From an uncultured SAR86 cluster bacterium (GTDB taxonomy: Bacteria > Pseudomonadota > Gammaproteobacteria > Magnimaribacterales > D2472): DNA of 62,108 nt. The first letter of the stretch is position 1. Every line of letters starts with the position of its first letter. The position numbers were made by a program, and so were the translations under genes. The stretch spans positions 1 to 62,108 of the forward strand of contig CACDVW010000003.1 of assembly GCA_902556355.1 (NCBI GenBank). Reading direction: 5' to 3'. The notes beneath the pieces were generated by a model, which was not told where the DNA came from, did no database searches, and saw nothing but the letters and a program-made list of their open reading frames with translations. Below are positions 1 through 62,108 of the stretch, one piece after another.

Positions 1-525
1 AATCGAATATATGATGACAAAAAAGCATCTGAAACAGACGTCCTTCATGTTTCTCCTGAAAACTTTTTAAGAAAGATTTTTAAAGAAAAATATAAGAGCT
101 ATATTTCTTCTGATTTATATCGGGAGGATGTAGATCACCAGTTTGATATTCAAAGCATACCCTATCCAGATAATTCTTTTGATTTGGTTTTTGCTTCACA
201 TGTTTTAGAGTATGTAAAAAATGATAGGCGAGCCATACAAGAAATAAAAAGAGTACTAAGGCCAGGAGGCTTAGCATTTTTACCCGTTCCCATGCTTCAT
301 GATAAAACTATTGATTTTGAAGAAAGACCACGAAATAAAAGGATCATACGAGAGACTGGGGTAGACTATTTTGATCGCTACAGGGAAGTTTTTTCTGAAG
401 TAACTGTTTATGAGCCAAGCTCATTTGATGAAAAATTTAATTTAACTATCGATATGCAAGATATTTCAGAATCAGAAAAACATAATTACCAGCTGCCAAA
501 TCTGCTTCCGGTCTGCTCAGCATAA
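1..525 (+). CDS. class I SAM-dependent methyltransferase (Methyltransf_11-like), 5' end outside window
   Basis: Frame 1 is open from nt 1 with no stop before 523-525. DLVFASHVLEYV and LRPGGLAFLPVP blocks resemble small-molecule methyltransferases. The track ORF 184..525 is only the Met-initiated tail. Confidence 0.6.
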   Translation, partial: NRIYDDKKASETDVLHVSPENFLRKIFKEKYKSYISSDLYREDVDHQFDIQSIPYPDNSFDLVFASHVLEYVKNDRRAIQEIKRVLRPGGLAFLPVPMLHDKTIDFEERPRNKRIIRETGVDYFDRYREVFSEVTVYEPSSFDEKFNLTIDMQDISESEKHNYQLPNLLPVCSA

Positions 526-536
526 ATGGGTATTGA

Positions 537-695
537 TTATTTTTTTCTATAAGTCCAATCAATTGCAGCGCCAATAGCTACTCCGACCACTATCCAGACA
601 GGCTCTTTAGTTAAAGCAAAAACAACAGCGCCAAGTGCAACGCCAACAGCGATCCAGTTACCAGAATTATTAGCATTTTTTTCCTTGTCTTTCAT
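537..695 (-). CDS. small membrane protein, 52 aa (not in ORF track)
   Basis: Hand translation gives MKDKEKNANNSGNWIAVGVALGAVVFALTKEPVWIVVGVAIGAAIDWTYRKK. GAGGAG lies 5 nt upstream of the ATG on the minus strand. Gly/Ala-rich hydrophobic stretches are present. Confidence 0.35.
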   Translation of the reverse strand: MKDKEKNANNSGNWIAVGVALGAVVFALTKEPVWIVVGVAIGAAIDWTYRKK

Positions 696-720
696 TTAGT
701 CTCCTCGCTAGCATTTTAGT

Positions 721-930
721 TTACTTACAAGCTGATTCACTGTCATCTATAACGGCCTGAACAGATGATGGCACATTTTCGCCTTGATTTTGATAGTGGT
801 TTTTTAAAATACAGGCCTGTTCAAACGTCATATTATATTCATAGTAATTGGTTGTATTGGATGGCCTTTCAACGCTAACACAGGATGATATTGATATGCA
901 TGTAATAAACAATAATGCTAATTTCTTCAT
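721..930 (-). CDS. small lipoprotein, 69 aa
   Basis: N-terminal MKKLALLFITCISISSC looks like a signal peptide with a lipobox-like Cys. Confidence 0.5.
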   Translation of the reverse strand: MKKLALLFITCISISSCVSVERPSNTTNYYEYNMTFEQACILKNHYQNQGENVPSSVQAVIDDSESACK

Positions 931-950
931 GAAACTTTCCTTTTAAAAAA

Positions 951-1166
951 TTATTTGGGTAGTTTAAAAATATCCTCTACTTTGCATCCCAAGGTTTCTG
1001 CAATCTTTAATGCAAGAACAGTGGAGGGCACATAGATCCCATTTTCTATTGCATTGATACTTTTTCTTGAAACCTCTGCGCTCTCAGATAAATCACTTTG
1101 AGTTAATCCAGCTTTTTTTCTCAGCTGCTCAAGATTATTAATAAGTTTTTTATGATTTTTTCCCAA
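951..1166 (-). CDS. XRE (Cro/C1-type) helix-turn-helix transcriptional regulator
   Basis: LRKKAGLTQSDLSESAEVSRKSINAIENGIYVPSTVLALKIAETLGCKVEDIF is a classic HTH_3 pattern. Confidence 0.85.
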   Translation of the reverse strand: MGKNHKKLINNLEQLRKKAGLTQSDLSESAEVSRKSINAIENGIYVPSTVLALKIAETLGCKVEDIFKLPK

Positions 1167-1168
1167 AA

Positions 1169-1564
1169 CTATTTCTTTTCAAAATCTTCAACAGCGTTTG
1201 TTAATTCTTCACTTGTATTAGGATAGAGGTAACCAGCAATAATTTGACCAATGCCTATAGTACCAACTAAAGCTCCAACACCCTTTAAGATGTTACCCAA
1301 AAAGAACACACCAAAAAGGAAAAGACCAATTCCAACAAATAGTGTAACAACACCACTTCTTCTATAGTCAATCGGCTGTTTTTTTCTTTCATCAAGCAAG
1401 GCTACTAAATCTTCAAGCTTTGATGGATCGTCTATGTTTTTAGATATCTCTAAAATTGTTTTATTCTTATCTTTGCTTTCTAAATACAACCACACAAAAA
1501 CTGCAACCGGAATTATTATTCCTGTCAGCATTCCCAATGATGGTATTACTATTTCTGGACTCAT
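1169..1564 (-). CDS. membrane protein co-transcribed with the XRE regulator
   Basis: Two hydrophobic segments. The stop lies 2 nt from the XRE start. The C-terminal ELTNAVEDFEKK resembles the tail of the upstream 72-aa ORF. Confidence 0.6.
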   Translation of the reverse strand: MSPEIVIPSLGMLTGIIIPVAVFVWLYLESKDKNKTILEISKNIDDPSKLEDLVALLDERKKQPIDYRRSGVVTLFVGIGLFLFGVFFLGNILKGVGALVGTIGIGQIIAGYLYPNTSEELTNAVEDFEKK

Positions 1565-1782
1565 TACTTTCTCCTATTTTTTTCAAAGCTTTCAACAGCA
1601 TTATTAATTATCTCGACTTCATTCAATTGCCTGTAACCAAAATATATGCAAGTTAGACCAATTCCAATAAATATCAATCCCATGCCTGTAAACAACAATC
1701 CCAATGGATCATATAGAGCAATACCAACAAAACTTATTCCTAAACCTAAATTCATAATTATGTTATTTTTTTGACTTATCAT
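1564..1782 (-). CDS. small membrane protein, paralogous tail to 1169..1564
   Basis: Two hydrophobic helices. The C-terminal EIINNAVESFEKNRRK mirrors NAVEDFEKK of the next gene. It shares 1 nt with the downstream gene. Confidence 0.55.
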   Translation of the reverse strand: MISQKNNIIMNLGLGISFVGIALYDPLGLLFTGMGLIFIGIGLTCIYFGYRQLNEVEIINNAVESFEKNRRK

Positions 1783-1889
1783 ATATCTCTCCTAAAAAAT
1801 GTAACGCAAACTTATCATCTTTTTTATGAGAAGTAAAGGTTACAATTAATTATTTTTCAAAAATTCCAAATTAAGTTTAGAATTAAAGA

Positions 1890-2672
1890 ATGAGTAAATT
1901 AATAAGTTTGTTATCTTTAAGTTTTTTATTTTCTTTTTCATCTTTTAGTTCAGCACATGATCTTATGGCAGCAATTCAAAGTGACGACAGAAGCCCTAAA
2001 AATGTTGTGCGTGATGAATATAGAAATCCTGCTGAAACACTAACTTTTTTTCAAATAAAACCTGATATGAGAGTTGTGGAGTTGTCTCCTGGAGGGGGCT
2101 GGTATACAGAAATTTTATCAAATTATCTGCATGAACCAGGAATATTGATTGCTGCACATTTTGATAAAGATTCCGAGGTTGCGTATTTTAAAAGAGGCAG
2201 AGCAAACTTTGAAAAGAAAATAGCATCTAGCCCAATGTATTCAAATGTAGAAATAGTAGATTTAAGCTCCAATCTTGCTGAAGAAAATTCTGTAGATGCA
2301 GTTATAACTTTTAGAAACCTGCATAATTGGCTGGGCCCACAAATGGATTCCATATTTGCAAATAGTTTCAAGGCCCTAAAGCCTGGCGGTGTTTTTGGAG
2401 TTGTAGAACATAGAGCCGATCCAGGAACATCTATAGATGATATGAAAAAAAGTGGCTATGTAACTGAAGAGCATGCGATTACAATTGCTAAAAAACATGG
2501 ATTTGTCCTTGTTGCAAAATCAGAAATAAATGCCAACCCAAAAGACACCAAAGATCATCCAAGGGGTGTCTGGACACTGCCTCCAAACCTTAGGCTTAAA
2601 GATGTTAATAGGAATAAATATTTATCAATCGGGGAAAGTGACAGAATGACCCTTTTATTTAAAAAGCCATAG
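1890..2672 (+). CDS. secreted/periplasmic class I SAM-dependent methyltransferase-like protein
   Basis: N-terminal signal-like LLSLSFLFSFSSFSSA. VVELSPGGGWYTEIL fits the glycine-rich SAM motif I, followed by LKPGGVFGVVEH. Confidence 0.7.
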   Translation: MSKLISLLSLSFLFSFSSFSSAHDLMAAIQSDDRSPKNVVRDEYRNPAETLTFFQIKPDMRVVELSPGGGWYTEILSNYLHEPGILIAAHFDKDSEVAYFKRGRANFEKKIASSPMYSNVEIVDLSSNLAEENSVDAVITFRNLHNWLGPQMDSIFANSFKALKPGGVFGVVEHRADPGTSIDDMKKSGYVTEEHAITIAKKHGFVLVAKSEINANPKDTKDHPRGVWTLPPNLRLKDVNRNKYLSIGESDRMTLLFKKP

Positions 2673-2680
2673 GTATTGAT

Positions 2681-3652
2681 ATGCAATATAGAAATCTTGG
2701 AAAGTCAGGCCTAAAAGTTTCTGCTCTTTCATTTGGTTCTTGGGTAACTTTTCACAAGCAAGTAGATTCTAAGCTTGCAGAAAGAATGTTTGGAATGTGC
2801 CTAGATGCTGGAGTAAATTTTTTTGACAATGCAGAAGGTTATGAAAGAGGTATGTCAGAAAGTGTAATGGGAGAGGCTCTTAAAAGCCTTGGAAGATCAA
2901 GAGACTCCTATTGTGTAAGTTCAAAAGTTTTCTTTGGAGCTAACGATAATCCACTTCCAACTCAAATGGGCTTAAGTAGAAAACATGTAACAGAGGCATG
3001 CAACCAGGCTCTTCAAAGATTGCAGGTAGATTATTTAGATTTATATTTTTGTCATAGAGCAGACCCCGATACGCCTATTGAAGAAACTGTTTGGGCTATG
3101 CATAACTTAATAACCCAAGGAAAAATTTTATATTGGGGAACATCTGAATGGACAGCAGAAGAAATTAAAGAAGCTTATGAATTTGCATTAGCAAATAATT
3201 TGACGCCTCCAACTATGGAACAACCCCAATACAATTTATTGGACAGGCAGAGGTTTGAGGTTGAATATAATCCTATATTTGAAAAATATAAAATGGGAAC
3301 AACCACATGGTCTCCACTTGCATCTGGAGCATTAACTGGAAAATATTTAGAGGGTGTTCCTGATGGATCAAGGGCCTCTCTAAAAGGATATGAGTGGCTA
3401 AGAAAACATATGATCGAATCTGACAGGGGCCAAGAAAGAATGAACAGGGTATCAAAATATATCGAAATAACAAAAAAATATAACTTAGACCCCACAAAGC
3501 TAGCCATAGCATGGTGTTTGTTAAATAAAAATGTTTCTACTGTAATCCTTGGAGCGTCTGATATGACACAACTAGAAAATAATCTTAAGTCTTTAGATTA
3601 CTTGAAAAATTTTGACGATGCTGATTTAACAGAGGCTTTAAGAAAGGTCTAG
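2681..3652 (+). CDS. aldo/keto reductase (Kv-beta/AKR6-like)
   Basis: MQYRNLGKSGLKVSALSFGSW, FFDNAEGYERG, YLDLYFCHRADP and ILYWGTSEW are typical AKR signatures. Confidence 0.9.
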   Translation: MQYRNLGKSGLKVSALSFGSWVTFHKQVDSKLAERMFGMCLDAGVNFFDNAEGYERGMSESVMGEALKSLGRSRDSYCVSSKVFFGANDNPLPTQMGLSRKHVTEACNQALQRLQVDYLDLYFCHRADPDTPIEETVWAMHNLITQGKILYWGTSEWTAEEIKEAYEFALANNLTPPTMEQPQYNLLDRQRFEVEYNPIFEKYKMGTTTWSPLASGALTGKYLEGVPDGSRASLKGYEWLRKHMIESDRGQERMNRVSKYIEITKKYNLDPTKLAIAWCLLNKNVSTVILGASDMTQLENNLKSLDYLKNFDDADLTEALRKV

Positions 3653-3688
3653 TTTAAAAATTAAATTGAAAATATAAGGAGAAAATTT

Positions 3689-3970
3689 ATGAATGAGAAA
3701 TATATTCAAGCAGCAATATTAGGCTCTCTGATTGGAGGAGCAATACTTTTAGATGACTTTATAAAGCCAGATGGAAAACATACCAACAAAAAACACATGA
3801 TAATAAAATCAGATATTGTTGATACAGAATTTAAATCAATAGACGATTTAAAAGATTTAGATGTTTTAAAAGATATAGATGTTCTAGAAGAGTTAGATTT
3901 TGAAAATCTTGAGGATATGGATGTCCAAATCAAAATTATTAAAAAAGAAGTTAAAAACCACGAAGATTAA
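3689..3970 (+). CDS. small acidic protein with N-terminal hydrophobic segment
   Basis: AAILGSLIGGAILL followed by a periodic acidic tail DLKDLDVLKDIDVLEELDFENLEDMDV. AGGAGA RBS upstream. Confidence 0.5.
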   Translation: MNEKYIQAAILGSLIGGAILLDDFIKPDGKHTNKKHMIIKSDIVDTEFKSIDDLKDLDVLKDIDVLEELDFENLEDMDVQIKIIKKEVKNHED

Positions 3971-3972
3971 TT

Positions 3973-4812
3973 ATGGTTAATACAATTGATCATCTAATAG
4001 TTGCTGTTTCAGATATTAGTATTGCCGAAAAAAATTATTCTAAAATTTTTGGATCAGAACCTGTATGGAGAGGTGAGCATGCAGAATACGGTACTGAAAA
4101 CTCCTTATTTAATTTCAATAATACCTATTTTGAACTTCTCGCTGCAAAAGGCGATGGCTTAGGAGCGATGCTAGTTAATCATGCTCTTCAAGAAACGGGA
4201 GAAGGCTTAATAGGAATAGTTTTTGGAACAGATAATTTAAAAGAAACACATCAAAAACTATCAGACAAAGGCTTTCTCTTAGGAGATATTTCATATGGAG
4301 AGGGCGCTAATTTTAAGGATAATAAAACTAGAAAGTGGAAGAATTTATTTTTACCACCAGAGCTGACTAGAGGAATTTTTTCTTTTTTGATTGAACATAC
4401 TGAAGGAACCTTGCCAACAGTAGATAGATTTGAATCCTCAATGGTTAATAAGTTAGATCATGTTGTAATAAATACAAATGATGCAGATGGATTTATCAAT
4501 GTCTATAAAGATATTTTTAATATCAGACTTGCCTTGGATAAATTTGTTGATGAATGGAAAAGCAGAATGCTGTTTTTTCGTTTAAATAAAACAACAATTG
4601 AGGTCATAGAAAAGAAAAATGATGAGGAGCCAAAAGATTCATTATGGGGCCTATCATGGGAGGTTGATAACATTGAAGAAGCGCACAAGAGACTTGAAAA
4701 AGCAGGGATAGAAATTACGCCAATAAAAAAAGGCATTAAAGAAAATACGATGGTCGCGACCATAAAGTCACATACACACAATGTACCAACCTTGTTGATA
4801 CAACATACATGA
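3973..4812 (+). CDS. VOC/glyoxalase-like two-domain protein
   Basis: Two repeats begin IDHLIVAVSD and LDHVVINTND, typical of glyoxalase-fold beta-alpha-beta modules. Confidence 0.6.
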   Translation: MVNTIDHLIVAVSDISIAEKNYSKIFGSEPVWRGEHAEYGTENSLFNFNNTYFELLAAKGDGLGAMLVNHALQETGEGLIGIVFGTDNLKETHQKLSDKGFLLGDISYGEGANFKDNKTRKWKNLFLPPELTRGIFSFLIEHTEGTLPTVDRFESSMVNKLDHVVINTNDADGFINVYKDIFNIRLALDKFVDEWKSRMLFFRLNKTTIEVIEKKNDEEPKDSLWGLSWEVDNIEEAHKRLEKAGIEITPIKKGIKENTMVATIKSHTHNVPTLLIQHT

Positions 4813-5654
4813 CAGATATAACTTATAACCAGGTATACGCAGTAGGAGTGCCTATAGTTCTCTTTATGATATTGGTTGAAGTTTTGGCTTCTAGTTGGGA
4901 TAAAAAATCTTATTATAAAAAAGGCGATACTTTATGTACTATTGGCTTGCTCCTAGGCAATATTGCAATGGTTTATGCCTTTAAAGGTTTAACGTTAGCC
5001 CTTCATTTTTATATTTTCCAATTCAAGCTTTTTGATATATCCCAAAGCATGCCTTTATGGGCTAACTGGATGCTGACTTTTGTCTTAATAGATTTTGTTT
5101 TTTATATTTATCATCGAATGTCACATAGAGTGAGATTTCTATGGGCAATTCATATGAGTCATCACTCAAGCGAGGAGATGAACTTTGCAGTATCTTTTAG
5201 GCAAGCATGGTTTGGGCCTATTTCAAAAATACCTTTTTTTATTATGTTACCTTTGATTGGACTAGACCCAACAATTATTGCAGTTGCAGGAGTTATAAGT
5301 ACTCTTTGGGGGATTGTTGGACATACTCAAATTATTGATAAACTTGGACCTTTAGAATGGATTTTTAATACCCCCTCACATCACAGAGTTCATCACGGAT
5401 CTAATGAGCAATACATAGATAAAAACTATGGAAATCTTTTAATAATTTGGGACAAAATGTTTGGAACCTTCGAACCTGAAAAAGAACCAGTTACTTATGG
5501 GTTAGTTAAGAATGTAAATACATTTAACCCAGTGACAATAACGTTCATGGGATGGAAAGCAATTATGAATGACATCAAACAATCAAAAAGTATTTCACAG
5601 GCTTTGCATTTATTTTTTGGTCCGCCTAACACTAGAAGCAAGGAGATGTTTTGA
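4809..5654 (+). CDS. fatty acid hydroxylase / sterol desaturase family membrane protein
   Basis: Histidine boxes HRMSH, HMSHH and HHRVHH plus NYGNLLIIWDKMFGT. ATGA start/stop overlap with the upstream gene. Confidence 0.85.
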   Translation: MTDITYNQVYAVGVPIVLFMILVEVLASSWDKKSYYKKGDTLCTIGLLLGNIAMVYAFKGLTLALHFYIFQFKLFDISQSMPLWANWMLTFVLIDFVFYIYHRMSHRVRFLWAIHMSHHSSEEMNFAVSFRQAWFGPISKIPFFIMLPLIGLDPTIIAVAGVISTLWGIVGHTQIIDKLGPLEWIFNTPSHHRVHHGSNEQYIDKNYGNLLIIWDKMFGTFEPEKEPVTYGLVKNVNTFNPVTITFMGWKAIMNDIKQSKSISQALHLFFGPPNTRSKEMF

Positions 5655-6043
5655 AGACTTTAAAGGAAGAGGCTGTATTTAATTCAGCAGCTAGTAATTT
5701 ATGGGAAATCCTATCTGATGTAACTCGCTGCGACTGGATAGATACTGTTGATAATATTGAGATGGAAGGTGACTGCAGAGTGTTTGAGATGTCAGGAATG
5801 GGAAAAATTAAAGAGCGTATTATTAAGTTAGACAATGAGTCTATGGAGCTTCAATATTCCGCAGTAGAGACGATGGCACCAATAAACCATCATCTGGCAA
5901 CTATTAATATTTCAGAAGTAACTGACAATAAGTGTTTGCTAGACTGGACAACTGAAATTGACCCAGAGATATTTGCAGATGCTATTCACCAAGGAATGTT
6001 GATTTCAATAAGCGGACTTAGAAAAGTTTTAGATGAATCTTAG
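5651..6043 (+). CDS. SRPBCC (Bet v1/polyketide-cyclase-like) family protein
   Basis: About 130 aa with the typical opening AVFNSAASNLWEILSDV. TTG start overlaps the upstream stop and AGGAGA lies 5 nt upstream. Confidence 0.55.
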   Translation: MKTLKEEAVFNSAASNLWEILSDVTRCDWIDTVDNIEMEGDCRVFEMSGMGKIKERIIKLDNESMELQYSAVETMAPINHHLATINISEVTDNKCLLDWTTEIDPEIFADAIHQGMLISISGLRKVLDES

Positions 6044-6753
6044 TTGTCTTCAAAACCTACATATTTTACAAAATCACTATTATCAGCTCTCACTGAGCGG
6101 ACGTGGTTTGCCGGGAAGTCATCGTCAGGATAACCCATAGCTATACAAATCATTATATTTTGATCGTCAGGTATTTGAGCGTGCTCTCGAACAACATGAG
6201 ATTGCATAATTCCTTGGCCATTAATAACACAACCTATTCCTCTCTCCCATGCAGCTAAGACAATTCCATAAGCTAATGATCCCAGACCAAATTGACTGAT
6301 TGCTGCTGGTTCTAAATATTTATCATAAGTAAGTACTAATGAGACCGGTGCATCAAATTGTCTAAAGCCTCTCAACATCCAATCCATACGTTTTTCTTTA
6401 TCATCTCTTTCAATTCCCATGGCCTCGAAAAGCTGGATAGCAACATCGATTTGATTTTTTCTATGAACACCCTCGTATTCTTCTTTATAAGGAAAGTCTC
6501 TGACATGAGGCTTACCAGCCATTGTTTCTTCAATGTTGCCCTCCCTTATTTTATTTAAAACATCACCAGCAACTGCATGAATATGCCATGTTTGAGTGTT
6601 ATATGAAGTTGGAGCCCATTTGGCAGCATCAATAATTTCATCAACCAACTCTTTTGGGACAGGTTTATCTAAGAAGCCTCTTACACTTTTTCTTGATTCA
6701 GCAAATTCTTTAAAATTCATAATAATAATTTTATTTTTTTTTGATTTTGGCAT
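6040..6753 (-). CDS. nitroreductase family protein
   Basis: SRKSVRGFLDKPV, AAKWAPTSYNTQTWH and a C-terminal GYP motif. The true start may be Met12 at 6720. Confidence 0.8.
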   Translation of the reverse strand: MPKSKKNKIIIMNFKEFAESRKSVRGFLDKPVPKELVDEIIDAAKWAPTSYNTQTWHIHAVAGDVLNKIREGNIEETMAGKPHVRDFPYKEEYEGVHRKNQIDVAIQLFEAMGIERDDKEKRMDWMLRGFRQFDAPVSLVLTYDKYLEPAAISQFGLGSLAYGIVLAAWERGIGCVINGQGIMQSHVVREHAQIPDDQNIMICIAMGYPDDDFPANHVRSVRADNSDFVKYVGFEDN

Positions 6754-6802
6754 ATTTCAGTATTTTTTAACACGCTCATTTTTATGTATACAATGATAAG
6801 AA

Positions 6803-7171
6803 ATGAAAAATCAAAACGTTTATAAAATCTTAAGTATTAGAGAGTGGGACGAAGCTCAACAATTAGGATATATAAATACAGATTTAGATAAAAAAGATGG
6901 CTTTATTCATTTTTCAAACGCCAATCAATTAGCGGCAAGTTTAGAGTTATACTTTTCTGATCATGAAGAAGTTATATTGCTTCTGCCTAAAATGAAAAAA
7001 ATTGAATCTTATTTGAAATACGAACCGACTGATGCAGGCACCAAGCGAAAGGGTTTTTTTGCTCATCTATATGGCAATTTAATGATAGAAGATGTTGAAA
7101 AGTCATGGTCAATAAAAAGAGGGGCCTTTCAATTACCGCTGTCCATCCTTTTAGAAGCAGAGCCTGTTTAA
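6803..7171 (+). CDS. DUF952 family protein
   Basis: GFIHFSNANQ and FAHLYGNL blocks match my memory of the DUF952 consensus. Confidence 0.7.
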   Translation: MKNQNVYKILSIREWDEAQQLGYINTDLDKKDGFIHFSNANQLAASLELYFSDHEEVILLLPKMKKIESYLKYEPTDAGTKRKGFFAHLYGNLMIEDVEKSWSIKRGAFQLPLSILLEAEPV

Positions 7172-7219
7172 TTAATTTGAAACTAGACTAGTATATAAAG
7201 TTTAAGTATTCTAAATAGC

Positions 7220-7651
7220 ATGAAACTTAAATTACCTTTTTCTGATAAAAATCTTCACTGGACCACTGTTACAAGTGAAAAAGTTCTTTTAGCAATTATA
7301 GGAATTGCAACGTGTATTGCCGCTGCTCAATATCTCTTTGAAATGTATGAGGCAAGAGAAATATTATTAGCAGATTTATTTTTGCTTTTTATTTATGTAG
7401 AAATTATAGGTATGGTAGGGGCTTTTTATAGCACTAATAGAATACCTGTAACATTACCGATAATTATTGCTATAACCGCACTATGTAGACTTATTATCAT
7501 GCAAGGAAAAGAGATGGATGCCCTCATGCTAATAGGGGAAGCAAGTGCCGTTCTTATTTTGGCTGCAGCTGCATATATTATGAGCCTTAAGGACAAAGTC
7601 AGCTTGGAAAAGAAAAAAGAATTCGCTGAAGACAAAAGTCCAGAAAATTAG
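7220..7651 (+). CDS. PsiE-like (phosphate-starvation-inducible E) membrane protein
   Basis: About 140 aa with four hydrophobic helices in a PsiE-like layout. Family assignment is by resemblance only. Confidence 0.45.
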   Translation: MKLKLPFSDKNLHWTTVTSEKVLLAIIGIATCIAAAQYLFEMYEAREILLADLFLLFIYVEIIGMVGAFYSTNRIPVTLPIIIAITALCRLIIMQGKEMDALMLIGEASAVLILAAAAYIMSLKDKVSLEKKKEFAEDKSPEN

Positions 7652-7653
7652 AG

Positions 7654-7821
7654 ATGGAAATTTTTACCTACCTGGTTTTTGCTTGGTTTTTTATCCATTT
7701 TATAGAATGCTTTGTATATAAAAATCTTATTGCAAAATCTCCTCACGGAAAAACTAAAGCCATTATCTATACCATGTTATTTGGAATTCTTTACTTAAGG
7801 AGAATTAAGTCGAAGAATTAA
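7654..7821 (+). CDS. possible small membrane protein, 55 aa (not in ORF track)
   Basis: Hand translation gives MEIFTYLVFAWFFIHFIECFVYKNLIAKSPHGKTKAIIYTMLFGILYLRRIKSKN, with two hydrophobic stretches. The 3' end overlaps the convergent helicase gene by 17 nt. Confidence 0.3.
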   Translation: MEIFTYLVFAWFFIHFIECFVYKNLIAKSPHGKTKAIIYTMLFGILYLRRIKSKN

Positions 7822-9121
7822 AGTTTTCTTTATGAAAATCTTTTATTGCTGCGTCAACTAATGCGTCTCTTACTTTAAGTTCTTGATATAAATTAACTGA
7901 ATTAAGAGTTTTGCATCTACTTAAAGCTACGTATGTCTGACCCGTAGCAAAAGCACCATTACCAAGATCAATGGAGCAACTTTCTAAAGTTAAGCCTTGC
8001 GCCTTGTGAATAGTTACAGCCCAGCCAAGCTTTAATGGGAATTGTTTAAAAGATGAAACTATTTCTTCTTCCATCTCATCATTATATTCGTCGTATACAT
8101 ATTTAATTTTATTCCACTCTTCTCTTTTAACCTTAAATATTTCATCCCCAACTTGTACCCTTAAAAACCGACCTTTTTTATCAGAACAGTTTGTGACCAC
8201 CCCAATAGTTCCGTTTACCCATCTTCCCTCACTATCATTTTTAATAAACATCACTTTTGCATCCTTTTTTATTCTAAGATTTCTTGGCGCAGGAAGATCA
8301 TTATCATTAAGCTCTCCAAGCTCTTCAGATTTTGCAGAGGTAGCAGGGCCATCTATTTCGTTCAGCATTGCCTCATTAATTTGGTCGGCCCTATACTTTC
8401 TGGTTGTGATTATTAATGAAGATTCATTTTCAAACTCTGGATTAAAGCATCTCCTATTTATTTTATTTATAGTTTCTGAAAGATTCTCACCTAATCGAAT
8501 ATTGTTCAGTAAAGAATAAAAGTCTTCATCCTCACTTTGCCTAAAAGAATATGTGAGCTCAAAAAAAGCTGGAGCCTCTATTTCTTTAAAGCTATTGGAG
8601 CTAAAAAAATATACAGACTCATATTTTTCATCAATAGCATCAATCTCATTATCTTTTACTACCGGAGGAAGTTGAAAAAGATCTCCACATGCCAAAACAT
8701 GAATGCCGCCAAAGGGTTCTGAAGAGCTTCTATGTAGTTTCAAAGTTTCGGATATAGCATCAAGCATTGGAGCCCTAACCATAGAGATTTCATCAATAAT
8801 AAGTAACTCTAGTTTTTTAAGTAATTTTTTAAATCTTGGGTCATTAGATTCTTGAATTTGAGGGAAAATATCAAAGCCTATTCTAAAAGCAGAATTAATT
8901 GTACTTCCTCCAATATTAAGTGCTGCAACCCCGGTTGGAGCTACAACCATCTTTTTGAGATTATTTTCATCAAGGACTCTTTCAATTAGTGTGGTTTTAC
9001 CAGTTCCAGCTGCTCCTGTGAGGTAAATGAATTGTTGAGTATCAGAATCTAGTAGCTCAAGAATTTGATCTAATGTCTGATCAAAAATTTTTAGCTCATC
9101 TTTGACACTGGAGTCTTTCAT
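7805..9121 (-). CDS. PIF1/RecD-like SF1B DNA helicase
   Basis: Walker A GAAGTGKTT, Walker B LIIDEISMV, GDLFQLPPV, TIHKAQGLT and YVALSR are the PIF1/RecD2 motif set. Confidence 0.85.
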   Translation of the reverse strand: MKDSSVKDELKIFDQTLDQILELLDSDTQQFIYLTGAAGTGKTTLIERVLDENNLKKMVVAPTGVAALNIGGSTINSAFRIGFDIFPQIQESNDPRFKKLLKKLELLIIDEISMVRAPMLDAISETLKLHRSSSEPFGGIHVLACGDLFQLPPVVKDNEIDAIDEKYESVYFFSSNSFKEIEAPAFFELTYSFRQSEDEDFYSLLNNIRLGENLSETINKINRRCFNPEFENESSLIITTRKYRADQINEAMLNEIDGPATSAKSEELGELNDNDLPAPRNLRIKKDAKVMFIKNDSEGRWVNGTIGVVTNCSDKKGRFLRVQVGDEIFKVKREEWNKIKYVYDEYNDEMEEEIVSSFKQFPLKLGWAVTIHKAQGLTLESCSIDLGNGAFATGQTYVALSRCKTLNSVNLYQELKVRDALVDAAIKDFHKENFNSST

Positions 9122-9223
9122 TTATTAAAAAGTATTTTTTGGCATGATTGGATGTAAGATTATATGATAAAAAAACAACTCTTTTGAGAGCCTATTTAAT
9201 TCGTTAAAGCACCAAAGTTATAA

Positions 9224-9865
9224 ATGAATATCCAAGATTGTATAGTATGTAGTAGTAATCTAATCGAGTCATTCCAGACATCTGATAGTTTAAATTACTG
9301 GCACTGTAATTCATGCGGGGCCACGTTTTTAGACAAAAAACATCATATAGACAAAGACTCTGAAAAGAAAAGATATTTAGAGCATGAGAATATTATTGAA
9401 GATGAAGGCTATAGGAATTTTTTGTCTAAACTTTCGAGTCCTTTGATGGATAAAATTAATCCAAATGCAAAGGGTTTAGATTTTGGTTGTGGTCATGGGC
9501 CAGCTTTAGCAGATATATTTAAAAAGAATAAATATCTAATAGATCTATACGATCCATTCTTTTACCCCAACAAAGAAATCTTCTCTAAAACATATGACTT
9601 TATAACGTGCACTGAAACAGCTGAACATTTCTTTAATCCCAAAAAAGAATTTGACCTAATAAATACATTGCTTAAAAAAGACGGATGGCTTGGTGTGATG
9701 ACATGCTTTTTGACGTCTCATGATGCTTTTGATTCATGGCACTACAGAAGAGACCCAACCCATGTTGTATTTTATGCTGAAAAAACTTTTGAGGTTATAG
9801 CTAAACAAAGAGATTGGAATTGTGAAATTATTGCTAAAGACGTAGTATTATTTAATAAAAATTAA
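9224..9865 (+). CDS. class I SAM-dependent methyltransferase with N-terminal CxxC...CxxC zinc ribbon
   Basis: CIVCSS...CNSCG followed by GLDFGCGHGP (motif I) and LKKDGWLGVM. Confidence 0.75.
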   Translation: MNIQDCIVCSSNLIESFQTSDSLNYWHCNSCGATFLDKKHHIDKDSEKKRYLEHENIIEDEGYRNFLSKLSSPLMDKINPNAKGLDFGCGHGPALADIFKKNKYLIDLYDPFFYPNKEIFSKTYDFITCTETAEHFFNPKKEFDLINTLLKKDGWLGVMTCFLTSHDAFDSWHYRRDPTHVVFYAEKTFEVIAKQRDWNCEIIAKDVVLFNKN

Positions 9866-9879
9866 TTGGGGAGATTTAT

Positions 9880-10287
9880 ATGTTTAGTCATGTAATGTTA
9901 GGTGCTAACGATATTGAAGAGTCTAAAGCTTTTTATGATGCTACTCTTTGTGTCTTAGGCGCAAGACCAGGAAAACTATCTTTAAACCATGATGGCCATA
10001 CAAGATATATATATTTTGTAAATAATCAAAATAGCTTCATTATTTCTCAGCCTATAAATAATAAGGAAGCATCTCATGGTAATGGTGCGACGATAGGTTT
10101 TAATGCATCAAGTGAAGAAATGGTTAATGAATGGTATGAGGCAGGAAAAAAATTAGGGGGCCTAGACCCAGAATTATGTGAGCCACCTGGAGTTCGAGAG
10201 GGTGGAGGAGTAAAAATGTATTTGGCATATTTGCTTGACCCTTCAGGAAATAAAGTCTGCACCATGTTCAGACTCCCAAGAGAATAG
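9880..10287 (+). CDS. VOC (glyoxalase/bleomycin-resistance fold) family protein
   Basis: MFSHVMLGANDIEESKAFYD opening and a YLLDPSGNKV C-terminal block. Confidence 0.75.
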   Translation: MFSHVMLGANDIEESKAFYDATLCVLGARPGKLSLNHDGHTRYIYFVNNQNSFIISQPINNKEASHGNGATIGFNASSEEMVNEWYEAGKKLGGLDPELCEPPGVREGGGVKMYLAYLLDPSGNKVCTMFRLPRE

Positions 10288-10328
10288 GGCGATTATTATC
10301 TTGTCTAGACTTGGAATAATTTAAACAA

Positions 10329-11525
10329 ATGACCAAAACAGTTCTTATTTGCATTTCCATTCTGCTAGTTATTCTCGCAGCTTTTTATGGACCGAAAGTT
10401 GCTAGACTTTATAAGCTTGCAAACTTATATAACGAAGACAAAATCGCAAGCAACTTTATTAACATAGATAAAATATTTCAAGTTTCAGAGCCTATACCAT
10501 CTTCTAATAATCCCCATTCTTTTCCAAGACGGGATTTTGATCTTCCAGCTACTTACTATTTTGAAGGAGAAGAGAGGAGCCTTGAGGAAGGTTTATCACA
10601 TTTTAAAACAGATGGACTTATGGTTTTGCACAACGGTAATTTGCTATATGAAAATTATTGGAATGGTAATAGTCCAACAAGCCAACATATAGCCTTTTCA
10701 GTAACTAAATCATTTGTCTCTGCTTTGGTGGGGATAGCTCATCAAGATGGATTAATAGATAGCATTGAAGATCCAATCACAAAATATTTACCAGACTTTA
10801 ATGGGACTGGGTATGAGGGCGTGCGCATTAAAGATATATTACAGATGTCTTCAGGAGTTAAATGGAATGAAGATTACGCTGATCCAAACTCTGATATAAA
10901 TAGGTTTGGAAGAACCATTGCTAAAGGTTCTTCTTTTAGAGGTTTTGCTAAAACCCTTGAAAGAGAGAAGGAACCAGGAACTTTTCACCATTATGTAAGC
11001 ATTGATACACAAATCTTGGGTTTCTTGCTAGCTGAAGTGACGGCTATGTCACTAAAAGACTACTTGTACGAAAAGCTTTGGAATAAAATTGGAATGGAAG
11101 ATGAGGCCTATTTTATTGTTGATAATGACGGTGTTGAAATGGCTCTCGGCGGCCTTAATGCAACCTTAAGAGATTACGCAAAGTTTGGACTTTTATATGC
11201 AAACAGAGGCCAATGGAATGGAGAAAATATTGTTCCATCAAGCTGGGTCGATGCATCACATCAAACAGATGCCCCACATTTGATACCAGGAGAACACGAT
11301 CTTTCATCTTCTCCGTGGGGGTATGGATTACAGTGGTGGGTACCCGGGTTTCCTGATACAGACTACACGGCTTCAGGAGTTTATAACCAATATATATACA
11401 TAGACCCTTTAAAAAATGTTGTAATTGCAAAAACCTCATCAAATCATAGATTTACTGCTGAAAAAGAATATTCAAAGGCATCTCATGTGGCCATGTTTAG
11501 AGCTATAGCAAAAAGTATTGATTAA
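10329..11525 (+). CDS. serine hydrolase, beta-lactamase/transpeptidase-like family
   Basis: N-terminal TM/signal, S-x-x-K motif in FSVTKSF, and a downstream YSN/GGL-type region. Confidence 0.85.
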   Translation: MTKTVLICISILLVILAAFYGPKVARLYKLANLYNEDKIASNFINIDKIFQVSEPIPSSNNPHSFPRRDFDLPATYYFEGEERSLEEGLSHFKTDGLMVLHNGNLLYENYWNGNSPTSQHIAFSVTKSFVSALVGIAHQDGLIDSIEDPITKYLPDFNGTGYEGVRIKDILQMSSGVKWNEDYADPNSDINRFGRTIAKGSSFRGFAKTLEREKEPGTFHHYVSIDTQILGFLLAEVTAMSLKDYLYEKLWNKIGMEDEAYFIVDNDGVEMALGGLNATLRDYAKFGLLYANRGQWNGENIVPSSWVDASHQTDAPHLIPGEHDLSSSPWGYGLQWWVPGFPDTDYTASGVYNQYIYIDPLKNVVIAKTSSNHRFTAEKEYSKASHVAMFRAIAKSID

Positions 11526-11527
11526 AA

Positions 11528-12079
11528 ATGCCAAAAATATATTTAATCATCTGCACTATATTAGTATTTTCATGTCAGGAGCCGCCTCAAGAAAACAAAT
11601 ACATACCTCCTGCTCAAAAAGAATTTTTTAATAACAAGTTTTATATAAATCTTGAAGTAAATGAGTTCTGGTCAAGGGCATCAAAGATTAATTTTTTAGA
11701 TAATCAACAGATTAATTTTGATAAAAGTAATAAAAAAGTATCCTTTGTAATTAATCCAAAAAATATTCAAGACTATATAGATTGTGGAAAAATGAATGAC
11801 GAACTGTATGTCAATTATATCGAAAGAATTTTTGAATCATCATTGACCATTGAAACAACTATTGAAGCAATCCCGTTTAATAATTCTTCAGAAATAGAAA
11901 TCATTTCAAATTATCAATTTACATCTATTGAAACGGGGACAAGATGGGATTTTGCAACGAATGAATCCAAATTAATTTTAGTCGGAACACCAGCATACGG
12001 AGCTGAGCCATACAGAAAGTGTCTTTCTAAAAATCTAATAGAGTCCAACCTTATTAAGGCATTACTCTCAGTAGAGTAG
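11528..12079 (+). CDS. lipoprotein, unknown function
   Basis: MPKIYLIICTILVFSC has a lipobox-like Cys. The start lies 2 nt after the upstream stop. Confidence 0.5.
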   Translation: MPKIYLIICTILVFSCQEPPQENKYIPPAQKEFFNNKFYINLEVNEFWSRASKINFLDNQQINFDKSNKKVSFVINPKNIQDYIDCGKMNDELYVNYIERIFESSLTIETTIEAIPFNNSSEIEIISNYQFTSIETGTRWDFATNESKLILVGTPAYGAEPYRKCLSKNLIESNLIKALLSVE

Positions 12080-12169
12080 TTAAATAATAAATATAAATTT
12101 TATATTTTTATTAGACCACACAAGATGTTATAACTATATTGAAAGTAATTTAAATACATGGGGGGAATC

Positions 12170-12784
12170 ATGAAAAATAAATTATTAGGAGTATTATTTT
12201 TATTTACTTCAATCAGCCTAACCGCTGGAGATCATGGATCTCATAGTCATGGCGGCATGGGTAATTCAGAGGACTGGGAGATAAAAGCTTACACTTCAGC
12301 TGCACCTGCATTTATTGGAGACCATGCTACTGTTATTGGGGCTTCAGGAAAAGTATTGAGAGAGGGCACAAATGGGTGGAGGTGCGAGCCTTTTATGCCT
12401 ATGCCAAAAGATGGCTTTAAGGACCCGCATGAATCTGCAGCTGCATGCTCAGATAAGAATGCTGTTGCCTGGGCGAATGCTTACAAATCCAATACTAAGC
12501 CAGAATTAGATGGAGATGGTTGGATTTGGATGCTCCATGGTGATTTGGGCGTAGATAATTTTAAGCCTTACACTGATGGACAAAAAGATGCAGGACATAA
12601 GCATTTTATTGAATCCGGTGCCCATTTAATGTTGATGCCAAAAGATCCGTCTTCAATGGATGGCCAATCTACTGACTATACTACAGGAGCTCCATATGTG
12701 ATGTTCAAGGGTACGCCTTATGTTCACCTTATGATTCCAGTTAATGGTTATTACGATTACCAACCAGAGGCAGCACCTAAATAA
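12170..12784 (+). CDS. secreted protein with His/Gly-rich mature N-terminus, unknown function
   Basis: Met5 of the track ORF is preceded by GGGGGGA. The signal peptide MKNKLLGVLFLFTSISLTAG is followed by DHGSHSHGGMG. Confidence 0.55.
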   Translation: MKNKLLGVLFLFTSISLTAGDHGSHSHGGMGNSEDWEIKAYTSAAPAFIGDHATVIGASGKVLREGTNGWRCEPFMPMPKDGFKDPHESAAACSDKNAVAWANAYKSNTKPELDGDGWIWMLHGDLGVDNFKPYTDGQKDAGHKHFIESGAHLMLMPKDPSSMDGQSTDYTTGAPYVMFKGTPYVHLMIPVNGYYDYQPEAAPK

Positions 12785-12791
12785 AAAAGAA

Positions 12792-12811
12792 GCGCTGCCA
12801 GAAGGCAGCGC
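12792..12811 (+). terminator. GC-rich hairpin after the 12170..12784 gene
   Basis: GCGCTGCC-AGAA-GGCAGCGC forms an 8-bp perfect stem. The downstream U-tract is weak. Confidence 0.55.
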
Positions 12812-12911
12812 CTGCTTAAAATTGAAAAACTAATTAGCATCTTTGAATAGTCTTTAATATTGTTTCTAAGATAAATTAAGGTTATCTTTATAGTTCACTT
12901 GGGGGACTAAT

Positions 12912-13217
12912 ATGGAAAGATACACAAATTTTAAAGATTTTTATCCTTACTATTTAAGCGAGCATAGCAACAAAACAACAAAATTATTACATTTTATTGG
13001 AACCACTATAGCCATTTATCTTTACATCAGGTTCTTCATGACTTTTGATTTAATGTATTTACTGTATTCATTATTAGCTGGATATGGGTTTGCATGGATA
13101 GGTCATTTTTTTGTTGAAAAAAATAAACCAGCAACTTTTAAGTATCCTTTTTGGAGTTTTATTGGTGATCATAAGATGTACTTAGAAATACTTCAGGGCA
13201 AGCATAAAATTTTTTAA
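12912..13217 (+). CDS. DUF962 / Mpo1-like membrane protein
   Basis: FKDFYPYYLSEHSNKTTKLLHFIGT and GHFFVEKNKPATFKYP match my memory of the DUF962 (yeast Mpo1) family. Confidence 0.7.
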   Translation: MERYTNFKDFYPYYLSEHSNKTTKLLHFIGTTIAIYLYIRFFMTFDLMYLLYSLLAGYGFAWIGHFFVEKNKPATFKYPFWSFIGDHKMYLEILQGKHKIF

Positions 13218-13223
13218 AATCTA

Positions 13224-14045
13224 ATGGAAACATATCAAATAGTTATTTTGGGGCTATTCTTTGGCCTTGTGCTTTTAGAAATCATATACACAAATTTCTT
13301 CAGTAAACATAACCAAAGGCCAAAAGATGGAGTGGTTGAATTATTTGGTTTTTTTCAATTAAATTTTCTTGTGCTTCCATTGGTTTTTGGTTTTGGCTAT
13401 GGGTTAACTGAAACTTTTTTTCCAACCACCAAAGGCCTAATTTCTGAATGGGGATTTCTTGCAATATTTGGCTTGCTTCTAATTTTTGATGATTTAACGC
13501 AATACTGGTGGCATAGAACTTGCCACAATGTCCCAGTTTTATACAACCTTCATAGAGCGCATCATGACTCTGAGTACATGTCTATTAGAATTGTTTACAG
13601 GAATGCTCTTTTATATTACATATTAATGCCAGGACTTTGGTTTGCAGGAGCCCTTTTTTATTTAGGATCAGGATGGGTTTATGCTTTTTATATCGTAATA
13701 AAGCAAGCTGTAATATATGGAGCTCATACAGATTTAAGATGGGATAAAAAACTTTATGAGATTAAATGGATGAGCCCAATTATGTGGGTCCTTGAAAGAA
13801 CTATATCTACACCTTCAACCCACTGGATGCATCATGGAAAGCACTTAACTGATGAGAATACTCATTACAAAGGCAACTACGGTAATTTATTATTTTTGTG
13901 GGATGTGATTTTTGGCACTGCAAAGATAACAAGGGAATATCCAAAAGAAGTTGGAGTTGAAAACTTATCAGAAGTATCTGCGCTAACTCAATTATTTTGG
14001 CCAATCTTCAGATCTCCGCAGGAGCATGAAACTGAAAAAGTTTAA
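13224..14045 (+). CDS. fatty acid hydroxylase / sterol desaturase family membrane protein
   Basis: Histidine boxes HRTCH, HRAHH and HWMHH plus NYGNLLFLWDVIFGT. Confidence 0.8.
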   Translation: METYQIVILGLFFGLVLLEIIYTNFFSKHNQRPKDGVVELFGFFQLNFLVLPLVFGFGYGLTETFFPTTKGLISEWGFLAIFGLLLIFDDLTQYWWHRTCHNVPVLYNLHRAHHDSEYMSIRIVYRNALLYYILMPGLWFAGALFYLGSGWVYAFYIVIKQAVIYGAHTDLRWDKKLYEIKWMSPIMWVLERTISTPSTHWMHHGKHLTDENTHYKGNYGNLLFLWDVIFGTAKITREYPKEVGVENLSEVSALTQLFWPIFRSPQEHETEKV

Positions 14046-14828
14046 ATGCTAGATGTTGACCATTTCTTTTGGGAGAACCCTCCCTGGGGAGACGGCAAAC
14101 AAAAATATAGGTTAGGACTTAAGCCAATATTTAAAGATGAATGGCTGAATAGAAAAATTGGACCCAATCTTTACTCACATAAGAAAGAATTACTAGATAA
14201 CAAATATAATGATGTTGTTGCTGTAACAAGCGATTCCATTGAAGCACAAGAAATTTTAAGTGAGAAATTTAACTTAAAAGAATCAATTTATAATGATTTA
14301 ATTGCTGATATGAGCTTACTCATTCAAGATGATTTATGCCTAATCAGAGCAAAAGGAGATCAAGAGCTTTTGGCTGCCAGTATTTGCTCACCGAGTTATT
14401 GGAATGTTAAGTCAAAAATAGGAAAGCCGTTAAGAGAAATCCATCATCCTGTAACAACACTCAATGAAAAAATTGGCGATAGAATTTCTACATTCATAAA
14501 ACAAGCTCCGCTCATGAAGCCATTTGCAAGGCAAAATTGGTTAATTCATGGGGACACAGAAAGATTTCATCTTGTTGAAGAAGATTCATTGTTTAATGAT
14601 CCAGCACAATGGTTTATAAGATCTGAGAAAGAAACATTGTGCAGATTTCATGAAGATTATTCATTATTTACTATCAATGTTATGTTTCAACCACTTTCAT
14701 TAATTCATAGTTACCCCGAACAAAAACAAAACTTAATTACTAGCATCAACACCTTCGACGCAGAAGAAATAGATTATTTTGGGGGCGATGAAAAAGTAAG
14801 GTTATTACAAAAATATCTTTTGTCTTAA
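14046..14828 (+). CDS. DUF3445 (heme-dependent oxidative N-demethylase-like) family protein
   Basis: AASICSPSYWNVKSKIGKPLREIHHPV and FARQNWLIH match the DUF3445 consensus as I recall it. The start immediately follows the upstream stop. Confidence 0.7.
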   Translation: MLDVDHFFWENPPWGDGKQKYRLGLKPIFKDEWLNRKIGPNLYSHKKELLDNKYNDVVAVTSDSIEAQEILSEKFNLKESIYNDLIADMSLLIQDDLCLIRAKGDQELLAASICSPSYWNVKSKIGKPLREIHHPVTTLNEKIGDRISTFIKQAPLMKPFARQNWLIHGDTERFHLVEEDSLFNDPAQWFIRSEKETLCRFHEDYSLFTINVMFQPLSLIHSYPEQKQNLITSINTFDAEEIDYFGGDEKVRLLQKYLLS

Positions 14829-14878
14829 ATAGAGTAAAATATATCTGAAATATATATATACATTGGGGAGGTATAAAT

Positions 14879-15379
14879 ATGATTGGTGGAATTACCTATG
14901 TGGGATGGTTTCATACTATTGTTGGCATACCAGCTATCTTAGTAGGCCTTTATCTTTTATTTAGAGATAGATTTATTTATATAAATACTGGACTGGCAAA
15001 ATTCTATTTGATTGCTACTGTAATAACTTCAGCATCCTCTTTATTTATATTTAGAGCAACTGGCGCCTTTAATATGGCTCATTTTAATTCTGTAATAATT
15101 ATTTTGGCTGTTTTATTTGCTTATATTCTTCATAAAAGAAGTATCTTTGGATCTTTAAGCATTTATTTAAAACAATTAGCTTTAACAGGAACAGTATTCT
15201 TTAGTATGTTACCAACCACTGTTGAAGTGCTTAAGAGGGTTCCGCCGAGCAATCCATTGGCTAGTTCAATTGAAGATCCGTTAGTACTAAATTTTTACAT
15301 GTCATATGTTGTTATCTTTGGAATTTTTGCTGTTTATCAGATATTTAAAATTTCAAAAGGAGAGATAAATGAAATTTAA
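14879..15379 (+). CDS. polytopic membrane protein, unknown function
   Basis: Five hydrophobic helices with GGGGAGG upstream. Confidence 0.5.
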   Translation: MIGGITYVGWFHTIVGIPAILVGLYLLFRDRFIYINTGLAKFYLIATVITSASSLFIFRATGAFNMAHFNSVIIILAVLFAYILHKRSIFGSLSIYLKQLALTGTVFFSMLPTTVEVLKRVPPSNPLASSIEDPLVLNFYMSYVVIFGIFAVYQIFKISKGEINEI

Positions 15380-16742
15380 TAGTCATGATGAATTAGTTAA
15401 TGCCTCAAAAGAGGCTCAAAAAAAATGGCGACTCATACCAGCACCAAAAAGAGGAGAGATAATTAGAGAATTTGGAAATGAATTAAGAAATCAAAAAGCT
15501 GATTTAGCAAGTGTTATTACAAAAGAAGCAAGAAAAATTGTTTCCGAAGCAGAGGGGGAAGTCCAAGAAGCAATTGATATGTGTGATTTCGCTACTGGTT
15601 TAAGCAGGCAACTTTATGGGTTAACCATGCCAAGCGAAAGGCCCGATCACAGATTGCAAGAACTATGGCAGCCCCTTGGAGTGGTTGGCTGTATAACTGC
15701 TTTTAATTTTCCAATGGCTGTGTTTGCTTGGAATTTTTGTTTAGCCTCTGTATGCGGCAACAGTATTATTTGGAAACCAAGCCCTCATGCAACAGGATGC
15801 GCTGATGCTATTAAAAAAATATGGGATAAAGTTGCAGGCGATCACAAAGAATTAGTACTTATCCTTAATGGTGGTAATGAAGAAGCAATAGCTTTATGCA
15901 AAGATTCAAATATTCCTCTGATATCTGCTACCGGAAGTACTCAAATGGGTAAAGAATTGGCTCCATTAGTATCAGCTAGATTGGGTAGAACATTATTAGA
16001 GCTGGGTGGTAATAATGCTGCAATTATTTGCCCAACAGCTGATTTGGATTTGACTGTTAAAGGGGTGACTTTTTCGGCAGCAGGGACAACCGGACAAAGA
16101 TGTACAACACTAAGAAGAGCCTTTGTTCATGAAGACATATATGAAGAATTTATGGAGAAGCTTCATGCATATTATTCAACCCTAAAAGTTGGCGATCCTT
16201 CTGATACAGCTTCTCAATTAGGTCCACTAATCTCTGAAAAAAGCTTTAATGATATGCAGAATGTGCTTACATCCCTTAAAGAAAAGAGTGTAAAAATTCA
16301 CGGCGGTCAAAGGCTTGAGGTTGCTGATCCAAAAGAATTCTATGTAATGCCGGCCATAGTTGAAGTAAATAAAGTTGAGGATGAGATGCTTGCAGAGACT
16401 TTTGCACCAATTTTATACGTCAAAAAATTTACAGAACTTAAAGATGCTATTTGTATGCAAAATAATGTAAAACAAGGATTAAGTAGTTCTATCTTTACTA
16501 ATGATGTTAGAGAATCAGAATTATTCTTAAGTTCTGAAGGAAGCGACTGTGGAATTGCTAATGTAAACATTGGAACAAGCGGCGCTGAAATTGGGGGTGC
16601 TTTCGGTGGTGAGAAAGATACAGGCGGCGGAAGAGAATCAGGTTCAGATTCATGGAAAGCTTATATGAGAAGAGTCACGGCAACTGTTAATTATGGTAGC
16701 GAGCTACCGCTTGCCCAAGGAGTAGAATTTGATGAAAGCTAA
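15369..16742 (+). CDS. aldehyde dehydrogenase, ALDH7/aminoadipate-semialdehyde (piperideine-6-carboxylate) dehydrogenase-like
   Basis: ELGGNNA and catalytic GQRCTT motifs. The N-terminal W(R)LIPAPKRGEIIR and EAEGEVQEAIDMCDFA blocks are typical of the ALDH7 clade. Confidence 0.85.
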   Translation: MKFNSHDELVNASKEAQKKWRLIPAPKRGEIIREFGNELRNQKADLASVITKEARKIVSEAEGEVQEAIDMCDFATGLSRQLYGLTMPSERPDHRLQELWQPLGVVGCITAFNFPMAVFAWNFCLASVCGNSIIWKPSPHATGCADAIKKIWDKVAGDHKELVLILNGGNEEAIALCKDSNIPLISATGSTQMGKELAPLVSARLGRTLLELGGNNAAIICPTADLDLTVKGVTFSAAGTTGQRCTTLRRAFVHEDIYEEFMEKLHAYYSTLKVGDPSDTASQLGPLISEKSFNDMQNVLTSLKEKSVKIHGGQRLEVADPKEFYVMPAIVEVNKVEDEMLAETFAPILYVKKFTELKDAICMQNNVKQGLSSSIFTNDVRESELFLSSEGSDCGIANVNIGTSGAEIGGAFGGEKDTGGGRESGSDSWKAYMRRVTATVNYGSELPLAQGVEFDES

Positions 16743-17739
16743 AATAGCCATAATTGGAAAAGGCAATATCGGCTGGGCCATAAAACAGTTATTAAAAGAC
16801 GACTATGAAATAAAGCATGGAGATATAACAGAAGGTCTTGATGCAAGAGATATCGATCAAGTTAGAGAATTTCTAAAAGGAACGGATGCTGTTATATCTG
16901 CAGGACCTTTTGCCATAAATCAAAATATTGGAACTGTTGCCTCAGAGATGGGCATCGGATATTTTGATTTGACTGAAGATGTTGAGACTACTGAATTTAT
17001 TAGAAGCATAGATTCTCAAAGTATTATGATGCCTCAATGCGGATTGGCTCCAGGAGCAATTAATATTTGTGCTGCTGGCATGATCAATCAATTTGATAAT
17101 GTAAAAGAGGTAATGATGAGAGTTGGTGCGCTACCTCGTTTTACCAATAACGAAATGAGTTACTATTTGAGCTGGTCGACTAACGGATTGATAAATGAAT
17201 ATTGCAATGAGGCTGATGCTATATATGAGGGTAAATCAATAAAAGTTATGCCTCTTGAAGGCGCTGAAAAGCTAACCATAGAAGGTGAGTCTTATGAAGC
17301 ATTCAATACCAGTGGTGGCTGCGCGACTATGTGTGAAACTTATGAGGATAAAGTTGAAAATCTATCATATAAGACCATCAGGTATCCTGGACATTTAAAC
17401 CATATGAAGTTTTTGTTTAATGATCTTCATCTAAAGAAAAATAAAGATATTTTAGAAAAGCTTTTTGATAAAGAAGTTCCCAGAACAACAAATGATGTTA
17501 TTGTTTTTTATGTAAAGGTTATTGGAGAAATCGACGGAATTCTTCAAGAGAAAACCTATTTAAAGAAAATATATGGCGATGATAAGTTTAGTGCAATTCA
17601 AAGAACTACTGCCTCAGGGGTGTGTAGCGTTTTAGATATGTATGTAAATGGAAAAATTAAGTCCACAGGTTTTATAAAACAAGAATCCATTTCTTGGGAT
17701 GATTTTATAGACAACAAATTTGGAAAGGTTTACACCTAA
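16729..17739 (+). CDS. saccharopine dehydrogenase family NAD(P)-binding protein
   Basis: Rossmann motif IAIIGKGNIGWAI and a GLAPGAINI block. It overlaps the ALDH gene by 14 nt. Confidence 0.7.
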   Translation: MMKAKIAIIGKGNIGWAIKQLLKDDYEIKHGDITEGLDARDIDQVREFLKGTDAVISAGPFAINQNIGTVASEMGIGYFDLTEDVETTEFIRSIDSQSIMMPQCGLAPGAINICAAGMINQFDNVKEVMMRVGALPRFTNNEMSYYLSWSTNGLINEYCNEADAIYEGKSIKVMPLEGAEKLTIEGESYEAFNTSGGCATMCETYEDKVENLSYKTIRYPGHLNHMKFLFNDLHLKKNKDILEKLFDKEVPRTTNDVIVFYVKVIGEIDGILQEKTYLKKIYGDDKFSAIQRTTASGVCSVLDMYVNGKIKSTGFIKQESISWDDFIDNKFGKVYT

Positions 17740-17934
17740 TTAATCTTTGTAAATAAATATTTCATCAAGAGATACTTCAAAAAATCTGGTGAGTTTTATT
17801 GCAAGAGTCAAAGACGGATCAAATTTACCATTCTCAATTGAGTTAATAGTTTGTCTACTTACAGACAATGCTTCCGCTAAGGCATTTTGACTTACTTGCC
17901 TTTTTTGGCGCAGGTCTTTTAATTTATTCTCCAT
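17740..17934 (-). CDS. XRE family HTH transcriptional regulator (about 64 aa from Met17 of the track ORF)
   Basis: LRQKRQVSQNALAEALSVSRQTINSIENGKFDPSLTLAIKLTRFFEVSLDEIF. The start at 17934 overlaps the upstream membrane gene stop by 11 nt. Confidence 0.85.
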   Translation of the reverse strand: MENKLKDLRQKRQVSQNALAEALSVSRQTINSIENGKFDPSLTLAIKLTRFFEVSLDEIFIYKD

Positions 17935-18382
17935 CTTTAAGATATTTCCTGTCGAATATATATCCGCCAATACCGCTTCCAATCGCCCAGGCTATAAAGC
18001 ATTCATAAAACCCAATTTCAAAACCTAAATAAGGTGAAAGGATTGAAAAGAGCATGCCAAAACTAAGAAATCCCAAACCACCCCATGCGCCCAAATAAAG
18101 ATAGTATCTGTGCATAAGCTCATCTTGTGTTTTGATAAATTTATTTTGATAAATTGCTGCAATAATCCAGAAAATTATGATTAAAGATCTAATTAAGGTC
18201 ATAAATGGACCATTATCTGTTTCTAGGGCTGGGCCAAATATTCCATCTACTGTTGTTAAGTGAACTCCCCAAAACAAAGCTCCAATAAAGAAAAAAGATA
18301 TGGAAATTAAGTAATTCTTTTTATCTTCTTTGTTCAAAGATTTTATTTGAATCCATGATCCTTTATGAGTTATTTTAGCCAT
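17924..18382 (-). CDS. membrane protein co-transcribed with the XRE regulator
   Basis: Four hydrophobic helices, in the same regulator-plus-membrane arrangement as 951..1782. Confidence 0.6.
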   Translation of the reverse strand: MAKITHKGSWIQIKSLNKEDKKNYLISISFFFIGALFWGVHLTTVDGIFGPALETDNGPFMTLIRSLIIIFWIIAAIYQNKFIKTQDELMHRYYLYLGAWGGLGFLSFGMLFSILSPYLGFEIGFYECFIAWAIGSGIGGYIFDRKYLKDGE

Positions 18383-18468
18383 TTTCTATCTCCCCATTGC
18401 CTCTAACTATATTCCGATAATTCTAAAGATTTCTGTAGATGAGAAGGTTACTGTATTAAAGCAATATA

Positions 18469-18486
18469 TGTCAAGTATACTTTACA
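18469..18486. promoter_or_regulatory. near-palindrome TGTCAAGTATACTTTACA upstream of the membrane-XRE operon (candidate operator)
   Basis: 16 of 18 positions are self-complementary around a GTATAC core. It lies 87 nt upstream of the 18382 start in a 193-nt divergent intergenic region. Confidence 0.35.
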
Positions 18487-18575
18487 TATTTTTATTTTAT
18501 TTAAACTAAAAATAGCTGGGAATATTTAGGTATATAAAGTTAAAATATATAAAATCGCATAATAATTCTATACAT

Positions 18576-19259
18576 ATGAATGAATTAATCTTATTGAGCC
18601 CGTCTCACATCATTACAGTTTTGCTAAGCATATTAGCAGTAATATTTATTCCTAAGTATTTTAAATTATCCAATGAAAAGGCTCAAAAGAATCTAAGATT
18701 TGTGATCATATTTTTATTATTAGTAAATCAAGCAATGGACTTTTATAGAGAGGGGATAATGAGCGATAGATGGCAAGATGGACTACCTCTTCATTTATGC
18801 GATTTTTCAACAATGGCAATTATCTTATATTTTTTAACGGCAAAGAGAGATTTTTTTGTTTTTGCATTCTTCTTTGGCATTGCAGGAGGGGGTATGTCTA
18901 TTCTTACTCCAGATACTGTTTATGGCTTTCCTTATGTGGGATACATACAGAGCCAAATTGGCCACACAATGATTCTCATGGGAGTAACTTATGCAATGGT
19001 CATTGATAATCAAAGACCATACTTGAAAGATATTCCTAAAGTTTTTATGTATGCAACCGTACTATTGTTATTCACTTACCTTATGAATTATTTGTTAGGA
19101 ACTAATTATTGGTTTTTAGCTCAGAAGCCTATAGGAGATAACATAACCGCTCTTATGCGACCAGAACCATTCCATATAATAGATCTTTATGTTGTTGCAT
19201 TGTTGGTTTGTTACTCAATGTATTTGCCTTACTACCTTAAAGATAAAAGATTAAGCTAG
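18576..19259 (+). CDS. integral membrane protein, YwaF/TIGR02206-like
   Basis: Seven hydrophobic helices and the GLPLHLCD motif I associate with this family. Confidence 0.55.
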   Translation: MNELILLSPSHIITVLLSILAVIFIPKYFKLSNEKAQKNLRFVIIFLLLVNQAMDFYREGIMSDRWQDGLPLHLCDFSTMAIILYFLTAKRDFFVFAFFFGIAGGGMSILTPDTVYGFPYVGYIQSQIGHTMILMGVTYAMVIDNQRPYLKDIPKVFMYATVLLLFTYLMNYLLGTNYWFLAQKPIGDNITALMRPEPFHIIDLYVVALLVCYSMYLPYYLKDKRLS

Positions 19260-19263
19260 ATTT

Positions 19264-19887
19264 ATGGAAAGAAAAGGCAGCAAAATTGTATCTAGCAGGC
19301 AGATTCCTCATAAATATAGAGCATCTAGACCAAAAATTGTCCAATGGATAGCAAGATGGTTTTTAAGACTTTTCGGATGGAAGGTGGACGGTTTTATACC
19401 TCCTCTTGAAGGCAAAGAAAATTTAATAATTATTGCTGGGCCTCATACATCTAATTGGGATGGGGTATTTGGTTTCGCTGCAATATTAGGATTAGATGCA
19501 AAAATAACCTTCTTTGGAAAGCACAGCCTTTTCACTAAACCAATTCTTGGGAAATTTCTCAAATATATGGGTGGTATTCCAGTCGATAAGACCAAACCAG
19601 GCTCAGGCTTAACAGATGTGGCAATACAAAATATGAAAAAACTAAATGGCTCTTTAATTGCCATGTCTCCTGAGGGAACAAGAGCTAAAACTGAGAAGTT
19701 AAAAACAGGATTTTTAAGAATCGCTAAGGCAGTAGAGGGTCAAATTTTTCTCGGAGCTTTTGATTTTGGAAATAAAAGAATTGTTTTAGACAAGTTTTAT
19801 ATACCATCTGGAGACAATGAAGAAGATTTATTGTGGGTTAGAAATTACTTCTTACAGTTCCAAGCAAAGCGACCTGAAAATTATTAA
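19264..19887 (+). CDS. lysophospholipid (1-acyl-sn-glycerol-3-phosphate-type) acyltransferase family protein
   Basis: HX4D motif HTSNWD and SPEGTR motif III. Confidence 0.7.
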   Translation: MERKGSKIVSSRQIPHKYRASRPKIVQWIARWFLRLFGWKVDGFIPPLEGKENLIIIAGPHTSNWDGVFGFAAILGLDAKITFFGKHSLFTKPILGKFLKYMGGIPVDKTKPGSGLTDVAIQNMKKLNGSLIAMSPEGTRAKTEKLKTGFLRIAKAVEGQIFLGAFDFGNKRIVLDKFYIPSGDNEEDLLWVRNYFLQFQAKRPENY

Positions 19888-21716
19888 TCTGTATCTAAAC
19901 TATTAGCAATCATCTCATCAATTTTCTCTTCAACTATAAATAGTGGCGGGTTTCCGTAATCAAGAACAGCAGAATGAAAATCTCTAATGTCGAATTTATC
20001 TCCCAGAGCATCTATTGCTTTTTCTCTTAATTCCAACATTTTTATCATCCCAACTTTATAGCTTAAAGCCTGTCCAGGCCAAACAATATATCTTTCGATT
20101 TCCACACGGCATTCGGTATCTGACATACCAGTTTTAGCTTTCATATAATCTATAGCTTCCTCTCTAGTCCATTTCTTATAATGTATGCCAGTATCTACAA
20201 CTAAACGAACGGCTCTAAATATTTCGCTTTGCAAAATACCCAATTCATCATATGGATCTGGAGCAAGGCCTGCCTCCAATGACAGCTGCTCTGAATATAA
20301 AGCCCAGCCTTCAGAAAATGCAGAGGTTCCGTAACCAAACCTTCTATACAGTGTTAGCTCTTCATTCTCTAATGAATGAGCTATTTGATGATGATGACCG
20401 GGTGTCGCCTCATGAAAAGTTAATGTCTTCATGCTGTATTTAGGAGTTTGTTTAATGTCATATAGGTTTGCATAAAAAACACCAGGCCTACTCCCATCAA
20501 GAGCAGGAGCTTGATAATAACCGCCCGGGGCTGTTTGTTCAGAATATTCCGGTACTGATTTTACAATAACAGGTGCCTTAGGCATCGAATGAAAATATTC
20601 TTTTATACCTTCGGTAGCTTCATTAACCATATCCATATAATCTTGAACAACAATATCTTTTCTGTCCGGTGTGTCGGCATAAAGCATGGATGGATCTTCA
20701 TTTAACTCATTCATTAAAACTCCAACAGTTTTATTTGAGTCATAGCCAAGTGAAACAAGGATATCTTTCATTCTTTTAGAAATTCTTGCTACTTCGCTTA
20801 GCCCCATTTGATGAATTTTCTCAGGACTATAGTCTGTAGTTGTATACGATCTAATTCTTAGTTTATAAAACTCATCACCATTTGGCTGAGACCATATTCC
20901 GTGGTGAGGATTGGCATTTTTTTCTGTTTCAAGCATAAAATCTCTTAGTAATACGAACCCAGGAGTTAAACTTTTTTGAATTGAATTTTTTATAGAGTTC
21001 TCTAAATAATTAAATTCCTCATCGGATAAATCAAGCAACTTTATTTTTTTTATAAATTGTGTGTACAAGGGATGCTCTTCATGCGAGTAGTTAATTAATT
21101 CATTAAGTTGCTCGATTATGTGTGCATAGACGAATTTGGGAGCATATATTCCAGAATTTGCTTGTCTTTGCAACCAGTCATAAAGTCCTGAATAAACCTC
21201 AATAGAGAGATCAATTCGTTTAATGAAGTCTTTTGCCTCAGATAGATTTCTTACCGGATGCATGTCACTCATAAAGCTAATAATATTGTGATGTTCTCCG
21301 CGAACCTGGTTTAAAGGGTAATCATGATATGGAAAGAGCTCTAGTTGATATAATTGATTTTCAGTATCAAAAATCGCAATTTTTTTAGTTATTCTTTGGC
21401 CACTATTTAGTGATTCATTACTATATTTATTTAAAATATTTAATCTTTTTTTTGCGCTTTTTATATCTTTTTTTAGGTCATCACTCTTTGGGATGGATAG
21501 CATTGCATTATGATTCGTAAACCAATTCAGGTCATCAAAGACTCCCATATAAGTCATAGCCTCGGGTGAGTCTACTAAATCTGTTATAACTTCTTTTGCT
21601 AAATAATGATCAATTGAAACAGGCTTCATGTAAAAGAGATTAACCAAGTATAGTGGAACTAAACTTATTCCAAAAAAAGTCAGAACTCCAAGTGTCTTAA
21701 AGATTCGTTTTATCAT
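19884..21716 (-). CDS. DUF885 family protein (putative metallopeptidase-like)
   Basis: N-terminal TM helix. The C-terminal FHEATPGHHHQ and RYIVWPGQALSYKVG blocks are typical of DUF885. Confidence 0.85.
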   Translation of the reverse strand: MIKRIFKTLGVLTFFGISLVPLYLVNLFYMKPVSIDHYLAKEVITDLVDSPEAMTYMGVFDDLNWFTNHNAMLSIPKSDDLKKDIKSAKKRLNILNKYSNESLNSGQRITKKIAIFDTENQLYQLELFPYHDYPLNQVRGEHHNIISFMSDMHPVRNLSEAKDFIKRIDLSIEVYSGLYDWLQRQANSGIYAPKFVYAHIIEQLNELINYSHEEHPLYTQFIKKIKLLDLSDEEFNYLENSIKNSIQKSLTPGFVLLRDFMLETEKNANPHHGIWSQPNGDEFYKLRIRSYTTTDYSPEKIHQMGLSEVARISKRMKDILVSLGYDSNKTVGVLMNELNEDPSMLYADTPDRKDIVVQDYMDMVNEATEGIKEYFHSMPKAPVIVKSVPEYSEQTAPGGYYQAPALDGSRPGVFYANLYDIKQTPKYSMKTLTFHEATPGHHHQIAHSLENEELTLYRRFGYGTSAFSEGWALYSEQLSLEAGLAPDPYDELGILQSEIFRAVRLVVDTGIHYKKWTREEAIDYMKAKTGMSDTECRVEIERYIVWPGQALSYKVGMIKMLELREKAIDALGDKFDIRDFHSAVLDYGNPPLFIVEEKIDEMIANSLDTD

Positions 21717-21803
21717 TTTTTAACATCCATTAACTACTATGTGCATGCAAATATTATAAGTTTTTTTGATAGACTTAATGTAAATAATTAACAGTATATA
21801 AAA

Positions 21804-22502
21804 ATGACCAAAAAATTAGCTACATTCTCTCAAGAAGATGACATTTCCATAATTACGCTTGATGATGGTAAGGCCAATGTTTTTTCTCCAACAATGATCA
21901 ATCATGTCCATGATTGTTTGGACAAAGTACCAACTGAGAAGGGTGCGTTAATTATTGCTGGACGAGAGGGCATGTTCTCAGGTGGTTTTGATTTAAAAAT
22001 AATCTCTTCTGGAGATATGAAGTTAATCCAAGAAATGTCTATTAGCGGTTTCAGACTGCTGTCAAGAATATTAACATTTCCTCGACCTGTTCTTGCAGCA
22101 TGCACAGGGCATGGCATTGCTTTGGGAACTTTCCTTCTTTGTTGTTGTGACTATAGAATAGGAGCAAAAGGCAAGTATTTAATTGGCGCAAATGAGATGA
22201 GAACAAATATGGTAATTCCAGTTCCAATACTTGAGCTTATTAGATTCAGAATCTCACAAAGACATAAATATAGAGCAATATTAGGTGCTGAAATGTATCC
22301 TATTGAATCAGCTGTTGATGCAGGGCTAATGGATGAAGCAGTTGATACAGAAAATTTAATGGAATCAGCCATGCTAAAAGCAAAAGATCTAGCAACCATG
22401 GGTCACCCAAGCTATACCTTAACAAAAGAACTTTTTATTAAGGATGTTGCTACAAAAATTAATAATGCTCTTGATGAGATAGACCCAACTGTAAAAAATT
22501 AA
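21804..22502 (+). CDS. enoyl-CoA hydratase/isomerase (crotonase) family protein
   Basis: LDDGKANVFS, FSGGFDL and ACTGHGIALG oxyanion-hole-type blocks. Confidence 0.8.
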   Translation: MTKKLATFSQEDDISIITLDDGKANVFSPTMINHVHDCLDKVPTEKGALIIAGREGMFSGGFDLKIISSGDMKLIQEMSISGFRLLSRILTFPRPVLAACTGHGIALGTFLLCCCDYRIGAKGKYLIGANEMRTNMVIPVPILELIRFRISQRHKYRAILGAEMYPIESAVDAGLMDEAVDTENLMESAMLKAKDLATMGHPSYTLTKELFIKDVATKINNALDEIDPTVKN

Positions 22503-22511
22503 ATATAAACA

Positions 22512-23015
22512 GTGGATTTAAGCAAAGAGTTTGAGATAATTCAGTTTAATAGAAATATATCAAGCAACATATTAAAAAGTTTATATTCATTAAACCAAGA
22601 AAATACGCCTGAAGTTGGATCTATTGGTAGTATTGAATCTTTTACCTCATTACTAGACAAAAGCTCTTTAAATTTATTAATTAAATATAAAAAACAATCA
22701 ATTGGTTTTGTTATTTGTTTTAGAGAAAACTTAGAATATGAATCTTTGAATTATAAGTTCTTTAATGAGACTAAAAAAATTTTTTTGTATATCGATAGAG
22801 TTGTCATTAAATCACAATATAGGAGAATGGGTGTTGGAACTAAAGTCTATAAATATCTTGATGAGGTAGCAGCAAAAGAATTATTGCCAATATGTTGTGA
22901 AGTAAATTCAATTCCTCTAAATCAAATATCTCTTAATTTTCATGCTAAAAACGGTTTCGTGGAGGTTGGAGAAAAAGATTTTAAAGACCATTCTGTTAGA
23001 TACCTTACAAAATAA
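22512..23015 (+). CDS. GNAT family N-acetyltransferase
   Basis: GTG start. YRRMGVGTKVYKYL fits the acetyl-CoA motif A, followed by FHAKNGF. Confidence 0.7.
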   Translation: MDLSKEFEIIQFNRNISSNILKSLYSLNQENTPEVGSIGSIESFTSLLDKSSLNLLIKYKKQSIGFVICFRENLEYESLNYKFFNETKKIFLYIDRVVIKSQYRRMGVGTKVYKYLDEVAAKELLPICCEVNSIPLNQISLNFHAKNGFVEVGEKDFKDHSVRYLTK

Positions 23016-23075
23016 TATATAAAATCAACGTGTTTTATTTAAACCTATTATTGATATATAAGTTATTCTAGAAAT

Positions 23076-23963
23076 ATGTTTCTTGAAACAACTTTGCTTT
23101 TTAAAACAATGATGATACTCGCAGGACAAGTTGGTATTGTCTTTGGCCTATCTTATTTTTGCATCAAAGGCGCAAGATGGGCTTATGAAAATAATACTAC
23201 GTTTCTAGGTTATTACTATAGAGGCGCTATGAATATGAATAGGCAACTAGATCTAGTCCCATACAAAAAAGCGCCCACAAAATATCCAATTGAAATGACC
23301 AAACTAATAGAGGCAACGACTGATGAAGAAACTGGAAAAAAAACAGAAGCATTTGCAAAATTAAAACTTGCAAAGAGCAAAGAGGAGGTTTTGCAGTTTC
23401 TAAAAGAAGGATATAAATATTCTAATGAGAGTACTTTTTTTAATGCCTTATTCTTTTTTTGGGCGGCAACCTTATTTGCAACTTTATTTTTTGCAGCCAC
23501 AAACATCAGCATACTAACTGGAATGCTGCTATTTACTATGCAAAGTGTTGCCTTTGGAATATTACTATCTTTTCTTCTTTTAGAGATGGATGAAAATGAT
23601 GGCCTGCGAGCAACAAAAATTGTGTTCTTCGTTACTGTTCTAACAGGATATATTGGCTATAGTGACATCTATTCTTTTTCAGAGAATGTAACACTTCAAG
23701 TTGTTTTATTGCTATCCCTTTTAGCTTTAATCGCATTTAGTCTTATTAGAACCTTCATAGGATTTAGTAGAAATGTCATAAGAATTAAAGCGATATTTGG
23801 AGCAATAGTATTTTCATTGTATTTATTAATTGATTTTAATTTAATAAAGAAAAAAGAAGCTATCTCAAATGATTGGAATACGGCTTTTGAAATGGCATTC
23901 ACAATCTATATTGATCTCATGAATTTATTACTTGAAATTCTTGATGCAATGAGTAATAGCTAA
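23076..23963 (+). CDS. polytopic membrane protein, unknown function
   Basis: One N-terminal helix, a charged linker, then about six helices. Confidence 0.5.
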   Translation: MFLETTLLFKTMMILAGQVGIVFGLSYFCIKGARWAYENNTTFLGYYYRGAMNMNRQLDLVPYKKAPTKYPIEMTKLIEATTDEETGKKTEAFAKLKLAKSKEEVLQFLKEGYKYSNESTFFNALFFFWAATLFATLFFAATNISILTGMLLFTMQSVAFGILLSFLLLEMDENDGLRATKIVFFVTVLTGYIGYSDIYSFSENVTLQVVLLLSLLALIAFSLIRTFIGFSRNVIRIKAIFGAIVFSLYLLIDFNLIKKKEAISNDWNTAFEMAFTIYIDLMNLLLEILDAMSNS

Positions 23964-24016
23964 TTCTATTCATATTAATCTTTACAATTAATCAAGATAT
24001 GATTAGTCTTTAGGGT

Positions 24017-24223
24017 ATGTCATTTTATAAATGTAATGAATGTGGTATGTCGGTTAAAACATCATGTGGTGAATGCGATAACCCACTGGAAGATGGTTTT
24101 TTGGATATGGATGATGGCAGTCAAGTTAGAATATCTCAATGCAAACATGCAGAGTGTTCAAATTTTAATGGAAAGATAAAATCTCCGCTTTGTTGCGGAA
24201 ATGACATGCAATGCTCTATTTAA
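24017..24223 (+). CDS. Cys-rich miniprotein (zinc-ribbon-like), 68 aa
   Basis: CNECG...CGECD, then C-x4-C, CC and C; I count 10 Cys in the 68-aa translation. Confidence 0.5.
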   Translation: MSFYKCNECGMSVKTSCGECDNPLEDGFLDMDDGSQVRISQCKHAECSNFNGKIKSPLCCGNDMQCSI

Positions 24224-24225
24224 TA

Positions 24226-24252
24226 AAAAGCCTATCAGTTTGATAGGCTTTT
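24226..24252. terminator. bidirectional intrinsic terminator between convergent genes
   Basis: AAAAGCCTATCA-GTT-TGATAGGCTTTT forms a 12-bp perfect stem flanked by A and T runs. Confidence 0.75.
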
Positions 24253-24264
24253 ATGTTTATTAAC

Positions 24265-24999
24265 TTATCTGCTTATTGAGTAGCCTTGTTGCTCTAATAC
24301 GAACCTATCTTCTGATAGATTTCCTACCCAAGAAACTTGCCCCTCATCATTAAATTCAAATCTTGTAGCAGTATATGCATTGGCAGTTAAGCCGCTAGCA
24401 TCTTCTGTGAATTCAGACCAACTCAAGACCCAAACAACACCCTCATCTGTGACAGAGGTTTCAATAATATTAAATCCATCTGCTCCCCAGTTATCAGCAT
24501 CAGCTTGAGAAAAGTTTTCTAGTACTTGTGCTTTTGTTGATGTTTGTTGTACAGCACCTCTAGCAACTGTTACAGCTACTTCTTCACCATCTCTTAGAAC
24601 CACTGCATCTATTTCTTCTCCCGGTTTGCCCCTAAAACCAAGCCTATTTCTATTATCATCAGCAACTCTAACACCAGCAACCTCCACAAAAGAGTCACCA
24701 ACTTGAAGAGCTTTTGAAGCAGGGCTATCTGGAATGATATATGTTATTGTCATCCCGCTCTCATCAGGATTCCATATAAATCCCATGCCAACATATCTGT
24801 CTCCGACAACTAATCCGTCTTCAGACATATTAGTTTCTATCATTTCAATGGCTTCAGCTTTGCCGGTATAACCTGCAGTCACCCATTCAGCTGCAATATC
24901 CATCCTGTCTTGATAGGAGTTTCCAGAGTTGTTATTCATATCACATGCGGTCAATGCAATTAATGCAGAGCATGCAAAGATTGTTTTTAAATTATTCAT
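24265..24999 (-). CDS. lipoprotein with PDZ domain
   Basis: The signal peptide ends in LIALTAC (lipobox). YIIPDSPASKALQVGDSFVEVAGVRV is PDZ-like. Confidence 0.6.
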   Translation of the reverse strand: MNNLKTIFACSALIALTACDMNNNSGNSYQDRMDIAAEWVTAGYTGKAEAIEMIETNMSEDGLVVGDRYVGMGFIWNPDESGMTITYIIPDSPASKALQVGDSFVEVAGVRVADDNRNRLGFRGKPGEEIDAVVLRDGEEVAVTVARGAVQQTSTKAQVLENFSQADADNWGADGFNIIETSVTDEGVVWVLSWSEFTEDASGLTANAYTATRFEFNDEGQVSWVGNLSEDRFVLEQQGYSISR

Positions 25000-25076
25000 C
25001 CTCTCTCCTTTAAAAATGTAATAAGACTTAAGTTTATATTTTTTATAAGTTAATGAAAGGATTTGAAAAGATTAAT

Positions 25077-26867
25077 TTATGTTCTTACTCTGCCTTTTTT
25101 TCGTAAACGAATTGATTCAGGAGTTACTTCCACAAGCTCGTCATCTTCAATAAATTCTAAAGCTTGCTCTAGTGTATGCTTTATGTGCGGAACGAGAATT
25201 AAATTCTCATCTGTACCGGCTGCCCTTATGTTTGTTAATTGTTTTGCCTTTGTGGGATTGACTGGCAGATCATTATCCCTTGAATGCAGACCAACAATTT
25301 GACCAACATATACTTCTTGACCATGACCTAGAAATAATTTTCCACGATTTTGTAAATTAAATAGCGCATAAGCAAGCGTCTTTCCTGCAGTCATTGCGTA
25401 CATAACACCATTAGTTCTTTTTGCAATCTCACCAGTTTTAACTGGACCATAGTGATCAAAAACACTTGTCATTATTCCTGTACCGCTCGTTATTGTTAAA
25501 AAATGCGATCTAAAACCAATAATACCTCTCGATGGTGCCATAAATTCAAGTTTTACTCGCCCCTTACCATCTGGCTCCATATTTTTAAGCTCAGCCTTTC
25601 TTGGACCAAGCTCTTCTATAACAGATCCTTGATGAATATCTTCAACATCAATAACAATCTGCTCATATGGTTCATGAATCTCATCACCAACTTCTTTTTG
25701 TATAACTTGTGGTTTAGATATAGCAAGCTCAAAGCCTTCTCTGCGCATTGTTTCGATTAAAACTGATAAGTGCAGCTCTCCACGGCCAGAAACTATAAAT
25801 TTATCTGGGCTGTCTCCCTGGACAACCCGCAAGGCTACATTTGAAATTAATTCTTTTTCTAGTCGCTCTTTAATATTTCTAGAAGTAACAAATTTTCCCT
25901 CTCTTCCCGCAAAAGGAGAATCATTTACTTGAAAAGTCATACTCACGGTTGGCTCATCCACTGAAAGGGGAGGCAATGCCTCTACATGCATCGGATCGCA
26001 CAGAGTGTCTGATATATTCAGCTTATCAATACCGGTAATACATACTATTGAGCCAGCATCAGCACTGGAAACTTCTACCCTCTCTAGGCCCTCATAACCC
26101 ATAACCTGAAGAACCTTACCTTTTCTAGTTTTACCTTCTCTGTCTATTACGGCTACCTGATCGTTTGGTTTTATGGAGCCCTGCTTAATTCTTCCTATAC
26201 CAATAACACCAACATAACTATTACTATCGAGAGCACTAATCTGTAACTGCAAAGGACCGTCTTTTTTCACTTCTGGAGCAGGCACTTTATCAAGTATCAT
26301 TTGTATCAAAGGGGTCATATCTTGAGTCATTTGGTCAGCTTCTAGACCTGAAATACCTTCTATTGCAGATGCATAAATAACCGGAAAGTCTAATTGCTCG
26401 TCAGTTCCGCCTAGACGGTCAAACAAATCAAAAACCTGATCTAAAACCCAATCAGGCCTTGCATCAGGACGATCAACTTTATTAATAACCACAATTGGCT
26501 TTAAGCCTTTTTCAAATGCTTTTTGGGTAACAAATCTTGTTTGTGGCATCGGCCCATCTACTGCATCAACCAGAAGAAGCACCGAATCGACCATTGAAAG
26601 AGCTCTTTCAACTTCTCCACCAAAATCAGCATGACCAGGAGTATCTACGATATTAATTAAATGATCTTTCCAATTGATTGAGGTATTTTTTGCAGTAATT
26701 GTTATACCTCTTTCTTTTTCTTGGTCATTGGAGTCCATGATTCTTTCAGAATCCATATTTTTTCTATCCAATGTTCCGGATTGTTGAAGAAGCTTATCTA
26801 CTAGTGTCGTTTTTCCATGGTCAACATGGGCAATGATTGCAATATTTCTAAGATTATTTATGTCCAT
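25077..26867 (-). CDS. typA: translational GTPase TypA/BipA
   Basis: [34 protein letters not shown] and the full-length EF-G-like body ending in the TypA C-terminal domain. Confidence 0.97.
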
Positions 26868-26907
26868 GTTATTAGTGTTTTAAAAAAGTGGGGATTATAA
26901 TCTTAAA

Positions 26908-28182
26908 ATGAAAAAAATAATGCTTTTAATGTCTTTTGTAGGCTCAACTTACGTATCTTCTGATTTAAAAAAAGATCTTGAAGAGCAAATTACACCATTA
27001 ATGGCAAAAGTAATTGAATGGCGTCATGACATTCATCAATACCCAGAGCTAAGTAATAGAGAGTTTAGAACAGCCAAGAAAGTTGAAAACCATTTACGCT
27101 CACTTGATATTGAGGTTGAGACCGGAATTGCTTATACAGGTGTTGTTGGTTTAATAAAAGGCTCCATGCCAGGACCAACAATAGCACTTAGAGCAGACAT
27201 GGATGCTTTGCCGGTAATTGAAAAAACAGGATTACCTTTTGCCTCAAAAGAAAAAACTGAATACTTAGGTCAAGAAGTTGGAATTATGCACGCATGTGGT
27301 CATGATGCGCATGTTGCTATTCTAATGGGAGTTGCTGAATACTTATCAAAAAATAAGAGTCAGATTAAAGGAAATGTGATGTTGATTTTTCAACCGGCTG
27401 AAGAAGGGCCACCTGAAGGTGAAAATGGTGGAGCAAAGATGATGCTTGAGGAAGGTATTTTTGATAGATATAAGCCTGAAGTTATTTTTGGTCTTCATGT
27501 TGGTAATGGTCCTCATGGCTATATTGGAGTTGCTGCTGGACCAGCAATGGCTGCTGCTAGTACGTACAGAATTAAAATAAAGGGGGTTCAGGCTCATGGT
27601 TCTAGGCCTTGGGACTCTATTGATCCAGTAATGGCAACCGCTGAGCTTATACAAAATTTAAATACAATTGTTAGTAGAAGAATTAATATCGTAAACAATC
27701 CTGCTGTTATATCAGTCGGTATTGTCAGGTCAGGCACAAGAGGAAATATTATTCCCGAAGATTCTGAAATACAGGGTACGATAAGAACCTTTGATCCAAA
27801 GCTCAGAGCAGAAATATATAAAGAAATTGAACAAGTAGCATCTGGTGTTGCTTTAGGTACAGGCACAGAAGTTTCAGTTGAGTTCGATGTTGGTGGATTT
27901 TATCCAGTGACTTTTAATGACGAAAATCTTGTAAAGAAGCTTACTCCATCATTAAGAAATGCAGCAGAAAATAAGGTTTACGAAATGACGCCATCGACTG
28001 GAGCAGAGGATTTTTCATTTTTCTCAAATGAAATACCAGGTATGTATTTTTGGCTCGGTGTTAATGCACCAGGGATAATGGAAGCTCCTGGAAATCATTC
28101 ACCATATTTTGTTGTTGACGATGGAGCGCTTGATGTGGGAGTAAGAGCATTTGTAAATTTAGTTTCAGATTATCCAAATTAA
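26908..28182 (+). CDS. M20D family amidohydrolase (hippurate hydrolase/aminoacylase-like) with signal peptide
   Basis: HQYPELSNREF, LRADMDALP, MHACGHDAH and QPAEEG motifs. Confidence 0.9.
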   Translation: MKKIMLLMSFVGSTYVSSDLKKDLEEQITPLMAKVIEWRHDIHQYPELSNREFRTAKKVENHLRSLDIEVETGIAYTGVVGLIKGSMPGPTIALRADMDALPVIEKTGLPFASKEKTEYLGQEVGIMHACGHDAHVAILMGVAEYLSKNKSQIKGNVMLIFQPAEEGPPEGENGGAKMMLEEGIFDRYKPEVIFGLHVGNGPHGYIGVAAGPAMAAASTYRIKIKGVQAHGSRPWDSIDPVMATAELIQNLNTIVSRRINIVNNPAVISVGIVRSGTRGNIIPEDSEIQGTIRTFDPKLRAEIYKEIEQVASGVALGTGTEVSVEFDVGGFYPVTFNDENLVKKLTPSLRNAAENKVYEMTPSTGAEDFSFFSNEIPGMYFWLGVNAPGIMEAPGNHSPYFVVDDGALDVGVRAFVNLVSDYPN

Positions 28183-28243
28183 TCTGTACCTAATAAACAC
28201 AAAAGCATAAAATCTACAAAAATTAATTATAAGGAGCTTAAGA

Positions 28244-29209
28244 ATGGCAATACCAGAGAATATTAGAAATAACCTATCTATACCTGTAATAGGTTCTCCA
28301 TTATTTCTGGTGTCAGGTCCTGAGCTAGTAATTGCTCAATGTAAGGCAGGTATTATTGGATCCTTTCCTGCGCTTAACGCAAGACCGCAGCATGTATTAG
28401 AAGAGTGGATTGTAAGGATTAAGACTGAGCTAGCGGAATATCAAGAACAAAATCCAGACAAGAAAGTTGCCCCTTTTGCTGTGAACCAAATTTGTCATGG
28501 GTCTAACGATAGGCTTATGGATGATATGGCCACATGTGTAAAACATGAAGTTCCAATTATTATCACATCATTAAGACCTCCAGCAGAACTGGTCGAAGCT
28601 ACCCATAGTTACGGAGGACTCGTTTACCATGACGTTATAAATGTTAGACATGCAAAAAAAGCGGCCGAGCAGGGCGTTGATGGCTTAATTCTTGTATGTG
28701 CTGGTGCAGGGGGTCATGCTGGAGCCCTTTCACCATTCGCATTATTAAGAGAAGTTAAAGAGTGGTTTGACGGTACTGTAATTTTGTCAGGTTCTATTGG
28801 AGACGGTTATTCAGTTGCATCATCTTTGGCTCTTGGAGCAGATTTCGCATACATGGGTACTAGATTCATTGCCACCAAAGAGGCTAATGCTGATCAAGGG
28901 TATAAACAAATGCTAATTGATAGTGCTGCAGATGATATTGTTTATTCAAGTCTATTTACTGGTGTTTCTGGAAATTACTTAAAGCCCTCAATAAAAAATG
29001 CAGGACTTGATCCAGATAATCTTCCTGATGCAGATAAATCTACAATGAATTTTGGATCAGGAGGAAATACTGATGCAAAAGCATGGAAAGATATTTGGGG
29101 ATCTGGCCAAGGAATTGGTGGTATTAAAGACGATCCTAGCGTAGAAGATTTAGTAACTAGGCTTATAGAAGAGTATAATCAGGCAAAAATAGAATTTAAC
29201 AAAAAATAA
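28244..29209 (+). CDS. nitronate monooxygenase / NAD(P)H-dependent flavin oxidoreductase family
   Basis: GIIGSFPALNAR, GVDGLILVCAGAGGHAG and FAYMGTRFIAT blocks. Confidence 0.85.
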   Translation: MAIPENIRNNLSIPVIGSPLFLVSGPELVIAQCKAGIIGSFPALNARPQHVLEEWIVRIKTELAEYQEQNPDKKVAPFAVNQICHGSNDRLMDDMATCVKHEVPIIITSLRPPAELVEATHSYGGLVYHDVINVRHAKKAAEQGVDGLILVCAGAGGHAGALSPFALLREVKEWFDGTVILSGSIGDGYSVASSLALGADFAYMGTRFIATKEANADQGYKQMLIDSAADDIVYSSLFTGVSGNYLKPSIKNAGLDPDNLPDADKSTMNFGSGGNTDAKAWKDIWGSGQGIGGIKDDPSVEDLVTRLIEEYNQAKIEFNKK

Positions 29210-29227
29210 TATTATCCGGAGGAGAGA

Positions 29228-29401
29228 ATGGAAACAATAATATTAATTTTAATAGGGGCTGTTGCTGGGGGAGCAATTGTTAATATGATGTATGTATGCA
29301 AGGAAGGCAGAAGTGGATCTAAAGGCATAACAGAAGAATATGTAACAGAGTCAGGTATAAAGAGAACAGCAAAAAAAGACAGAGAAGAATATATCGTTTA
29401 A
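29228..29401 (+). CDS. small membrane protein, 57 aa (not in ORF track)
   Basis: Hand translation gives METIILILIGAVAGGAIVNMMYVCKEGRSGSKGITEEYVTESGIKRTAKKDREEYIV. GGAGGAGAGA lies directly upstream of the ATG. Confidence 0.4.
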   Translation: METIILILIGAVAGGAIVNMMYVCKEGRSGSKGITEEYVTESGIKRTAKKDREEYIV

Positions 29402-29410
29402 AAATATTAA

Positions 29411-29605
29411 ATGACCAAAAGAAATTTAAGAGAGCAATTCATAGAAGGCTGGAATAAATTATTTGGTAGAGAAGAAGATAAAACAAAACTAAGAACACAA
29501 AGTCTTTTTAGAGCAAAGAATTCTGTCACCAATCTCAATGCTGGCACGCCTCATGACTGGGAAGACTTAAAAAAATATCAAGAAGAAGAAAAGAATTATG
29601 ACTAA
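29411..29605 (+). CDS. hypothetical charged protein, 64 aa
   Basis: ORF only. Its stop overlaps the downstream dehydrogenase start by 8 nt. Confidence 0.4.
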   Translation: MTKRNLREQFIEGWNKLFGREEDKTKLRTQSLFRAKNSVTNLNAGTPHDWEDLKKYQEEEKNYD

Positions 29606-30458
29606 TATAGGTTTTGTTGGCCTTGGCATAATGGGTGGACCTATGGCAAGTCATCTTAGCAATAATGCCTACAATCTTTCTGTTTTTAATAGATCTAAAG
29701 AGAAGTCAGAAAAATGGGCAATTGAAAACACAAAAGCAAGAGTTTGTTTTTCCTTAATGGATCTAGCAACAGATTGTGACATTATTATTCTATGCGTGAG
29801 AAATGATAATGATGTAAGACAGATTGTAGATAACATTAAAAATTTAATTAGGCCCGGAACAGTTGTTATTGACCATACAACCACTTCAGCCGAACTTGCA
29901 AAAGAGATGAATAACATTCTTGTCGAAAAGGAATCATATTTTCTAGATGCGCCAGTCTCAGGAGGTGAGGCAGGTGCTCAACAAGGAACCTTATCTGTTA
30001 TGGTTGGCGGAGATAAGAAGGTTTATATGTCAATAAAAGATGTTTTAGATTCATACTCTAAATTTTCAAAGTTTATGGGTCCGTCAGGATACGGACAATT
30101 AACAAAAATGGTTAATCAGATATGTATAGCTGGGCTAATACAATCATTTGCCGAAGGTTTACATTTTGCTAAAAAATCAAATTTAGATGTAAAAGACGTC
30201 ATAGATGTAATATCAAAAGGAGCTGCACAATCATGGCAAATGGAAAATAGATGGAAATCCATGATTGAAGATGAATATGAACACGGTTTTGCAGTTGATC
30301 TAATGAGAAAAGACTTAGACATAGTTCTGGAGCATGCGAATACCATAGATGCTAACTTAGAGATCACAGACATTGTTAATCGCTTTTACAAAGATATTCA
30401 AAATGCTGGTGGTGGAAAATGGGACACATCAAGCCTTTTAAGAAGACTAGAATTTTAG
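29598..30458 (+). CDS. NAD(P)-dependent 3-hydroxyisobutyrate dehydrogenase (HIBADH) family oxidoreductase
   Basis: IGFVGLGIMGGPMASHL, DAPVSGGEAGA, and a K in the MVNQ region. Confidence 0.9.
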   Translation: MTNIGFVGLGIMGGPMASHLSNNAYNLSVFNRSKEKSEKWAIENTKARVCFSLMDLATDCDIIILCVRNDNDVRQIVDNIKNLIRPGTVVIDHTTTSAELAKEMNNILVEKESYFLDAPVSGGEAGAQQGTLSVMVGGDKKVYMSIKDVLDSYSKFSKFMGPSGYGQLTKMVNQICIAGLIQSFAEGLHFAKKSNLDVKDVIDVISKGAAQSWQMENRWKSMIEDEYEHGFAVDLMRKDLDIVLEHANTIDANLEITDIVNRFYKDIQNAGGGKWDTSSLLRRLEF

Positions 30459-30823
30459 ATAAGAATTCTTGAAACTAAAGCCATACCTGCGTATATCAAG
30501 AACGTTATAACAACAGCATTTTCTACCATTTCACTATCTAGATTAATCGACTCTTCTGCCATTTGATAAAAACTCCCTGGGCTTGCTACAAGCCATGCAA
30601 TACCAATGAGATGAAGGAACATTAAAATTGCAACAATCCAATTAAGGGGGTTGCTAGTAAAAACAATAAGTGATGTAAGTATTAAATAGAATATTTCAGT
30701 TGAAAGATAAACAGCAATATTTTTTCTTTTCCAAATATATCTTAGAAAACTATAACCAGTTTTATTTGTATAAAAATATAAAACAGCAGAAAGAACATAT
30801 ATAAAACTTAGAAAAATTATCAT
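30455..30823 (-). CDS. membrane protein, unknown function
   Basis: Four hydrophobic helices. Confidence 0.5.
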   Translation of the reverse strand: MIIFLSFIYVLSAVLYFYTNKTGYSFLRYIWKRKNIAVYLSTEIFYLILTSLIVFTSNPLNWIVAILMFLHLIGIAWLVASPGSFYQMAEESINLDSEMVENAVVITFLIYAGMALVSRILI

Positions 30824-30973
30824 TTAATGATGTGGCGGTTTTTCATATTTAATGGGTGGAAATTGAGACTTTTTGTTTTCTTTTTTATATCTCTCATACC
30901 TAGAAGTGACATCAGCACAATCCTCAGTTGCAGATGGAGCAATATCTTTAGGATCTTTTGTTTTATCTTTCAT
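30824..30973 (-). CDS. possible small basic protein (about 49 aa from an internal Met of track ORF 30824..31066)
   Basis: The long form overlaps the MazG-like gene by 86 nt. The Met at 30973 starts just downstream of that gene's stop. Confidence 0.25.
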   Translation of the reverse strand: MKDKTKDPKDIAPSATEDCADVTSRYERYKKENKKSQFPPIKYEKPPHH

Positions 30974-30980
30974 CTGAGAT

Positions 30981-31397
30981 TTATAAATCTCCCTCTTTTC
31001 TAACTTCACTTCTTTGAACCTCAAACTTTTCCCCATATCGTGCTTCAAGCTTTTTTTGATTTTCACTAATTACTTCATATGGATCTAATCCCAAAGAGGC
31101 GCATGCTGTTGTCCAATACCAGATGATATCTCCTAGCTCCCTTTTCATGTGGAAGATATTTTCTTCAGAAGCTGGCTTTCCTTGAAGAATCATTTTTTTT
31201 ACTATTTCAACAAACTCACCAGATTCGCTTCCAAGACCAAGGGCAGCCGTCAACAACCTGGGTATTTTTACATTAGAGCTTGATTCAATTTCATCCATAC
31301 TTTTTTTAAGCGCTTCCATATCTAAACTTGGCTCACTAGTAACTTTTGTAACAAAGTCACTGTAGGTTGTAAAAAAATCTTTAACTTCTTGACTCAT
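30981..31397 (-). CDS. MazG-like nucleotide pyrophosphohydrolase family protein
   Basis: GLGSESGEFVEIVKK and ELGDIIWYW match the EEXXE/D-type MazG helices. Confidence 0.75.
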   Translation of the reverse strand: MSQEVKDFFTTYSDFVTKVTSEPSLDMEALKKSMDEIESSSNVKIPRLLTAALGLGSESGEFVEIVKKMILQGKPASEENIFHMKRELGDIIWYWTTACASLGLDPYEVISENQKKLEARYGEKFEVQRSEVRKEGDL

Positions 31398-31417
31398 AAA
31401 AAACTCCTCTTTAAATG

Positions 31418-32260
31418 CTATTTAATTTTTAATGATCTTTGGCTATCAACTATGTTGTACAAATGCTCTTGTGCTTCTGGTTTTAGCTGAGCTATTCCCA
31501 TAGTCATTACATCTATTACCGCTGTATATGCAATCCTTGACGTATGAGGTTTAGTAATTCTGTAATTATCACCAACGTTAATACTTATTGGATAATCACA
31601 AATGTTTGCAAGAGGGGAGTTTTCAGGCATGATTCCTATGACTTTAACTCCTGACTTACGAACAATTTTTACACTATCAATAAGAGCTGAAGTGGTTCCT
31701 GATTGAGAGATAGCCAAGACAACATCTTCTTTTGAAAGTGAATTGGCTGACATTAATTGTATATGAGGGTCCGAAATAAATGATGATGATATTTTTAGTC
31801 TAAAAAATTTGTGTTGCGCATCCATAGCAACAGGAGCTGAGCCGCCAAAAGCATATACCTCAACTCTTTTAGCATTTGCTAATGCTTCTATTGCTGATTC
31901 AAGAACATCTTGATTGATTTGCGATCTAACATTCAATATTTCACTGATAGTTGTATCAAATACCTTTTCACAAAGCTCATGGATGCTATCATCCTCTTCG
32001 ATCTCATACATAACAAAATAATCATCTGCTGCAAGTTGTTGCGATAGATTAATTTTAAATTCTTGATAACCAGAAAAACCAAGAGCTTTACAAAATCTTA
32101 TTAACGTTGGTTCACTTATGCCCATCGCAGAAGAAGCTTCAGCGGTTTTCATGGTAATTACTGATTTTGGATCTTTTAGAACAAAATCTGCGACCAATCT
32201 TTCAGATTTTCTTAATTCTGGAAGAGTATTTTTAATTTGTCTCAATAATTTTGTTGGCAT
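31418..32260 (-). CDS. MurR/RpiR family transcriptional regulator (HTH + SIS domain)
   Basis: SEPTLIRFCKALGFSGYQEFK forms the HTH. AISQSGTTS is SIS-like. Confidence 0.9.
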   Translation of the reverse strand: MPTKLLRQIKNTLPELRKSERLVADFVLKDPKSVITMKTAEASSAMGISEPTLIRFCKALGFSGYQEFKINLSQQLAADDYFVMYEIEEDDSIHELCEKVFDTTISEILNVRSQINQDVLESAIEALANAKRVEVYAFGGSAPVAMDAQHKFFRLKISSSFISDPHIQLMSANSLSKEDVVLAISQSGTTSALIDSVKIVRKSGVKVIGIMPENSPLANICDYPISINVGDNYRITKPHTSRIAYTAVIDVMTMGIAQLKPEAQEHLYNIVDSQRSLKIK

Positions 32261-32302
32261 AAGGTTAGAATATCTCTCTTAAGCAAAAAAATGAATCCCT
32301 AA

Positions 32303-34477
32303 ATGGACGTATCACACATTTTAGAACATCTTAATGATCAACAGCGATCAGCGGTGACGTCTGAAAAACAGCATTTGATGGTATTAGCTGGAGCCGGATC
32401 AGGAAAGACACGAGTCTTGGTTCACAAGATTGCATGGGAAGTTGAGGCACTTAGAAGAAATCCTGCATCCATTATGGCAGTAACCTTTACAAATAAGGCC
32501 GCACTAGAAATGCGATCAAGAATTGAGGAGTTATTGGAAGCTCCGATGATGGATGGTTGGGTGGGAACTTTTCATGGGCTTGCTCATAGAATGCTTAAAA
32601 GGTTTCATAAAGAAGCTGGATTAAGTAGCAGTTTTACAATTTTAGATGCAGATGATCAACTAAGAATTATAAAAAGAATTTCCAAAGAAGCAGGTTTAGA
32701 TGAATCTGTCTGGCCGTCTCGTCAAAGTCAATGGCAAATAAATGCATGGAAAGATGAGGGATTTAGAAGCGAATCTGTAGATGATAAGGGCGATTATTTT
32801 AAAGAAAATATTAACAAAATATATAAAGAGTATGAGAAAGCATGCTTGAGAGATAATCTTGTTGATTTTGGTGAACTATTATTGAGATCATATGAGGTAA
32901 TTCGTGATAACGAGTCTGTAAAGTCTTTCTTTCACTCTAGATTTAAATCAATATTAGTTGACGAGTTTCAAGATACCAATACTATTCAATACAATTGGCT
33001 TCTTGAAATAGCTTCAGAAAAAGCATCAATAACAGCAGTCGGAGATGATGATCAATCTATTTATGGATGGCGTGGTGCCAAAGTTGAAAATGTAGAATCA
33101 TTTACAAAAACTTTTGATACAGCAGAGATTATAAGATTAGAACAAAATTATAGATCTACAAATATTATCTTAGGAGCGGCAAACGCTTTAATCGAAAACA
33201 ATACTGATAGGCTTGGTAAAAATCTTTGGACCGACAAACTTGAAGGAGAGCAAATTATTTTATACCAGGCATACAACGAACAAGATGAGGCTAGATATGT
33301 TGCCGACATTTTAAAAGATTGGATGAACAAAGGAGAAATGTATTCTGATGCAGCTGTCTTATATAGATCTAATGCTCAATCAAGAGCCCTTGAAGAGGCG
33401 CTGCTTAGATCAAGCATACCTTACAGAATATATGGCGGCCAAAGATTCTATGAAAGAATGGAAATCAAAAATGCTATTGCTTATCTGAAAATTATTTTTA
33501 ACAACTCAGACAATCCTGCATTTGAGAGATCAATATCAAATCCCACAAGAGGTGTTGGAGAAAAAACTTTAGCAAAGATTCGTTCTACCGCAACTAAATA
33601 TAATATTTCATACATCAAAGCATCAGCTAAATTACTTGATGAGGGCGCAATATCTGGAAGGGGCGGAGCCGGTTTAAAATCTTATTTAGAATTTATTGCC
33701 AGATGTAAAGAATTTATAGAAGAGAACACTCTTTCAGATTTAATGGAAGAAATAATTAAAACCTCTGGATTGGTTGCTTATCATGCAAAAGAACCAGGCG
33801 AGAAAGGCAAAACAAGAGTAGAGAATCTAGAAGAACTAGTTTCTGCAACTACAAACTTTGAACAAAGCATTAGAGAACAAAAAACAAATATTGAAATTGC
33901 AGAAGATTATCTAGATATGATCTCTCTAGATTCTGGAGATAGACAGGCTTCAGAGCATGATGATGCTGCTCAACTTATGACAATGCATTCAGCAAAGGGA
34001 TTAGAGTTTAAATTAGTTTTAATGACTGGCCTTGAAGAAACTTTATTTCCTCATGGCCGATCAATGGAAAATCCAGGACAGCTGCAAGAAGAGAGAAGAC
34101 TTTGTTATGTTGGTATTACTAGAGCAATGGAAAAACTTTATATAACTCATGCAGAGTCAAGAAGATTGCACGGCTCAGATACTTTTAATCCACCGTCAAG
34201 ATTTATAAAAGAAATCCCTAAAGAGCTTATTAATGAGATTAGACCTAGAGCACAGACGCACATACCTTATAATAGGAAAGACTTTAAAGAAACCAAGCTT
34301 GAGTTTGAGGATGAGATTGGCATATCACTCGGGCAAAGAGTTATGCATAAATCTTTTGGTGAAGGCGTTGTTCTAAATTATGAAGGCTCGGGTGAAGCCG
34401 CAAGAGTCCAGATTAATTTCGATCAAGCAGGAACAAAGTGGTTAGTTATGGCTTACGCAAATTTAGAGAAACTATGA
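32303..34477 (+). CDS. uvrD: DNA helicase II UvrD
   Basis: LNDQQRSAV, AGAGSGKTRVL, LVDEFQDTN, NYRST, TMHSAKGLEF and CYVGITRA. Confidence 0.97.
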   Translation: MDVSHILEHLNDQQRSAVTSEKQHLMVLAGAGSGKTRVLVHKIAWEVEALRRNPASIMAVTFTNKAALEMRSRIEELLEAPMMDGWVGTFHGLAHRMLKRFHKEAGLSSSFTILDADDQLRIIKRISKEAGLDESVWPSRQSQWQINAWKDEGFRSESVDDKGDYFKENINKIYKEYEKACLRDNLVDFGELLLRSYEVIRDNESVKSFFHSRFKSILVDEFQDTNTIQYNWLLEIASEKASITAVGDDDQSIYGWRGAKVENVESFTKTFDTAEIIRLEQNYRSTNIILGAANALIENNTDRLGKNLWTDKLEGEQIILYQAYNEQDEARYVADILKDWMNKGEMYSDAAVLYRSNAQSRALEEALLRSSIPYRIYGGQRFYERMEIKNAIAYLKIIFNNSDNPAFERSISNPTRGVGEKTLAKIRSTATKYNISYIKASAKLLDEGAISGRGGAGLKSYLEFIARCKEFIEENTLSDLMEEIIKTSGLVAYHAKEPGEKGKTRVENLEELVSATTNFEQSIREQKTNIEIAEDYLDMISLDSGDRQASEHDDAAQLMTMHSAKGLEFKLVLMTGLEETLFPHGRSMENPGQLQEERRLCYVGITRAMEKLYITHAESRRLHGSDTFNPPSRFIKEIPKELINEIRPRAQTHIPYNRKDFKETKLEFEDEIGISLGQRVMHKSFGEGVVLNYEGSGEAARVQINFDQAGTKWLVMAYANLEKL

Positions 34478-35562
34478 TGAAAAAAATTTTAACGTTTGTT
34501 TTATTGATTGGATTAATTTCTGGCTGTTCTGGTGAACAAGAGTCATCCAACTCTGCGGATGCTGAATATAAAACATACAAATGGAGGCTCGTTACATCCT
34601 GGCCAAAAAATTATCCAGGCCTTGGAATGGCTCCTGAGAAAATAGCCAATCTTGTTGAAGAGATGAGCAATGGCCAAATGCAGATAACTGTCTATGGTGC
34701 AGGCGAACAGGTTCCTGCTTTCGGGGTCTTTGATGCTGTTTCAAGCGGATCACATCAAATGGGTCATAGTGGAGGGTATTTTTGGAAAGGAAAAGTTCCT
34801 GCTGCTCAGTTTTTTACTAGCGTTCCTTTTGGATTAACAGCAGATGAAATTAATGCTTGGGTAAACAGAGGTGGCGGTTTAGAGTTATGGAGAGAAATAT
34901 ACGAACCCTTCAATATTTATCCTATTCCTGCTGGAAACACTGGAACCCAAATGTTTGGTTGGTTTAACAAAGAAATTAATTCATTGGAGGACGTCAAGGG
35001 TCTTAAAATGCGTATTCCAGGAATCGGAGGAGAGGTTTTAAAAGAAGCAGGCGGAATTCCAGTAACTCTTCCTGGAGGAGAATTATTTACAGCGCTTCAA
35101 ACAGGTGTGATTGATGCTACCGAATGGGTTGGACCATACAATGATCTTACCTTTGGTTTTCATCAAGCTGCAAAATATTACTATTATCCCGGTTGGCACG
35201 AACCTGGACCGATGCTAGAGCTACTAATCAACATGGATGCTTGGAATAGTCTTCCAAAACATCTTCAAGTAATAATCGAAACAGCCACTAAGGCGGTAAA
35301 TCAAGACACCTTAGATGAGTACTTGGCAAGAAATAACCAAGCGCTAACCGAGCTAGTTGAAGTTCATGGTGTTGAGTTGAGAAAACTACCAGATGACGTT
35401 ATTGAAGAATTTAGAGCTATTTCAAATGAAATATTAAGCGATTTAGCAGAAGAAGATGAGGTAATTGGCAAGGTTTATGATTCATATATTGAGTTTAAAA
35501 ATAACGTTACCGAATATCATAAGATTTCTGAAGATTCATTCATTGAAGCTAGAAATAAATAG
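34474..35562 (+). CDS. dctP: TRAP transporter substrate-binding protein (COG4663-like DctP family)
   Basis: The start at Met13 of the track ORF overlaps the uvrD stop (ATGATG). Lipobox-like LISGC, then YKWRLVTSWPKN and GGYFWKGK blocks. Confidence 0.85.
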   Translation: MMKKILTFVLLIGLISGCSGEQESSNSADAEYKTYKWRLVTSWPKNYPGLGMAPEKIANLVEEMSNGQMQITVYGAGEQVPAFGVFDAVSSGSHQMGHSGGYFWKGKVPAAQFFTSVPFGLTADEINAWVNRGGGLELWREIYEPFNIYPIPAGNTGTQMFGWFNKEINSLEDVKGLKMRIPGIGGEVLKEAGGIPVTLPGGELFTALQTGVIDATEWVGPYNDLTFGFHQAAKYYYYPGWHEPGPMLELLINMDAWNSLPKHLQVIIETATKAVNQDTLDEYLARNNQALTELVEVHGVELRKLPDDVIEEFRAISNEILSDLAEEDEVIGKVYDSYIEFKNNVTEYHKISEDSFIEARNK

Positions 35563-36164
35563 TGTCTGAAAATTTAAGTTTTAAATCATTGGGTTGTTGC
35601 GAGTATGGTGAAACTCTTCACATGATGAAATCTCATGTTAGCAATGAAGATTTTAAAAATGAAATTTGGTTTTTAGAACATCCGCCAATTTTTACTTTAG
35701 GTACTGCAGCTGATCAAAAACATATTTTAAATGCTGGAGATATTCCTATTTTTCAATCAGATAGAGGCGGGGAAGTTACCTATCATGGCCCTGGCCAGTT
35801 AGTAATATACTTTTTACTTGATATAAAAAATTCTAGTCTAGGACCTAAGACTCTTGTAAAAACCCTCCAAGAGTTTACGAAATCCTTATTGGGACATTAC
35901 TCAATAGATTCTAACTTTATTGAAGGTGCTCCAGGTGTGTATGTTGATAAAAAGAAAATTGCTTCGATAGGACTTAGGATTTCAAAAGGAAAGACCTATC
36001 ACGGCATAAGCATAAATGTAGATATGGATCTGAAGCCATTTAGTCTAATTAATCCTTGTGGCTATGAAGGACTCGAGGTAGCACAAATAAAAGACTATAA
36101 AAACAATGTTTCAATTAAAGATGTTGAGAGTCTTGCAATTCAACTTTTAGAGCCTATATTTTAG
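35562..36164 (+). CDS. lipB: octanoyltransferase LipB
   Basis: GTG start. [24 protein letters not shown] and catalytic region PCG. Confidence 0.9.
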
Positions 36165-36166
36165 GT

Positions 36167-37129
36167 ATGGAAATCATTCCAACAAAAAAAATCATCAATA
36201 GAGATGGTGTTAAAGCTGTTAAGAATGGCCAAAAGGGCAATCAATATTCTCATATTCCAAATCTAAAAAAACCTGAATGGCTTAAAGTTAAAGCTCAATT
36301 TAATCCAAATTTCCACAAAATAAAAAATCAGGTAAACGAAAAGAGATTGAATACAGTCTGTGAAGAGGCTCATTGTCCAAATATATCTGAATGCTGGTCA
36401 GCAGGCACGGCAACATTTATGTTGATGGGCTCTGTTTGTACAAGAGCATGTAAATTTTGTTCAGTAGATACTGGTAACCCCAAAGGCTGGTTAGATTCTG
36501 AAGAACCATTAAACACCGCTAAGGCTGTTCAAATAATGAAATTAAAATATGTTGTTTTAACATCTGTTAATAGAGATGACCTGCCTGATGGAGGTGCAAA
36601 ACATTTTGCAGATACAGTAAAACTTATAAAAGACCTTAATCCTGGTACTGCAGTTGAAGCTCTCACACCAGACTTCAAGGGTCTGTCATCTTCAATAGAT
36701 ACTATTGTTAACTGTGGTTTAGAAGTTTTTGCACAAAATATTGAAACAGTTGAAAGACTTACCCATCCGGTGAGAGATATTCGAGCTGGCTATCAACAAA
36801 CTTTAGATGTTTTAGCTGAATCAAAAAAAATTAATCCTAAAGTCTTAACAAAAACCAGTCTCATTCTTGGTCTTGGTGAAACAGATGAAGAGATAGAACA
36901 AACCATGGACGACCTAATAGCTAATAAAGTAGATATTCTAACAATTGGACAATATCTAAGACCAACCCTAAACCATCTACCTATTGAAAGATGGGTAACT
37001 CCAGAGGAATTTGAAGCCTATAGAGAGATTGGATTAAAAAAAGGATTCTTGGAAGTTGTCTCAGGACCTATGGTCAGATCTAGCTACAGAGCTGAAAGAG
37101 CATTAGAAAAAAATAATGCTGGACTTTAA
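36167..37129 (+). CDS. lipA: lipoyl synthase LipA
   Basis: [12 protein letters not shown] and the radical-SAM cluster CTRACKFC. Confidence 0.97.
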
Positions 37130-37247
37130 TTAGGCTTTAAATTTTCTATCAGCTTCAAATTTTTTGTTTTTAAATTTATTGCTTCTGTTTTTTATTGTCA
37201 GTCGATATCTTTATTGATTTTTTAGGAAATATGGATTTTGGAATGGC

Positions 37248-40200
37248 CTAAAAATTTATATCTTCTTCTTGAGCTGTTAAAGAATTAAATCCTAAATTTC
37301 GAACATGTACGTTAGGATAGTGTAATTTTTTTAAATTTCTATATCCCATACTTGTTCTAAGATATTCAATAAAGGCCTTTTTTTCAATACAATCAACACC
37401 ATCAATCTTTTTAATTTTAATTGAGTTAGCTCTTAAAATTTTTAACAATGGCCTGTATTTAATATCGTTTTGATATTTAGGTTTTGTATTTTTTGTAAGA
37501 TAGTCAGAAAGTTCATTTAAGCTACTTATGCTGTGTGTTGTATTACTTTTTCTATATAGAAAATTGGCATCTTGTTTGGTTATATAACTTCTTTCATTAA
37601 AAGAGAACCTATAATCAGCTTGTTTGAAATTGTCATTAATCTCATAGAGATCATATTTTTCTATGAGATTAATATATTTTTTAATCGCTTTTAAGTGATT
37701 TAATGCCTCCCATGTCCCAATTAATGCCTCTAATGGGTATGTGAGTGAAGCCTGTAAAGGAAAAAAACCTACATTTCTTTGAGCAGTTTCTTCTTCAAAG
37801 GTATTAATTATCTTGTCAAAGACTTTTTCATATACCTTTATAAGTGAATTAATTTCATTGTGTATTGTAGTGAATGTTTCTTCTTTATTTTGTATAAAGG
37901 TAAAATCATTATCATTTATTTTATTTTGTAATATATCCAGACTCAAAGGATGTATTTTCTCTTCTTGGGAGTCCCATAAATAGATAAAGTTATTTGTATT
38001 AAATTCGTTTTCCACTGACTTCGAAAACTTGTTTCTTTGACCAGCAAAGTTTGCCATTTTGCTTACTTCATTAGTGCTGACAGAATAAGCAAAAAATCCT
38101 TCTAAAAACGAGATTACTTTAAAAAAACTATCTGCTACACCGTAAAAAGCTCTATGAAAGTTTATAGTTTTTTGAATATTTACAAAATTTTGAATAATTT
38201 CCCAACTAAGAAGTTCTTCAGACAATGCTCCATTTTTTCTTAACCCATGAAGCCTTTTTGTAATTGCTATATCTAAGTCATTGGCTAATGTATTATCTAG
38301 CTGAATAAGACTGACAATATTTAAAACTGAATCAACAATATCATTGTCCCAAATATCCGAATATATTATTTTTAGGGAGAATATTCTTTCTAAAGAGGTA
38401 TTCTTATAATTAGGATAGTAAAAAAATTTTTTGGCTCTTCCTCGTGCAAATATTTTAGTTCTATTGCCATCATTTTTCTCTAAATTATTCATTTCCTCCC
38501 AAACTAGCCACCGTCTTAATTTTTGTATAATAGCGTTTAGCCTATCTTGTATTTTTTGCCTCTTCTTATCATCTTTTATATTTTTTTCTAGCTCCTTCTC
38601 CGTATCATTAAGAATTTGATATAGTGCCTTCATTTCTTTGCCATCATTTTTATATGAATCCGTTAAAAATCTATTTAAATAATTACCTCTTCTTGGAAAG
38701 TTTAAATCTCGCTGCAACACCTGTTGCTGGATATGTAAGCAACTATTGATAAATTCTTCTTTGCTCATATCGCTTTTTGATAAGCCATCTTCTTTAGCAA
38801 TGCGCGGAGAAAGATATTTTTTACTAAATTTTAAATTCAATCTATTTTTCTTTGGTTTTTTTGGAAGTTTTTCATATTCCTGGCCTAACCATTTTTTTTT
38901 CTTTTTCATTTCGATATCAAGCTTATCCCAAAGCATTCTTACTTTTTTTTCTGGTGAAAGATCACCCTTCAATGTATCACTAACAAATTCCTTATAAATA
39001 GTTACAAAATCATTTTTTACTCTTTCATTAGTTTTATTTTTGTACTCTTTAAGTATTTTCTTAAATCTCTTTGTTGTTCGATCTTTTTGAGCAGGATGAT
39101 TTTCGAAATTTTCATAATATGATTGACAAAAATCTAATTGTTCAGCTTTAAGCCATTCGTTAATGTTTGATATTTTGCTTGGATTCGCCTCAATATTTTT
39201 TTTAAAATCATCCAATGCGTTTTTTATTAATTTTTCTTTAGCAAATAATGAGTTTTTTGCTTCAGCATTAACTTGTCTTACATTTTCATTTCCAACACCA
39301 ATAGACTTTTGATCTCTTAATAATATCTTTTCTTGCTGGATACTTTTCCATACCCTTTTGTGAAGATGATTACTGTTTTCAAACACTAGTGGGTCTAAAT
39401 ACCTTCTTGGGAAAAGGTAGTCGTTTGGCATTGAGATATTTAAAGTCATATGTCTTACAAAAGAATCATTATTCGGAGAATAAAATTTACCAGCATCTGT
39501 TATTAAGGTTCTTTTAGAGGCTTCGAGCTGTCCCTTAATAAATTGAAAAGATTCATTAATATTTACTGGCTTAGTATATTTTTTTAATATTGAAAATATC
39601 CTCTTATAATTTTTATTTTGAGAGTCTAAATAATTAAGCATGCAGCTACCAATAGCCCATTGAATAGTTAGTTCAACCGCCTCTGATACAGATTTAAGTG
39701 ATCTTGAATAAATTTTTTTAAATTTCTTTTCTGAATTAAGTGGGAAATCTAAATATCTAAAATACTTATCAACATTAACTATAAAATCGCCTGATACTAA
39801 ATAGTCGGATCCGCCTAGCGTCCTATATTTTTTATCTGTCCAGAATTTTGTCTTAAAATTATTTTTTGAGAAAAATTCATGTAATTTCTTTCTATTTTTG
39901 TCAGTATTTTTAAACCTATACAACCATAAACCTTTATCTTTTATCTGATCGTTTAAATGATTGTTTTTTAAACTATATTTAACCCGTTTTTCTTGAGAGC
40001 TATCTAACTTATACCATTCAGCATCCAATATTAAGTCTTTAGATGTGATTTTTCTGCTAATCCTCCTTAAGAAAAGGTATTTCCATTTATTTTTTGATAA
40101 CACTTTTGCGTTAATAAAACCATTAAATTTACCTCTCCCAACAAAAGATTTTTTGATAGTTACATCAAATATATTTTTACGAATAGTATTTTTATTTTTA

Positions 40201-40997
40201 TATTCTTGAAGATATGCAAGATTACTTTCTAATTTAAATTTTGTTTTAGCACTCTTGTGAGAAAATGATAGTGGAGGGTTCCTATAAAAGCTTTCAGATC
40301 TAGACTCATTTTTAATTTTTCCTGAATATGACCCTAAAATATATAATTTATTTAGATCACAAAGGATATTTTGGCTAGGCTTATCTTCAAAACTACGACC
40401 AATGATATTTTTAGGTAGAACGTCTATATTGTATTTGAGTTTACTCCACTGAATATCTATTAAAGCATCATTAATAATTAAATTATCATTCTCAATATAG
40501 TAGGGAGCAAATATATTTTTTTTTTCAGATGGAAAAATATGGTAGTAAAAATTTTCTTTTATATCTAAGTACTTAAAATTGCCAATTCTGATATCTTTCT
40601 GCTCGTAAAATACTGAGTCTCTAAGCCAATTTCTTTTCTTTTGATTTTCATCAAGAGTCTCCTCATACTGAAAAGTACTGCTAATTACCGCATCAGAAAT
40701 TTTCTTTTTAATGTTATTTTTTTTAATTTCCTTATTGGTATAGCCTAGAAATTTTCCCACATTTAAATAGAGCTGATCTTGAAAGTTCTTACTTAAAAGA
40801 TACTTGCCAAGTATTTCTCTATATTTGTAATTAACGCTGGAAACCCTAACTATTGCTGAGGATAGCTCATGAAAACAACCATCCGGATCTTCATCAGGTG
40901 CAAAAAATTTAGAACGATGACCAGCGCTCTTGTCGATATCTTTATTTAAGTTACTAATGAATTCATTAGAGCTTTCTTTATTAAAAGTTTTAAACAT
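37248..40997 (-). CDS. 1249-aa Lys/Asn/Ile-rich cytoplasmic protein, no recognisable domain
   Basis: An uninterrupted 3.75 kb ORF in about 25 percent G+C DNA, where random ORFs of that length are very unlikely. No signal peptide, TM helix, Walker A or HExxH motif seen. Confidence 0.8.
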   Translation of the reverse strand: MFKTFNKESSNEFISNLNKDIDKSAGHRSKFFAPDEDPDGCFHELSSAIVRVSSVNYKYREILGKYLLSKNFQDQLYLNVGKFLGYTNKEIKKNNIKKKISDAVISSTFQYEETLDENQKKRNWLRDSVFYEQKDIRIGNFKYLDIKENFYYHIFPSEKKNIFAPYYIENDNLIINDALIDIQWSKLKYNIDVLPKNIIGRSFEDKPSQNILCDLNKLYILGSYSGKIKNESRSESFYRNPPLSFSHKSAKTKFKLESNLAYLQEYKNKNTIRKNIFDVTIKKSFVGRGKFNGFINAKVLSKNKWKYLFLRRISRKITSKDLILDAEWYKLDSSQEKRVKYSLKNNHLNDQIKDKGLWLYRFKNTDKNRKKLHEFFSKNNFKTKFWTDKKYRTLGGSDYLVSGDFIVNVDKYFRYLDFPLNSEKKFKKIYSRSLKSVSEAVELTIQWAIGSCMLNYLDSQNKNYKRIFSILKKYTKPVNINESFQFIKGQLEASKRTLITDAGKFYSPNNDSFVRHMTLNISMPNDYLFPRRYLDPLVFENSNHLHKRVWKSIQQEKILLRDQKSIGVGNENVRQVNAEAKNSLFAKEKLIKNALDDFKKNIEANPSKISNINEWLKAEQLDFCQSYYENFENHPAQKDRTTKRFKKILKEYKNKTNERVKNDFVTIYKEFVSDTLKGDLSPEKKVRMLWDKLDIEMKKKKKWLGQEYEKLPKKPKKNRLNLKFSKKYLSPRIAKEDGLSKSDMSKEEFINSCLHIQQQVLQRDLNFPRRGNYLNRFLTDSYKNDGKEMKALYQILNDTEKELEKNIKDDKKRQKIQDRLNAIIQKLRRWLVWEEMNNLEKNDGNRTKIFARGRAKKFFYYPNYKNTSLERIFSLKIIYSDIWDNDIVDSVLNIVSLIQLDNTLANDLDIAITKRLHGLRKNGALSEELLSWEIIQNFVNIQKTINFHRAFYGVADSFFKVISFLEGFFAYSVSTNEVSKMANFAGQRNKFSKSVENEFNTNNFIYLWDSQEEKIHPLSLDILQNKINDNDFTFIQNKEETFTTIHNEINSLIKVYEKVFDKIINTFEEETAQRNVGFFPLQASLTYPLEALIGTWEALNHLKAIKKYINLIEKYDLYEINDNFKQADYRFSFNERSYITKQDANFLYRKSNTTHSISSLNELSDYLTKNTKPKYQNDIKYRPLLKILRANSIKIKKIDGVDCIEKKAFIEYLRTSMGYRNLKKLHYPNVHVRNLGFNSLTAQEEDINF

Positions 40998-41039
40998 TTT
41001 AATTATTTTTGTTTTAGCAGAGTCAAATAATTATATCAA

Positions 41040-41061
41040 AAGGTGCTGTTAACAGCACCTT
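41040..41061. promoter_or_regulatory. perfect 22-bp palindrome AAGGTGCTGTTAACAGCACCTT in the divergent intergenic region
   Basis: Read directly. It is self-complementary around a GTTAAC centre and is the most GC-rich element in the 146-nt gap between the two divergent start codons (40997 and 41144). Confidence 0.5.
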
Positions 41062-41143
41062 ATTAATATTAAATAAAAAACGGAGCAATATCTATTTAAT
41101 TACTACGATATTAATCTAGATTTTAAATTGAGGTATAAAAAAT

Positions 41144-41473
41144 ATGACAAGATTTAAATTAGGTAATACAGAAAACTATGTTGAGGTATCTATAATTTAT
41201 AAGGTTAAAGAAGACCTCGAGAAACAAGAAGTATTTATTATAACGCCTGATCTTTTGGAAAGCTATGAATTGCCTGCATCAAAATTCATATCTTTTTTAC
41301 AACAAAAATTAAATTTTGATGACCCCCATTACTCTTTATGTCATGAGCTCTGGTCCTCTAACAAGGGTTTATTTTCTAAGACATCTGCTAAAGAGGGCGA
41401 TAAATTTGAGTTAAATAAGATTACTCAAATCATCAGCGAAAAAACAGGGGTAATCGATCTAGAAACTAAATAG
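41144..41473 (+). CDS. hypothetical protein, 109 aa (first gene of the plus-strand operon)
   Basis: ORF with GAGGT 8 nt upstream. No recognisable family. Confidence 0.55.
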   Translation: MTRFKLGNTENYVEVSIIYKVKEDLEKQEVFIITPDLLESYELPASKFISFLQQKLNFDDPHYSLCHELWSSNKGLFSKTSAKEGDKFELNKITQIISEKTGVIDLETK

Positions 41474-41492
41474 AAAAGAGGGAGAGTTGATT

Positions 41493-41624
41493 ATGAGAGA
41501 CATTAAGAAAAAATTAGTTGAATTATTAAGTTCAGCAAAAAATCAAAATATTAACAAGATCTATACAAATAAAAGACCTCGCGAGGCTGTTAGATGTATT
41601 TGGAATCTAAGGAGTGAGGCATGA
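41493..41624 (+). CDS. hypothetical basic miniprotein, 43 aa (not in ORF track)
   Basis: Hand translation gives MRDIKKKLVELLSSAKNQNINKIYTNKRPREAVRCIWNLRSEA. GGGAGAG lies 6 nt upstream. The stop overlaps the next start as ATGA. Confidence 0.45.
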   Translation: MRDIKKKLVELLSSAKNQNINKIYTNKRPREAVRCIWNLRSEA

Positions 41625-41806
41625 CTAATAAAAATATAAATTTAATCGAGCACGATGATATTCAATATGACATTGAACTTGACAAATTTATTTGGAAACC
41701 GGGATTCGCTGAAGAAATGAGTGACTATCTTAATTATCAAAATCACGACCATGATTTAGATGAAAAGATTTTTATCTACCAATTTCTTAATCAAAGAAAT
41801 TATTAG
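41621..41806 (+). CDS. hypothetical acidic miniprotein, 61 aa
   Basis: AGGAGTGAGG upstream and an ATGA junction with the preceding ORF. Confidence 0.5.
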   Translation: MTNKNINLIEHDDIQYDIELDKFIWKPGFAEEMSDYLNYQNHDHDLDEKIFIYQFLNQRNY

Positions 41807-41885
41807 TGTTATCAAAGTAGATGGCAGGTCAAGGCCTACATGTTGTCTATTTAATTTAATAACCATAGGCCTAAGGAGAAAAATT

Positions 41886-42680
41886 ATGTCTTTAAAAGAT
41901 GTAAGAGAAGGTTTGAAGGTAGCTGGATGCTTAATATTTGTGGCTTCTTTCTATTTTCTAGTTATTAAAAATGAGCCGCTCCATGATGAGGTTGCCAGAA
42001 CAGTAGAGCAATCAAATTCCTGGACGACTGAGAGAAAGTTAAAGCAGACGGACACTTTTTTATTCCATGCTAAAAATAAATTAGAGAATGCTATAGATCA
42101 AGTTACCAAGCAGGTTTTTCAACTTAACAGCTCAGGTACGCTATTAAGCTCTAAACTAAAAGCATCAATTGCTAGAGAGGAGATGTTAGACAAAAAGCTT
42201 GCTGACTATAAATGGCAGTTCAAAACTCTCGAGCAAAAAGCTTCAGATAATCCACCTAGTTATGACATAGCAATGGATATCACAACAGTAAAAAATAAAA
42301 TTACTAAAATGCTGCTTGAAAAAAAACAGCTCAAAGCAACAATAGTAAGTCTGAAGAATCAGCTTGATGAAAACATAAATCAGACGCAAAAATCAGGTTT
42401 AACATTAATTAAGTTAGAAGGTGACCTCAGTTTGGTTTCTAATACCAACGATCTTAATAATATTTTCTCGCCAAGTGGTGGTATAGGGCTAAGCAAATCT
42501 GGTGCAGATGAGCTTGCAGAGTTAATTAGTGATGTTGGGACAATTAACAAACAGCTTAAAGAATCGCAAGATAATAATGTTGTTCCTGATTATATGATCG
42601 ATGCATATAAAGATACAGATGCTTTATTTGACTCATTTATAAATAGTGATGATACCAAAACTATCAATATAGGAGGGTAA
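41886..42680 (+). CDS. N-terminally TM-anchored coiled-coil protein, 264 aa
   Basis: I prefer the start at Met43 of the track ORF because AAGGAG lies 7 nt upstream. LKVAGCLIFVASFYFLVI forms the anchor, followed by heptad-rich sequence. Confidence 0.6.
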   Translation: MSLKDVREGLKVAGCLIFVASFYFLVIKNEPLHDEVARTVEQSNSWTTERKLKQTDTFLFHAKNKLENAIDQVTKQVFQLNSSGTLLSSKLKASIAREEMLDKKLADYKWQFKTLEQKASDNPPSYDIAMDITTVKNKITKMLLEKKQLKATIVSLKNQLDENINQTQKSGLTLIKLEGDLSLVSNTNDLNNIFSPSGGIGLSKSGADELAELISDVGTINKQLKESQDNNVVPDYMIDAYKDTDALFDSFINSDDTKTINIGG

Positions 42681-42686
42681 TTAAAA

Positions 42687-44426
42687 ATGAGCTCTCCTAT
42701 AATTAATGAAAGAGAAATAAATCAATCTATAAGATTATCAAAGATTCTTTTCTTTTGGGCTATTCTTATAGAATTACTGATTGTATCAATGGGCTGGACG
42801 GCATCATATATATCAGGAAATAGGTCTCTTTCGATTCCTACCTTATTGCTAAGCACACTAGCTTTAGGAGAGCTCACTTCACTTTGGTCTACGGAGGTTT
42901 TTGCCGAGCAAATAAGAAGAAAACGAAGGTATTTAATTAAATTCTGTTCGTTATTTGCAGTCCTTATAGCTATGAGTTTTACAGTTACCAATTTGGGTCA
43001 TATTGCAATGATTGTAGAAAGTCATGAGTCTAGTAAGCTAGAAGGATATCTAATTGATAAAAACAGGATCGAAGATGAAAATTTAACTACTCATCGTGAA
43101 ATAGAAATACAAAAATCCAAAATATTATCACTTCAAGCCCAACATAATAATGACGAATTCCTTCAGGCAACTAAGGATGAACTAGATGAGATCCAGGTTA
43201 CTGAAGAAAAAATTTTTAAAAATATAGATCAAATAAAAGCACAAAATTTTGCTGATGAAAAATCTACCCAAAATTACTTGATTAATTTTAATGAAAAGAA
43301 GCTTAGAGAATTAAAAAGTACCTTCAAGGAGATAGACGATAGATATTTGCAGGAACTGGAAAAGCTTCAAGATGACCGATTTGAAGAGCTAGCTCTTTCT
43401 AGCTGGCGCCAAAAAAATAACACTAAGACTAGGTATGACCAGCTTAGGGCCAATTTAGATAATAAATATAAATTACAAAAAGCTCCTATAGAAAAAGAAA
43501 TAGATAGTCTCAATAAAGAAGTTGCTAAAGCAAAAAATTTATTAGTAAGTTATGCATCCCTCTCACCAGAAAGCATTGAATTAATAAAAAGTCAGAATCT
43601 AAAATTGCAAAATTTAAAAAGTGAAAAAGAAAAACTTGTTGATCAAAAATCTAATTTTTACAAAGACAATAAAGACGATGCTTTCTCATTTAAAAGAGAA
43701 ATCGATAATTTACAACAGATATTAAATGAAAATGATCAGCAACTTTCAAGAATTGAGACAAAGGAAAGGGAATTCAAAAAAACAAGTTGGCTTGTGAAAC
43801 TAGCTAGTAATTATTATGCAAAAAGCACCTCATCTATATCGCTTAGCGAATTCAAATCATTTGCTTACTATTTTGTTCTTATATCTTGTATAGGGTTAGC
43901 TCTGCTCCCAAAAATTTTGGTATTTTTATCGGTGCTCGTAAAAAGTAGCGATCATGATGATCGCACAGAAAAAAAAGATAACTACATTTCTAAAAGTATT
44001 AATTCTTTGGCTAAAGCAATCACAGACTATTCAGAATCTACCAAAAAGATTAAAAAGGCTAAGAAAATTGCAATGCTTGAAGTTGAAGCCATCAAAAGCG
44101 AATCACATAAAAAGATTGATGATAACAACTCTAAAAATGATAAAGAAATAGCAGAAAAAAATAAAAAAATAGCAAATCTTACTTCGGAGATTCTAGTACT
44201 TAAACATGCAAGAAAGAATGACAAACAAATTACTGAATTTTTAAAAAAGCATAAAGAAGTTTTAAATAAACTAGAAGAACTTAAAAGCGTATCTAAAAAA
44301 ACCCCTAACAATAATATTGTGAAAAAACTTATCCCTGTGAATATCTATCAGGAAATGCTTAAGGAGCTAAGCATAGACAGGGAGAGTATAGGCAAGAACA
44401 TTCAACTTAATAAAAAAAAACAATAA
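42687..44426 (+). CDS. polytopic membrane protein with two long coiled-coil regions, 579 aa
   Basis: Three N-terminal helices, about 270 aa rich in K/E/Q/L heptads, a hydrophobic hairpin FAYYFVLISCIGLALLPKILVFLSVLV, then a second K/E-rich coil. Confidence 0.7.
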   Translation: MSSPIINEREINQSIRLSKILFFWAILIELLIVSMGWTASYISGNRSLSIPTLLLSTLALGELTSLWSTEVFAEQIRRKRRYLIKFCSLFAVLIAMSFTVTNLGHIAMIVESHESSKLEGYLIDKNRIEDENLTTHREIEIQKSKILSLQAQHNNDEFLQATKDELDEIQVTEEKIFKNIDQIKAQNFADEKSTQNYLINFNEKKLRELKSTFKEIDDRYLQELEKLQDDRFEELALSSWRQKNNTKTRYDQLRANLDNKYKLQKAPIEKEIDSLNKEVAKAKNLLVSYASLSPESIELIKSQNLKLQNLKSEKEKLVDQKSNFYKDNKDDAFSFKREIDNLQQILNENDQQLSRIETKEREFKKTSWLVKLASNYYAKSTSSISLSEFKSFAYYFVLISCIGLALLPKILVFLSVLVKSSDHDDRTEKKDNYISKSINSLAKAITDYSESTKKIKKAKKIAMLEVEAIKSESHKKIDDNNSKNDKEIAEKNKKIANLTSEILVLKHARKNDKQITEFLKKHKEVLNKLEELKSVSKKTPNNNIVKKLIPVNIYQEMLKELSIDRESIGKNIQLNKKKQ

Positions 44427-44435
44427 GGAACAAAA

Positions 44436-44678
44436 ATGCAAGAATCGACACAAGAAATTTTTAATAAAGAACAAAATCAATTTGTTGAATTGGATACCGA
44501 ATTTATTGAAAGTTATTTTGAATCCAAGCATCGCCAAAAAGAGTTAGAGCTAGATAGAGTAGAAAAACTAAATAATCTCCTGGAAACTGCCAAATTCGCA
44601 ATTAAGGGATTAATCATTTTATCTGGTTTTGTAATCTTTTTTCATTATTTGCCTGAAATTATAAATTTACATAGGTAA
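44436..44678 (+). CDS. tail-anchored small protein, 80 aa
   Basis: Acidic N-terminal half and a C-terminal helix GLIILSGFVIFFHYL. It starts 9 nt after the upstream stop. Confidence 0.5.
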   Translation: MQESTQEIFNKEQNQFVELDTEFIESYFESKHRQKELELDRVEKLNNLLETAKFAIKGLIILSGFVIFFHYLPEIINLHR

Positions 44679-44694
44679 CGGATAGGGAGGAACT

Positions 44695-45144
44695 GTGGAT
44701 TACCCAAATTTAACCGTAGTAAACAATCAAGTAGTTAAGATAACCTCTGTTGAGGTAAATATTCCAATTGAATCCTCTGATGAGAATATAAGCTTTATAT
44801 CTTCAAGCAGCCACATTATTTTTCTAGCTATAAATCAAAATTCCATAAAAAAAATCTACTCTTATGATGACTGGGAAAAGAATTTATTTCTTGCCATTTA
44901 TTACTGCAAAGAATTAACAGATATACAAAAGTGTCAATTTGAAAGATGGTCTACTTATTTTATTAGCTTCAATTTTAAAACATGGAATAAAGCAACTAAG
45001 AACGAAACAAATAACTTTATATCTGATAAGAAAAATCAGCTTTTCGAAGTCAGTCAAGAGTTACAAAAGAAGAAGATCATAGAAAAATACGAACATATTA
45101 GAGATTCAAATAAAAATTTATTCAGAAAACTGACAGAGAGTTAA
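44695..45144 (+). CDS. hypothetical soluble protein, 149 aa
   Basis: GTG start with GGGAGG 4 nt upstream. No recognisable family. Confidence 0.5.
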   Translation: MDYPNLTVVNNQVVKITSVEVNIPIESSDENISFISSSSHIIFLAINQNSIKKIYSYDDWEKNLFLAIYYCKELTDIQKCQFERWSTYFISFNFKTWNKATKNETNNFISDKKNQLFEVSQELQKKKIIEKYEHIRDSNKNLFRKLTES

Positions 45145-45150
45145 AAAAAT

Positions 45151-46896
45151 ATGATGGAAAATTACAGAAAAGGAATTACTCAAGCTTCGTTAAACCTTTA
45201 TACATGGAAAATTATTGCATTAGAGATTTTATTTATTTCTATAGCTTTTGGCGCATACATGGAGTCGATTTATGTTTTTGGCATATCTTTATTCATTTTC
45301 CTGCTACTTTTTTATGTCAAATCAACAGCTATATATGTATCAACTTTATTTTCAATAATATGGGCTCTTATCCCATCTAGCATACTAAGCAATATAAAAA
45401 ATGTTGAGTTTTATTCATCTTTGCATATATTACTTCAATCCCCTGTGTCCCAAGTTTTTGCAATAATAATTTTTTTTATTGCTTTTTATCTTCACAAATC
45501 AACCTCAGATTTTTTTCACGATGCTTTGTACCCAGTAATGCAACCCTTCGTCAATATATTTAAAGGAAGAAAAAATAAAAAGAATTCACAAAATAAAAGA
45601 AATAGGACCAAAATTAAGTATGACAAAATCTTGAATTTTATTTCTGATGAAAAAGTGCATCCTCACAATCTTAGACTATTCCTAGAAAAAAATGGCTTCA
45701 GCCTATATCAAACGAATGAGGATAGGAATTTTGAAAAAAAGATCATATTCAACGATAAAGGGATTATTAAGTTTTATAACTTAGTTGAAACTAAACGATG
45801 GATTACAAAATTTATACAAAAATCTACTTCAAACCCAGAAAAGCTTTTAGATACATGGGTTAAGTTTTCTGATATCGCATTAAAAAGACAAGTTATTGAT
45901 CATTTACAAGTTTATTCATCGTTAAAATTTAATAATACTAAAAGCTTAGAGCTATTAAGAGATAATGAACAAAAATGCTATTTAAAGTTCAAAAATGGAA
46001 TTGTTAGAGTTTCTAGTGATTCAATAGTTTTTTCCCAGTACTCAGATTTGTCTAAATCTGTTTTTGAATCGTCTATTATTCCAAGAAACTTTTCTGGCAT
46101 ATCTAAATTAACGAATCCCTCACAATCACAACCAGGGAATAAAAAACTATTTGAGAAATTTGTTGAAAAAAGTGTTCTATCAAGCATACCCAATGCCGAA
46201 AAAGATAATTGGCGCGATGAGTATGTTTTTGATGAAACTGCAAAAGCATCCCTTACATCGCTAAAAACAGCCCTTGGTTATTTGGTTCACTCATATAATA
46301 ATCCATCTACCTCTAAGGCTGTTTTCTTTGTAGATAGGTTTTCATCTAATGGTAAATCAAATGGTGGTACTGGCAAAAGTCTGATAATAAGTAGCCTTGA
46401 AAATATTTTAGTGCAGTCAAAACAAGATGGAAAAAAATATAGAGATAATCCAAATCAGGGTGGAAGGTTTCAATTTTCAAATGTTGATTATGAGACTCAA
46501 AATATATTTATTGATGATTTAAAACAAAACTTTGATATTGAAAGTATATTTACTATGGTAACTGGTGACATTGAGATTGAGCGCAAAGGGCAAAATAAAT
46601 TTATAATTCCTAAAAATGAACGACCGAAATTTGCTCTAACATCAAATTTTCCAATTCCGATAAAAGGCACAAGTTACTCAAGACGCATTCATCAAGTTGA
46701 GCTAGGAAGCTATTGGAATAGATGCATAAACGAAGGCAGCAAACCAAAAGATGAAATTGGCGGAGAGCTGTTTGGAAATAATTTTTCTAAACATGACTGG
46801 GACGATTTTTATATTTTTATTATTAATTGTGTTCAAGATTATTTAAGGCTAGGTCTTGTAGATGTTCAAAAACTAACGAGTCATCAAGATGATTAA
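45151..46896 (+). CDS. membrane-anchored D5_N/SF3-helicase-like (P4/VirE-type) P-loop NTPase, 581 aa
   Basis: About four TM helices span aa 16-115. CYLKFKNGIVRV resembles the D5_N block. LGYLVHS...VFFVD...GGTGKS is Walker A (nt 46363-46380), NIFIDDL is Walker B (46501-46521) and FALTSN is SF3 motif C (46630-46647). Confidence 0.7.
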   Translation: MMENYRKGITQASLNLYTWKIIALEILFISIAFGAYMESIYVFGISLFIFLLLFYVKSTAIYVSTLFSIIWALIPSSILSNIKNVEFYSSLHILLQSPVSQVFAIIIFFIAFYLHKSTSDFFHDALYPVMQPFVNIFKGRKNKKNSQNKRNRTKIKYDKILNFISDEKVHPHNLRLFLEKNGFSLYQTNEDRNFEKKIIFNDKGIIKFYNLVETKRWITKFIQKSTSNPEKLLDTWVKFSDIALKRQVIDHLQVYSSLKFNNTKSLELLRDNEQKCYLKFKNGIVRVSSDSIVFSQYSDLSKSVFESSIIPRNFSGISKLTNPSQSQPGNKKLFEKFVEKSVLSSIPNAEKDNWRDEYVFDETAKASLTSLKTALGYLVHSYNNPSTSKAVFFVDRFSSNGKSNGGTGKSLIISSLENILVQSKQDGKKYRDNPNQGGRFQFSNVDYETQNIFIDDLKQNFDIESIFTMVTGDIEIERKGQNKFIIPKNERPKFALTSNFPIPIKGTSYSRRIHQVELGSYWNRCINEGSKPKDEIGGELFGNNFSKHDWDDFYIFIINCVQDYLRLGLVDVQKLTSHQDD

Positions 46897-47740
46897 TTCA
46901 GGATTAATAAAATTAAAAAATTCTGACAAAAAGATTGTATGGTATTTTTTTGCAGAAATAATATTTATTTCAAGTTTAATTGCTTCAACCTATAGTAATC
47001 CTTATTTGTTTTTAATCTCAATTTTAGCCATAACATTGTTAATATATTTTGAGTCAACTTCTATATATACCTCTTTATTTTTATCTGTTTTTTGTGCTTT
47101 AGTACCTTTTATGGCTCTGAGTGCTATTTTGGGATTGAATTTTTTTCAATCATATGAAGGTTTTATATCAAGCTCAGGATCAAAAATTTTGATTTTTATA
47201 TTGTTCTGTATATCATTTTATTTTCATCTTCACTCAAGAATTATTATAAGAAATTTTTATGAACCATTTTTTAAGAAAATTAGATTTTATATACCGATTA
47301 GAAATGAAAAATTTCATATAAAGATTTATGGATCCTCATTAAACACGCCAAAAGTAAAAAGATATGTGAATGATATAATGTTCTACCTTATGCCTTTCTA
47401 TGGCGAAGATAAAAACATAATTATCAAAGAAACTGGCTGTATTAATTCTAAGGACACAGAATCGGGTTATGCTCTTGGTAATTGTGTGTATGACAATGAG
47501 AATACAGTTGTTATAAACATATCAGAATATAACTCTATGCAAAGAACAAAACAAAGTATGGATAGTAAAATTAAAACCCTTGCTCATGAACTAGTTCATG
47601 CAAAACAGTTTTTAAAAGGTGAGCTGAATGGAGAATATTGGCATGGAAAAAAATATGAAAATTTAGTATGGGAAGATAGACCGTGGGAAAAAGAGGCAGT
47701 TCTGCTTGAAAAAAAATTATTTAATAAGCACTGGTATTGA
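46889..47740 (+). CDS. membrane-anchored HExxH zinc-metallopeptidase-like protein, 283 aa
   Basis: The N-terminal 4-TM module is paralogous to that of the preceding gene. The C-terminal LAHELVHAKQ has HELVH at nt 47585-47599 and a downstream PWEKEA that could supply the third ligand. It overlaps the upstream gene by 8 nt. Confidence 0.65.
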   Translation: MINSGLIKLKNSDKKIVWYFFAEIIFISSLIASTYSNPYLFLISILAITLLIYFESTSIYTSLFLSVFCALVPFMALSAILGLNFFQSYEGFISSSGSKILIFILFCISFYFHLHSRIIIRNFYEPFFKKIRFYIPIRNEKFHIKIYGSSLNTPKVKRYVNDIMFYLMPFYGEDKNIIIKETGCINSKDTESGYALGNCVYDNENTVVINISEYNSMQRTKQSMDSKIKTLAHELVHAKQFLKGELNGEYWHGKKYENLVWEDRPWEKEAVLLEKKLFNKHWY

Positions 47741-47784
47741 GCATCTGATAAATTAAGATAATCGCATTTTAAATTTTACCCTGG

Positions 47785-49122
47785 TCATATTACCAAAAAT
47801 GGCAGTGCTAAGACTGATACCAAAACCACTAATTGAATAATGATAAATGGTATGACACCCCTATAAATGTCTAATGTCTGTATGGATTCATCTGCAACGC
47901 CTCTTAAGTAAAACAATGAAAAACCAAAGGGCGGTGTTAAGAAAGAAGTTTGCAGGTTAATTGCAATTAGAATTGCTAACCAGACTGGATCAAAACCCAT
48001 CATCAATAGAGGTGGGGCGACCAAAGGAACAATTACATAGCAAATTTCAATAAAATCTAAAATAAATCCAAGCAAGAAAACAAAAATTAAAACAAAAATT
48101 AATGCTGTATATGGCCCTCCAGGGAGAGAGCCAAACACCAAATCAATTAAATCATCTCCACCAACTCCTCTAAAAATTAGTGAAAAAATAGAAGCACTAA
48201 TTAATATTGTGAAGATCATTGTTGAGACTATTGCAGTTTTCTTACTAGTTTCTTTTATAAAGCCTAAAGATAACTTGCCGTTAATAAGAACTATTAAAAG
48301 TGCACCAGCAGCTCCAATAGCAGATGCCTCTGTTGGTGTTGCTATTCCAGCAATAATAGAACCTAAAACCAAAATAATTAAAAGTAATGGCAAGGCAAGA
48401 GTCTTAAGAATATTTTTGAATGATGCTGATTTTGCTTCTGGCTCAAACAAGATATTTGGATTTTTATAGTTTTGATAGATTGTATAAATAAGATACCCAA
48501 GACAAATCATAATTCCAGGTACTATGGCGCCAATAAATAAATCTCCAACAGTAACAGTTTGTTGAGAAAAAATACCCATGTTGTTTTGAGCTCTTTGATA
48601 TGCATTAGACATAACATCACCCAAAAGCACTAATGCAATTGAAGGAGGAATGATCTGTCCTAAGGTTCCCGTTGATGCAACTAGGCCTGATGAGAAATCT
48701 TTTTTATAGCCCTGTTGAATCAGAACTGGCAAAGACATAAGACCCATTGTTACAACTGTTGCGCCAACAATACCTGTGCTTGCTGCTAATAGAGCACCAA
48801 CAGAAATTATAGAAATGCTTAGACCGCCTCTAATATTCTTAAATGCTAAAGCCATGTTTTCTAACATTTTTGCAGCAATGCCCGACCTTTCAAGAACAGT
48901 CCCCATAAATATAAATAAGGGAACTGCGAGAAGAGTCACATTATTCATAATCCCAAATATTCTTAGAGGAATACTTTTCAAAATTGATTCATCAAATATT
49001 CCGAACGGTATACAGATTAGAGCAAATAGAATAGAGACCCCAGAAAGTGTAAATGCAACCGGATACCCAAATAAAAGAGCTAGACATATTAAAACTAAAA
49101 GTAATAAAGGAATTATTTCCAT
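47785..49122 (-). CDS. dctM: TRAP transporter large permease (DctM family)
   Basis: 445 aa and about 12 TM helices. The GYPVAFTLSG opening and FGFSLFYLRGV are typical of TRAP DctM (COG4664-like). Confidence 0.9.
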   Translation of the reverse strand: MEIIPLLLLVLICLALLFGYPVAFTLSGVSILFALICIPFGIFDESILKSIPLRIFGIMNNVTLLAVPLFIFMGTVLERSGIAAKMLENMALAFKNIRGGLSISIISVGALLAASTGIVGATVVTMGLMSLPVLIQQGYKKDFSSGLVASTGTLGQIIPPSIALVLLGDVMSNAYQRAQNNMGIFSQQTVTVGDLFIGAIVPGIMICLGYLIYTIYQNYKNPNILFEPEAKSASFKNILKTLALPLLLIILVLGSIIAGIATPTEASAIGAAGALLIVLINGKLSLGFIKETSKKTAIVSTMIFTILISASIFSLIFRGVGGDDLIDLVFGSLPGGPYTALIFVLIFVFLLGFILDFIEICYVIVPLVAPPLLMMGFDPVWLAILIAINLQTSFLTPPFGFSLFYLRGVADESIQTLDIYRGVIPFIIIQLVVLVSVLALPFLVI

Positions 49123-49586
49123 TTTGTTTTTATAAATTGATTAATTAGCGCTGTTAAAAGCGTTAGTGGGAATAGAACTATCAATGTTTTTTGAATGTAT
49201 ACATATGCCAAACCACCTGCTTCTGTAGATGTTTCACTCATTTTCCAAGAAGCTTCGATTGTTTCAATAGAATAAAAAAATGTAACAGCAATTAGAGGTA
49301 GTAAAAACAATAAACCTAATACACTATTTATATTTTTTTTATACCTATCAGATGCATTTCTGTAGAAAATATCAACTCTTACATGTTCATCATGATTCAT
49401 TACGTAACCAGCACAACCAAGAAAAACCAATGCATGAAAGTACATCACTAACTCTTGGATGCCAGTTCTTCCAATACCAAAAAAATACCTACTAATAATT
49501 ACAAATACCATCAAAGCAACCATAACTGGTATTAGGTAAGATATTTTTTCACCTACAAAATTTATATACTTTTCTAGAACTTTCAT
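49113..49586 (-). CDS. dctQ: TRAP transporter small permease (DctQ family)
   Basis: 157 aa and four TM helices. It overlaps the dctM start by 10 nt. Confidence 0.8.
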   Translation of the reverse strand: MKVLEKYINFVGEKISYLIPVMVALMVFVIISRYFFGIGRTGIQELVMYFHALVFLGCAGYVMNHDEHVRVDIFYRNASDRYKKNINSVLGLLFLLPLIAVTFFYSIETIEASWKMSETSTEAGGLAYVYIQKTLIVLFPLTLLTALINQFIKTKWK

Positions 49587-49622
49587 TAGATGTCTGACTC
49601 AGATTTAGTTAGAATATTTATC

Positions 49623-50390
49623 ATGTTAATTGTACTTTCACCAGCAAAAACTTTGGATTATGAAGTTGATTCTAAAAGCAATCATACTGCACCCCAGTTT
49701 CTAAGCCAATCTTCAAGTCTTATAAAGACACTTAAAGACAAGGAGCCAAAAGACATTGCCAGTCTTATGGGGCTAAGTGACAAGTTGGCAGCTTTAAATT
49801 TTGATCGATATCAGTCATGGAAGGCATCTAAAACTTTATCAGAAGATAGCAAGCCTTCATTGTTAGTTTTTAAAGGTGATGTTTATCAAGGGCTTGATGC
49901 TGAAACCCTTAATGCCAAGCAAATTAAATTTGCTCAAAAGCATTTAAGAATCCTATCAGGATTATATGGAATATTAAGACCTATGGATGTTATTAAGCCT
50001 TACAGACTAGAAATGGGGACAAAGCTAGAAACGAGTAAAGGTAAAAACTTATATGAATTTTGGGGTAACTCAATTCAAGAAAATGTATTGAATGATTTGG
50101 AGTCTCAAAAATCTGATCTTTTAATCAATTTAGCTTCTAAAGAATATTTTAGCGTTCTGGGCAAAATGCCAGACTATATAAATGTTGTATCGCCTGTATT
50201 TAAAGATTGTAAAAATGGGAATTACAAAATTATTAGTTTTTATGCGAAAAAAGCCAGAGGCCTTATGGCTAGGTGGGTTATTGAAAACAACGTAAAAGAT
50301 TTTGAGGAGCTCTCTGGTTTCAACTCAGATGGCTATTATTACTCTAAAGCTGAATCAACAGCTACAGAGCCAGTTTTTTTAAGAGATTAA
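49623..50390 (+). CDS. yaaA: peroxide stress protein YaaA (UPF0246/DUF328)
   Basis: Met12 of the track ORF gives the canonical MLIVLSPAKTLD opening. LRILSGLYGILRP and the FYAKKARG block follow. Confidence 0.9.
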   Translation: MLIVLSPAKTLDYEVDSKSNHTAPQFLSQSSSLIKTLKDKEPKDIASLMGLSDKLAALNFDRYQSWKASKTLSEDSKPSLLVFKGDVYQGLDAETLNAKQIKFAQKHLRILSGLYGILRPMDVIKPYRLEMGTKLETSKGKNLYEFWGNSIQENVLNDLESQKSDLLINLASKEYFSVLGKMPDYINVVSPVFKDCKNGNYKIISFYAKKARGLMARWVIENNVKDFEELSGFNSDGYYYSKAESTATEPVFLRD

Positions 50391-51253
50391 ATTAAACCTT
50401 CTTTTTCCCAAAAAGATTTTAGCTCTTCGAGGTCATCAAACTCGCCTTCAGATTTATTCATAAATGCAGTTAGTGCAGTTTCTGTATCTTTATGACTAAT
50501 TAAGCTGGCATTCCACATGGCATGATATTCCAAGGAATCTCTTACTGAATTATCTCTTGCATAGTTAATTTGTTTTTTAATTACTCTGGTAACAAGTGGA
50601 GATTTGCTCGCAATTGTTTGAGCTATTTTCTGTACCTCTTCCATCATATTATTTACAGATGAGTAAACTTCATTAACGAGACCAAGAGATTTAGCTTCTG
50701 CAGAGTCACATTTTCTTCCTGTGTATGCAAGTTCTCTTAAAACAGCTAGAGGAATTAAAGATGGTAGTCTTTGAAGTGTGCCAACATCAGCTGCAATACC
50801 TATATCAACTTCTGCAATTTTAAAGAAAGCATCTTCAGAGCAATACCTCATATCACATGCCGCAGCCATATCAATGGCACCGCCAATGCATCCACCCTGA
50901 ATAGCGGCTATGGTTGGCATTCTGCATTCTTCAAGTGCTGTAAAAGTATCCTGTAGTTCTAGGACTTCATGATAAAAAGCTTCTCTTTTTCTTGCTGGAT
51001 CAATTTCTTTTTCAGATTTTTTTGGAGGTGCAAAGTTAGCAAAATCCATACCGGCACTAAAATGTTTACCTTGACCAGATAATATTAAAACTCTTGCATC
51101 AGACTTTTTATCAATATCTTTAATCATCTCTGGTAGCTCTTTCCAAAAGATTCTTGTCATCGAGTTTAATTGATCAGGTCTGTTCATAATAAGATGAGCA
51201 ATGCCATCGTTAATCTGAACCTCAAAACAAGAATATTTACTCATTTTCAGCAA
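50387..51253 (-). CDS. enoyl-CoA hydratase/isomerase family (dienoyl-CoA isomerase-like)
   Basis: NRPDQLNSM, FSAGMDF and AIQGGCIGGAIDMAAACD. Confidence 0.85.
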   Translation of the reverse strand: MLKMSKYSCFEVQINDGIAHLIMNRPDQLNSMTRIFWKELPEMIKDIDKKSDARVLILSGQGKHFSAGMDFANFAPPKKSEKEIDPARKREAFYHEVLELQDTFTALEECRMPTIAAIQGGCIGGAIDMAAACDMRYCSEDAFFKIAEVDIGIAADVGTLQRLPSLIPLAVLRELAYTGRKCDSAEAKSLGLVNEVYSSVNNMMEEVQKIAQTIASKSPLVTRVIKKQINYARDNSVRDSLEYHAMWNASLISHKDTETALTAFMNKSEGEFDDLEELKSFWEKEGLI

Positions 51254-51431
51254 GTTCTATTGATTCATTAACAATGTTGCGCATCTTTTCTACATGCTCA
51301 AATGTCTTATGGTGAGACATCACAACTTTTCTTTCTTCACTTAACAAAACAAGCATTTTCTTTAGTTTATTAAGATTTTCTAATAGTTCACTATTCATAG
51401 GTTTTTGTAACTTAAATTTAATTATTGGCAT
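51237..51431 (-). CDS. hypothetical protein, 64 aa
   Basis: ORF only. It overlaps the downstream crotonase start by 17 nt. Confidence 0.35.
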   Translation of the reverse strand: MPIIKFKLQKPMNSELLENLNKLKKMLVLLSEERKVVMSHHKTFEHVEKMRNIVNESIELAENE

Positions 51432-51448
51432 TATAATGCTCTTAATCT

Positions 51449-52306
51449 ATGAAATCACGGAATCTAATATATTTATGTCTTATCCTTTGCGCATTTATTG
51501 ATAATATAAATGCAAAAGAAAAAGAATTAGATAATTCTCTTCAAGCTCAATCAATGCTCTCAGTCTTATATGCTCAGTCTTCGGCAGAATATGAGGCGAG
51601 CAATATGCAAACATACGTGAATGCAAAGTCAGCTCTTGATAGAGCACTAAATGATCTTGGCTGGACTGCAGCAATAGAACAGAAGGAAAATTTTAAAAAC
51701 AAACCGCCTGCAATAATTTTAGATATCGATGAAACAGTTTTAAATAATATTCCTTTTCAAGCAAGAGCAATTATTAATGGTCAATCTTATCCCACAGGAT
51801 GGCTTGAATGGATGCTTGAAGAATCCTCTGATGCTGTTGCTGGAGTATCAGACTTTTTGGAATATGCACAAAGCAAGGGTGTAAAAATTTTTTATGTAAC
51901 AAATAGGATTGCAGTAGCAGAAGATGCAACCCGTAATAACATTCAAAAACTTGGACTTCCTCTAGATACTGATAGAGATGTTTTATTAATGAAGAATGAG
52001 AATGGTTGGACCTCAGACAAGGTTTCAAGACGAGAGTTAGTTGCAAAAGATTATAGAATTTTATTGCTTATTGGTGATCAACTAGGTGATTTTTTACCAC
52101 TAGATGAAACAACGCTTGAATTAGATTCAAGAAAAAATCTGGCTGAGACCTATGACCATATGTGGGGTTCAAAATGGTTCATGATTACCAATCCGATGTA
52201 TGGAAGATGGGAGGCATCAATATATAACAATGAGTATCCAGATACAGAAGATGAGCTTATGCAAATGAGGCTGGAAGCACTCAAGCCAAAAGATAAGACA
52301 AATTAA
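51449..52306 (+). CDS. HAD-IIIB acid phosphatase / 5'-nucleotidase, e(P4)-like
   Basis: Signal peptide, DIDETVLNN (DDDD motif I), YVTNR and GDQLGDF. Confidence 0.8.
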   Translation: MKSRNLIYLCLILCAFIDNINAKEKELDNSLQAQSMLSVLYAQSSAEYEASNMQTYVNAKSALDRALNDLGWTAAIEQKENFKNKPPAIILDIDETVLNNIPFQARAIINGQSYPTGWLEWMLEESSDAVAGVSDFLEYAQSKGVKIFYVTNRIAVAEDATRNNIQKLGLPLDTDRDVLLMKNENGWTSDKVSRRELVAKDYRILLLIGDQLGDFLPLDETTLELDSRKNLAETYDHMWGSKWFMITNPMYGRWEASIYNNEYPDTEDELMQMRLEALKPKDKTN

Positions 52307-52310
52307 AGTT

Positions 52311-53123
52311 ATGTCAATTGATGCAGGGTTTCTAGAAAGTCTAAACCAGCCACTAAAAAAAATCGTGCAAGATGCAGCAAATGCAATTATGGACGTTTAT
52401 AGAAAAGATGATTTTGAAAGCGAAATAAAATCAGATGGTTCTCCTGTTACAGAGGCTGACAACAATGCAAACAAAATCATTGTCAGTGCGCTCAAAGAAA
52501 TTACTCCAAACATTCCGATAGTTTCAGAAGAAACCTATAAAAAAGAATTAGATATACCCAACATCCCATATTGGTTGGTTGACCCTTTAGATGGAACAAG
52601 AGAGTTCTTAAATAAGTCTAAAGACTTTACTGTAAATATTGCACTGATAGAAAACACGAAAGCTATTTTTGGAATTATATGTGCGCCAATTTCAACTCAA
52701 ATTTGGCTTGGATCTAAATTTAATATTTCTAGCAATGTAGAAACGATACCAGATAGTTTAAGAATAGTAATGAGTAAAAGCCATCAAACAGATAAAGATA
52801 AAATGTTTCTTGATTATCTCAATAGTTTAAACGTTTCTTATGAAATAATAGAAAAGGGTAGCTCATTAAAGTTGTGCGCACTTGCAGATAATAAGGCTGA
52901 TATATATCCAAGATTTGGACCTACTTCAGAATGGGATATAGCTGCTGGAAACGCTATATTAAATACATATGGCGGAAGTATCTCTCAAATGGAAAATGCT
53001 GAAGATCTAAAATACTCAAAAGAGGAAAGCATCTTAAATCCAGCTTTTGCAGCATTTAGAAATAAGGCCATAAAAGACCAATATTTGCCTATTTTGAGCG
53101 AGTTTTATAAAAAATTGGTATAA
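52311..53123 (+). CDS. cysQ: 3'(2'),5'-bisphosphate nucleotidase CysQ (inositol monophosphatase family)
   Basis: SPVTEAD, WLVDPLDGTREF and EWDIAAG motifs. Confidence 0.85.
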   Translation: MSIDAGFLESLNQPLKKIVQDAANAIMDVYRKDDFESEIKSDGSPVTEADNNANKIIVSALKEITPNIPIVSEETYKKELDIPNIPYWLVDPLDGTREFLNKSKDFTVNIALIENTKAIFGIICAPISTQIWLGSKFNISSNVETIPDSLRIVMSKSHQTDKDKMFLDYLNSLNVSYEIIEKGSSLKLCALADNKADIYPRFGPTSEWDIAAGNAILNTYGGSISQMENAEDLKYSKEESILNPAFAAFRNKAIKDQYLPILSEFYKKLV

Positions 53124-53181
53124 TTTTGTGTATAACATTAATTAATAATATAATTAATTATAAATAAAATTTATATTAAGT

Positions 53182-54042
53182 ATGGGAACACAGTTACAAC
53201 CATCTCAGTTAAATAGTCCTGGCAAGGATATTGAGTCCTATTTAGCTTCTGTGCATTCAATTCCTATATTATCCAAAGAAGAAGAGCAGGAATTAGCGCT
53301 CAAACTATATGAAGAAGACGATCTAGATGCTGCAAGACAGTTAGTTATTCATCATCTAAGATTTGTTGTTCATATTGCAAGATCATATCAGGGTTATGGC
53401 CTTCCTTTGGCTGACATTATTCAAGAAGGTAATGTTGGACTAATGAAAGCGGTTGATAAATATGATCCTCATAGAGGGGTGAAAGTTGTTTCTTTTGCAG
53501 TTCACTGGATTAAAGCTGAAATTCATGAGTACATACTGAAAAACTGGAGGCTTGTAAAAATAGCCACAACGAAAGCTCAAAGAAAGTTATTTTTCAACCT
53601 TAGAGGCAAGAAAAAGAGTCTTGAATGGCTTACTAAAGAAGAAGCAGAGAATATTGCCAAAGATCTCAATGTAGAAGTTAAAGATGTGCTTCATATGGAA
53701 AACAGGCTTTCATCTAATGATGCTTCATTTGATACTCCAGTTCCCTCTGGTGATGATGATGAAATGATGTCACCTTCTCAATATATTGAAGACAAGACAT
53801 ATGATCCTGAGGTTATTGTTGCAAATGCTGAAGCTGATGATATGAATCAAAGCGAATTAGTTGAAGCCCTTAAAATGTTAGATGATAGAAGCAAAGACAT
53901 TCTTCAAAGAAGATACTTAGCAGACGATAAAGCAACATTACATGAGTTAGCTGAAGAGTATGATGTTTCTGCAGAGAGAATTAGGCAAATTGAAAATGGA
54001 GCATTAAAAAAATTAAAAGCCATAATGGTAAGTGCTGCTTAA
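53182..54042 (+). CDS. rpoH: RNA polymerase sigma-32 factor RpoH
   Basis: Sigma-70 regions 2-4 are present, plus the RpoH box QRKLFFNLRGKK. Confidence 0.97.
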   Translation: MGTQLQPSQLNSPGKDIESYLASVHSIPILSKEEEQELALKLYEEDDLDAARQLVIHHLRFVVHIARSYQGYGLPLADIIQEGNVGLMKAVDKYDPHRGVKVVSFAVHWIKAEIHEYILKNWRLVKIATTKAQRKLFFNLRGKKKSLEWLTKEEAENIAKDLNVEVKDVLHMENRLSSNDASFDTPVPSGDDDEMMSPSQYIEDKTYDPEVIVANAEADDMNQSELVEALKMLDDRSKDILQRRYLADDKATLHELAEEYDVSAERIRQIENGALKKLKAIMVSAA

Positions 54043-54069
54043 TTCGATTTATTGGTATTCCATTCGTAA

Positions 54070-54714
54070 ATGCGTAACAAATTTCTCCCATCTTTTGTTC
54101 AAAGAAAAGGGCGTATAACTAAAAGCCAAGAAGATAACCTAAACTCTTTACATAAATATCATGTAACTTCTCATGCTCAGTTGCTTCTTGAGAAAAGTAA
54201 CTTTAAAAGAGTTATTTTAGAAATAGGCTTTGGTAATGGAGAGAATCTTATAAACTTAGCTAAAGAAAATCCTCAAAATTTATATATAGGTTCAGAAGTG
54301 TATATGGCTGGAATTGGGCAGGTTCTTGGAGCAATTAATGATAATGAGCTTGCCAATATTAGATTAGTGACCGGGGATATAAGATTATTAATAGAAGAAA
54401 TTAATGAATCAATCTTTGATGAAGTTTTAATAATATGCCCCGATCCATGGCCTAAGTTAAAACACCATAAAAGACGAATGATAAACTCAGAATTTTTAGA
54501 TTCAATTTATAAAGTTTTAAATTCAGATGGCCATCTTTTTATTTCAACAGATTGGGAGAATTATGCTGAATCAATCGATGAATCTATTAGTCAAAATTTA
54601 GATTTCAAAGTTTTAAGCTCATCTCCTTATGAAAACATCATGTTAACCAAGTTCCAGCAAAGGGCCGTAGAAGAGGGTAGAAAAATTTATCCATTTTCGC
54701 TAAAGAAAAGTTAG
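54070..54714 (+). CDS. trmB: tRNA (guanine-N7)-methyltransferase TrmB
   Basis: LEIGFGNGE, PDPWPKLKHHKRR and the TDW block. Confidence 0.9.
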   Translation: MRNKFLPSFVQRKGRITKSQEDNLNSLHKYHVTSHAQLLLEKSNFKRVILEIGFGNGENLINLAKENPQNLYIGSEVYMAGIGQVLGAINDNELANIRLVTGDIRLLIEEINESIFDEVLIICPDPWPKLKHHKRRMINSEFLDSIYKVLNSDGHLFISTDWENYAESIDESISQNLDFKVLSSSPYENIMLTKFQQRAVEEGRKIYPFSLKKS

Positions 54715-55871
54715 TTAAAATTATTTACGGTATCATTTAGAAACTTATATCCTTGATCGGTTGCCTTAATTAAATTCTTTTCTATTAAACCCTTTTTATA
54801 ACCCATAAATAATTTTTCTTTAAAAGTATCGGGTATATAAACGCCTCTTTTTTTAAGATCTTTAAATGAAGTACCGTTTTTAATTCTCAAGACATTCATT
54901 GCAAGATCAAGATCATATGATGAGTCATCTATTTTAACCTTTGTTATCTTTGACGGATTATTGATATAAGATTCAACTTTTTTTAATTTAATCATCCTCG
55001 TTATTGAATTTTTTTCTGTAATTTTACTGTGAGCACCTGGACCTATACCGAGATAATCACCATATAGCCAATAATTCATATTATGTTTACTTACTTTGTT
55101 ATCTTTAGCCCATGATGAAACCTCATACTGAAAAATATTATTTCTATTGAGAATATCTTTTGCAGTCAATTCCATTGACTCTATGGTCTTATCAGATGGA
55201 ATATTTAATTCTTTTTTATAAAAAATTGTATTGGGTTCAATCGTTAGCTGGTACAGAGATAAGTGATCAATTTTATTTTTGCAGAATATTTCAATATCTT
55301 GTTTTATAGAATCAATTGATTGGTTCATAATTCCATAAATTAAATCAATTGAAATATTGATGTTTTTAAATCCAGAAGCAATTTTAATTGCTTGATAACT
55401 ATCATTAGCACTATGGTTTCTTTCTAAGCTACTTAAAACTTCTTGATCAAAACTTTGTATACCTATTGAAACTCTATTAACCCCAGCAGCAATAATTTCA
55501 TCTATATAAGAGTGAGTGACCTCTTTTGGATTTAGCTCAAAGCTTATTTCACATTCTTCTTTTAAAAGGTCCATATCTTTTAAATTTTTTATAATGCTTT
55601 TTATTATCTTTGAAGATACCAATGACGGGGTTCCGCCCCCAAAGTAAATAGAGCAGAATTTTCTTTTTTGAATATATTTCATTGAGTCTTTTAAATCCTG
55701 ATTAAGAACAACCAATAGCCTTTCTTCATCTCCATCTAATTTATTTGTATTGATATTGAAGTCACAGTAGGGACATCTTTTCTCGCACCAGGGCAGATGA
55801 ATATAAAGTGATATAGGTACTTTATTTGGATTAAAGTTTTTCAAGCTCTTTAATGAATGATTTTGCAGCAA
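54711..55871 (-). CDS. hemW: radical SAM heme chaperone HemW (HemN-like, oxygen-independent coproporphyrinogen oxidase family)
   Basis: LYIHLPWCEKRCPYCDFN and YFGGGTPS. It overlaps the rdgB 3' end by 41 nt. Confidence 0.9.
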   Translation of the reverse strand: MLQNHSLKSLKNFNPNKVPISLYIHLPWCEKRCPYCDFNINTNKLDGDEERLLVVLNQDLKDSMKYIQKRKFCSIYFGGGTPSLVSSKIIKSIIKNLKDMDLLKEECEISFELNPKEVTHSYIDEIIAAGVNRVSIGIQSFDQEVLSSLERNHSANDSYQAIKIASGFKNINISIDLIYGIMNQSIDSIKQDIEIFCKNKIDHLSLYQLTIEPNTIFYKKELNIPSDKTIESMELTAKDILNRNNIFQYEVSSWAKDNKVSKHNMNYWLYGDYLGIGPGAHSKITEKNSITRMIKLKKVESYINNPSKITKVKIDDSSYDLDLAMNVLRIKNGTSFKDLKKRGVYIPDTFKEKLFMGYKKGLIEKNLIKATDQGYKFLNDTVNNFN

Positions 55872-56427
55872 CGGCTCTGTGACTTATTTTATTTTTTTCT
55901 TCAGGATCAATAGAGGCCATAGATATATCATATCCATTTGGATAAAAAATTTTATCATAGCCAAAACCCCCATCGCCTGAACTTTTTGTTGATATTCTTC
56001 CATGAATTTCACCAACAGAGTAAAGAGGGATGGGATCTAAATCTGAGCGAACACCGACCAAGACACATATATAAAAGGCCTCAAGAGATGAGACATTTTT
56101 TTTGTTTAATTGATTAATAATTTTATCCCTATTATCTTTATCTGAGGCTCCTTCACCTGCATACCTTGCTGAATAGATTCCTGGTTCATAATCTAACCCT
56201 GGCACAACCAATCCAGAATCATCAGCAATTGTTAAGAGTCCTGATTTATTTGAACCATGTCTAGCTTTTTTTAATGCATTTTCAAAAAAAGAAATTCCGT
56301 CCTCAACAGCATCATCAATTCCCAAATCTTCTTGAGAGATAAAATCAAAGCCCTTAAAAATTTTTTTGAATTCCCTTATTTTTCCTTGATTAGATGAAGC
56401 AAGAAGAACTTTATTATTTTTTAGCAA
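55831..56427 (-). CDS. rdgB: XTP/dITP diphosphatase RdgB
   Basis: LASSNQGKIREF, DDSGL, GFGYD and HRA motifs. Confidence 0.92.
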   Translation of the reverse strand: MLKNNKVLLASSNQGKIREFKKIFKGFDFISQEDLGIDDAVEDGISFFENALKKARHGSNKSGLLTIADDSGLVVPGLDYEPGIYSARYAGEGASDKDNRDKIINQLNKKNVSSLEAFYICVLVGVRSDLDPIPLYSVGEIHGRISTKSSGDGGFGYDKIFYPNGYDISMASIDPEEKNKISHRAVAAKSFIKELEKL

Positions 56428-57007
56428 TTAGATAAATTCCCTCGGAGGCAAAAGTATTTGGAAATGCTGAAGCCATAGCGCTCTTAGCGCCTTTATCATT
56501 AAGAAAAAACCTTTCGTTAATAATAAAACCTTCTTCAAAACACAGTGTTTCAAAATCTTTGATTGTACAAAGATGTAAGTTTTTGGTTTCATACCAGCTT
56601 GATGGAAGATTAGGTGTAACCGGCATTCTGCCTTGGGCTAAATCAAGTCTACACTTCCAAAAACCTAAATTTGGGAGAGTAACAATGCATTGTTTTGACA
56701 GCTTTAGCATTTTTCTTAAAGCCAAGTGTGGTTCTTTAAGGCATTGAATTGAGCTTGCCATTACAGCAACATCAAAATTGCATGACTCAAAGTCTTGAAT
56801 ACCTTCGTCTATATCTTTTTCTATAACAGATATACCTTTAAGAATACATTCTTGGATTTTATTATGATCAATTTCTACACCATAGCCACGTATATTTTTT
56901 TCATCAATTAAGTCTTTCAATAAAGACCCATCACCACAACCAAAATCAATAACTTTGCTTTTTTCTGGAACCCATTTTTTTATGATATTTGTAAGCGAAG
57001 TATTCAT
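56414..57007 (-). CDS. metW: methionine biosynthesis protein MetW
   Basis: VIDFGCGDGSLL and TLPNLGFWKCRL, in the classic position downstream of metX. Confidence 0.9.
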   Translation of the reverse strand: MNTSLTNIIKKWVPEKSKVIDFGCGDGSLLKDLIDEKNIRGYGVEIDHNKIQECILKGISVIEKDIDEGIQDFESCNFDVAVMASSIQCLKEPHLALRKMLKLSKQCIVTLPNLGFWKCRLDLAQGRMPVTPNLPSSWYETKNLHLCTIKDFETLCFEEGFIINERFFLNDKGAKSAMASAFPNTFASEGIYLIAKK

Positions 57008-58101
57008 TTTGAATCTAAAAATCCCTTGATAATTGAAACGTATCTATCAGATGCAAATAAAAAACTATCATGACCTTGCTCGCCCTTTAGAACTACAAGT
57101 GAACATTCAACATCAACATTCATTGCGGCTAGTTGAATTTCTTTACTTCTTTTTGGTGGATATAACCAATCACTATCAAAACCAACTACTAATAACTTGG
57201 CTTTTATGCGCTTCATAACTTCCTCAAGGCTACCATTGCTAGAAAACGACGCATCATAACCATCCATTGCCTTAGTCATTAAAATATAGCTATTTGCATC
57301 AAATGTATCAGAAAACTTTTCACCTTTATATTGAAGATAATTTTCAACCTCATAGTCAACTGTTCCTTCTATTTTCGACTTTATATCTTGAAATTTTCTA
57401 CCAAATTTTTGATCCATAATATCTTCAGAAGAATATGTTATGTGACCAAGCATTCGTGCTGTCTTTAGCCCACTTTTTGGTTTTACATTATGATTAAGAT
57501 AATCACCATCCATAAAATTCTTATCTTTTCTTATAGCCTCTCTTCCAACCTCGTTCATAGCTATGTTTTGAGTACTAGATTTTGTTGCTGTTGCAAATAT
57601 ACCTGCTTTTTTAAGTTTGTTGGGATATGAAATAGCCCATTGAAGAGCTTGCATACCGCCAAGACTTCCGCCTGCAACCATATGCCATTTAGAAATACCT
57701 AAATAATCAGATAAAAGTTTTTGCGAGTTTACCCAGTCTGTTACCGAGACTAATGGAAAATCTTTCCCATATAATTCATTAGTTTCAGGATTAAGACTAA
57801 GTGGTCCAGATGAACCGGAGCAACCGCCTAAATTATTAGAACAAACAACAAAAAATTTATCGGTGTCAATTGCTTTTCCTGAACCAATAACTTCATCCCA
57901 CCAACCCAAAGCTTCGCTATCAGATGATTTGCCTGCAGCATGGTGATTTCCTGAAAATGCATGACATACTAAGATTGCATTATCTTTATCTTTATTCAGC
58001 TCACCATATGTCTCAACCATTAGATCAAATGTATTTAGTCTTGCTCCAGACTCTAGATCTAAGCCTTGATTAAACTTAATTAGCTCGGTTTTCGTTTTCA
58101 T
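57004..58101 (-). CDS. metX: homoserine O-acyltransferase MetX (acetyl versus succinyl specificity not decidable here)
   Basis: NAILVCHAFSGNHHAAG, nucleophile elbow GGSLGGMQALQW and the C-terminal GHDSFL. Confidence 0.95.
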   Translation of the reverse strand: MKTKTELIKFNQGLDLESGARLNTFDLMVETYGELNKDKDNAILVCHAFSGNHHAAGKSSDSEALGWWDEVIGSGKAIDTDKFFVVCSNNLGGCSGSSGPLSLNPETNELYGKDFPLVSVTDWVNSQKLLSDYLGISKWHMVAGGSLGGMQALQWAISYPNKLKKAGIFATATKSSTQNIAMNEVGREAIRKDKNFMDGDYLNHNVKPKSGLKTARMLGHITYSSEDIMDQKFGRKFQDIKSKIEGTVDYEVENYLQYKGEKFSDTFDANSYILMTKAMDGYDASFSSNGSLEEVMKRIKAKLLVVGFDSDWLYPPKRSKEIQLAAMNVDVECSLVVLKGEQGHDSFLFASDRYVSIIKGFLDSK

Positions 58102-58610
58102 ATAATTGATCTAATTATACTAGCTAGCAATATCTCTAACTGCCTTATTAGGATTAAGGCAAATATTGGAGAAAAATCAAGCCCGCCAGCAGAAGGTATA
58201 AATTTTCTAATTGGTGCTAGAAGTTTTGAAGAAATTTCTTCAATGATTTGCAGAATTGGGTGAGGGCTATTAGGAGCTACCCAACTAAGAATAACGGCCC
58301 CGATAACTGAAAAGAAAAAAATTGTAAGTGAAGTATTTAAAACCTCAATTAATGATATTAAGCCGAGGGTATATACATCATACTGAGATGAGTACAGAAT
58401 ATAAAAGTTAGAAAACCTAAGCAGAACAGCAATAATAAATATTGTATAAAGCTGATTTGAAAAAATGGATACTTTAGAAATAGGCTTGTAGATATTCACA
58501 AAACCCTTAACTATTGGATTATAGTAATCAATTTTCAGTAAATTAAAAATAAAAAGCAAAATGAATGCATAACTTAAAACTCCTAAACCTAGACTTAACA
58601 ATTCATTCAT
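58098..58610 (-). CDS. yggT: YggT family membrane protein
   Basis: Four TM helices. The position between proC and metX matches the conserved gammaproteobacterial yggS-proC-yggT neighbourhood. Confidence 0.7.
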   Translation of the reverse strand: MNELLSLGLGVLSYAFILLFIFNLLKIDYYNPIVKGFVNIYKPISKVSIFSNQLYTIFIIAVLLRFSNFYILYSSQYDVYTLGLISLIEVLNTSLTIFFFSVIGAVILSWVAPNSPHPILQIIEEISSKLLAPIRKFIPSAGGLDFSPIFALILIRQLEILLASIIRSII

Positions 58611-58612
58611 TT

Positions 58613-59404
58613 TTAGAACTCAACTGATATATCTCTAGCTCGCTTGATTGCTGCGGCTATCCCTTTTTCAAAATTTTGAGATAATTTTGATGATTTAAAA
58701 CTCTTTAAACCAGCTTCGGTTGTTCCTTTTTTTGAAGCAACTGAGGCAATTAGATCATCAAGATTACTATTATCATTAATTGAACATGAAACCCCTTCCA
58801 ATAAATTACAAATAATAGTATCTTTTTTTAATTTATCCCCATCGCAGAGTTTTAAGATTCTTTTTTCATATACTTTTAAAAGATAGAAGAAGTAGGCAGG
58901 ACCGCTGCCAATTAGTCCAGTAAAATCATCAATTTGATTCTCTTTGGTAATATCTATAGTAGTGCCTACTTTTTTAAATATTGAGGATACTTGATTAAAA
59001 GTTGTTTTATTTGCATTGCAATTACAGATGGCGGTTATGCCTTTATTGAATTGAGATGAGGTGTTTGGCATGGCTCTGATAAGTTCAATGTCTTGAAATT
59101 CAGATAAGTACTTATTTGATTTTATGCCAGCAACTAGGGATACAATTTTTGGTTTTTTCATTACAGCACATATTTCAGTATATGCATTCATAGCATCTTT
59201 TGGTTTGACTCCCAAAAAAATAATTGATTTTGTATCAATATTTTTTAGATTAGTTTTTGTTGCTCCGAGTTTTTTAGTTTTCCTTGAGTTTATTTTATTT
59301 CTATCAATAAACTCTATAAGATTTTTCTTATAGCCAGCCGATAGTAAACCCGATATTAGAGCTTGAGATATATTCCCTGATCCATAAAAAACTATTTTTT
59401 TCAT
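58613..59404 (-). CDS. proC: pyrroline-5-carboxylate reductase ProC
   Basis: IVFYGSGNISQALISGL, RAMPNT, and SKKGTTEAGL near the C-terminus. Confidence 0.9.
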   Translation of the reverse strand: MKKIVFYGSGNISQALISGLLSAGYKKNLIEFIDRNKINSRKTKKLGATKTNLKNIDTKSIIFLGVKPKDAMNAYTEICAVMKKPKIVSLVAGIKSNKYLSEFQDIELIRAMPNTSSQFNKGITAICNCNANKTTFNQVSSIFKKVGTTIDITKENQIDDFTGLIGSGPAYFFYLLKVYEKRILKLCDGDKLKKDTIICNLLEGVSCSINDNSNLDDLIASVASKKGTTEAGLKSFKSSKLSQNFEKGIAAAIKRARDISVEF

Positions 59405-60075
59405 TACCTTTTGCCAAAAATTAACTCACCAACTCTAATCATATTAGAGCCAGATACAATCGCGGTCTCAAAATCATTCGTTGTTCCCATCGATAAGTAT
59501 TCTGCATGAGGAAAAACTGATACCAGCTCTTCATGAAGTAATTTTGAGTCTTGCATCTGTTTTTTATTATTTTCACCCAAACTTGGGAGAACCATTATGC
59601 CTTTTAAATTAATATTTTCCATAGAATCAACATATTTAGCAAAAACCATAAGGTTTTCAGTATTAATTCCTGATTTTGTTGACTCATTTGAAATATTAAC
59701 TTGAATACAAGCATTTATAATTTTATTAATCTTTTTACATTCTTCATTAATTTTTTCTGCTATTTTTTTTCTATCAATTGTGTGTATCCAGTCAGCATAT
59801 TTAGCAATAATTTTTGCCTTATTAGATTGAAGAGGGCCTATAAAATGCCAGGATAGATTTTCATCAATATTATTGGCCTTTTCTTCAAGTTCTTGTGCAT
59901 AATTTTCTCCAAAGTTATTTATGCCTAAGTTTTGGGCCGTTCTAATATGCTCAATACTTTTTTTCTTTGATACTGCGATTAAAAAAATTTCATCTAAGTT
60001 TTTAGATACAGTTTTACTTGCTTTAGCAATCTTGAGTTCAAGAGAATTAATATTTGTTTCTAATTCTTTTCGCAT
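59404..60075 (-). CDS. yggS: PLP homeostasis protein YggS (YBL036C family)
   Basis: The LIAVSKKKS lysine, FGENYAQE, WHFIGPLQSNK and the MGTTNDFE-type C-terminus. Confidence 0.9.
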   Translation of the reverse strand: MRKELETNINSLELKIAKASKTVSKNLDEIFLIAVSKKKSIEHIRTAQNLGINNFGENYAQELEEKANNIDENLSWHFIGPLQSNKAKIIAKYADWIHTIDRKKIAEKINEECKKINKIINACIQVNISNESTKSGINTENLMVFAKYVDSMENINLKGIMVLPSLGENNKKQMQDSKLLHEELVSVFPHAEYLSMGTTNDFETAIVSGSNMIRVGELIFGKR

Positions 60076-60593
60076 AAGGTTCTCAATTGTGGATCAAAAC
60101 CCCTGTTTGTAATTTTTTCTTTTATGTTATTTGCAGCTGATCTGTTTTCATAGGGCCCAGTTATAACACTATGCAATAGCTTGCCAGGTTTTGAGCTGCT
60201 ATATATTTCATTAATGGTAATCAGCTCAATTTCATTAAGGATATCTTTTGCTTCATAGGCATATTTCTTATTGCCATATGCCCCAATTTGAACAAAGTAC
60301 TCGCAGGAAAGGAAATTTTCTTCTGATTCTGTTTCTATAAGAACAGAATTTTTAGCAAGAGATGTCGGAAAATCTATTTTAATTTTATTAGAACTTTCTC
60401 TTGGTTTAATGCTAGAAACGTCAGTATCAAAATATAGTAATGAAACAATTCCCAGAGCTAACGCTAACAATATAATTCCAAAAATTATGTTTTTTGATAT
60501 AAGAGGACTGTTATCTTTTTTAGATCTAAATACAGTTTTTTTTCTTGTGATGTTTCTTTTTCTAGATTTATTTCTTTTAGCGTAGTCTTTCAT
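60060..60593 (-). CDS. SPOR domain-containing membrane-anchored protein
   Basis: Basic N-terminus, one TM helix, and C-terminal YFVQIGAYGNKKYAYEAKDIL...ITGPYENRSAANNIKEKI typical of SPOR repeats. Confidence 0.6.
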   Translation of the reverse strand: MKDYAKRNKSRKRNITRKKTVFRSKKDNSPLISKNIIFGIILLALALGIVSLLYFDTDVSSIKPRESSNKIKIDFPTSLAKNSVLIETESEENFLSCEYFVQIGAYGNKKYAYEAKDILNEIELITINEIYSSSKPGKLLHSVITGPYENRSAANNIKEKITNRGFDPQLRTLCEKN

Positions 60594-60598
60594 GCCAT

Positions 60599-62108
60599 TT
60601 ACATTTTTTCTATTGGCTCTATCCCTAAAAGTTTGAGCCCGTTAGCAATTACTATTTTGGCTGCATTTAAACAAAAAACTATTGAATCTATATTTTCTTT
60701 AGATTCTGTTAAAACTTGATTATCGTTGTAAAAACTGTGGAAGCTATGAGCAAAGTCTTTTAAGTAGTAAATAATTAAATGAGGCTGTAGAGATATAGAT
60801 GCTCTTAAAACTACATGGGGGTATTTGCTCATTCCATGAATTAATTCATCACAATTATAATAAGAGCCGCCGCTTATAGCGCTTGCATTTTGTGGCATTG
60901 AGCCATGGCTATCAGTATATTTTCTTAATAACGAACATATTCGTGCATGAGCATATTGTATGTAATAGAAAATATTTTCTTTGCTATCTGCCTTAGCTAG
61001 GTCTAAATCAAAATCTAAATGCTGATCTGCTTGCTTTGAAAGATAATAAAATCTGGAGGCATCAGTACCAATTTCACCAATTAGGTCAGCCAAAGAATAG
61101 AAGTCACCAGATCTTGTAGACATTTTTACCTTATTTCCATCCTTGAAGAGATTTGCAAACTGCACAAGCTGGACATCTAATTTTTCTTTATCAAAGCCAA
61201 GACCTTCAATTGATGCTTCAATTCTTTTTATATAGCCGTGATGATCAGCTCCCCAAACATTTATTAATTTATCAAAGCCTCTATCTATCTTATCTTTATG
61301 GTAAGCAACATCGGATGCAAAATAAGTGGCTCTTCCATCATCTCTTATTAAAACTCTATTTTTATCATCACCACTTTTGCTAGTGTCTAACCAAATGGCG
61401 CCGTTATCTTCGTACGCAAGTTTACTTGTAACAAGGGTATCTATGGCTTTTTTAATTTTAGAATTTCTATCATCTAAACTCCCGAGACTGGATTCGCTAT
61501 ACCAATTGTCAAAAGATACATTAAAACTCTCAAGATCTTCTTTTATAGTTTTTAGAACCTCGTCTAAAGCAAAAGATTTTATTTCGGGCCATGCCTCATA
61601 GGTAGTTTTTATTCTAAGTATTAATTCATCTATTTCTTTTTCTTCATCTTTAGGTAAGTCTTTTATAAGAGCATGCCCATCAATATCTAGGTTGCAATTA
61701 TTTTTATCTCTGAATGCCATAGCAATTTCAGAAATATATGAGCCCTTGTATGCGTTTCTTGGAAAAAAATTATCTAACTCATTCTCAAAGATTCTTACAA
61801 ATACACTAGCTGTAAGAATATCCATTTGTCTTCCAGCATCATTGATATAGTATTCTTTCTGAACTTTATAGCCAGATGATGAGAGAATTCTGCCTATTGC
61901 ATCTCCGTAAGCAGCTCCTCTTCCATGCCCAACATGCAAAGGGCCGGTTGGATTTGCTGAAACGAACTCAATTTGAATTGATTTATCTTTCCCATAATCC
62001 GATTCACCAAATTTTTTTGAGTCCTCATTAATTTTATCGACCGTGGCAATAAAATCTGATCTTTTAAGAGTAACATTTATAAATCCGGGACCAGCAGATT
62101 CAATCTCG
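60599..62108 (-). CDS. argS: arginine--tRNA ligase ArgS, N-terminus outside window
   Basis: The reading frame stays open upstream of the track Met to the window edge. Hand translation gives EIESAGPGFINV...IEFVSANPTGPLHVGHGRG (HIGH motif), and the protein has the canonical C-terminal ...IEKM. Confidence 0.95.
   Translation of the reverse strand, partial: EIESAGPGFINVTLKRSDFIATVDKINEDSKKFGESDYGKDKSIQIEFVSANPTGPLHVGHGRGAAYGDAIGRILSSSGYKVQKEYYINDAGRQMDILTASVFVRIFENELDNFFPRNAYKGSYISEIAMAFRDKNNCNLDIDGHALIKDLPKDEEKEIDELILRIKTTYEAWPEIKSFALDEVLKTIKEDLESFNVSFDNWYSESSLGSLDDRNSKIKKAIDTLVTSKLAYEDNGAIWLDTSKSGDDKNRVLIRDDGRATYFASDVAYHKDKIDRGFDKLINVWGADHHGYIKRIEASIEGLGFDKEKLDVQLVQFANLFKDGNKVKMSTRSGDFYSLADLIGEIGTDASRFYYLSKQADQHLDFDLDLAKADSKENIFYYIQYAHARICSLLRKYTDSHGSMPQNASAISGGSYYNCDELIHGMSKYPHVVLRASISLQPHLIIYYLKDFAHSFHSFYNDNQVLTESKENIDSIVFCLNAAKIVIANGLKLLGIEPIEKM

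What the first reader, a model, noticed from the sequence alone, without database searches (positions are those of the whole stretch)
37130..47784. 10.6 kb AT-rich island of orphan genes between lipA and dctM: candidate undescribed defence-like or cryptic mobile system
Core genes (uvrD, dctP, lipB, lipA on one side and dctM, dctQ, yaaA on the other) flank ten ORFs that I can hardly assign to any family. A 1249-aa protein on the minus strand diverges from a 9-gene plus-strand operon. Gaps in the operon are 6-19 nt, apart from one of 79 nt and two start/stop overlaps, which implies co-translation. My hand spot counts gave 12-18 G+C per 60 nt inside the block, against 16-30 per 60 nt in flanking genes. 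The encoded proteins are very rich in Lys, Asn and Ile. The only recognisable chemistries are an SF3-type P-loop NTPase and an HExxH peptidase, both membrane-anchored, next to TM coiled-coil proteins. I see no integrase, transposase, tRNA target or long flanking repeats, and no capsid, terminase or conjugation signatures. It therefore matches neither a textbook prophage or ICE nor any named defence system I know (Zorya, Kiwa, Lamassu, Druantia, RADAR and others were considered by architecture).
Basis: partly seen in the sequence, partly recalled or inferred. Interest (0 to 1): 0.85.

Follow-up and report, generated by a model that had tools for sequence, protein, structure and literature searches.

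The report
Orphan membrane-system island in SAR86
A 10.6 kb, ten-gene cassette found only in the abundant ocean bacterium SAR86 is an optional block of DNA that has recently moved between diverged strains; it encodes a membrane-anchored machine matching no described prophage, conjugative element or defence system, and its function is still inferred rather than shown.

Summary
Window 37130-47784 carries ten tightly packed genes and is the most AT-rich 10.6 kb of the window (29.0% against 34.1% G+C). The host is a SAR86 gammaproteobacterium.

The block is accessory. A close relative (SAG AG-447-B02) has the lipA and dctM stop codons 2 nt apart. Other SAR86 species hold unrelated small genes at this site.

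The same gene order recurs in at least 15 independent marine contigs, nearly always between lipA and dctM, with proteins only 25-65% identical while lipA stays at or above 85%. Two other genomic backgrounds share the island at 97-100% nucleotide identity although their neighbouring core genes are 84-93% identical (dS 0.02-0.07 against 0.4-0.7). That indicates recent horizontal exchange without an integrase or att repeats.

Only two enzymes are recognisable: an SF3/D5-like ATPase (g8) and a SprT/M91-like zinc peptidase (g9). Both have phage or mobile-element relatives, and both are fused to one homologous 4-TM anchor. The 1249-aa protein g1 is a sequence and fold orphan (21 hits among 1.84 billion representatives). 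It is swapped together with g2 in one variant.

PADLOC, Pfam, PHROGs, PDB and BFVD name no known system. My best guess (about 0.45) is a new envelope-anchored conflict or defence system. No function has been shown.

The parts
37130..37247 (.). Left junction: spacer between the lipA stop and the g1 stop
   Evidence: Nucleotide identity between the window and L001 jumps from 84-94% to 97-100% here. In the empty-site relative L004 the lipA stop is followed 2 nt later by the dctM stop. No att-like repeat is shared across loci.
37248..40997 (-). g1: 1249-aa basic (+66) cytoplasmic orphan protein with a variable N-terminal body and a conserved C-terminal module of about 350 aa
   Evidence: No TM segment. 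No Pfam, PADLOC or PHROG hit. No PDB sequence hit. The AF2 model (pLDDT 67.7) has no PDB or BFVD fold match. Only 21 hits among 1.84 billion representatives. In L084 it is replaced by a 1100-aa protein that shares only the C-terminal part. In L145 it is shortened to 987 aa.
41040..41061 (.). Conserved 22-bp perfect palindrome AAGGTGCTGTTAACAGCACCTT in the divergent g1/g2 promoter region; a likely operator or regulatory hairpin
   Evidence: It is unique in the window. An equivalent dyad is present in diverged islands with both arms changed together: 6 of 9 pairs change on both sides, 94% of cells are paired, and 0 of 500 shuffles reach this. The terminator-like scan also picks it up.
41144..41473 (+). 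g2: 109-aa acidic soluble protein that co-varies with g1
   Evidence: Present in every island variant at 31-52% identity. It is swapped together with g1 in L084. No family hit.
41493..41624 (+). g2b: 43-aa basic ORF; the right-hand breakpoint of the g1/g2 swap lies inside it
   Evidence: Called as 43-44 aa genes in L001, L002 and L003. Conserved in L084 from 'INKIYTNKRPREAVRCIWNLRSEA' onward.
41621..41806 (+). g3: 61-aa acidic ORF
   Evidence: 97-98% identical in L001 and L084. ORFs of 57-63 aa sit at the same position in L002 and L003.
41886..42680 (+). g4: 264-aa bitopic membrane protein (N-terminal TM followed by a long coiled coil)
   Evidence: One TM by hydropathy. Conserved in 8 of 8 full islands at 24-64% identity. 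Absent from the reduced L145 variant.
42687..44426 (+). g5: 579-aa polytopic membrane protein with a coiled coil of about 275 aa between TM3 and TM4
   Evidence: TM segments. Differences between the window and L001 cluster in the coiled coil (residues 111-370: dN 0.125, dS 0.31), while the TM part is almost identical. Absent from L145.
44436..44678 (+). g6: 80-aa tail-anchored membrane protein
   Evidence: C-terminal TM. A 73-aa gene at the same position in L003. The PADLOC PDC-M11B hit (E 0.0044, 15 bits) is judged chance.
44695..45144 (+). g7: 149-aa soluble protein of unknown fold
   Evidence: Present in all variants, including the reduced L145. No PDB or family hit.
45151..46896 (+). g8: N-terminal 4-TM anchor, a collar-like middle domain, and an SF3/D5-like (DUF5906) P-loop ATPase; no primase domain
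   Evidence: Motifs A, B, C and RR are invariant. phrog_28855 at 1e-35. DUF5906 in 8 of 13 relatives. Top fold hits are the SaPI5 primase-helicase, ASFV PrimPol, E1, Rep and NrS-1 (the model is weak and all E-values are above 1e-3). Soluble relatives at 32-42% identity are helicases of small mobile elements.
46889..47740 (+). g9: the same 4-TM anchor fused to a SprT/M91-like HExxH zinc peptidase
   Evidence: Its N-terminus is 37% identical to the g8 N-terminus over 91 aa, E 1e-13. Pfam M91 at 30.3 bits (cut-off 25) and SprT-like at 23.4 bits. Spartan is the best PDB sequence hit, E 0.21. The peptidase domain alone has more than 140 relatives in IMG/VR viral contigs and in a T4-like marine phage. 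g9 is missing in L087 and reduced to the 4-TM part in L093-L095.
47741..47890 (.). Right junction: 44-nt spacer plus the diverged last codons (about 30) of dctM
   Evidence: Only 53% nucleotide identity to the empty-site relative across 47741-47890, against 94-97% further into dctM. This suggests a recombination breakpoint inside the 3' end of dctM.

Best explanation
Shown:
- The block is a SAR86-restricted accessory cassette of ten co-oriented, tightly coupled genes plus one divergent gene.
- It sits at a variable hot spot between the convergent core genes lipA and dctM.
- It is present or absent among close relatives and very diverged between species.
- It has recently been exchanged between diverged genomic backgrounds, with no integrase and no att sites. 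Homologous recombination through the flanks is therefore the likely route.

Inferred:
- The cassette encodes an inner-membrane complex. A hexameric SF3/D5-type ATPase (g8) and a SprT-like zinc peptidase (g9) are held at the cytoplasmic face of the membrane by one shared 4-TM module.
- Coiled-coil membrane proteins (g4, g5, g6) scaffold the complex.
- A large, strongly basic, polymorphic cytoplasmic protein (g1) with its co-varying small partner (g2) acts as the specificity or effector module.
- A palindromic operator or hairpin controls the divergent promoters.

The most likely role is a conflict system that acts on foreign DNA or its attached proteins at the membrane, as phage or mobile-element defence or entry exclusion. 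Both enzymes are DNA-associated types taken from phages or mobile elements, and the locus shows the evolutionary pattern of conflict genes.
For: - Accessory: empty site in L004 and unrelated content in eight other SAR86 species.
- Coherent system: the same gene order recurs in L001-L003 and L084-L097 even though g1 falls to 27-29% identity, and dN/dS is 0.16-0.38.
- Recent horizontal exchange: island dS is 0.02-0.07 against 0.38-0.68 for the left-flank genes dctP, lipB and lipA (dctM on the right is 0.09). Identity steps up exactly at 37125.
- Modular polymorphism: g1/g2 are swapped in L084 while g3-g9 stay 98-100% identical. Other variants are the reduced L145 and L087 and L093-L095.
- Fast divergence relative to the flanks: lipA is 90% and dctM 82% identical where g1 is 39%.
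- Shared 4-TM anchor on g8 and g9.
- Intact SF3 motifs and SF3 fold neighbours.
- The HExxH peptidase has many phage relatives.
- Soluble g8 relatives occur in small mobile elements.
- The intergenic palindrome shows compensatory changes.
- No hit to any named system.
Against: - No component matches a known defence protein.
- The lipA-dctM hot spot holds metabolic and DUF805-type genes in other species, so there is no defence-island association.
- g1 has no recognisable nuclease, NTPase or other effector fold.
- The g8 model is poor over the ATPase core (pLDDT 27-56) and its fold hits do not reach E 1e-3.
- The topology of the g5 coiled coil (periplasmic or cytoplasmic) is ambiguous from charge bias.
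- The reduced L145 variant lacks g4, g5, g6 and g8, so the 'machine' is not obligatory for whatever g1, g2, g7 and g9 do.
- No expression or phenotype data exist.
Confidence: 0.45

Rival explanations
1. An unconventional or decayed mobile element: an integrase-less satellite, a cryptic integrative element or a membrane-associated virus-like element. Its genes would serve its own replication or transfer. g8 would be the descendant of its replicative helicase and g1 an element-specific protein.
For: - g8's nearest relatives are helicases of small mobile elements. One is L130, an apparently circular 11.8-kb contig with a serine recombinase.
- The best fold neighbour is the SaPI5 satellite primase-helicase.
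- The peptidase domain is common in phages.
- G+C is low.
- The island has clearly moved between backgrounds.
- The divergent promoter with a palindrome resembles a switch region.
Against: - No integrase, recombinase, excisionase, primase, Rep, capsid, terminase or T4SS gene.
- No att repeats in any of seven loci and no tRNA.
- Every recovered contig that extends beyond the cassette is chromosomal (lipA/dctM, or dapB in L003/L086), and none is circular.
- Neither g1 nor g8 is found in 2.9 million IMG/VR contigs, and g1 is not in the GenBank phage collection.
- g8 has lost the primase and the C-terminal extension of its soluble relatives and is tethered to the membrane, which does not fit a replicative helicase.
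Confidence: 0.2
2. An envelope-spanning export or DNA-transfer apparatus used for competition or exchange. g8 would be the membrane-anchored motor (analogous in architecture to FtsK/SpoIIIE/TraB or to ABC exporters). g4 and g5 would be periplasm-spanning adaptors and g9 a processing peptidase. g1 would be a polymorphic cargo recognised through its conserved C-terminal module, and g2 its chaperone or immunity partner.
For: - Five of the ten proteins are membrane proteins, two of them with long coiled coils.
- g1 has a variable body and a constant C-terminal module.
- g2 is small and acidic, co-varies with g1 and is swapped with it.
- Sequence variation in g5 is concentrated in the coiled coil between TM3 and TM4.
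Against: - No outer-membrane component, secretin, TolC-like protein, pilin or relaxase.
- SF3 ATPases are known as nucleic-acid motors, not protein exporters (established knowledge of the family).
- g1 has no signal peptide or toxin domain.
- g2 keeps 31-52% identity across unrelated g1 bodies, which is unlike a cognate immunity protein.
- The L145 variant keeps g1, g2, g7 and g9 without the supposed motor and adaptors.
Confidence: 0.15
3. Ordinary lineage-specific envelope genes of SAR86 (core or near-core) that look odd only because the lineage is poorly annotated. Alternatively, non-functional filler or an assembly artefact.
For: - The block sits at the same locus in many SAR86 lineages.
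- It is under purifying selection.
- The SAR86 proteome in general is AT-rich and K/N/I-rich.
Against: - Empty site in a close relative, and different genes at the site in eight species.
- No island relative was found in 185,579 GTDB species representatives with the g8 profile.
- The island has far lower dS than the adjacent core genes between backgrounds.
- It was assembled independently in many samples, which excludes an artefact.
Confidence: 0.05

Closest known systems
Replacement-type flexible genomic islands of marine bacteria (Alteromonas, SAR11, Prochlorococcus; Lopez-Perez et al. 2014, PMC4033161, title and abstract seen)
   Same: - A fixed position between conserved core genes.
- Present, absent or very divergent among close strains.
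- No integrase; exchange by homologous recombination in the flanks.
- Assemblies break there. Dupont et al. 2012 (PMC3358033) already noted at least one unassemblable hypervariable region in SAR86.
   Different: - Classical replacement islands encode glycosyltransferases and surface polysaccharide genes. This one encodes a fixed-architecture set of orphan membrane proteins, an SF3 ATPase and a peptidase.
- Other species hold unrelated genes at the site, so it also behaves like an additive hot spot.
SF3 / D5-like primase-helicases of phages, satellites and plasmids (DUF5906/PF19263; SaPI5 primase-helicase 7OLA; NrS-1; ASFV C962R; vaccinia D5, PMC9611036)
   Same: - g8 carries the SF3 motifs A, B and C and an arginine pair.
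- Its relatives match DUF5906.
- Its fold neighbours are these proteins.
   Different: - g8 has no primase or PriCT domain and lacks the C-terminal extension of its soluble relatives.
- It has an N-terminal 4-TM anchor instead.
- I found no described SF3 helicase with this architecture, though the search was limited.
SprT/Spartan/Wss1-like and Peptidase_M91 (NleD) zincins; ArdC-type metalloprotease domains of conjugative plasmids (the ArdC comparison is from my own knowledge)
   Same: - HExxH core with a conserved downstream PWExEA.
- Pfam M91 is above its cut-off and SprT-like just below.
- Spartan is the best PDB hit.
- These proteases act on proteins bound to DNA.
   Different: - g9 is membrane-anchored by 4 TM helices.
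- Similarity to Spartan is not significant (E 0.21).
- Its closest relatives are uncharacterised soluble phage proteins (phrog_16532 and phrog_10499).
Membrane-anchored anti-phage systems such as Zorya (ZorAB motor with a long coiled-coil tail plus large cytoplasmic ZorC/D) and Kiwa (4-TM KwaA plus DNA-binding KwaB)
   Same: - General logic: membrane proteins with long coiled coils or 4-TM sensors, encoded next to a large cytoplasmic protein that presumably acts on DNA.
- Accessory and patchy distribution.
   Different: - No PADLOC hit to ZorA-D, KwaA/B or any other model at E <= 1.
- The g4 TM has no MotB/ZorB-type aspartate (seen directly in the sequence).
- There are ten genes instead of two to four.
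- The resemblance is architectural only and recalled from memory.
Phage satellites (PICI, PICMI; PMC10803314) and small integrative elements with D5-like helicases
   Same: - Size of about 10 kb.
- A D5-like helicase relative.
- Marine hosts.
- A divergent regulatory region.
   Different: - No integrase, att sites, primase, Alp/Rpr-type regulators or packaging genes.
- Never seen excised or in viral contig collections.

Membership tests
SF3 (D5-like, DUF5906) helicase/ATPase: g8 | Walker A GxxxxGK[ST], Walker B hhhDD/E, motif C (sensor-1 Asn, 'TxN') within about 100 residues, and an arginine finger | tested here: met
   GGTGKS (405-410), IFIDD (452-456), ALT(S/T)N (495-499) and RR (511-512) are invariant in 13 sequences.
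SF3 (D5-like, DUF5906) helicase/ATPase: g8 | Significant match to the family profile | tested here: inconclusive
   The window protein itself has no PF19263 hit at E <= 0.1. Eight of 13 family members do (best 1.1e-7). phrog_28855 at 1e-35. tblastn hits phage 'DNA primase/TOPRIM' and 'virE' genes.
SF3 (D5-like, DUF5906) helicase/ATPase: g8 | SF3 fold | tested here: inconclusive
   The AF2 model has pLDDT 60.9 and is poor over the ATPase core. The Foldseek top 10 are all SF3 primase-helicases (7OLA prob 0.89, E 9e-3), but none reaches E <= 1e-3.
Primase-helicase of phage, satellite or plasmid replication modules | An N-terminal primase (prim-pol or DnaG-type) and/or PriCT domain fused to, or adjacent to, the helicase | tested here: not met
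   g8 residues 1-135 are a 4-TM domain. There is no primase or PriCT hit in g8 or in any island gene. Distant relatives do carry PF08800, PF08707, PF08708 or PF01807.
SprT-like / Peptidase_M91 zincin: g9 | HExxH catalytic motif and a profile match above the curated threshold | tested here: met
   HELVH is invariant. PF14891 scores 30.3 bits against a cut-off of 25. PF10263 SprT-like scores 23.4 against 25.6, just below.
Prophage | Capsid, portal, terminase or tail genes, plus an integrase and att repeats | tested here: not met
   No such Pfam or PHROG hit, no tRNA, no flanking repeats, and g1 and g8 are not in IMG/VR.
ICE / conjugative or mobilisable element | Relaxase, T4SS ATPases (VirB4/VirD4), an integrase | tested here: not met
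   No hits in Pfam or NCBIfam. The only NTPase is of SF3 type.
Phage satellite (PICI / PICMI type) | Integrase with att sites, a primase-helicase, and helper-responsive regulators or packaging functions | tested here: not met
   Only a helicase-derived domain is present. There is no integrase or att site, and all contexts are chromosomal.
Named anti-phage defence systems (PADLOC-DB 2.0.0, 2023) | At least the signature proteins match the system's HMMs | tested here: not met
   Only two chance-level hits: g6 to PDC-M11B (E 0.0044) and g8 to Cas11 (E 0.055). Newer DefenseFinder or PADLOC releases were not available.
CBASS-type S_4TM membrane effector | Match to PF18159 above its cut-off and association with a SMODS/cyclase gene | tested here: not met
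   16.7 bits against a cut-off of 26.9, in only 1 of 13 family members. There is no cyclase in the island.
Flexible genomic island at a recombination hot spot | The same inter-core-gene position; presence, absence or replacement among relatives; no site-specific recombinase; signs of recombination in the flanks | tested here: met

The most novel reading that the evidence does not exclude
A previously undescribed multi-gene, envelope-anchored immune or exclusion system specific to SAR86. In it a phage-derived SF3 DNA motor and a phage-derived SprT-like protease are tethered to the inner membrane by a common 4-TM module. They would intercept incoming phage or mobile-element DNA, or the proteins attached to it. 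A polymorphic 1,000-1,250-aa orphan protein (g1) with its partner g2 would supply exchangeable specificity or effector function. The cassette spreads through SAR86 populations by flank-mediated homologous recombination.
Probability: 0.35. Interest if true: 0.85.

Novelty: categorically new. Interest (0 to 1): 0.72.

Why it matters
SAR86 is one of the most abundant heterotrophic bacterial lineages in the surface ocean. Its genome is streamlined, and almost nothing is known about how it deals with viruses and mobile DNA.

A 10.6-kb optional cassette is costly for such a genome. This one is under purifying selection and has recently spread across diverged backgrounds, so it is likely to confer a strong, strain-level advantage.

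If it is a defence or exclusion system, it would add a new architecture: enzymes captured from phages and tethered to the membrane, with a swappable giant orphan protein. It would also help explain strain-level virus-host dynamics in the ocean.

Even if the function is different, g1 is a fold and sequence orphan of more than 1,200 residues, and the 4-TM-fused SF3 ATPase appears to be an undescribed domain architecture.

A limit on its reach: the family is very narrow (21 hits among 1.84 billion representative proteins), so it may be a lineage-specific invention rather than a widespread principle.

Tried and rejected
- A GTDB genome scan with the g8 profile found no relative, so taxonomy came from the lipA scan instead.
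- IMG/VR scans for g8 and g1, and tblastn of g1 against GenBank phages, found nothing.
- PDB sequence searches for g1, g8, g9, g5 and g7 gave nothing significant.
- Foldseek of the g1 model against PDB and BFVD gave a best E of 0.08-0.7. I rejected the weak similarity of the beta-rich part to the reovirus sigma1 head as noise.
- Rfam found no RNA family in the island or the window.
- I rejected these weak hits as chance: S_4TM (16.7 bits, 1 of 13 members), PIG-P, ArgoMid, PADLOC PDC-M11B and Cas11.
- The 10-nt direct repeat TTTAAATTTT at both junctions of the window is not an att site, because L002, L085, L089 and L145 have no such repeat.
- The first exhaustive profile search failed because the profile had more than 1,200 positions. 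I repeated it with cropped sequences.
- I looked for a PD-(D/E)xK-like or other catalytic signature among the invariant residues of g1 by eye and found nothing convincing.
- A possible excisionase-like winged-helix at the C-terminus of g1 is only a visual impression and is not claimed.
- Literature searches found no description of this cassette: SAR86 with genomic island and defence; DUF5906; SprT-like with anti-phage and transmembrane.

Full report
**Observation.** NCBIfam confirms uvrD, dctP, lipB and lipA upstream and dctM, dctQ-position and yaaA downstream. The block is 29.0% G+C against 34.1% for the rest of the window. It is the lowest 10.6-kb stretch of the 62 kb, about 5 sd below non-overlapping windows, and the tetranucleotide distance also peaks there. 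The contrast is real but modest. Hydropathy confirms TM segments in g4, g5, g6, g8 and g9. It finds none in g1, which carries a net charge of +66.

**Host and accessory status.** A scan of GTDB species representatives with LipA identifies the host as a SAR86-cluster gammaproteobacterium (99% LipA identity to SAG AG-447-B02, L004).
- In L004 the flanking proteins are 96-99% identical (dctQ and lipB lower, at 90% and 94.5%), and flank DNA is 91-97% identical. There the lipA stop and the convergent dctM stop are 2 nt apart, which is an empty site.
- Eight other SAR86 species carry 0.4-3 kb of unrelated genes at the same junction. These are DUF805-type membrane proteins, lipoproteins, a dehydrogenase and a MarR-like gene.
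- The junction is therefore a variable hot spot and the island is not core.
- The last codons (about 30) of dctM are strongly diverged against L004 (53% identity over 47741-47890 against 94-97% further in). This points to a recombination breakpoint inside dctM.

**The cassette is a conserved unit restricted to SAR86-type sequences.** Word-index searches found 10 relatives of g1 and about 12 full-length relatives of g8, all from marine metagenomes. Their contigs (L001-L003, L084-L097) show the same gene order. This holds although g1 drops to 27-29%, g5 to 24-26% and g8 to 42-59% identity.
- Nearly all of them lie between lipA (85-99%) and dctM (72-100%). One lineage has the cassette next to dapB (L003/L086).
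- An exhaustive HMM search of 1.84 billion representative proteins with a g1 profile returned only 21 hits, many of them fragments.
- The g8 profile found no relative among 185,579 GTDB species representatives.
- Neither g1 nor g8 occurs in IMG/VR, and g1 is absent from GenBank phages.

**Recent horizontal exchange.** Between the window and L001, nucleotide identity is 84-93% across uvrD-lipA. It steps to 97-100% at the island's left border (about 37125) and stays there through dctM.
- Synonymous divergence is 0.66, 0.68 and 0.38 for dctP, lipB and lipA.
- It is 0.02-0.07 for island genes, 0.18 for g5 and 0.09 for dctM.
- L084 tells the same story: lipA DNA is 81-94% identical while g3-g9 are 98-100% identical.
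- Nearly the same island therefore sits in at least three diverged backgrounds.
- dN/dS is 0.16-0.38 in the island against 0.02-0.08 in the flanks. That means purifying but relaxed or diversifying constraint.
- Seven loci share no flanking direct repeat, there is no tRNA, and there is no recombinase. Flank-mediated homologous recombination is the simplest route. This matches the replacement flexible genomic islands described in other marine bacteria (PMC4033161) and the unassemblable hypervariable region noted in SAR86 (PMC3358033).

**Modularity.**
- In L084, g1, the intergenic region, g2 and the 5' half of g2b are replaced by a 1100-aa protein and a 31%-identical g2. The 1100-aa protein shares only its C-terminal part of about 350 aa with g1 (hhalign 96%).
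- L145 (lipA 95%, dctM 80%) has a reduced island: a 987-aa g1, g2, a 91-aa hydrophobic ORF, g9, a 48-aa ORF and g7, followed by two DUF805 genes. It has no g4, g5, g6 or g8.
- L087 lacks g9. L093-L095 keep only the 4-TM part of g9.
- Within g5, differences between the window and L001 cluster in the coiled coil between TM3 and TM4 (dN 0.125, dS 0.31), while the TM segments are nearly identical.

**Anatomy.**
- g8 consists of a 4-TM domain, a middle domain and an SF3 ATPase with invariant motifs A, B, C and RR. Its relatives match DUF5906. The AF2 model is weak (pLDDT 60.9), yet its best PDB neighbours are all SF3 primase-helicases: SaPI5 7OLA, ASFV PrimPol, E1, Rep and NrS-1. None of these is significant.
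- Soluble relatives of g8 (32-42% identity over residues 168-570) are helicases of small mobile elements. They include an apparently circular 11.8-kb contig with a serine recombinase.
- g9 carries the same 4-TM domain (37% identity over 91 aa, E 1e-13) fused to an HExxH peptidase. Pfam M91 is above its cut-off, SprT-like is just below, and Spartan is the best PDB hit at E 0.21.
- The peptidase domain alone has more than 140 relatives in viral contigs and in a T4-like marine phage.
- g4, g5 and g6 are coiled-coil membrane proteins. g2, g2b, g3 and g7 are small soluble proteins with no hits.
- g1 is an orphan. It has no family hit in any of 11 members and no PDB sequence hit. Its AF2 model (pLDDT 67.7, pTM 0.58) has no fold match in PDB or BFVD.

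**Regulatory element.** The 146-nt divergent g1/g2 intergenic region holds a perfect 22-bp palindrome (41040-41061) that is unique in the window. Diverged islands keep a dyad at the same place with both arms changed together. Six of nine pairs change on both sides, 94% of cells are paired, and 0 of 500 shuffles reach this. It is an operator for a dimeric regulator or a conserved hairpin. The data do not separate the two.

**What it is not.** It is not a prophage, ICE or satellite, because no structural, packaging, transfer, integrase or primase genes are present. It is not any system in PADLOC-DB 2.0.0. It is not core. It is not an artefact, because it was assembled independently many times.

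**Mechanism (inference).**
- Two DNA-associated enzyme types of phage or mobile-element origin have been fused to one membrane anchor and embedded among coiled-coil membrane proteins.
- They are encoded next to a large, basic, polymorphic cytoplasmic protein with a co-varying partner.
- The locus is patchy, evolves fast, is modular and has recently swept across backgrounds.
- This combination is what conflict systems look like. I therefore favour a membrane-anchored system that acts on incoming foreign DNA or its attached proteins (confidence about 0.45).
- The rivals are an unconventional mobile element (0.2), an export, DNA-transfer or competition apparatus with g1 as cargo (0.15), and ordinary lineage-specific envelope genes (0.05).
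- The steps from 'membrane complex' onward are inferred. No activity, interaction, topology or phenotype has been shown.

**Novelty.** At the level of the island type (a flexible island at a hot spot) this is a known phenomenon. The encoded system has no described counterpart in the databases and literature I could search.

Noticed in passing
window 41040-41061 (and L089, L085, L086/L003, L002, L090, L091, L092, L094 at the equivalent place): A perfect palindrome, AAGGTGCTGTTAACAGCACCTT, lies between the divergent g1 and g2 starts. Diverged islands keep a dyad there with compensatory changes in both arms, often flanked by an A-run and a T-run like a bidirectional terminator. It could be an operator or a hairpin.
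   Followed up: partly
L130 (Ga0209816_1001815), 1-15652: The contig repeats itself after about 11.8 kb: 312-aa and 105-aa ORFs recur at 1832/13660 and 3418/15246. It therefore looks like a circular 11.8-kb element carrying a serine recombinase, a 440-aa protein with a weak DUF6538 hit, and a soluble DUF5906 helicase related to g8.
   Followed up: partly
L084 557-3859 (-): The alternative 1100-aa g1 allele contains a CxxC...CxxC zinc-ribbon-like motif (CNSCQKKINKSNLRCKNCG) near its C-terminal module. The window's g1 lacks this motif.
   Followed up: no
L005, L007-L013 between lipA and dctM: In other SAR86 species the same junction holds one or two paralogous DUF805-like small membrane proteins (motif FSGRA.R.E[FY]W), lipoproteins and, in L005, a 3-kb metabolic insert. 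L145 has two DUF805 genes next to the reduced island.
   Followed up: partly
window 34438-35562 (dctP) and 47785-49586 (dctM, dctQ): The TRAP transporter genes are split. dctP lies upstream of lipB-lipA on the plus strand, and dctQM converge on lipA from the other side. This arrangement is conserved across SAR86, so the hot spot sits inside a split transporter locus. The uvrD and dctP ORFs overlap by 40 nt.
   Followed up: no
L142-L144 (marine contigs of 12-26 kb): T4-like phage contigs carrying RNR, glutaredoxin, several 2OG-Fe(II) oxygenases and a spanin-like gene encode a 157-aa soluble homologue of the g9 peptidase domain (P0068).
   Followed up: partly
window 24000-30000: A second peak of tetranucleotide deviation with higher G+C (37-39%). 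It coincides with conserved housekeeping genes (typA, an amidohydrolase, a FabK-like reductase) and is not an island.
   Followed up: yes
window 42922-43500 and 44122-44320 (g5), 40125-40700 (g1): Inside the otherwise 97-100% identical window/L001 island there are patches of 83-94% identity with raised dS. This suggests mosaic recombination between island alleles rather than point mutation alone.
   Followed up: partly

What the first reader, a model, noticed from the sequence alone, without database searches (positions are those of the whole stretch)
37248..40997. 1249-aa orphan giant protein with no recognisable catalytic motif
A 3.75 kb ORF in DNA this AT-rich, and so rich in stop codons, cannot be a chance ORF. 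Yet I find no Walker A/B, DEAD/DExH, HExxH, HNH/Cys cluster, signal peptide or TM helix. The sequence mixes Lys/Asn-rich low-complexity stretches (for example KKKKKWLGQEYEKLPKKPKKNRLNLKF) with clearly globular aromatic-rich stretches (for example WAIGSCMLNYLD and FHRAFYGVADSFFKVISFLEGFFAYS). It is transcribed divergently from the operon and shares its upstream region with the 22-bp palindrome, which suggests co-regulation. Large single-chain proteins of this size beside small accessory operons are often effectors or sensors in defence islands.
Basis: partly seen in the sequence, partly recalled or inferred. Interest (0 to 1): 0.7.

Follow-up and report, generated by a model that had tools for sequence, protein, structure and literature searches.

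The report
Orphan giant protein marking a SAR86 cassette
The 1249-residue gene is real and resembles no known protein in sequence or predicted fold; it is the hallmark of a roughly 10.6 kb gene cassette that only some strains of the abundant ocean bacterium SAR86 carry, and its function is still unproven (best guess: a membrane-linked defence system).

Summary
Window 37248..40997(-) is a real, conserved 1249-aa gene. Its product is soluble and basic, with no TM segment and no Walker, DEAD, HExxH or Cys motifs. It has no match in Pfam, NCBIfam, PADLOC, PHROGs, PDB sequences, phage or plasmid records. Two AlphaFold2 models have no match in PDB, and the full-length model none in BFVD.

The family is tiny. 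There are 10 full-length clusters among 5.8 billion proteins, and only 20 hits in an exhaustive HMMER scan of 1.84 billion representatives. All come from marine metagenomes; wherever a flanking gene could be identified the host is SAR86.

The gene always sits divergently beside a ~109-aa gene (g109). It is usually followed by one syntenic operon: coiled-coil membrane proteins, a membrane-anchored SF3 (D5/VirE-type) ATPase, and a membrane-anchored HExxH protease that shares the same 4TM anchor.

The 10.65 kb block (37130..47784) is an insertion. A conspecific SAR86 genome has lipA and dctM 2 bp apart. In metagenomes the block has 1-15% of the flank depth. Between two hosts it is 97-99.6% identical while the lipA-side flank is 86-93% identical.

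No integrase, att site, capsid gene or viral contig was found.

Best reading, at confidence 0.4: the cytoplasmic subunit of a new membrane-coupled conflict or defence cassette. Main rival: a cryptic mobile element.

The parts
37130..47784 (.). Whole inserted cassette (10,655 bp) between the lipA stop (37129) and the dctM stop (47785).
   Evidence: The conspecific SAR86 SAG AG-447-B02 (L010) has lipA and dctM stops 2 bp apart. An empty-site contig joint 37132->47879 is seen in run X10, and cassette depth is 1-15% of flank depth. GC is 28-32% against 33-37% in the flanks.
37248..40997 (-). Giant gene, 1249 aa. The protein is soluble and basic (K+R 222, D+E 156).
   Evidence: Ten full-length homologues. 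dN/dS 0.375.
40668..40997 (-). Giant residues 1-110: N-terminal helical domain, the best conserved block. It carries the invariant P-x-E-D-x-D-G-x-F motif, N56, R60, VGxxLGY and K93, and is kept even in the short distant members.
   Evidence: Alignment A1. pLDDT 84-94 over residues 61-110. P0042 and P0055 keep the motif.
39738..40580 (-). Giant residues ~140-420: beta-rich region with many indels. Invariant polar residues include E158/K160, E257/S258, S314/T318/D321/D325/K330, N364/N368/R369 and D404. Residues ~140-360 are missing in the short member P0042, and apparently in P0055 too.
   Evidence: Only weak beta-sandwich/barrel matches were found (reovirus sigma1 head, adenovirus fibre knob; E>=0.017, TM<=0.31).
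37650..39689 (-). Giant residues ~437-1116: long all-helical region. Conserved blocks alternate with variable Lys/Asn-rich linkers, including the K-rich stretch at residue 698.
   Evidence: Secondary structure of the models. Conservation profile.
37251..37586 (-). Giant residues ~1138-1249: small C-terminal alpha/beta domain, possibly a winged-helix DNA-binding domain (a lead only).
   Evidence: Model topology. HTH_17 hit at E=0.005 in 1 of 12 family members only.
41040..41061 (.). 22-bp perfect palindrome in the divergent spacer. Its position and dyad symmetry are conserved across cassettes, and both arms change together.
41030..41039 (-). TTGATATAAT, an extended -10-like box for the giant gene, directly downstream of the palindrome on the giant-gene strand.
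   Evidence: Read from the sequence. Similar boxes occur in L005, L008 and L103. Consensus match only.
41144..41473 (+). g109: the first operon gene and the universal divergent partner of the giant gene (27-60% identity across cassettes). No known family.
41487..41806 (+). Two small ORFs, g45 (41487..41624) and g61 (41621..41806). No known family. Similarly sized small ORFs occupy this position in other cassettes; homology is shown only for g61 (L001, L008/L009, L096).
41886..42680 (+). g306, more likely 264 aa from Met43: one N-terminal TM segment plus a coiled coil.
42687..44426 (+). g579: multi-TM protein with two long coiled-coil stretches. It is the most divergent cassette gene and carries a local hypervariable segment.
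   Evidence: nt identity drops to 87-94% at 42.6-44.6 kb inside an otherwise 97-99.6% identical cassette.
44436..45144 (+). g80 (C-terminal TM segment) and g149 (soluble). No known family.
45151..46896 (+). g581: N-terminal 4TM anchor fused to a D5_N/VirE-like region and an SF3 P-loop ATPase. Walker A is GGTGKS (405-410), Walker B IFIDD (452-456), motif C LTSN (496-499).
46889..47740 (+). g283: the same 4TM anchor fused to an HExxH (HELVH) metalloprotease of SprT/M91 type.
   Evidence: Pfam Peptidase_M91 at 30.3 bits, cut-off 25. Anchor is 37% identical to the g581 anchor, E 2e-10.

Best explanation
Shown. The ORF encodes the signature protein of a previously undescribed accessory gene cassette, found so far only in marine metagenomes and in SAR86 wherever the host can be identified. 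The invariant core is the giant gene plus a divergently transcribed ~109-aa gene (g109). The two are separated by a spacer with a conserved dyad-symmetric site. Most cassettes add one operon encoding coiled-coil membrane proteins (g306, g579, g80), a small soluble protein (g149), and two proteins that share a 4TM anchor. One anchor carries an SF3 (D5/VirE/DUF5906-type) ATPase (g581) and the other an HExxH protease (g283). The cassette is a strain-variable insertion in the lipA/dctM hotspot. It has recently spread between diverged hosts.

Inferred mechanism. The cassette is a membrane-coupled conflict system, anti-phage or anti-MGE. The membrane module would sense or act at the envelope. The giant protein would be its cytoplasmic partner: a large, basic, mostly helical scaffold. 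It may bind nucleic acid, given its net charge of +66 and a possible C-terminal winged helix. Its indel-rich beta-rich insert may confer specificity. The dyad site would tie expression of the giant gene to that of the operon. Whether the giant protein has any catalytic activity is unknown.
For: - Real gene and conserved family.
- No known family or fold.
- The exhaustive HMMER scan finds only the family itself.
- Conserved synteny in all loci.
- Insertion against an empty site in a conspecific genome.
- Minority carriage and an empty-site contig in metagenomes.
- Cassette dS is 0.02-0.06 for most genes, against 0.38-0.68 for the lipA-side flank genes, with a sharp identity switch at 37128.
- dN/dS is 0.16-0.39 for cassette genes against 0.03-0.07 for core genes. 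g579 has a local hypervariable segment. This is the pattern expected for genes in an arms race.
- No integrase, transposase, att repeat, tRNA or capsid gene. No relatives in IMG/VR, phage or plasmid collections.
- The helicase core has been re-tooled. Only cassette members carry the 4TM anchor, while the nearest outgroups are soluble. The ATPase and protease modules can be dropped while the 4TM protein stays (L008, L006). This modularity is typical of conflict systems.
- The dyad site is conserved with co-varying arms.
Against: - No component matches any PADLOC defence model.
- The locus is not next to known defence genes.
- Distribution is restricted to one lineage, whereas successful defence systems usually spread across phyla.
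- The only component with clear ancestry (g581) comes from MGE or phage replication proteins.
- No nuclease, NTase, TIR, Sir2 or other effector fold was detected in the giant protein.
- The AlphaFold2 models are only of medium confidence (pLDDT 67-68), so a known fold could have been missed.
- No expression data: RNA runs hold at most 6% of the sampled words.
Confidence: 0.4

Rival explanations
1. The block is a cryptic integrated mobile element: a satellite-like element, or a capsid-less or membrane-enveloped one. g581 would be its replication helicase. The giant protein would be an element function of a new kind, such as a recombinase or integration factor, a replication protein, or a virion or nucleoprotein component. 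Its position resembles that of a prophage integrase: at the edge of the element, transcribed outward, and divergent from the rest across an operator.
For: - Precise presence/absence against a conspecific genome.
- Recent horizontal spread.
- Lower GC than the flanks.
- g581's nearest relatives are primase-helicases of phages and of small integrase-bearing elements. g581 and g283 hit PHROG families.
- The family is lineage-restricted and fast-evolving, as expected for host-specific elements.
- A second chromosomal context exists, next to dapB (L004 and L095).
- The top, weak fold matches of the beta-rich region are viral attachment-protein heads.
Against: - No integrase, transposase, excisionase, capsid, terminase or Rep domain in any ORF.
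- No att repeats or tRNA. Only 10-120 bp lie between the cassette genes and the flanking genes.
- No circular junction appears in metagenome contigs.
- No relatives in 2.9 million IMG/VR contigs, 50,697 phage records or 72,556 plasmid records.
- The helicase is membrane-anchored and is dispensable in some variants.
- The same hotspot holds unrelated non-mobile cargo in other SAR86 genomes. Identity stays at 99% into dctM. Both fit exchange by homologous recombination in the flanks.
Confidence: 0.3
2. The cassette is a non-conflict accessory machine of the envelope. One possibility is a membrane DNA or protein translocation device, in which the 4TM-anchored hexameric ATPase works like FtsK, SpoIIIE or TraB. 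Another is a membrane-remodelling or quality-control module. The giant protein would be a cytoplasmic scaffold or substrate adaptor.
For: - Most of the longer operon products are membrane proteins: g306, g579, g80, g581 and g283, but not g109, g45, g61 or g149.
- The 4TM + linker + ring-ATPase layout resembles FtsK/SpoIIIE. This is an architectural analogy from general knowledge, not homology.
- A protease shares the same anchor.
- The long helical architecture of the giant protein fits a scaffold.
Against: - Low population frequency, rapid divergence and a hypervariable g579 are unusual for a housekeeping-like machine.
- No secretion-system, competence or FtsK-family domain was detected.
Confidence: 0.15
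3. The ORF is a chance open frame, a pseudogene remnant or an assembly artefact.
For: None found.
Against: - Probability of about 10^-47 for a chance ORF of this length.
- Full-length homologues down to 29% identity, with 130+ invariant columns.
- dN/dS of 0.375.
- Near-identical copies in at least 20 independent metagenome runs from at least 9 studies.
Confidence: 0.01

Closest known systems
Kiwa (KwaA/KwaB) and Zorya (ZorA-D): membrane-coupled anti-phage systems
   Same: The design logic is similar. Multi-TM and coiled-coil membrane proteins are encoded beside a large cytoplasmic partner, in a strain-variable locus. Kiwa is described as a membrane-embedded supercomplex that senses membrane changes caused by phage infection or conjugation (bioRxiv 10.1101/2023.02.26.530102, abstract seen). 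From my own knowledge, Zorya pairs a MotAB-like ZorAB complex with a long coiled-coil tail and a ~1,100-aa cytoplasmic ZorD.
   Different: No sequence match to any Kiwa or Zorya model in PADLOC. The giant protein lacks the helicase/nuclease motifs of ZorD. The cassette has 9-10 genes and includes an SF3 ATPase and an HExxH protease on a shared 4TM anchor, which neither system has.
D5/VirE/P4-alpha-type SF3 primase-helicases (Pfam DUF5906, VirE_N, PriCT) of phages, satellites and integrative elements
   Same: The soluble part of g581 (residues ~166-570) is homologous to these proteins. tblastn gives E 9e-24 to a phage 'VirE' protein, and phrog_28855 scores 1e-35. DUF5906 is hit in 3 of 6 cassette homologues. 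Walker A, Walker B and motif C are invariant.
   Different: This applies to the neighbour g581, not to the giant protein. In g581 the N-terminal primase-type region is replaced by a 4TM anchor, which soluble outgroups lack. No integrase or origin accompanies it here, unlike the outgroup elements L098-L100.
Replacement-type flexible genomic islands of streamlined marine bacteria (hotspots between core genes)
   Same: The cassette occupies one intergenic hotspot (lipA/dctM) that carries different cargo in different SAR86 genomes. It is present in a minority of cells. It appears to be exchanged together with flanking sequence.
   Different: Unlike the short, unrelated cargo that other SAR86 genomes carry at this hotspot, this cargo is a coherent 10-gene module of unknown proteins. 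The module is also found in a second context, next to dapB.
SMC/Rad50/SbcC-like long coiled-coil ATPases (top BFVD matches)
   Same: Long helical stretches give weak Foldseek matches (E 0.15-0.5).
   Different: No Walker A or B motif and no ABC head domain. TM-scores are <=0.1, so the match reflects helix content only.

Membership tests
Any curated protein family (Pfam, NCBIfam, PHROGs) for the giant protein | A profile-HMM hit at or near the curated threshold | tested here: not met
   No families at E<=0.01 in Pfam, NCBIfam and PADLOC, and none at E<=0.1 in PHROGs. Scanning all 11 members at E<=1 gave only scattered hits far below cut-off. The distant members P0040, P0042 and P0055 also gave nothing.
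Known anti-phage defence systems (PADLOC-DB v2, including Zorya, Kiwa, Druantia, BREX, Lamassu, Wadjet) | HMM match of at least one signature protein | tested here: not met
   Eight cassette proteins were scanned. The only hit was g80 against candidate PDC-M11B at E=0.0044, which is not significant.
Known anti-phage defence systems | Protection against phage when expressed | not testable with these tools
   Needs an experiment.
Solved or predicted known folds for the giant protein | Foldseek E<0.001 or TM>0.5 to a PDB or BFVD entry | tested here: not met
   Full-length homologue model (pLDDT 66.7): best PDB E 0.49, best BFVD E 0.15. Window residues 1-450 (pLDDT 67.9, pTM 0.69): best PDB E 0.017, TM<=0.31. 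Model confidence is medium, and no AlphaFold DB search was available.
P-loop NTPase / helicase (giant protein) | Walker A GxxxxGK[ST] and Walker B / DEAD-DExH | tested here: not met
   No Walker A in any of 11 members. DExH-like strings are sporadic and not conserved.
Zn metalloprotease / HNH / Zn-finger (giant protein) | HExxH, or conserved Cys/His clusters | tested here: not met
   No HExxH or CxxC. No invariant Cys, and only two invariant His (H634, H1101).
SF3 helicase, D5/VirE/DUF5906 (neighbour g581) | Walker A, Walker B and motif C (S/T-S/T-N), plus a profile hit | tested here: met
   GGTGKS, IFIDD and LTSN are invariant in A3. DUF5906 best E 1.1e-7 in 3 of 6 homologues. Phage VirE/primase matches. 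Relatives carry VirE_N and PriCT domains.
SprT/Peptidase_M91-type metalloprotease (neighbour g283) | HExxH motif and a Pfam hit above the gathering score | tested here: met
   HELVH motif. PF14891 at 30.3 bits, cut-off 25. SprT-like at 23.4 bits, just below its cut-off of 25.6.
Integrative mobile element / prophage / satellite | Integrase, transposase or other recombinase gene | tested here: not met
   No such domain in any cassette ORF. Outgroup elements with related helicases do carry them.
Integrative mobile element / prophage / satellite | att or target-site repeats, or a tRNA target, at the ends | tested here: not met
   Only an AT-rich 10-mer, TTTAAATTTT, is shared between the two ends. 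No tRNA. No Rfam match in related loci. No conserved end sequences among variants.
Integrative mobile element / prophage / satellite | Presence/absence polymorphism with a clean empty site, and evidence of horizontal spread | tested here: met
   Exchange by homologous recombination would give the same result.
Integrative mobile element / prophage / satellite | Excised, circular or encapsidated form; presence in viral or plasmid collections | tested here: not met
   No end-to-end joint in contigs of 4 runs (contigs are weak evidence). No relatives in IMG/VR, phage or plasmid collections.
Excisionase/MerR-type HTH (C-terminal domain of the giant protein) | Pfam HTH_17 match or a winged-helix fold match | tested here: inconclusive
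   HTH_17 at E=0.005, below cut-off, in 1 of 12 members. The topology is compatible, but there is no fold hit.

The most novel reading that the evidence does not exclude
The cassette is a previously unknown class of multi-gene, membrane-coupled immune system in one of the ocean's most abundant bacterial lineages. Its 1,250-aa cytoplasmic subunit would have a fold and mechanism with no counterpart among known defence proteins. It would work with a replication-type SF3 helicase and a protease that have both been re-tooled onto a common 4TM anchor.

An equally novel alternative is also not excluded. The giant protein could be a new kind of recombination or mobility factor that explains how an integrase-less cassette moves.
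Probability: 0.3. Interest if true: 0.8.

Novelty: categorically new. Interest (0 to 1): 0.55.

Why it matters
SAR86 is uncultured and is among the most abundant heterotrophs of the surface ocean. How its streamlined genomes deal with phages and mobile DNA is essentially unknown.

This cassette spends about 10.6 kb, including a 3.75 kb gene, on proteins that no database can name. It is kept under selection, it moves between strains, and it is carried by a minority of cells. That is the population signature of conflict genes.

If it is an immune system, it adds a new protein fold and a new design: an SF3 helicase and a protease on a shared membrane anchor. If it is a mobile element, it lacks every known mobility gene and points to an unknown mechanism.

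In either case the giant-gene + g109 pair and the dyad site give a compact, testable unit.

Tried and rejected
- Pfam, NCBIfam, PADLOC and PHROGs on the giant protein, on all family members and on distant members gave nothing.
- A PDB sequence search with the family profile gave only p300 at E=2, which is noise.
- A second homology search with the profile found no new members.
- The exhaustive HMMER search of 1.84 billion representatives first failed because the profile exceeded 1,200 positions. Rerun with a C-terminally trimmed alignment, it found only the family and its fragments.
- Two AlphaFold2 runs and three Foldseek searches gave no significant match.
- tblastn of the giant protein against phage and plasmid collections gave nothing.
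- Pattern scans for the giant family in GTDB species genomes and IMG/VR, and for g581 in IMG/VR, gave nothing.
- I searched for an integrase, att repeats, a tRNA and a replaced dctM 3' end. The DctM C-terminus is simply a variable TM helix in all SAR86, so I dropped the 'integration into the dctM 3' end' idea. The shared 10-mer TTTAAATTTT is AT-rich and probably chance.
- PDB profile searches for g581, g109 and g579 gave nothing.
- The S_4TM hit on g581 (E 0.005, below cut-off, 2 of 6 members) was judged not significant.
- The HTH_17 lead for the C-terminal domain was not reproducible across members.
- RNA-seq evidence of expression was negligible.
- The promoter/terminator consensus scan was uninformative in this AT-rich DNA: 42 promoter-like sites against 58 expected.
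- Reading a PD-(D/E)xK nuclease motif into PSEKK (E158/K160) was considered and dropped, because no conserved upstream Asp is present.

Full report
OBSERVATION. Window 37248..40997 on the minus strand is an ATG-initiated ORF of 1249 codons. At the local base composition a stop codon is expected about every 11 codons. An open frame of this length has a chance probability of about 10^-53, or about 10^-47 after allowing for all positions in the window.

The product has no hydrophobic segment that scores as a TM helix. It is strongly basic, with K+R 222 against D+E 156. Regex checks on it and on all 10 full-length homologues find no conserved Walker A, DEAD/DExH, HExxH, CxxC or GDD motif.

The gene is divergent from an operon that starts at 41144. 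The 146-bp spacer holds a perfect 22-bp palindrome at 41040..41061, which is unique in the window.

IS IT KNOWN? No.
- Pfam, NCBIfam, PADLOC and PHROGs give nothing for the window protein. Pfam also gives nothing of note for each family member or for the most distant members.
- A family profile finds nothing in PDB sequences.
- tblastn finds nothing in 50,697 phage records or 72,556 plasmid records.
- I predicted a full-length homologue (P0008, 1197 aa, 11-sequence alignment; pLDDT 66.7, pTM 0.56). I also predicted window residues 1-450 (pLDDT 67.9, pTM 0.69).
- Foldseek against PDB and, for the full-length model, against BFVD gives no match below E=0.017, and TM-scores are <=0.31.
- The recurring weak matches are beta-sandwich heads of viral attachment proteins for the beta-rich region, and SMC/Rad50-type coiled coils for the helical region. 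Neither is significant. The SMC-like match is also contradicted by the absence of a P-loop.

ARCHITECTURE.
- Residues 1-110 form a well-conserved helical domain with a confident core (pLDDT 84-94 over residues 61-110). It carries an invariant P-x-E-D-x-D-G-x-F motif.
- Residues ~140-420 are beta-rich and full of indels, with many invariant polar residues.
- Residues ~437-1116 are all-helical. Conserved blocks alternate with variable Lys/Asn-rich linkers.
- Residues ~1138-1249 form a small alpha/beta domain. Its winged-helix look is supported only by a sub-threshold HTH_17 hit in one of twelve members.

THE FAMILY. Searching 5.8 billion proteins returns 10 clusters. All are full length (1196-1268 aa), 29-96% identical and unnamed. 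A profile search adds none.

An index-free HMMER scan of 1.84 billion cluster representatives returns 20 hits. All are the family itself or fragments of it. Two shorter, more distant members were found: P0042 (980 aa) and P0055 (970 aa). Both keep the N-terminal, helical and C-terminal blocks. P0042 lacks residues ~140-360, and P0055 appears to as well. The beta-rich region is therefore an optional insert.

All sources are marine metagenomes.

CONTEXT. Every locus recovered shows the giant gene divergent from a ~109-aa gene, g109 (L001-L009, L090-L097, L102, L103). g109 is 27-60% identical across cassettes.

In the window the operon runs in this order:
- g109, then two small ORFs;
- g306: one TM segment plus a coiled coil;
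- g579: several TM segments plus two long coiled coils;
- g80: a C-terminal TM segment;
- g149: soluble;
- g581;
- g283.

This order is kept in cassettes whose giant proteins are only 29-47% identical.

g581 is the best conserved protein, at 54-58% identity. It consists of a 4TM anchor fused to a D5_N/VirE-like region and an SF3 ATPase. Walker A (GGTGKS), Walker B (IFIDD) and motif C (LTSN) are invariant. It matches phrog_28855 at 1e-35. It matches phage 'VirE' and 'primase' proteins, and DUF5906 is hit in 3 of 6 homologues.

Its nearest relatives outside the cassette are soluble, at 35-40% identity over the C-terminal 70%. At least one group of them lies in small elements with tyrosine integrase, resolvase and ParB-methylase genes. 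The helicase core therefore came from a mobile-element replication protein and was fused here to a membrane anchor.

g283 carries the same anchor (37% identity, E 2e-10) fused to an HExxH protease. It hits Peptidase_M91 above its cut-off, and SprT-like just below its cut-off.

Variants exist:
- L008/L009 keep a 144-aa protein that is only the anchor, and lack the ATPase and protease.
- L006/L007 lack g283.
- L103 has the giant gene, g109, a 4TM-protease and a g149-like gene.
- L102 has the giant gene, g109 and two lipoprotein-like genes.

The invariant core is thus the giant gene plus g109, and the membrane module is variable.

THE LOCUS IS AN INSERTION IN A HOTSPOT. The flanking lipA is 99% identical to that of the SAR86 single-cell genome AG-447-B02 (L010). 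In that genome the lipA and dctM stop codons are 2 bp apart. Window 37130..47784 (10,655 bp) is therefore extra DNA. Its GC content is 28-32%, against 33-37% in the flanks.

Eight other SAR86 genomes carry 0.4-3 kb of unrelated small cargo at the same spot.

In four metagenome runs the cassette has 1-15% of the depth of its flanks. One contig joins 37132 directly to 47879. Near-identical copies occur in at least 20 runs from at least 9 studies.

I compared the window with L001, whose giant protein is 96% identical.
- Most cassette genes have dS 0.02-0.06, and g579 has 0.18.
- lipA, lipB and dctP have dS 0.38-0.68.
- Nucleotide identity jumps from 86-93% to 97-99.6% exactly at 37128, and stays at 99% into dctM.

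The cassette has therefore recently moved between diverged hosts. dN/dS is 0.375 for the giant gene and 0.16-0.39 for the other cassette genes, against 0.03-0.07 for the core genes. A segment of g579 drops to 87-94% identity inside the otherwise near-identical block.

HOW IT MOVES IS UNRESOLVED. No cassette ORF has an integrase, transposase or excisionase domain. There is no tRNA, and no Rfam element in related loci. There is no target duplication beyond an AT-rich 10-mer, and no conserved terminal sequence among variants.

The idea that the element replaces the 3' end of dctM was tested and dropped. No circular junction appeared in contigs. No relative of the giant protein or of g581 exists in IMG/VR.

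Exchange by homologous recombination in the flanks fits the shared hotspot and the 99% identity that continues into dctM. However, two loci (L004, L095) place the cassette beside dapB.

REGULATORY SITE. The palindrome is conserved in position and symmetry across cassettes, while its arms change together:
- GGTGCTGTTAACAGCACC in the window;
- GGTGCAGTTAACTGCACC in L090;
- GGTGTAGTTGGCTACACC in L008;
- CATACAGTTAACTGTATG in L004;
- GGTATACTTAGCTATACC in L006;
- TTTACTAA...TTAGTAAA in L103.

On the giant-gene strand it is followed within a few bases by a -10-like box; in the window this is TTGATATAAT. That position suits an operator overlapping the -35 region. A hairpin followed by a T-run, that is a leader terminator, cannot be excluded. 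In L002 and L005 the arms stay paired only through G.T on that strand.

INTERPRETATION. Three things are shown. This is a real, selected gene family with no known relative. It marks a coherent gene cassette. The cassette is horizontally exchanged and carried by a minority of cells.

The function is inferred. I favour a membrane-coupled conflict (defence) system, with the giant protein as its cytoplasmic partner, possibly nucleic-acid-binding (confidence 0.4). The reasons are:
- the population signature: accessory, low frequency, fast evolving, with a hypervariable membrane protein;
- the absence of every mobility and virion hallmark;
- the re-tooling and modular loss of the helicase and protease on a shared anchor;
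- the analogy with Kiwa (10.1101/2023.02.26.530102) and, from my own knowledge, Zorya.

Against this reading, there is no PADLOC hit, no recognisable effector fold, and the distribution is limited to one lineage.

The main rival (0.3) is a cryptic mobile element. In it g581 would replicate the element, and the giant gene would sit where a prophage integrase usually sits. A non-conflict envelope machine is a third option (0.15). An artefact is excluded.

VERDICT. Co-occurrence and a shared regulatory site hold up, but a defence role is not demonstrated. The protein family and the cassette match no known kind. The interest is real but limited, because function remains unassigned and orphan genes in marine flexible islands are common.

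Noticed in passing
window 41040-41061; also L090, L008, L002, L005, L004, L006, L097, L103 spacers: The 22-bp palindrome between the giant gene and g109 keeps its position and dyad symmetry across cassettes that are only 29-47% identical in protein, with both arms changing together. A -10-like box follows it on the giant-gene strand. It could be an operator or a leader hairpin.
   Followed up: partly
window 45151-45500 and 46889-47230: g581 and g283 share a homologous 4TM N-terminal domain (37% identity, E 2e-10), fused to an SF3 ATPase in one and an HExxH protease in the other. In L008 the same domain stands alone as a 144-aa protein.
   Followed up: partly
window 42628-44627 (g579): Inside a cassette that is otherwise 97-99.6% identical to L001, this segment drops to 87-94% nucleotide identity (g579 dS 0.18, dN/dS 0.39). 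It is a hypervariable or recombined patch in the coiled-coil membrane protein.
   Followed up: partly
L010-L019, lipA/dctM intergenic region (equivalent to window 37130/47784): The same spot is a cargo hotspot in other SAR86 genomes. It is empty (2 bp) in AG-447-B02. Elsewhere it holds 0.4-3 kb of unrelated genes, mostly small multi-TM proteins that recur across genomes and lipoprotein-like proteins.
   Followed up: partly
window 41760-41886: The 306-aa ORF call for g306 probably starts too early. Homologues are 262-295 aa, and the L001 gene call starts at the equivalent of Met43 (41886). The longer frame overlaps g61.
   Followed up: partly
L090 10680-10825; L093 678-708: Two metagenomic copies of the giant gene are split between frames, or carry an insertion, near residues ~1193 (L090) and ~101-110 (L093). 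These are possible pseudogenes or assembly errors.
   Followed up: no
L098-L100: The nearest soluble relatives of g581 (P0024-P0027, 565 aa) sit in small elements with tyrosine integrase, resolvase and ParB-N6/N4 methylase genes. These look like an uncharacterised family of small integrative elements in marine metagenomes.
   Followed up: no
L004 1-470: The cassette copy next to dapB is followed by a ~340-bp non-coding stretch with GC-rich, structured-looking sequence. No tRNA or Rfam family matched it.
   Followed up: partly

What the first reader, a model, noticed from the sequence alone, without database searches (positions are those of the whole stretch)
45151..47740. One N-terminal 4-TM module fused to two different enzymatic heads in adjacent overlapping genes
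Residues ~16-135 of the 581-aa ATPase and ~15-135 of the 283-aa peptidase align by eye without large gaps. Matching pairs are EILFISIAF/EIIFISSLI, LLLFYVKSTAIYVSTLFSIIWALIPS/LLIYFESTSIYTSLFLSVFCALVPF, and IIFFIAFYLHKSTSDFFHDALYPVMQPF/ILFCISFYFHLHSRIIIRNFYEPFFKKI. Roughly a third of positions look identical or conservative, but this is not computed. After the module, one protein continues into a D5_N/SF3 NTPase and the other into an HExxH domain. The two genes overlap by 8 nt. A shared membrane module with swapped soluble heads resembles the modular sensor/anchor-plus-effector design of defence and signalling systems. I do not know it as a described family.
Basis: seen in the sequence. Interest (0 to 1): 0.8.

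Follow-up and report, generated by a model that had tools for sequence, protein, structure and literature searches.

The report
Shared membrane module on helicase, peptidase
Two adjacent, overlapping genes really do start with the same four-helix membrane module, one continuing into a poxvirus-D5-type DNA helicase and the other into a small zinc peptidase. The module proves to be the constant core of an uncharacterised, fast-evolving nine-gene membrane cassette fixed at one chromosomal site in a group of marine bacteria.

Summary
Gene A (45151-46896, 581 aa) and gene B (46889-47740, 283 aa) overlap by 8 nt. Their N-termini are 37% identical over 98 aa (E = 8e-14; z = 10-14 against shuffles).

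- **Module:** it has four TM helices, predicted N-in/C-in. It belongs to an uncharacterised family (phrog_15014; no Pfam or NCBIfam model) whose members are mostly free-standing 120-150-aa proteins.
- **A's head:** a D5/E5-type SF3 helicase by fold, with intact NTPase motifs and no primase domain.
- **B's head:** a WLM/SprT/M91-type HExxH zincin.
- **Context:** A and B end a conserved cassette (37248-47740) of otherwise orphan proteins, five of them membrane proteins. In related metagenome contigs the cassette lies at the same site, with DctM on the right and usually LipA on the left.
- **Variation:** the cassette diverges far faster than its flanks, and part of it was recently exchanged by recombination. 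Every variant keeps one or two modules, while the heads come and go: M; M-Hel; M-Hel+M; M+M-Pep; M-Hel+M-Pep.

Best reading: the module is the membrane-embedded core subunit and oligomerising anchor, and it holds a DNA motor and a protease at the inner membrane. The likely role is a phage or mobile-DNA conflict system; that role is inferred, not shown.

The parts
45151..46896 (+). Gene A, 581 aa: 4-TM module, then a basic linker, then a D5_N-like collar and SF3 helicase head. It has no primase domain and lacks the C-terminal domain of its soluble relatives.
   Evidence: ORF. AF2 pLDDT 82.6. Foldseek PDB best hits are MPXV E5, vaccinia D5, ASFV PrimPol and SaPI5 Pri-Rep at E about 1e-10. Soluble homologues start at the equivalent of residue ~160 and extend ~120 aa further at the C-terminus. 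pN/pS of the head is 0.07 against a 98.9%-identical allele.
45151..45555 (+). Module copy 1 (A residues 1-135). It has the N-terminal RKGxTQAxxN motif, 4 TM helices, invariant E25 (nt 45223-45225) in TM1, and near-invariant H115 (nt 45493-45495) at the cytoplasmic end of TM4.
   Evidence: phrog_15014 E = 3.7e-5 to 8.6e-5 for A itself, and down to 7e-29 for family members.
45556..45645 (+). Basic, disordered linker (IFKGRKNKKNSQNKRNRTKIKYDK...) between the module and the helicase head.
   Evidence: pLDDT below 50 at residues 138-157; 8 K/R after TM4; sequence.
46363..46518 (+). NTPase core of A: Walker A GGTGKS (46363-46380) and Walker B IFIDD (ends 46518). Motif C (TSN) and the RR finger follow downstream.
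   Evidence: G405, G406, G408, K409, D456, N499, R511 and R512 are invariant and D455 is nearly invariant (at least 90%) in 25 homologues. Translation checked.
46889..47740 (+). Gene B, 283 aa: 4-TM module, then a small HExxH zinc peptidase head of WLM/SprT/M91 type.
   Evidence: ORF. Pfam Peptidase_M91 30.3 bits (cut-off 25) and SprT-like 23.4 bits (cut-off 25.6). phrog_16532 at 1.8e-13. Profile against PDB: Spartan, E = 0.81, aligned motif. tblastn hit annotated 'WLM protease domain protein' in Synechococcus phage S-BM3.
46889..47287 (+). Module copy 2 (B residues 1-133). It is a divergent copy that has lost the N-terminal TQA motif but keeps E23 (46955-46957) and H113 (47225-47227).
47585..47599 (+). 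HELVH zinc-binding and catalytic motif of B. The conserved W-H-G and RPWExEA motifs lie downstream.
   Evidence: H233, E234 and H237 are invariant in 5 B-type proteins. Translation checked.
46889..46896 (+). 8-nt overlap ATGATTAA: the B start codon lies inside the end of A, which suggests translational coupling.
44695..45144 (+). 149-aa soluble orphan ('f149'). It always sits immediately upstream of the first module gene.
   Evidence: Conserved in every locus that extends upstream of the first module gene. No PDB or Pfam match.
44436..44678 (+). 80-aa protein with a C-terminal TM helix ('smallTM').
42687..44426 (+). 579-aa membrane protein with a long coiled coil ('CC3TM'). An invariant Glu (E62) lies in a hydrophobic segment.
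   Evidence: No consistent Pfam hit.
41760..42680 (+). Single-TM protein with a coiled coil ('CC1TM'). The true start is probably the ATG at 41886, which follows an AAGGAG (264 aa).
   Evidence: the HMM aligns from residue 43; RBS. Homologues are 263-268 aa.
41144..41473 (+). 109-aa soluble orphan ('f109'), the first gene of the + strand operon.
   Evidence: No PDB match.
37248..40997 (-). 1249-aa soluble orphan ('BIG'), transcribed divergently from the operon.
   Evidence: Only 9 homologues among 5.8 billion clusters, all full-length and none with a Pfam domain. AF2 pLDDT 70.6. No Foldseek match in PDB or BFVD.

Best explanation
**What is shown.** A and B are paralogues in their first ~130 residues. 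This four-helix inner-membrane module has both ends predicted in the cytoplasm and comes from an uncharacterised family that normally exists as a free-standing ~140-aa protein.
- The module is the constant last component of a conserved cassette: BIG | f109 | CC1TM | CC3TM | smallTM | f149 | module(s). The cassette sits at a fixed chromosomal site, with DctM on the right and usually LipA on the left.
- In the clade that includes this window the module was duplicated in tandem and the copies acquired soluble heads.
- One head is a hexamer-type D5/E5 SF3 helicase taken from mobile-element replication proteins. It has no primase domain and lacks the C-terminal domain of its soluble relatives.
- The other head is a WLM/SprT/M91-type zinc peptidase of a kind found in phages.

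**Proposed mechanism (inferred).** The module is a membrane-embedded, oligomerising subunit of the cassette's membrane complex. Fusion to it holds the DNA motor and the protease side by side at the cytoplasmic face of the inner membrane. The 8-nt overlap would give coupled synthesis, and the two paralogous modules probably co-assemble.

**Proposed role (inferred, less certain).** This is a conflict system that acts on DNA, or on DNA-attached proteins, at the membrane, for example excluding incoming phage or mobile-element DNA. That would account for the locus evolving very fast and being swapped by recombination.
For: **Homology of the two modules:**

**Family and fusions.** Exhaustive HMMER over 1.84 billion representatives finds 29 clusters.
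- Most are stand-alone proteins of 120-150 aa.
- The only fusions are A-type (569-581 aa), B-type (270-288 aa), one zinc-ribbon fusion and one SHOCT fusion.
- 13 of 20 members match phrog_15014.
- E25 is invariant; F43, F108 and H115 are near-invariant.

**Topology:**

**Head identities:** A; B.

**Cassette conservation and architectures:**
- [M-Hel][M-Pep]: window, L003/4/40, L005-10/33, L020/21, L030, L032, L037.
- [M-Hel][M]: L018, L034, L038, L039.
- [M][M-Pep]: L022.
- [M-Hel] followed directly by DctM: L035.
- Single [M]: L024-26.

**Fixed locus.** DctM lies on the right in 13 loci at 72-100% aa identity. LipA lies on the left in 6 loci at 89-99%. Cassette proteins are only 25-58% identical between variants.

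**Recent exchange.** L030/L031 are 98.5-98.9% identical to window 41502-47977, yet the LipA flank is only 90% identical (pS 0.44 against 0.02-0.04), and the BIG/f109 part is replaced.

**Genes under purifying selection:** pN/pS is 0.07 for A's head and 0.15 for B's head.

**Module lineages re-assort relative to heads:** bootstrap 94%, 97% and 85%.
Against: - No interaction between the two modules, or with other cassette proteins, has been tested; no multimer prediction was available.
- L035 and L024 manage with a single module, so a hetero-pair is not obligatory.
- No PADLOC or defence-family hit exists for any cassette protein, and the cassette's neighbours are housekeeping genes rather than a defence island.
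- The only defence-context hint is a DruA-like gene 2.4 kb from a distant stand-alone homologue.
- The seven non-head proteins have no recognisable domains, so the function of the complex is unconstrained.
- The module could equally be a channel or effector rather than a passive anchor.
Confidence: 0.5

Rival explanations
1. The module itself is the effector: a membrane channel or membrane-disrupting unit in the manner of abortive-infection TM effectors. The heads are sensors or regulators. The helicase would sense foreign replicating DNA, and the peptidase would activate or reset the system.
For: - The module has an invariant intramembrane Glu and a near-invariant His, which is unusual for a passive anchor.
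- It exists on its own in most family members and in some cassettes.
- There is a weak S_4TM hit (E = 0.005) and a weak Ninjurin-2 profile hit (E = 0.086).
- CC3TM also has an invariant membrane Glu.
Against: - Both weak hits are below significance, and the S_4TM match covers residues 102-173, mostly linker.
- There is no PADLOC match.
- No toxicity or conductance data exist.
- The rest of the cassette (five or six further conserved genes) is not explained.
Confidence: 0.2
2. The cassette is a domesticated or still-active virus-like or mobile element. It would replicate or transfer its DNA at the membrane. The SF3 helicase would act as a membrane-tethered replicative or translocating motor, as in membrane-bound SF3 NTPases of RNA viruses or T4CP/FtsK-type pumps. 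The peptidase would be a maturation or anti-host enzyme.
For: - The heads' nearest relatives are mobile-element and phage proteins: P0042 lies in an integrase/resolvase/ParB-methylase element, and there are phage and plasmid primase-helicases and PHROG hits.
- The region has lower GC (28-30%) than its flanks (33-37%).
- Recent horizontal exchange is seen.
- The cassette encodes many small membrane proteins.
Against: - The chromosomal site is fixed.
- There is no integrase, Rep, primase, capsid, terminase, tRNA or att repeat.
- The helicase head is absent from the sequenced part of some variants (L022, L024), so it is not the element's essential replicase.
- BIG has no viral structural match.
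Confidence: 0.15
3. The module is only a generic membrane anchor, reused after a tandem duplication. A and B work independently, and the shared module has no significance beyond localisation.
For: - Heads are optional and occur in any combination.
- W_A and W_B have drifted to 30-37% identity.
- Single-module cassettes exist.
Against: - The module is conserved as a stand-alone gene in the same cassette position when no head is present (L024, L018 second position, L022 first position). It therefore has a function of its own.
- The invariant polar residues argue against a simple anchor.
- Adjacency and overlap are retained across diverged variants.
Confidence: 0.12
4. The similarity is a chance product of hydrophobic composition.
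For: Both regions are rich in I, L, F and S.
Against: - E = 8e-14 with composition adjustment.
- z = 10 against block shuffles that keep local hydrophobicity.
- Other membrane proteins in the window score no more than 51, against 158 for B.
- A family profile retrieves both proteins.
Confidence: 0.01

Closest known systems
D5/E5-type SF3 primase-helicases (vaccinia D5, MPXV E5, ASFV C962R PrimPol, SaPI5 Pri-Rep, phage and plasmid 'primase-helicase'/VirE/DUF5906 proteins)
   Same: The head of A (residues ~160-575) has the collar plus SF3 helicase fold (Foldseek E about 1e-10 over about 440 columns). It has intact Walker A and B motifs, motif C and an Arg finger. Its sequence homologues carry PF19263, PF08800, PF08707/8 or DnaG-type domains.
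   Different: A has no AEP or Toprim primase domain and lacks the ~120-aa C-terminal domain of its soluble relatives. It has an N-terminal 4-TM module. No Pfam D5_N or other Pfam model reaches E <= 0.1 on A itself. From my own knowledge, which was not searched exhaustively, I know of no described membrane-integral D5-type helicase in bacteria. Two literature searches found none.
WLM / SprT-like / Peptidase_M91 minimal zincins (Wss1, Spartan, ArdC protease domain, NleD/XopG effectors)
   Same: B has the HExxH motif, a preceding G-x-C...I-N-I strand pattern and a following W-H-G motif, aligned with Spartan. M91 scores above its Pfam threshold. The phage relative is annotated as a WLM protease.
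   Different: The head is much smaller (~150 aa) and fused to a 4-TM module. SprT-like falls just below threshold (23.4 against 25.6). No DNA-binding domain is recognisable, and the substrate is unknown.
phrog_15014 (PHROGs v4, function unknown)
   Same: 13 of 20 module-family members match it, with a best E of 7e-29, and A's module matches at 4e-5. Size and TM layout are similar.
   Different: The PHROG is a ~116-position stand-alone protein, whereas here the module is fused to enzymatic heads and embedded in a chromosomal cassette. B does not hit the PHROG directly. No member was found in 50,697 GenBank phage records by tblastn.
Membrane-anchored hexameric NTPase motors (T4 coupling proteins and FtsK; membrane-bound SF3 NTPases of RNA viruses such as norovirus NS3 or picornavirus 2C)
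   Same: The design principle is the same: an N-terminal membrane domain plus a ring-forming P-loop motor facing the cytoplasm. A 2025 preprint (10.1101/2025.06.17.659504, listed) describes a membrane-bound SF3 ATPase proposed to act in nucleic-acid transport.
   Different: There is no sequence or family relationship to the TM parts. This is an analogy only, and the ring assembly of A is untested.
Defence systems with TM components (CBASS S_4TM effectors, Kiwa KwaA, Zorya ZorAB)
   Same: These systems also have a modular layout with a membrane component plus nucleic-acid enzymes, a long coiled-coil membrane protein (as ZorA has), conserved acidic residues in TM helices and a fast-evolving locus.
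   Different: No PADLOC model matches any cassette protein. S_4TM scores 16.7 bits against a cut-off of 26.9, outside the TM core. No MotAB/ExbBD domain is present.

Membership tests
SF3 helicase, D5/E5 type | Walker A, Walker B, motif C (sensor Asn) and arginine finger | tested here: met
   GGTGKS, IFIDD, TSN and RR are present. G405, G406, G408, K409, D456, N499, R511 and R512 are invariant and D455 is nearly invariant (at least 90%) in 25 homologues.
SF3 helicase, D5/E5 type | Collar (D5_N-like) plus AAA+-like helicase fold | tested here: met
   AF2 model (pLDDT 82.6). Foldseek PDB hits to MPXV E5, vaccinia D5, ASFV PrimPol and SaPI5 Pri-Rep at E = 9e-11 to 1e-8, probability 1.00, about 430-450 columns.
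SF3 helicase, D5/E5 type | Sequence match to Pfam D5_N / DUF5906 / VirE models above threshold | tested here: not met
   No such Pfam hit at E <= 0.1 on A itself. Only precomputed, partly 'weak' PF19263 hits exist, on close homologues.
Primase-helicase (bifunctional D5/P4-alpha type) | N-terminal AEP or Toprim primase domain | tested here: not met
   A's soluble part begins where soluble homologues begin their pre-helicase domain. No primase Pfam domain is present. The 4-TM module lies ahead of the head, where the more distant homologues carry primase-associated Pfam domains (PF08800, PF08707/8, PF01807).
SF3 helicase, D5/E5 type | Hexameric ring and DNA-dependent NTPase/unwinding activity | not testable with these tools
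   Needs multimer modelling or biochemistry.
WLM/SprT/M91 zincin | HExxH motif conserved in the family | tested here: met
   HELVH at residues 233-237; H233, E234 and H237 are invariant in 5 B-type proteins.
Peptidase_M91 (PF14891) | Pfam gathering threshold | tested here: met
   30.3 bits against a cut-off of 25, E = 6.3e-7, residues 174-271.
SprT-like (PF10263) | Pfam gathering threshold | tested here: not met
   23.4 bits against a cut-off of 25.6. The profile against PDB Spartan gives E = 0.81, although the motifs align. The relationship is clan-level only.
WLM/SprT/M91 zincin | Zincin fold | not tested
phrog_15014 | HMM match of the module | tested here: met
   A scores E = 8.6e-5 (full-length) and 3.7e-5 (module). 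13 of 20 family members match, best 7.2e-29. B itself does not hit and is linked only through A and the family profile.
S_4TM (PF18159, SMODS-associated 4TM effector) | Pfam gathering threshold over the TM region | tested here: not met
   16.7 bits against 26.9. The match covers A residues 102-173, which is TM4 plus linker.
Known anti-phage defence systems (PADLOC-DB 2.0) | Any component HMM match | tested here: not met
   No meaningful hit for 8 cassette proteins at E <= 0.1. The only rows are Cas11 at 0.055 and PDC-M11B at 0.0044 on the 80-aa protein.
Integrative mobile element / prophage / satellite | Integrase or transposase, att repeats or tRNA target, variable insertion site | tested here: not met
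   No integrase domain, no tRNA and no flanking repeats. The same DctM right flank is seen in 13 loci and the LipA left flank in 6.

The most novel reading that the evidence does not exclude
The LipA|DctM cassette is a previously unrecognised kind of envelope-embedded conflict system of abundant low-GC marine bacteria. Its core would be a membrane complex made of the 4-TM module, two coiled-coil membrane proteins and a small TM protein. At least the module and CC3TM carry invariant intramembrane glutamates, so the complex may be ion-conducting. This complex would recruit, by direct gene fusion, an exapted mobile-element SF3 DNA motor and a WLM/SprT-type (DNA-protein-crosslink-type) protease to intercept incoming phage or plasmid DNA and its attached proteins at the inner membrane. 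Heads and module alleles would be shuffled by recombination under diversifying selection.
Probability: 0.25. Interest if true: 0.85.

Novelty: new variant of a known kind. Interest (0 to 1): 0.62.

Why it matters
- **Helicase.** A D5-type SF3 helicase is normally the soluble replicative motor of viruses, satellites and plasmids. Here it is integral to the membrane, has no primase domain, and sits next to a membrane-integral WLM/SprT-type protease that shares its anchor. I did not find this arrangement described.
- **Orphan proteins.** The finding opens onto a whole conserved cassette of orphan proteins. One is a 1249-aa protein with no sequence or fold relatives.
- **Locus behaviour.** The cassette occupies a fixed site in what appear to be abundant ocean bacteria (Tara and other marine metagenomes). 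It diverges far faster than its flanks and is exchanged by recombination.
- **If it is a defence or exclusion system.** It would add a new membrane-based mechanism and help explain flexible genomic islands in marine bacterioplankton.
- **If it is not.** The 4-TM family, with its invariant membrane Glu and His, is still a tractable new membrane module whose natural fusions say which enzymes it works with.

Tried and rejected
1. **Mobile element with variable insertion sites.** I first inferred this from differing left flanks (DapB, DUF805, LipA). I rejected it after tblastn showed DctM on the right in 13 loci and LipA on the left in 6. There is no integrase, tRNA or att repeat.
2. **Obligatory tandem module pair.** L018 and L022 suggested this. 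L035 (M-Hel followed directly by DctM) and L024 (single M) weakened it.
3. **Alternative head in P0001.** This looked like B's module with a different tail. It is a chimeric, low-coverage contig end with poly-A and low-complexity sequence. The internal stops in A on L001 and L002 are single substitutions or a cluster of T-to-A changes on low-coverage contigs, so I treated them as assembly noise.
4. **Searches that found nothing:**
   - Module against GenBank phages, using A, P0014 and P0017.
   - Stand-alone clade (alignment A3) in IMG/VR. One search, with the full module alignment A2, failed for lack of a conserved stretch.
   - A-type protein in 185,579 species genomes: only one distant, head-only hit, in an Acidobacteria MAG.
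   - Rfam over the window.
   - PDB by sequence for A, B, BIG, f149 and f109.
   - Foldseek of BIG against PDB and BFVD.
   - Pfam on all BIG and CC3TM members.
   - PADLOC on the cassette and on neighbours of a stand-alone homologue, where only a DruA-like gene 2.4 kb away matched.
5. **Literature searches** for a described membrane-anchored D5/DUF5906 helicase or this cassette found nothing relevant.
6. The listing of cluster members failed twice, so the host organism and cluster sizes were not obtained. The second job then went to the BIG protein, so B's fold is unmodelled.


Full report
**1. The observation**

The two ORFs are as described. A is 45151..46896 (+, 581 aa) and B is 46889..47740 (+, 283 aa). 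They overlap in ATGATTAA.

BLASTP aligns A18-115 with B17-113 at 37% identity with one gap, E = 8e-14 after compositional adjustment. The Smith-Waterman score of 158 is never reached in 1000 full shuffles (47 +/- 8). It is also never reached in 1000 shuffles confined to 12-residue blocks, which preserve the hydrophobic pattern (56 +/- 10).

Against every stop-to-stop ORF of at least 80 aa in the window, the next best score is 69, and true membrane proteins such as DctM reach 51. The similarity is therefore homology, not composition. No colinear DNA similarity remains, so the duplication is old.

**2. Anatomy of the module**

Hydropathy gives four TM segments in each protein. The N-terminus is basic and the stretch after TM4 is strongly basic, so both ends, and therefore both heads, should be cytoplasmic.

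The AF2 model of A has pLDDT 80-87 over residues 20-120. Its helices are 17-37, 40-55, 57-83 (broken at residue 73, next to conserved Pro75), a short helix at 87-96, and one long helix at 98-137. A disordered linker follows at 138-157.

In a 20-member family alignment the TM1 glutamate (A E25, B E23) is invariant. F43, F108 and the histidine at the cytoplasmic end of TM4 (A H115, B H113) are near-invariant. Most members, including A but not B, begin with an R-K-G-x-T-Q-A-x-x-N motif.

**3. What the module is**

A profile of the two copies was searched with HMMER against 1.84 billion representative proteins. It found only 29 clusters at E <= 1e-3.
- Most are free-standing proteins of 120-150 aa.
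- The fusions are A-type proteins (569-581 aa), B-type proteins (270-288 aa), one with an N-terminal zinc ribbon and one with a C-terminal SHOCT domain.
- No member hits a Pfam membrane domain, and A has no NCBIfam hit.
- Thirteen of 20 members match phrog_15014, a function-unknown PHROG (best 7e-29; A at 4e-5).

The word-indexed search of 5.8 billion clusters found only two near-identical fragments. No member was found in GenBank phages.

**4. The heads**

*Head of A.* A's full-length relatives (52-59% identity) all carry the module. More distant relatives (25-41% identity) are soluble proteins that begin at the equivalent of A residue ~160 and have an extra ~120-aa C-terminal domain. Several carry primase-associated Pfam domains.
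- One such soluble relative lies in an integrase/resolvase/ParB-methylase element.
- Others are phage and plasmid 'primase-helicase' proteins.
- Pfam finds no D5_N on A by sequence.
- The AF2 model (pLDDT 82.6) matches MPXV E5, vaccinia D5, ASFV PrimPol and the SaPI5 primase-helicase at E about 1e-10 over about 440 columns.
- Walker A and B, motif C and the arginine finger are conserved (all invariant except one Walker B Asp, D455, which is nearly so).

So the head is a collar plus SF3 helicase, without a primase domain.

*Head of B.* It passes the Peptidase_M91 threshold and just misses SprT-like. It matches function-unknown PHROGs. Its G-x-C...HExxH...W-H-G motifs align with Spartan in a weak profile hit. 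Its closest annotated phage relative is a 'WLM protease domain protein'. HELVH is invariant among B-type proteins. B's fold was not modelled.

**5. The surroundings: a conserved cassette**

A and B end a tightly packed + strand operon, with a large gene transcribed divergently upstream. The order is:
- BIG (37248-40997, minus strand, 1249 aa)
- f109
- a 61-aa ORF
- CC1TM
- CC3TM
- smallTM
- f149
- A
- B

Five of the products are membrane proteins.

The same gene order recurs in about a dozen distinct metagenome contigs. Protein identities to the window are only 25-58%. None of the non-head proteins has a Pfam, PHROG, NCBIfam, PADLOC or PDB relative.

BIG has only nine homologues, all inside this cassette. 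It has no fold match in PDB or BFVD, with a model pLDDT of 70.6.

**6. The module is the constant part; the heads are optional**

HMM annotation of all fetched loci, with follow-up, shows five endings after f149:

| Ending after f149 | Loci |
|---|---|
| [M-Hel][M-Pep] | window, L003/4/40, L005-10/33, L020/21, L030, L032, L037 |
| [M-Hel][M] | L018, L034, L038, L039 |
| [M][M-Pep] | L022 |
| [M-Hel] followed directly by DctM | L035 |
| single [M], in a more distant cassette | L024-26 |

In a bootstrapped NJ tree of modules, the stand-alone second-position module of L018 groups with the helicase-linked modules of L003/L005 (94%). L018's own helicase carries a very divergent module. The peptidase-linked modules fall into two separate groups (97% and 85%). 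Module lineages and heads have therefore been re-assorted, presumably by recombination between the tandem copies.

**7. The locus is fixed but hypervariable**

I first took the cassette for a mobile island because the left flanks differed. tblastn then showed DctM immediately to the right in 13 loci (72-100% identity) and LipA to the left in six (89-99%). There is no integrase, tRNA or terminal repeat. The flanks in the window are housekeeping genes: UvrD, DctP, LipB and LipA on one side; DctM, DctQ, YaaA and enoyl-CoA hydratase on the other.

Contigs L030 and L031 share the window's site.
- They are 98.5-98.9% identical over 41502-47977.
- They have a non-homologous left part, with BIG and f109 replaced.
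- Their LipA flank is only 90% identical (pS 0.44, against 0.02-0.04 inside the cassette).

Part of the cassette has therefore moved recently between diverged backgrounds by homologous recombination. Between these alleles pN/pS is 0.07 for A's head and 0.15 for B's head, so the genes are functional. GC is 28-30% in the cassette against 33-37% in the flanks.

**8. Interpretation**

*Shown:*
- The two modules are homologous.
- The heads are a D5-type SF3 helicase and an HExxH zincin.
- The module is a core cassette component.
- The heads are optional.
- The locus is fixed, fast-evolving and recombining.

*Inferred:*
- The module is a membrane-embedded, oligomerising subunit of a complex formed with the other membrane proteins.
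- Fusion tethers a ring-forming DNA motor and a protease to the cytoplasmic face of that complex.
- The overlap gives coupled expression, and the tandem modules co-assemble.

The pattern of a fast-diverging, recombining fixed locus that has recruited mobile-element-derived enzymes fits a host-parasite conflict system acting on DNA at the membrane better than it fits a replicon. No known defence family matches, however, and the neighbourhood is not a defence island.

*Rivals:* the module as channel or effector with the heads as sensors; a domesticated virus-like element; independent anchors.

**9. Novelty**

The domain families of the two heads are known. The module family is catalogued only as a function-unknown PHROG. 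I did not find the fusion of a D5-type SF3 helicase to an integral membrane module, its pairing with a membrane WLM/SprT-type peptidase on a paralogous module, or the surrounding cassette described in the literature. I rate the finding itself as a new variant of a known kind (membrane-tethered enzymes produced by domain shuffling). There is a real chance that the cassette as a whole is a new kind of system.

**10. Limits**

- The host organism is unidentified.
- B's fold is unmodelled.
- No multimer prediction or experiment was possible.
- Contexts come from short metagenome contigs, some with assembly errors.

Noticed in passing
window 37248-40997 (-): A 1249-aa soluble protein with no Pfam, PHROG, NCBIfam or PADLOC match. 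It has only nine homologues in 5.8 billion clusters, all inside this cassette. Its AF2 model (pLDDT 70.6; N-terminal helical, central beta-rich, long C-terminal helical regions) matches nothing in PDB or BFVD.
   Followed up: yes
window 37130-41501 vs L030:563-4345 and L031: Contigs at the same LipA|DctM site are 98.5-98.9% identical to the window from 41502 rightwards. They carry a non-homologous left part: a shorter, very divergent BIG of 742 aa and a divergent f109. The LipA flank is only 90% identical (pS 0.44). This indicates a recombination breakpoint near 41500 and recent transfer of the right half.
   Followed up: partly
window 41760-42680 (+): The listed start of the CC1TM gene is probably too far upstream. 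The ATG at 41886 follows AAGGAG, gives 264 aa like the homologues (263-268 aa), and removes the overlap with the 61-aa ORF at 41621-41806.
   Followed up: partly
window 42687-44426 (+), residue E62 (about nt 42870): The 579-aa coiled-coil membrane protein has an invariant glutamate inside a hydrophobic segment (LSTLALGELTSLW) across nine diverged homologues. This is a second conserved intramembrane acidic residue in the cassette, besides E25 of the module.
   Followed up: no
window 34438-35562 (+) and 47785-49586 (-): The TRAP transporter genes are split. DctP lies upstream of lipB-lipA, while DctQ-DctM lie on the other strand beyond the cassette. The hypervariable cassette sits between lipA and dctM.
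   Followed up: no
L001:2892-3104; L002:581-644: Near-identical contigs from other samples show artefacts. L001 ends in an unrelated poly-A, low-complexity tail joined exactly after B's module, which produced the false 'alternative head' protein P0001. L002 has a cluster of eight T-to-A changes and one G-to-T in 64 nt, one of which creates a stop in A. L001 also has a single substitution that creates a stop at A codon 238.
   Followed up: yes
P0023 and P0029 (module-family members): Two further natural fusions of the module exist outside the cassette. One has an N-terminal zinc ribbon plus a proline-rich linker. The other has a C-terminal SHOCT domain.
   Followed up: no
L011:3877-4242 and 6631-8001: A distant stand-alone module homologue (P0017) lies 2.4 kb from a DruA-like (Druantia) gene and a resolvase. 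This is a weak hint of a defence or mobile context for the stand-alone family.
   Followed up: partly
L024:7145-8476: In the distant single-module cassette, the module gene is followed by three further small genes (88, 250 and 104 aa) with no match to the helicase or peptidase heads or to any library. They may be alternative partners.
   Followed up: partly
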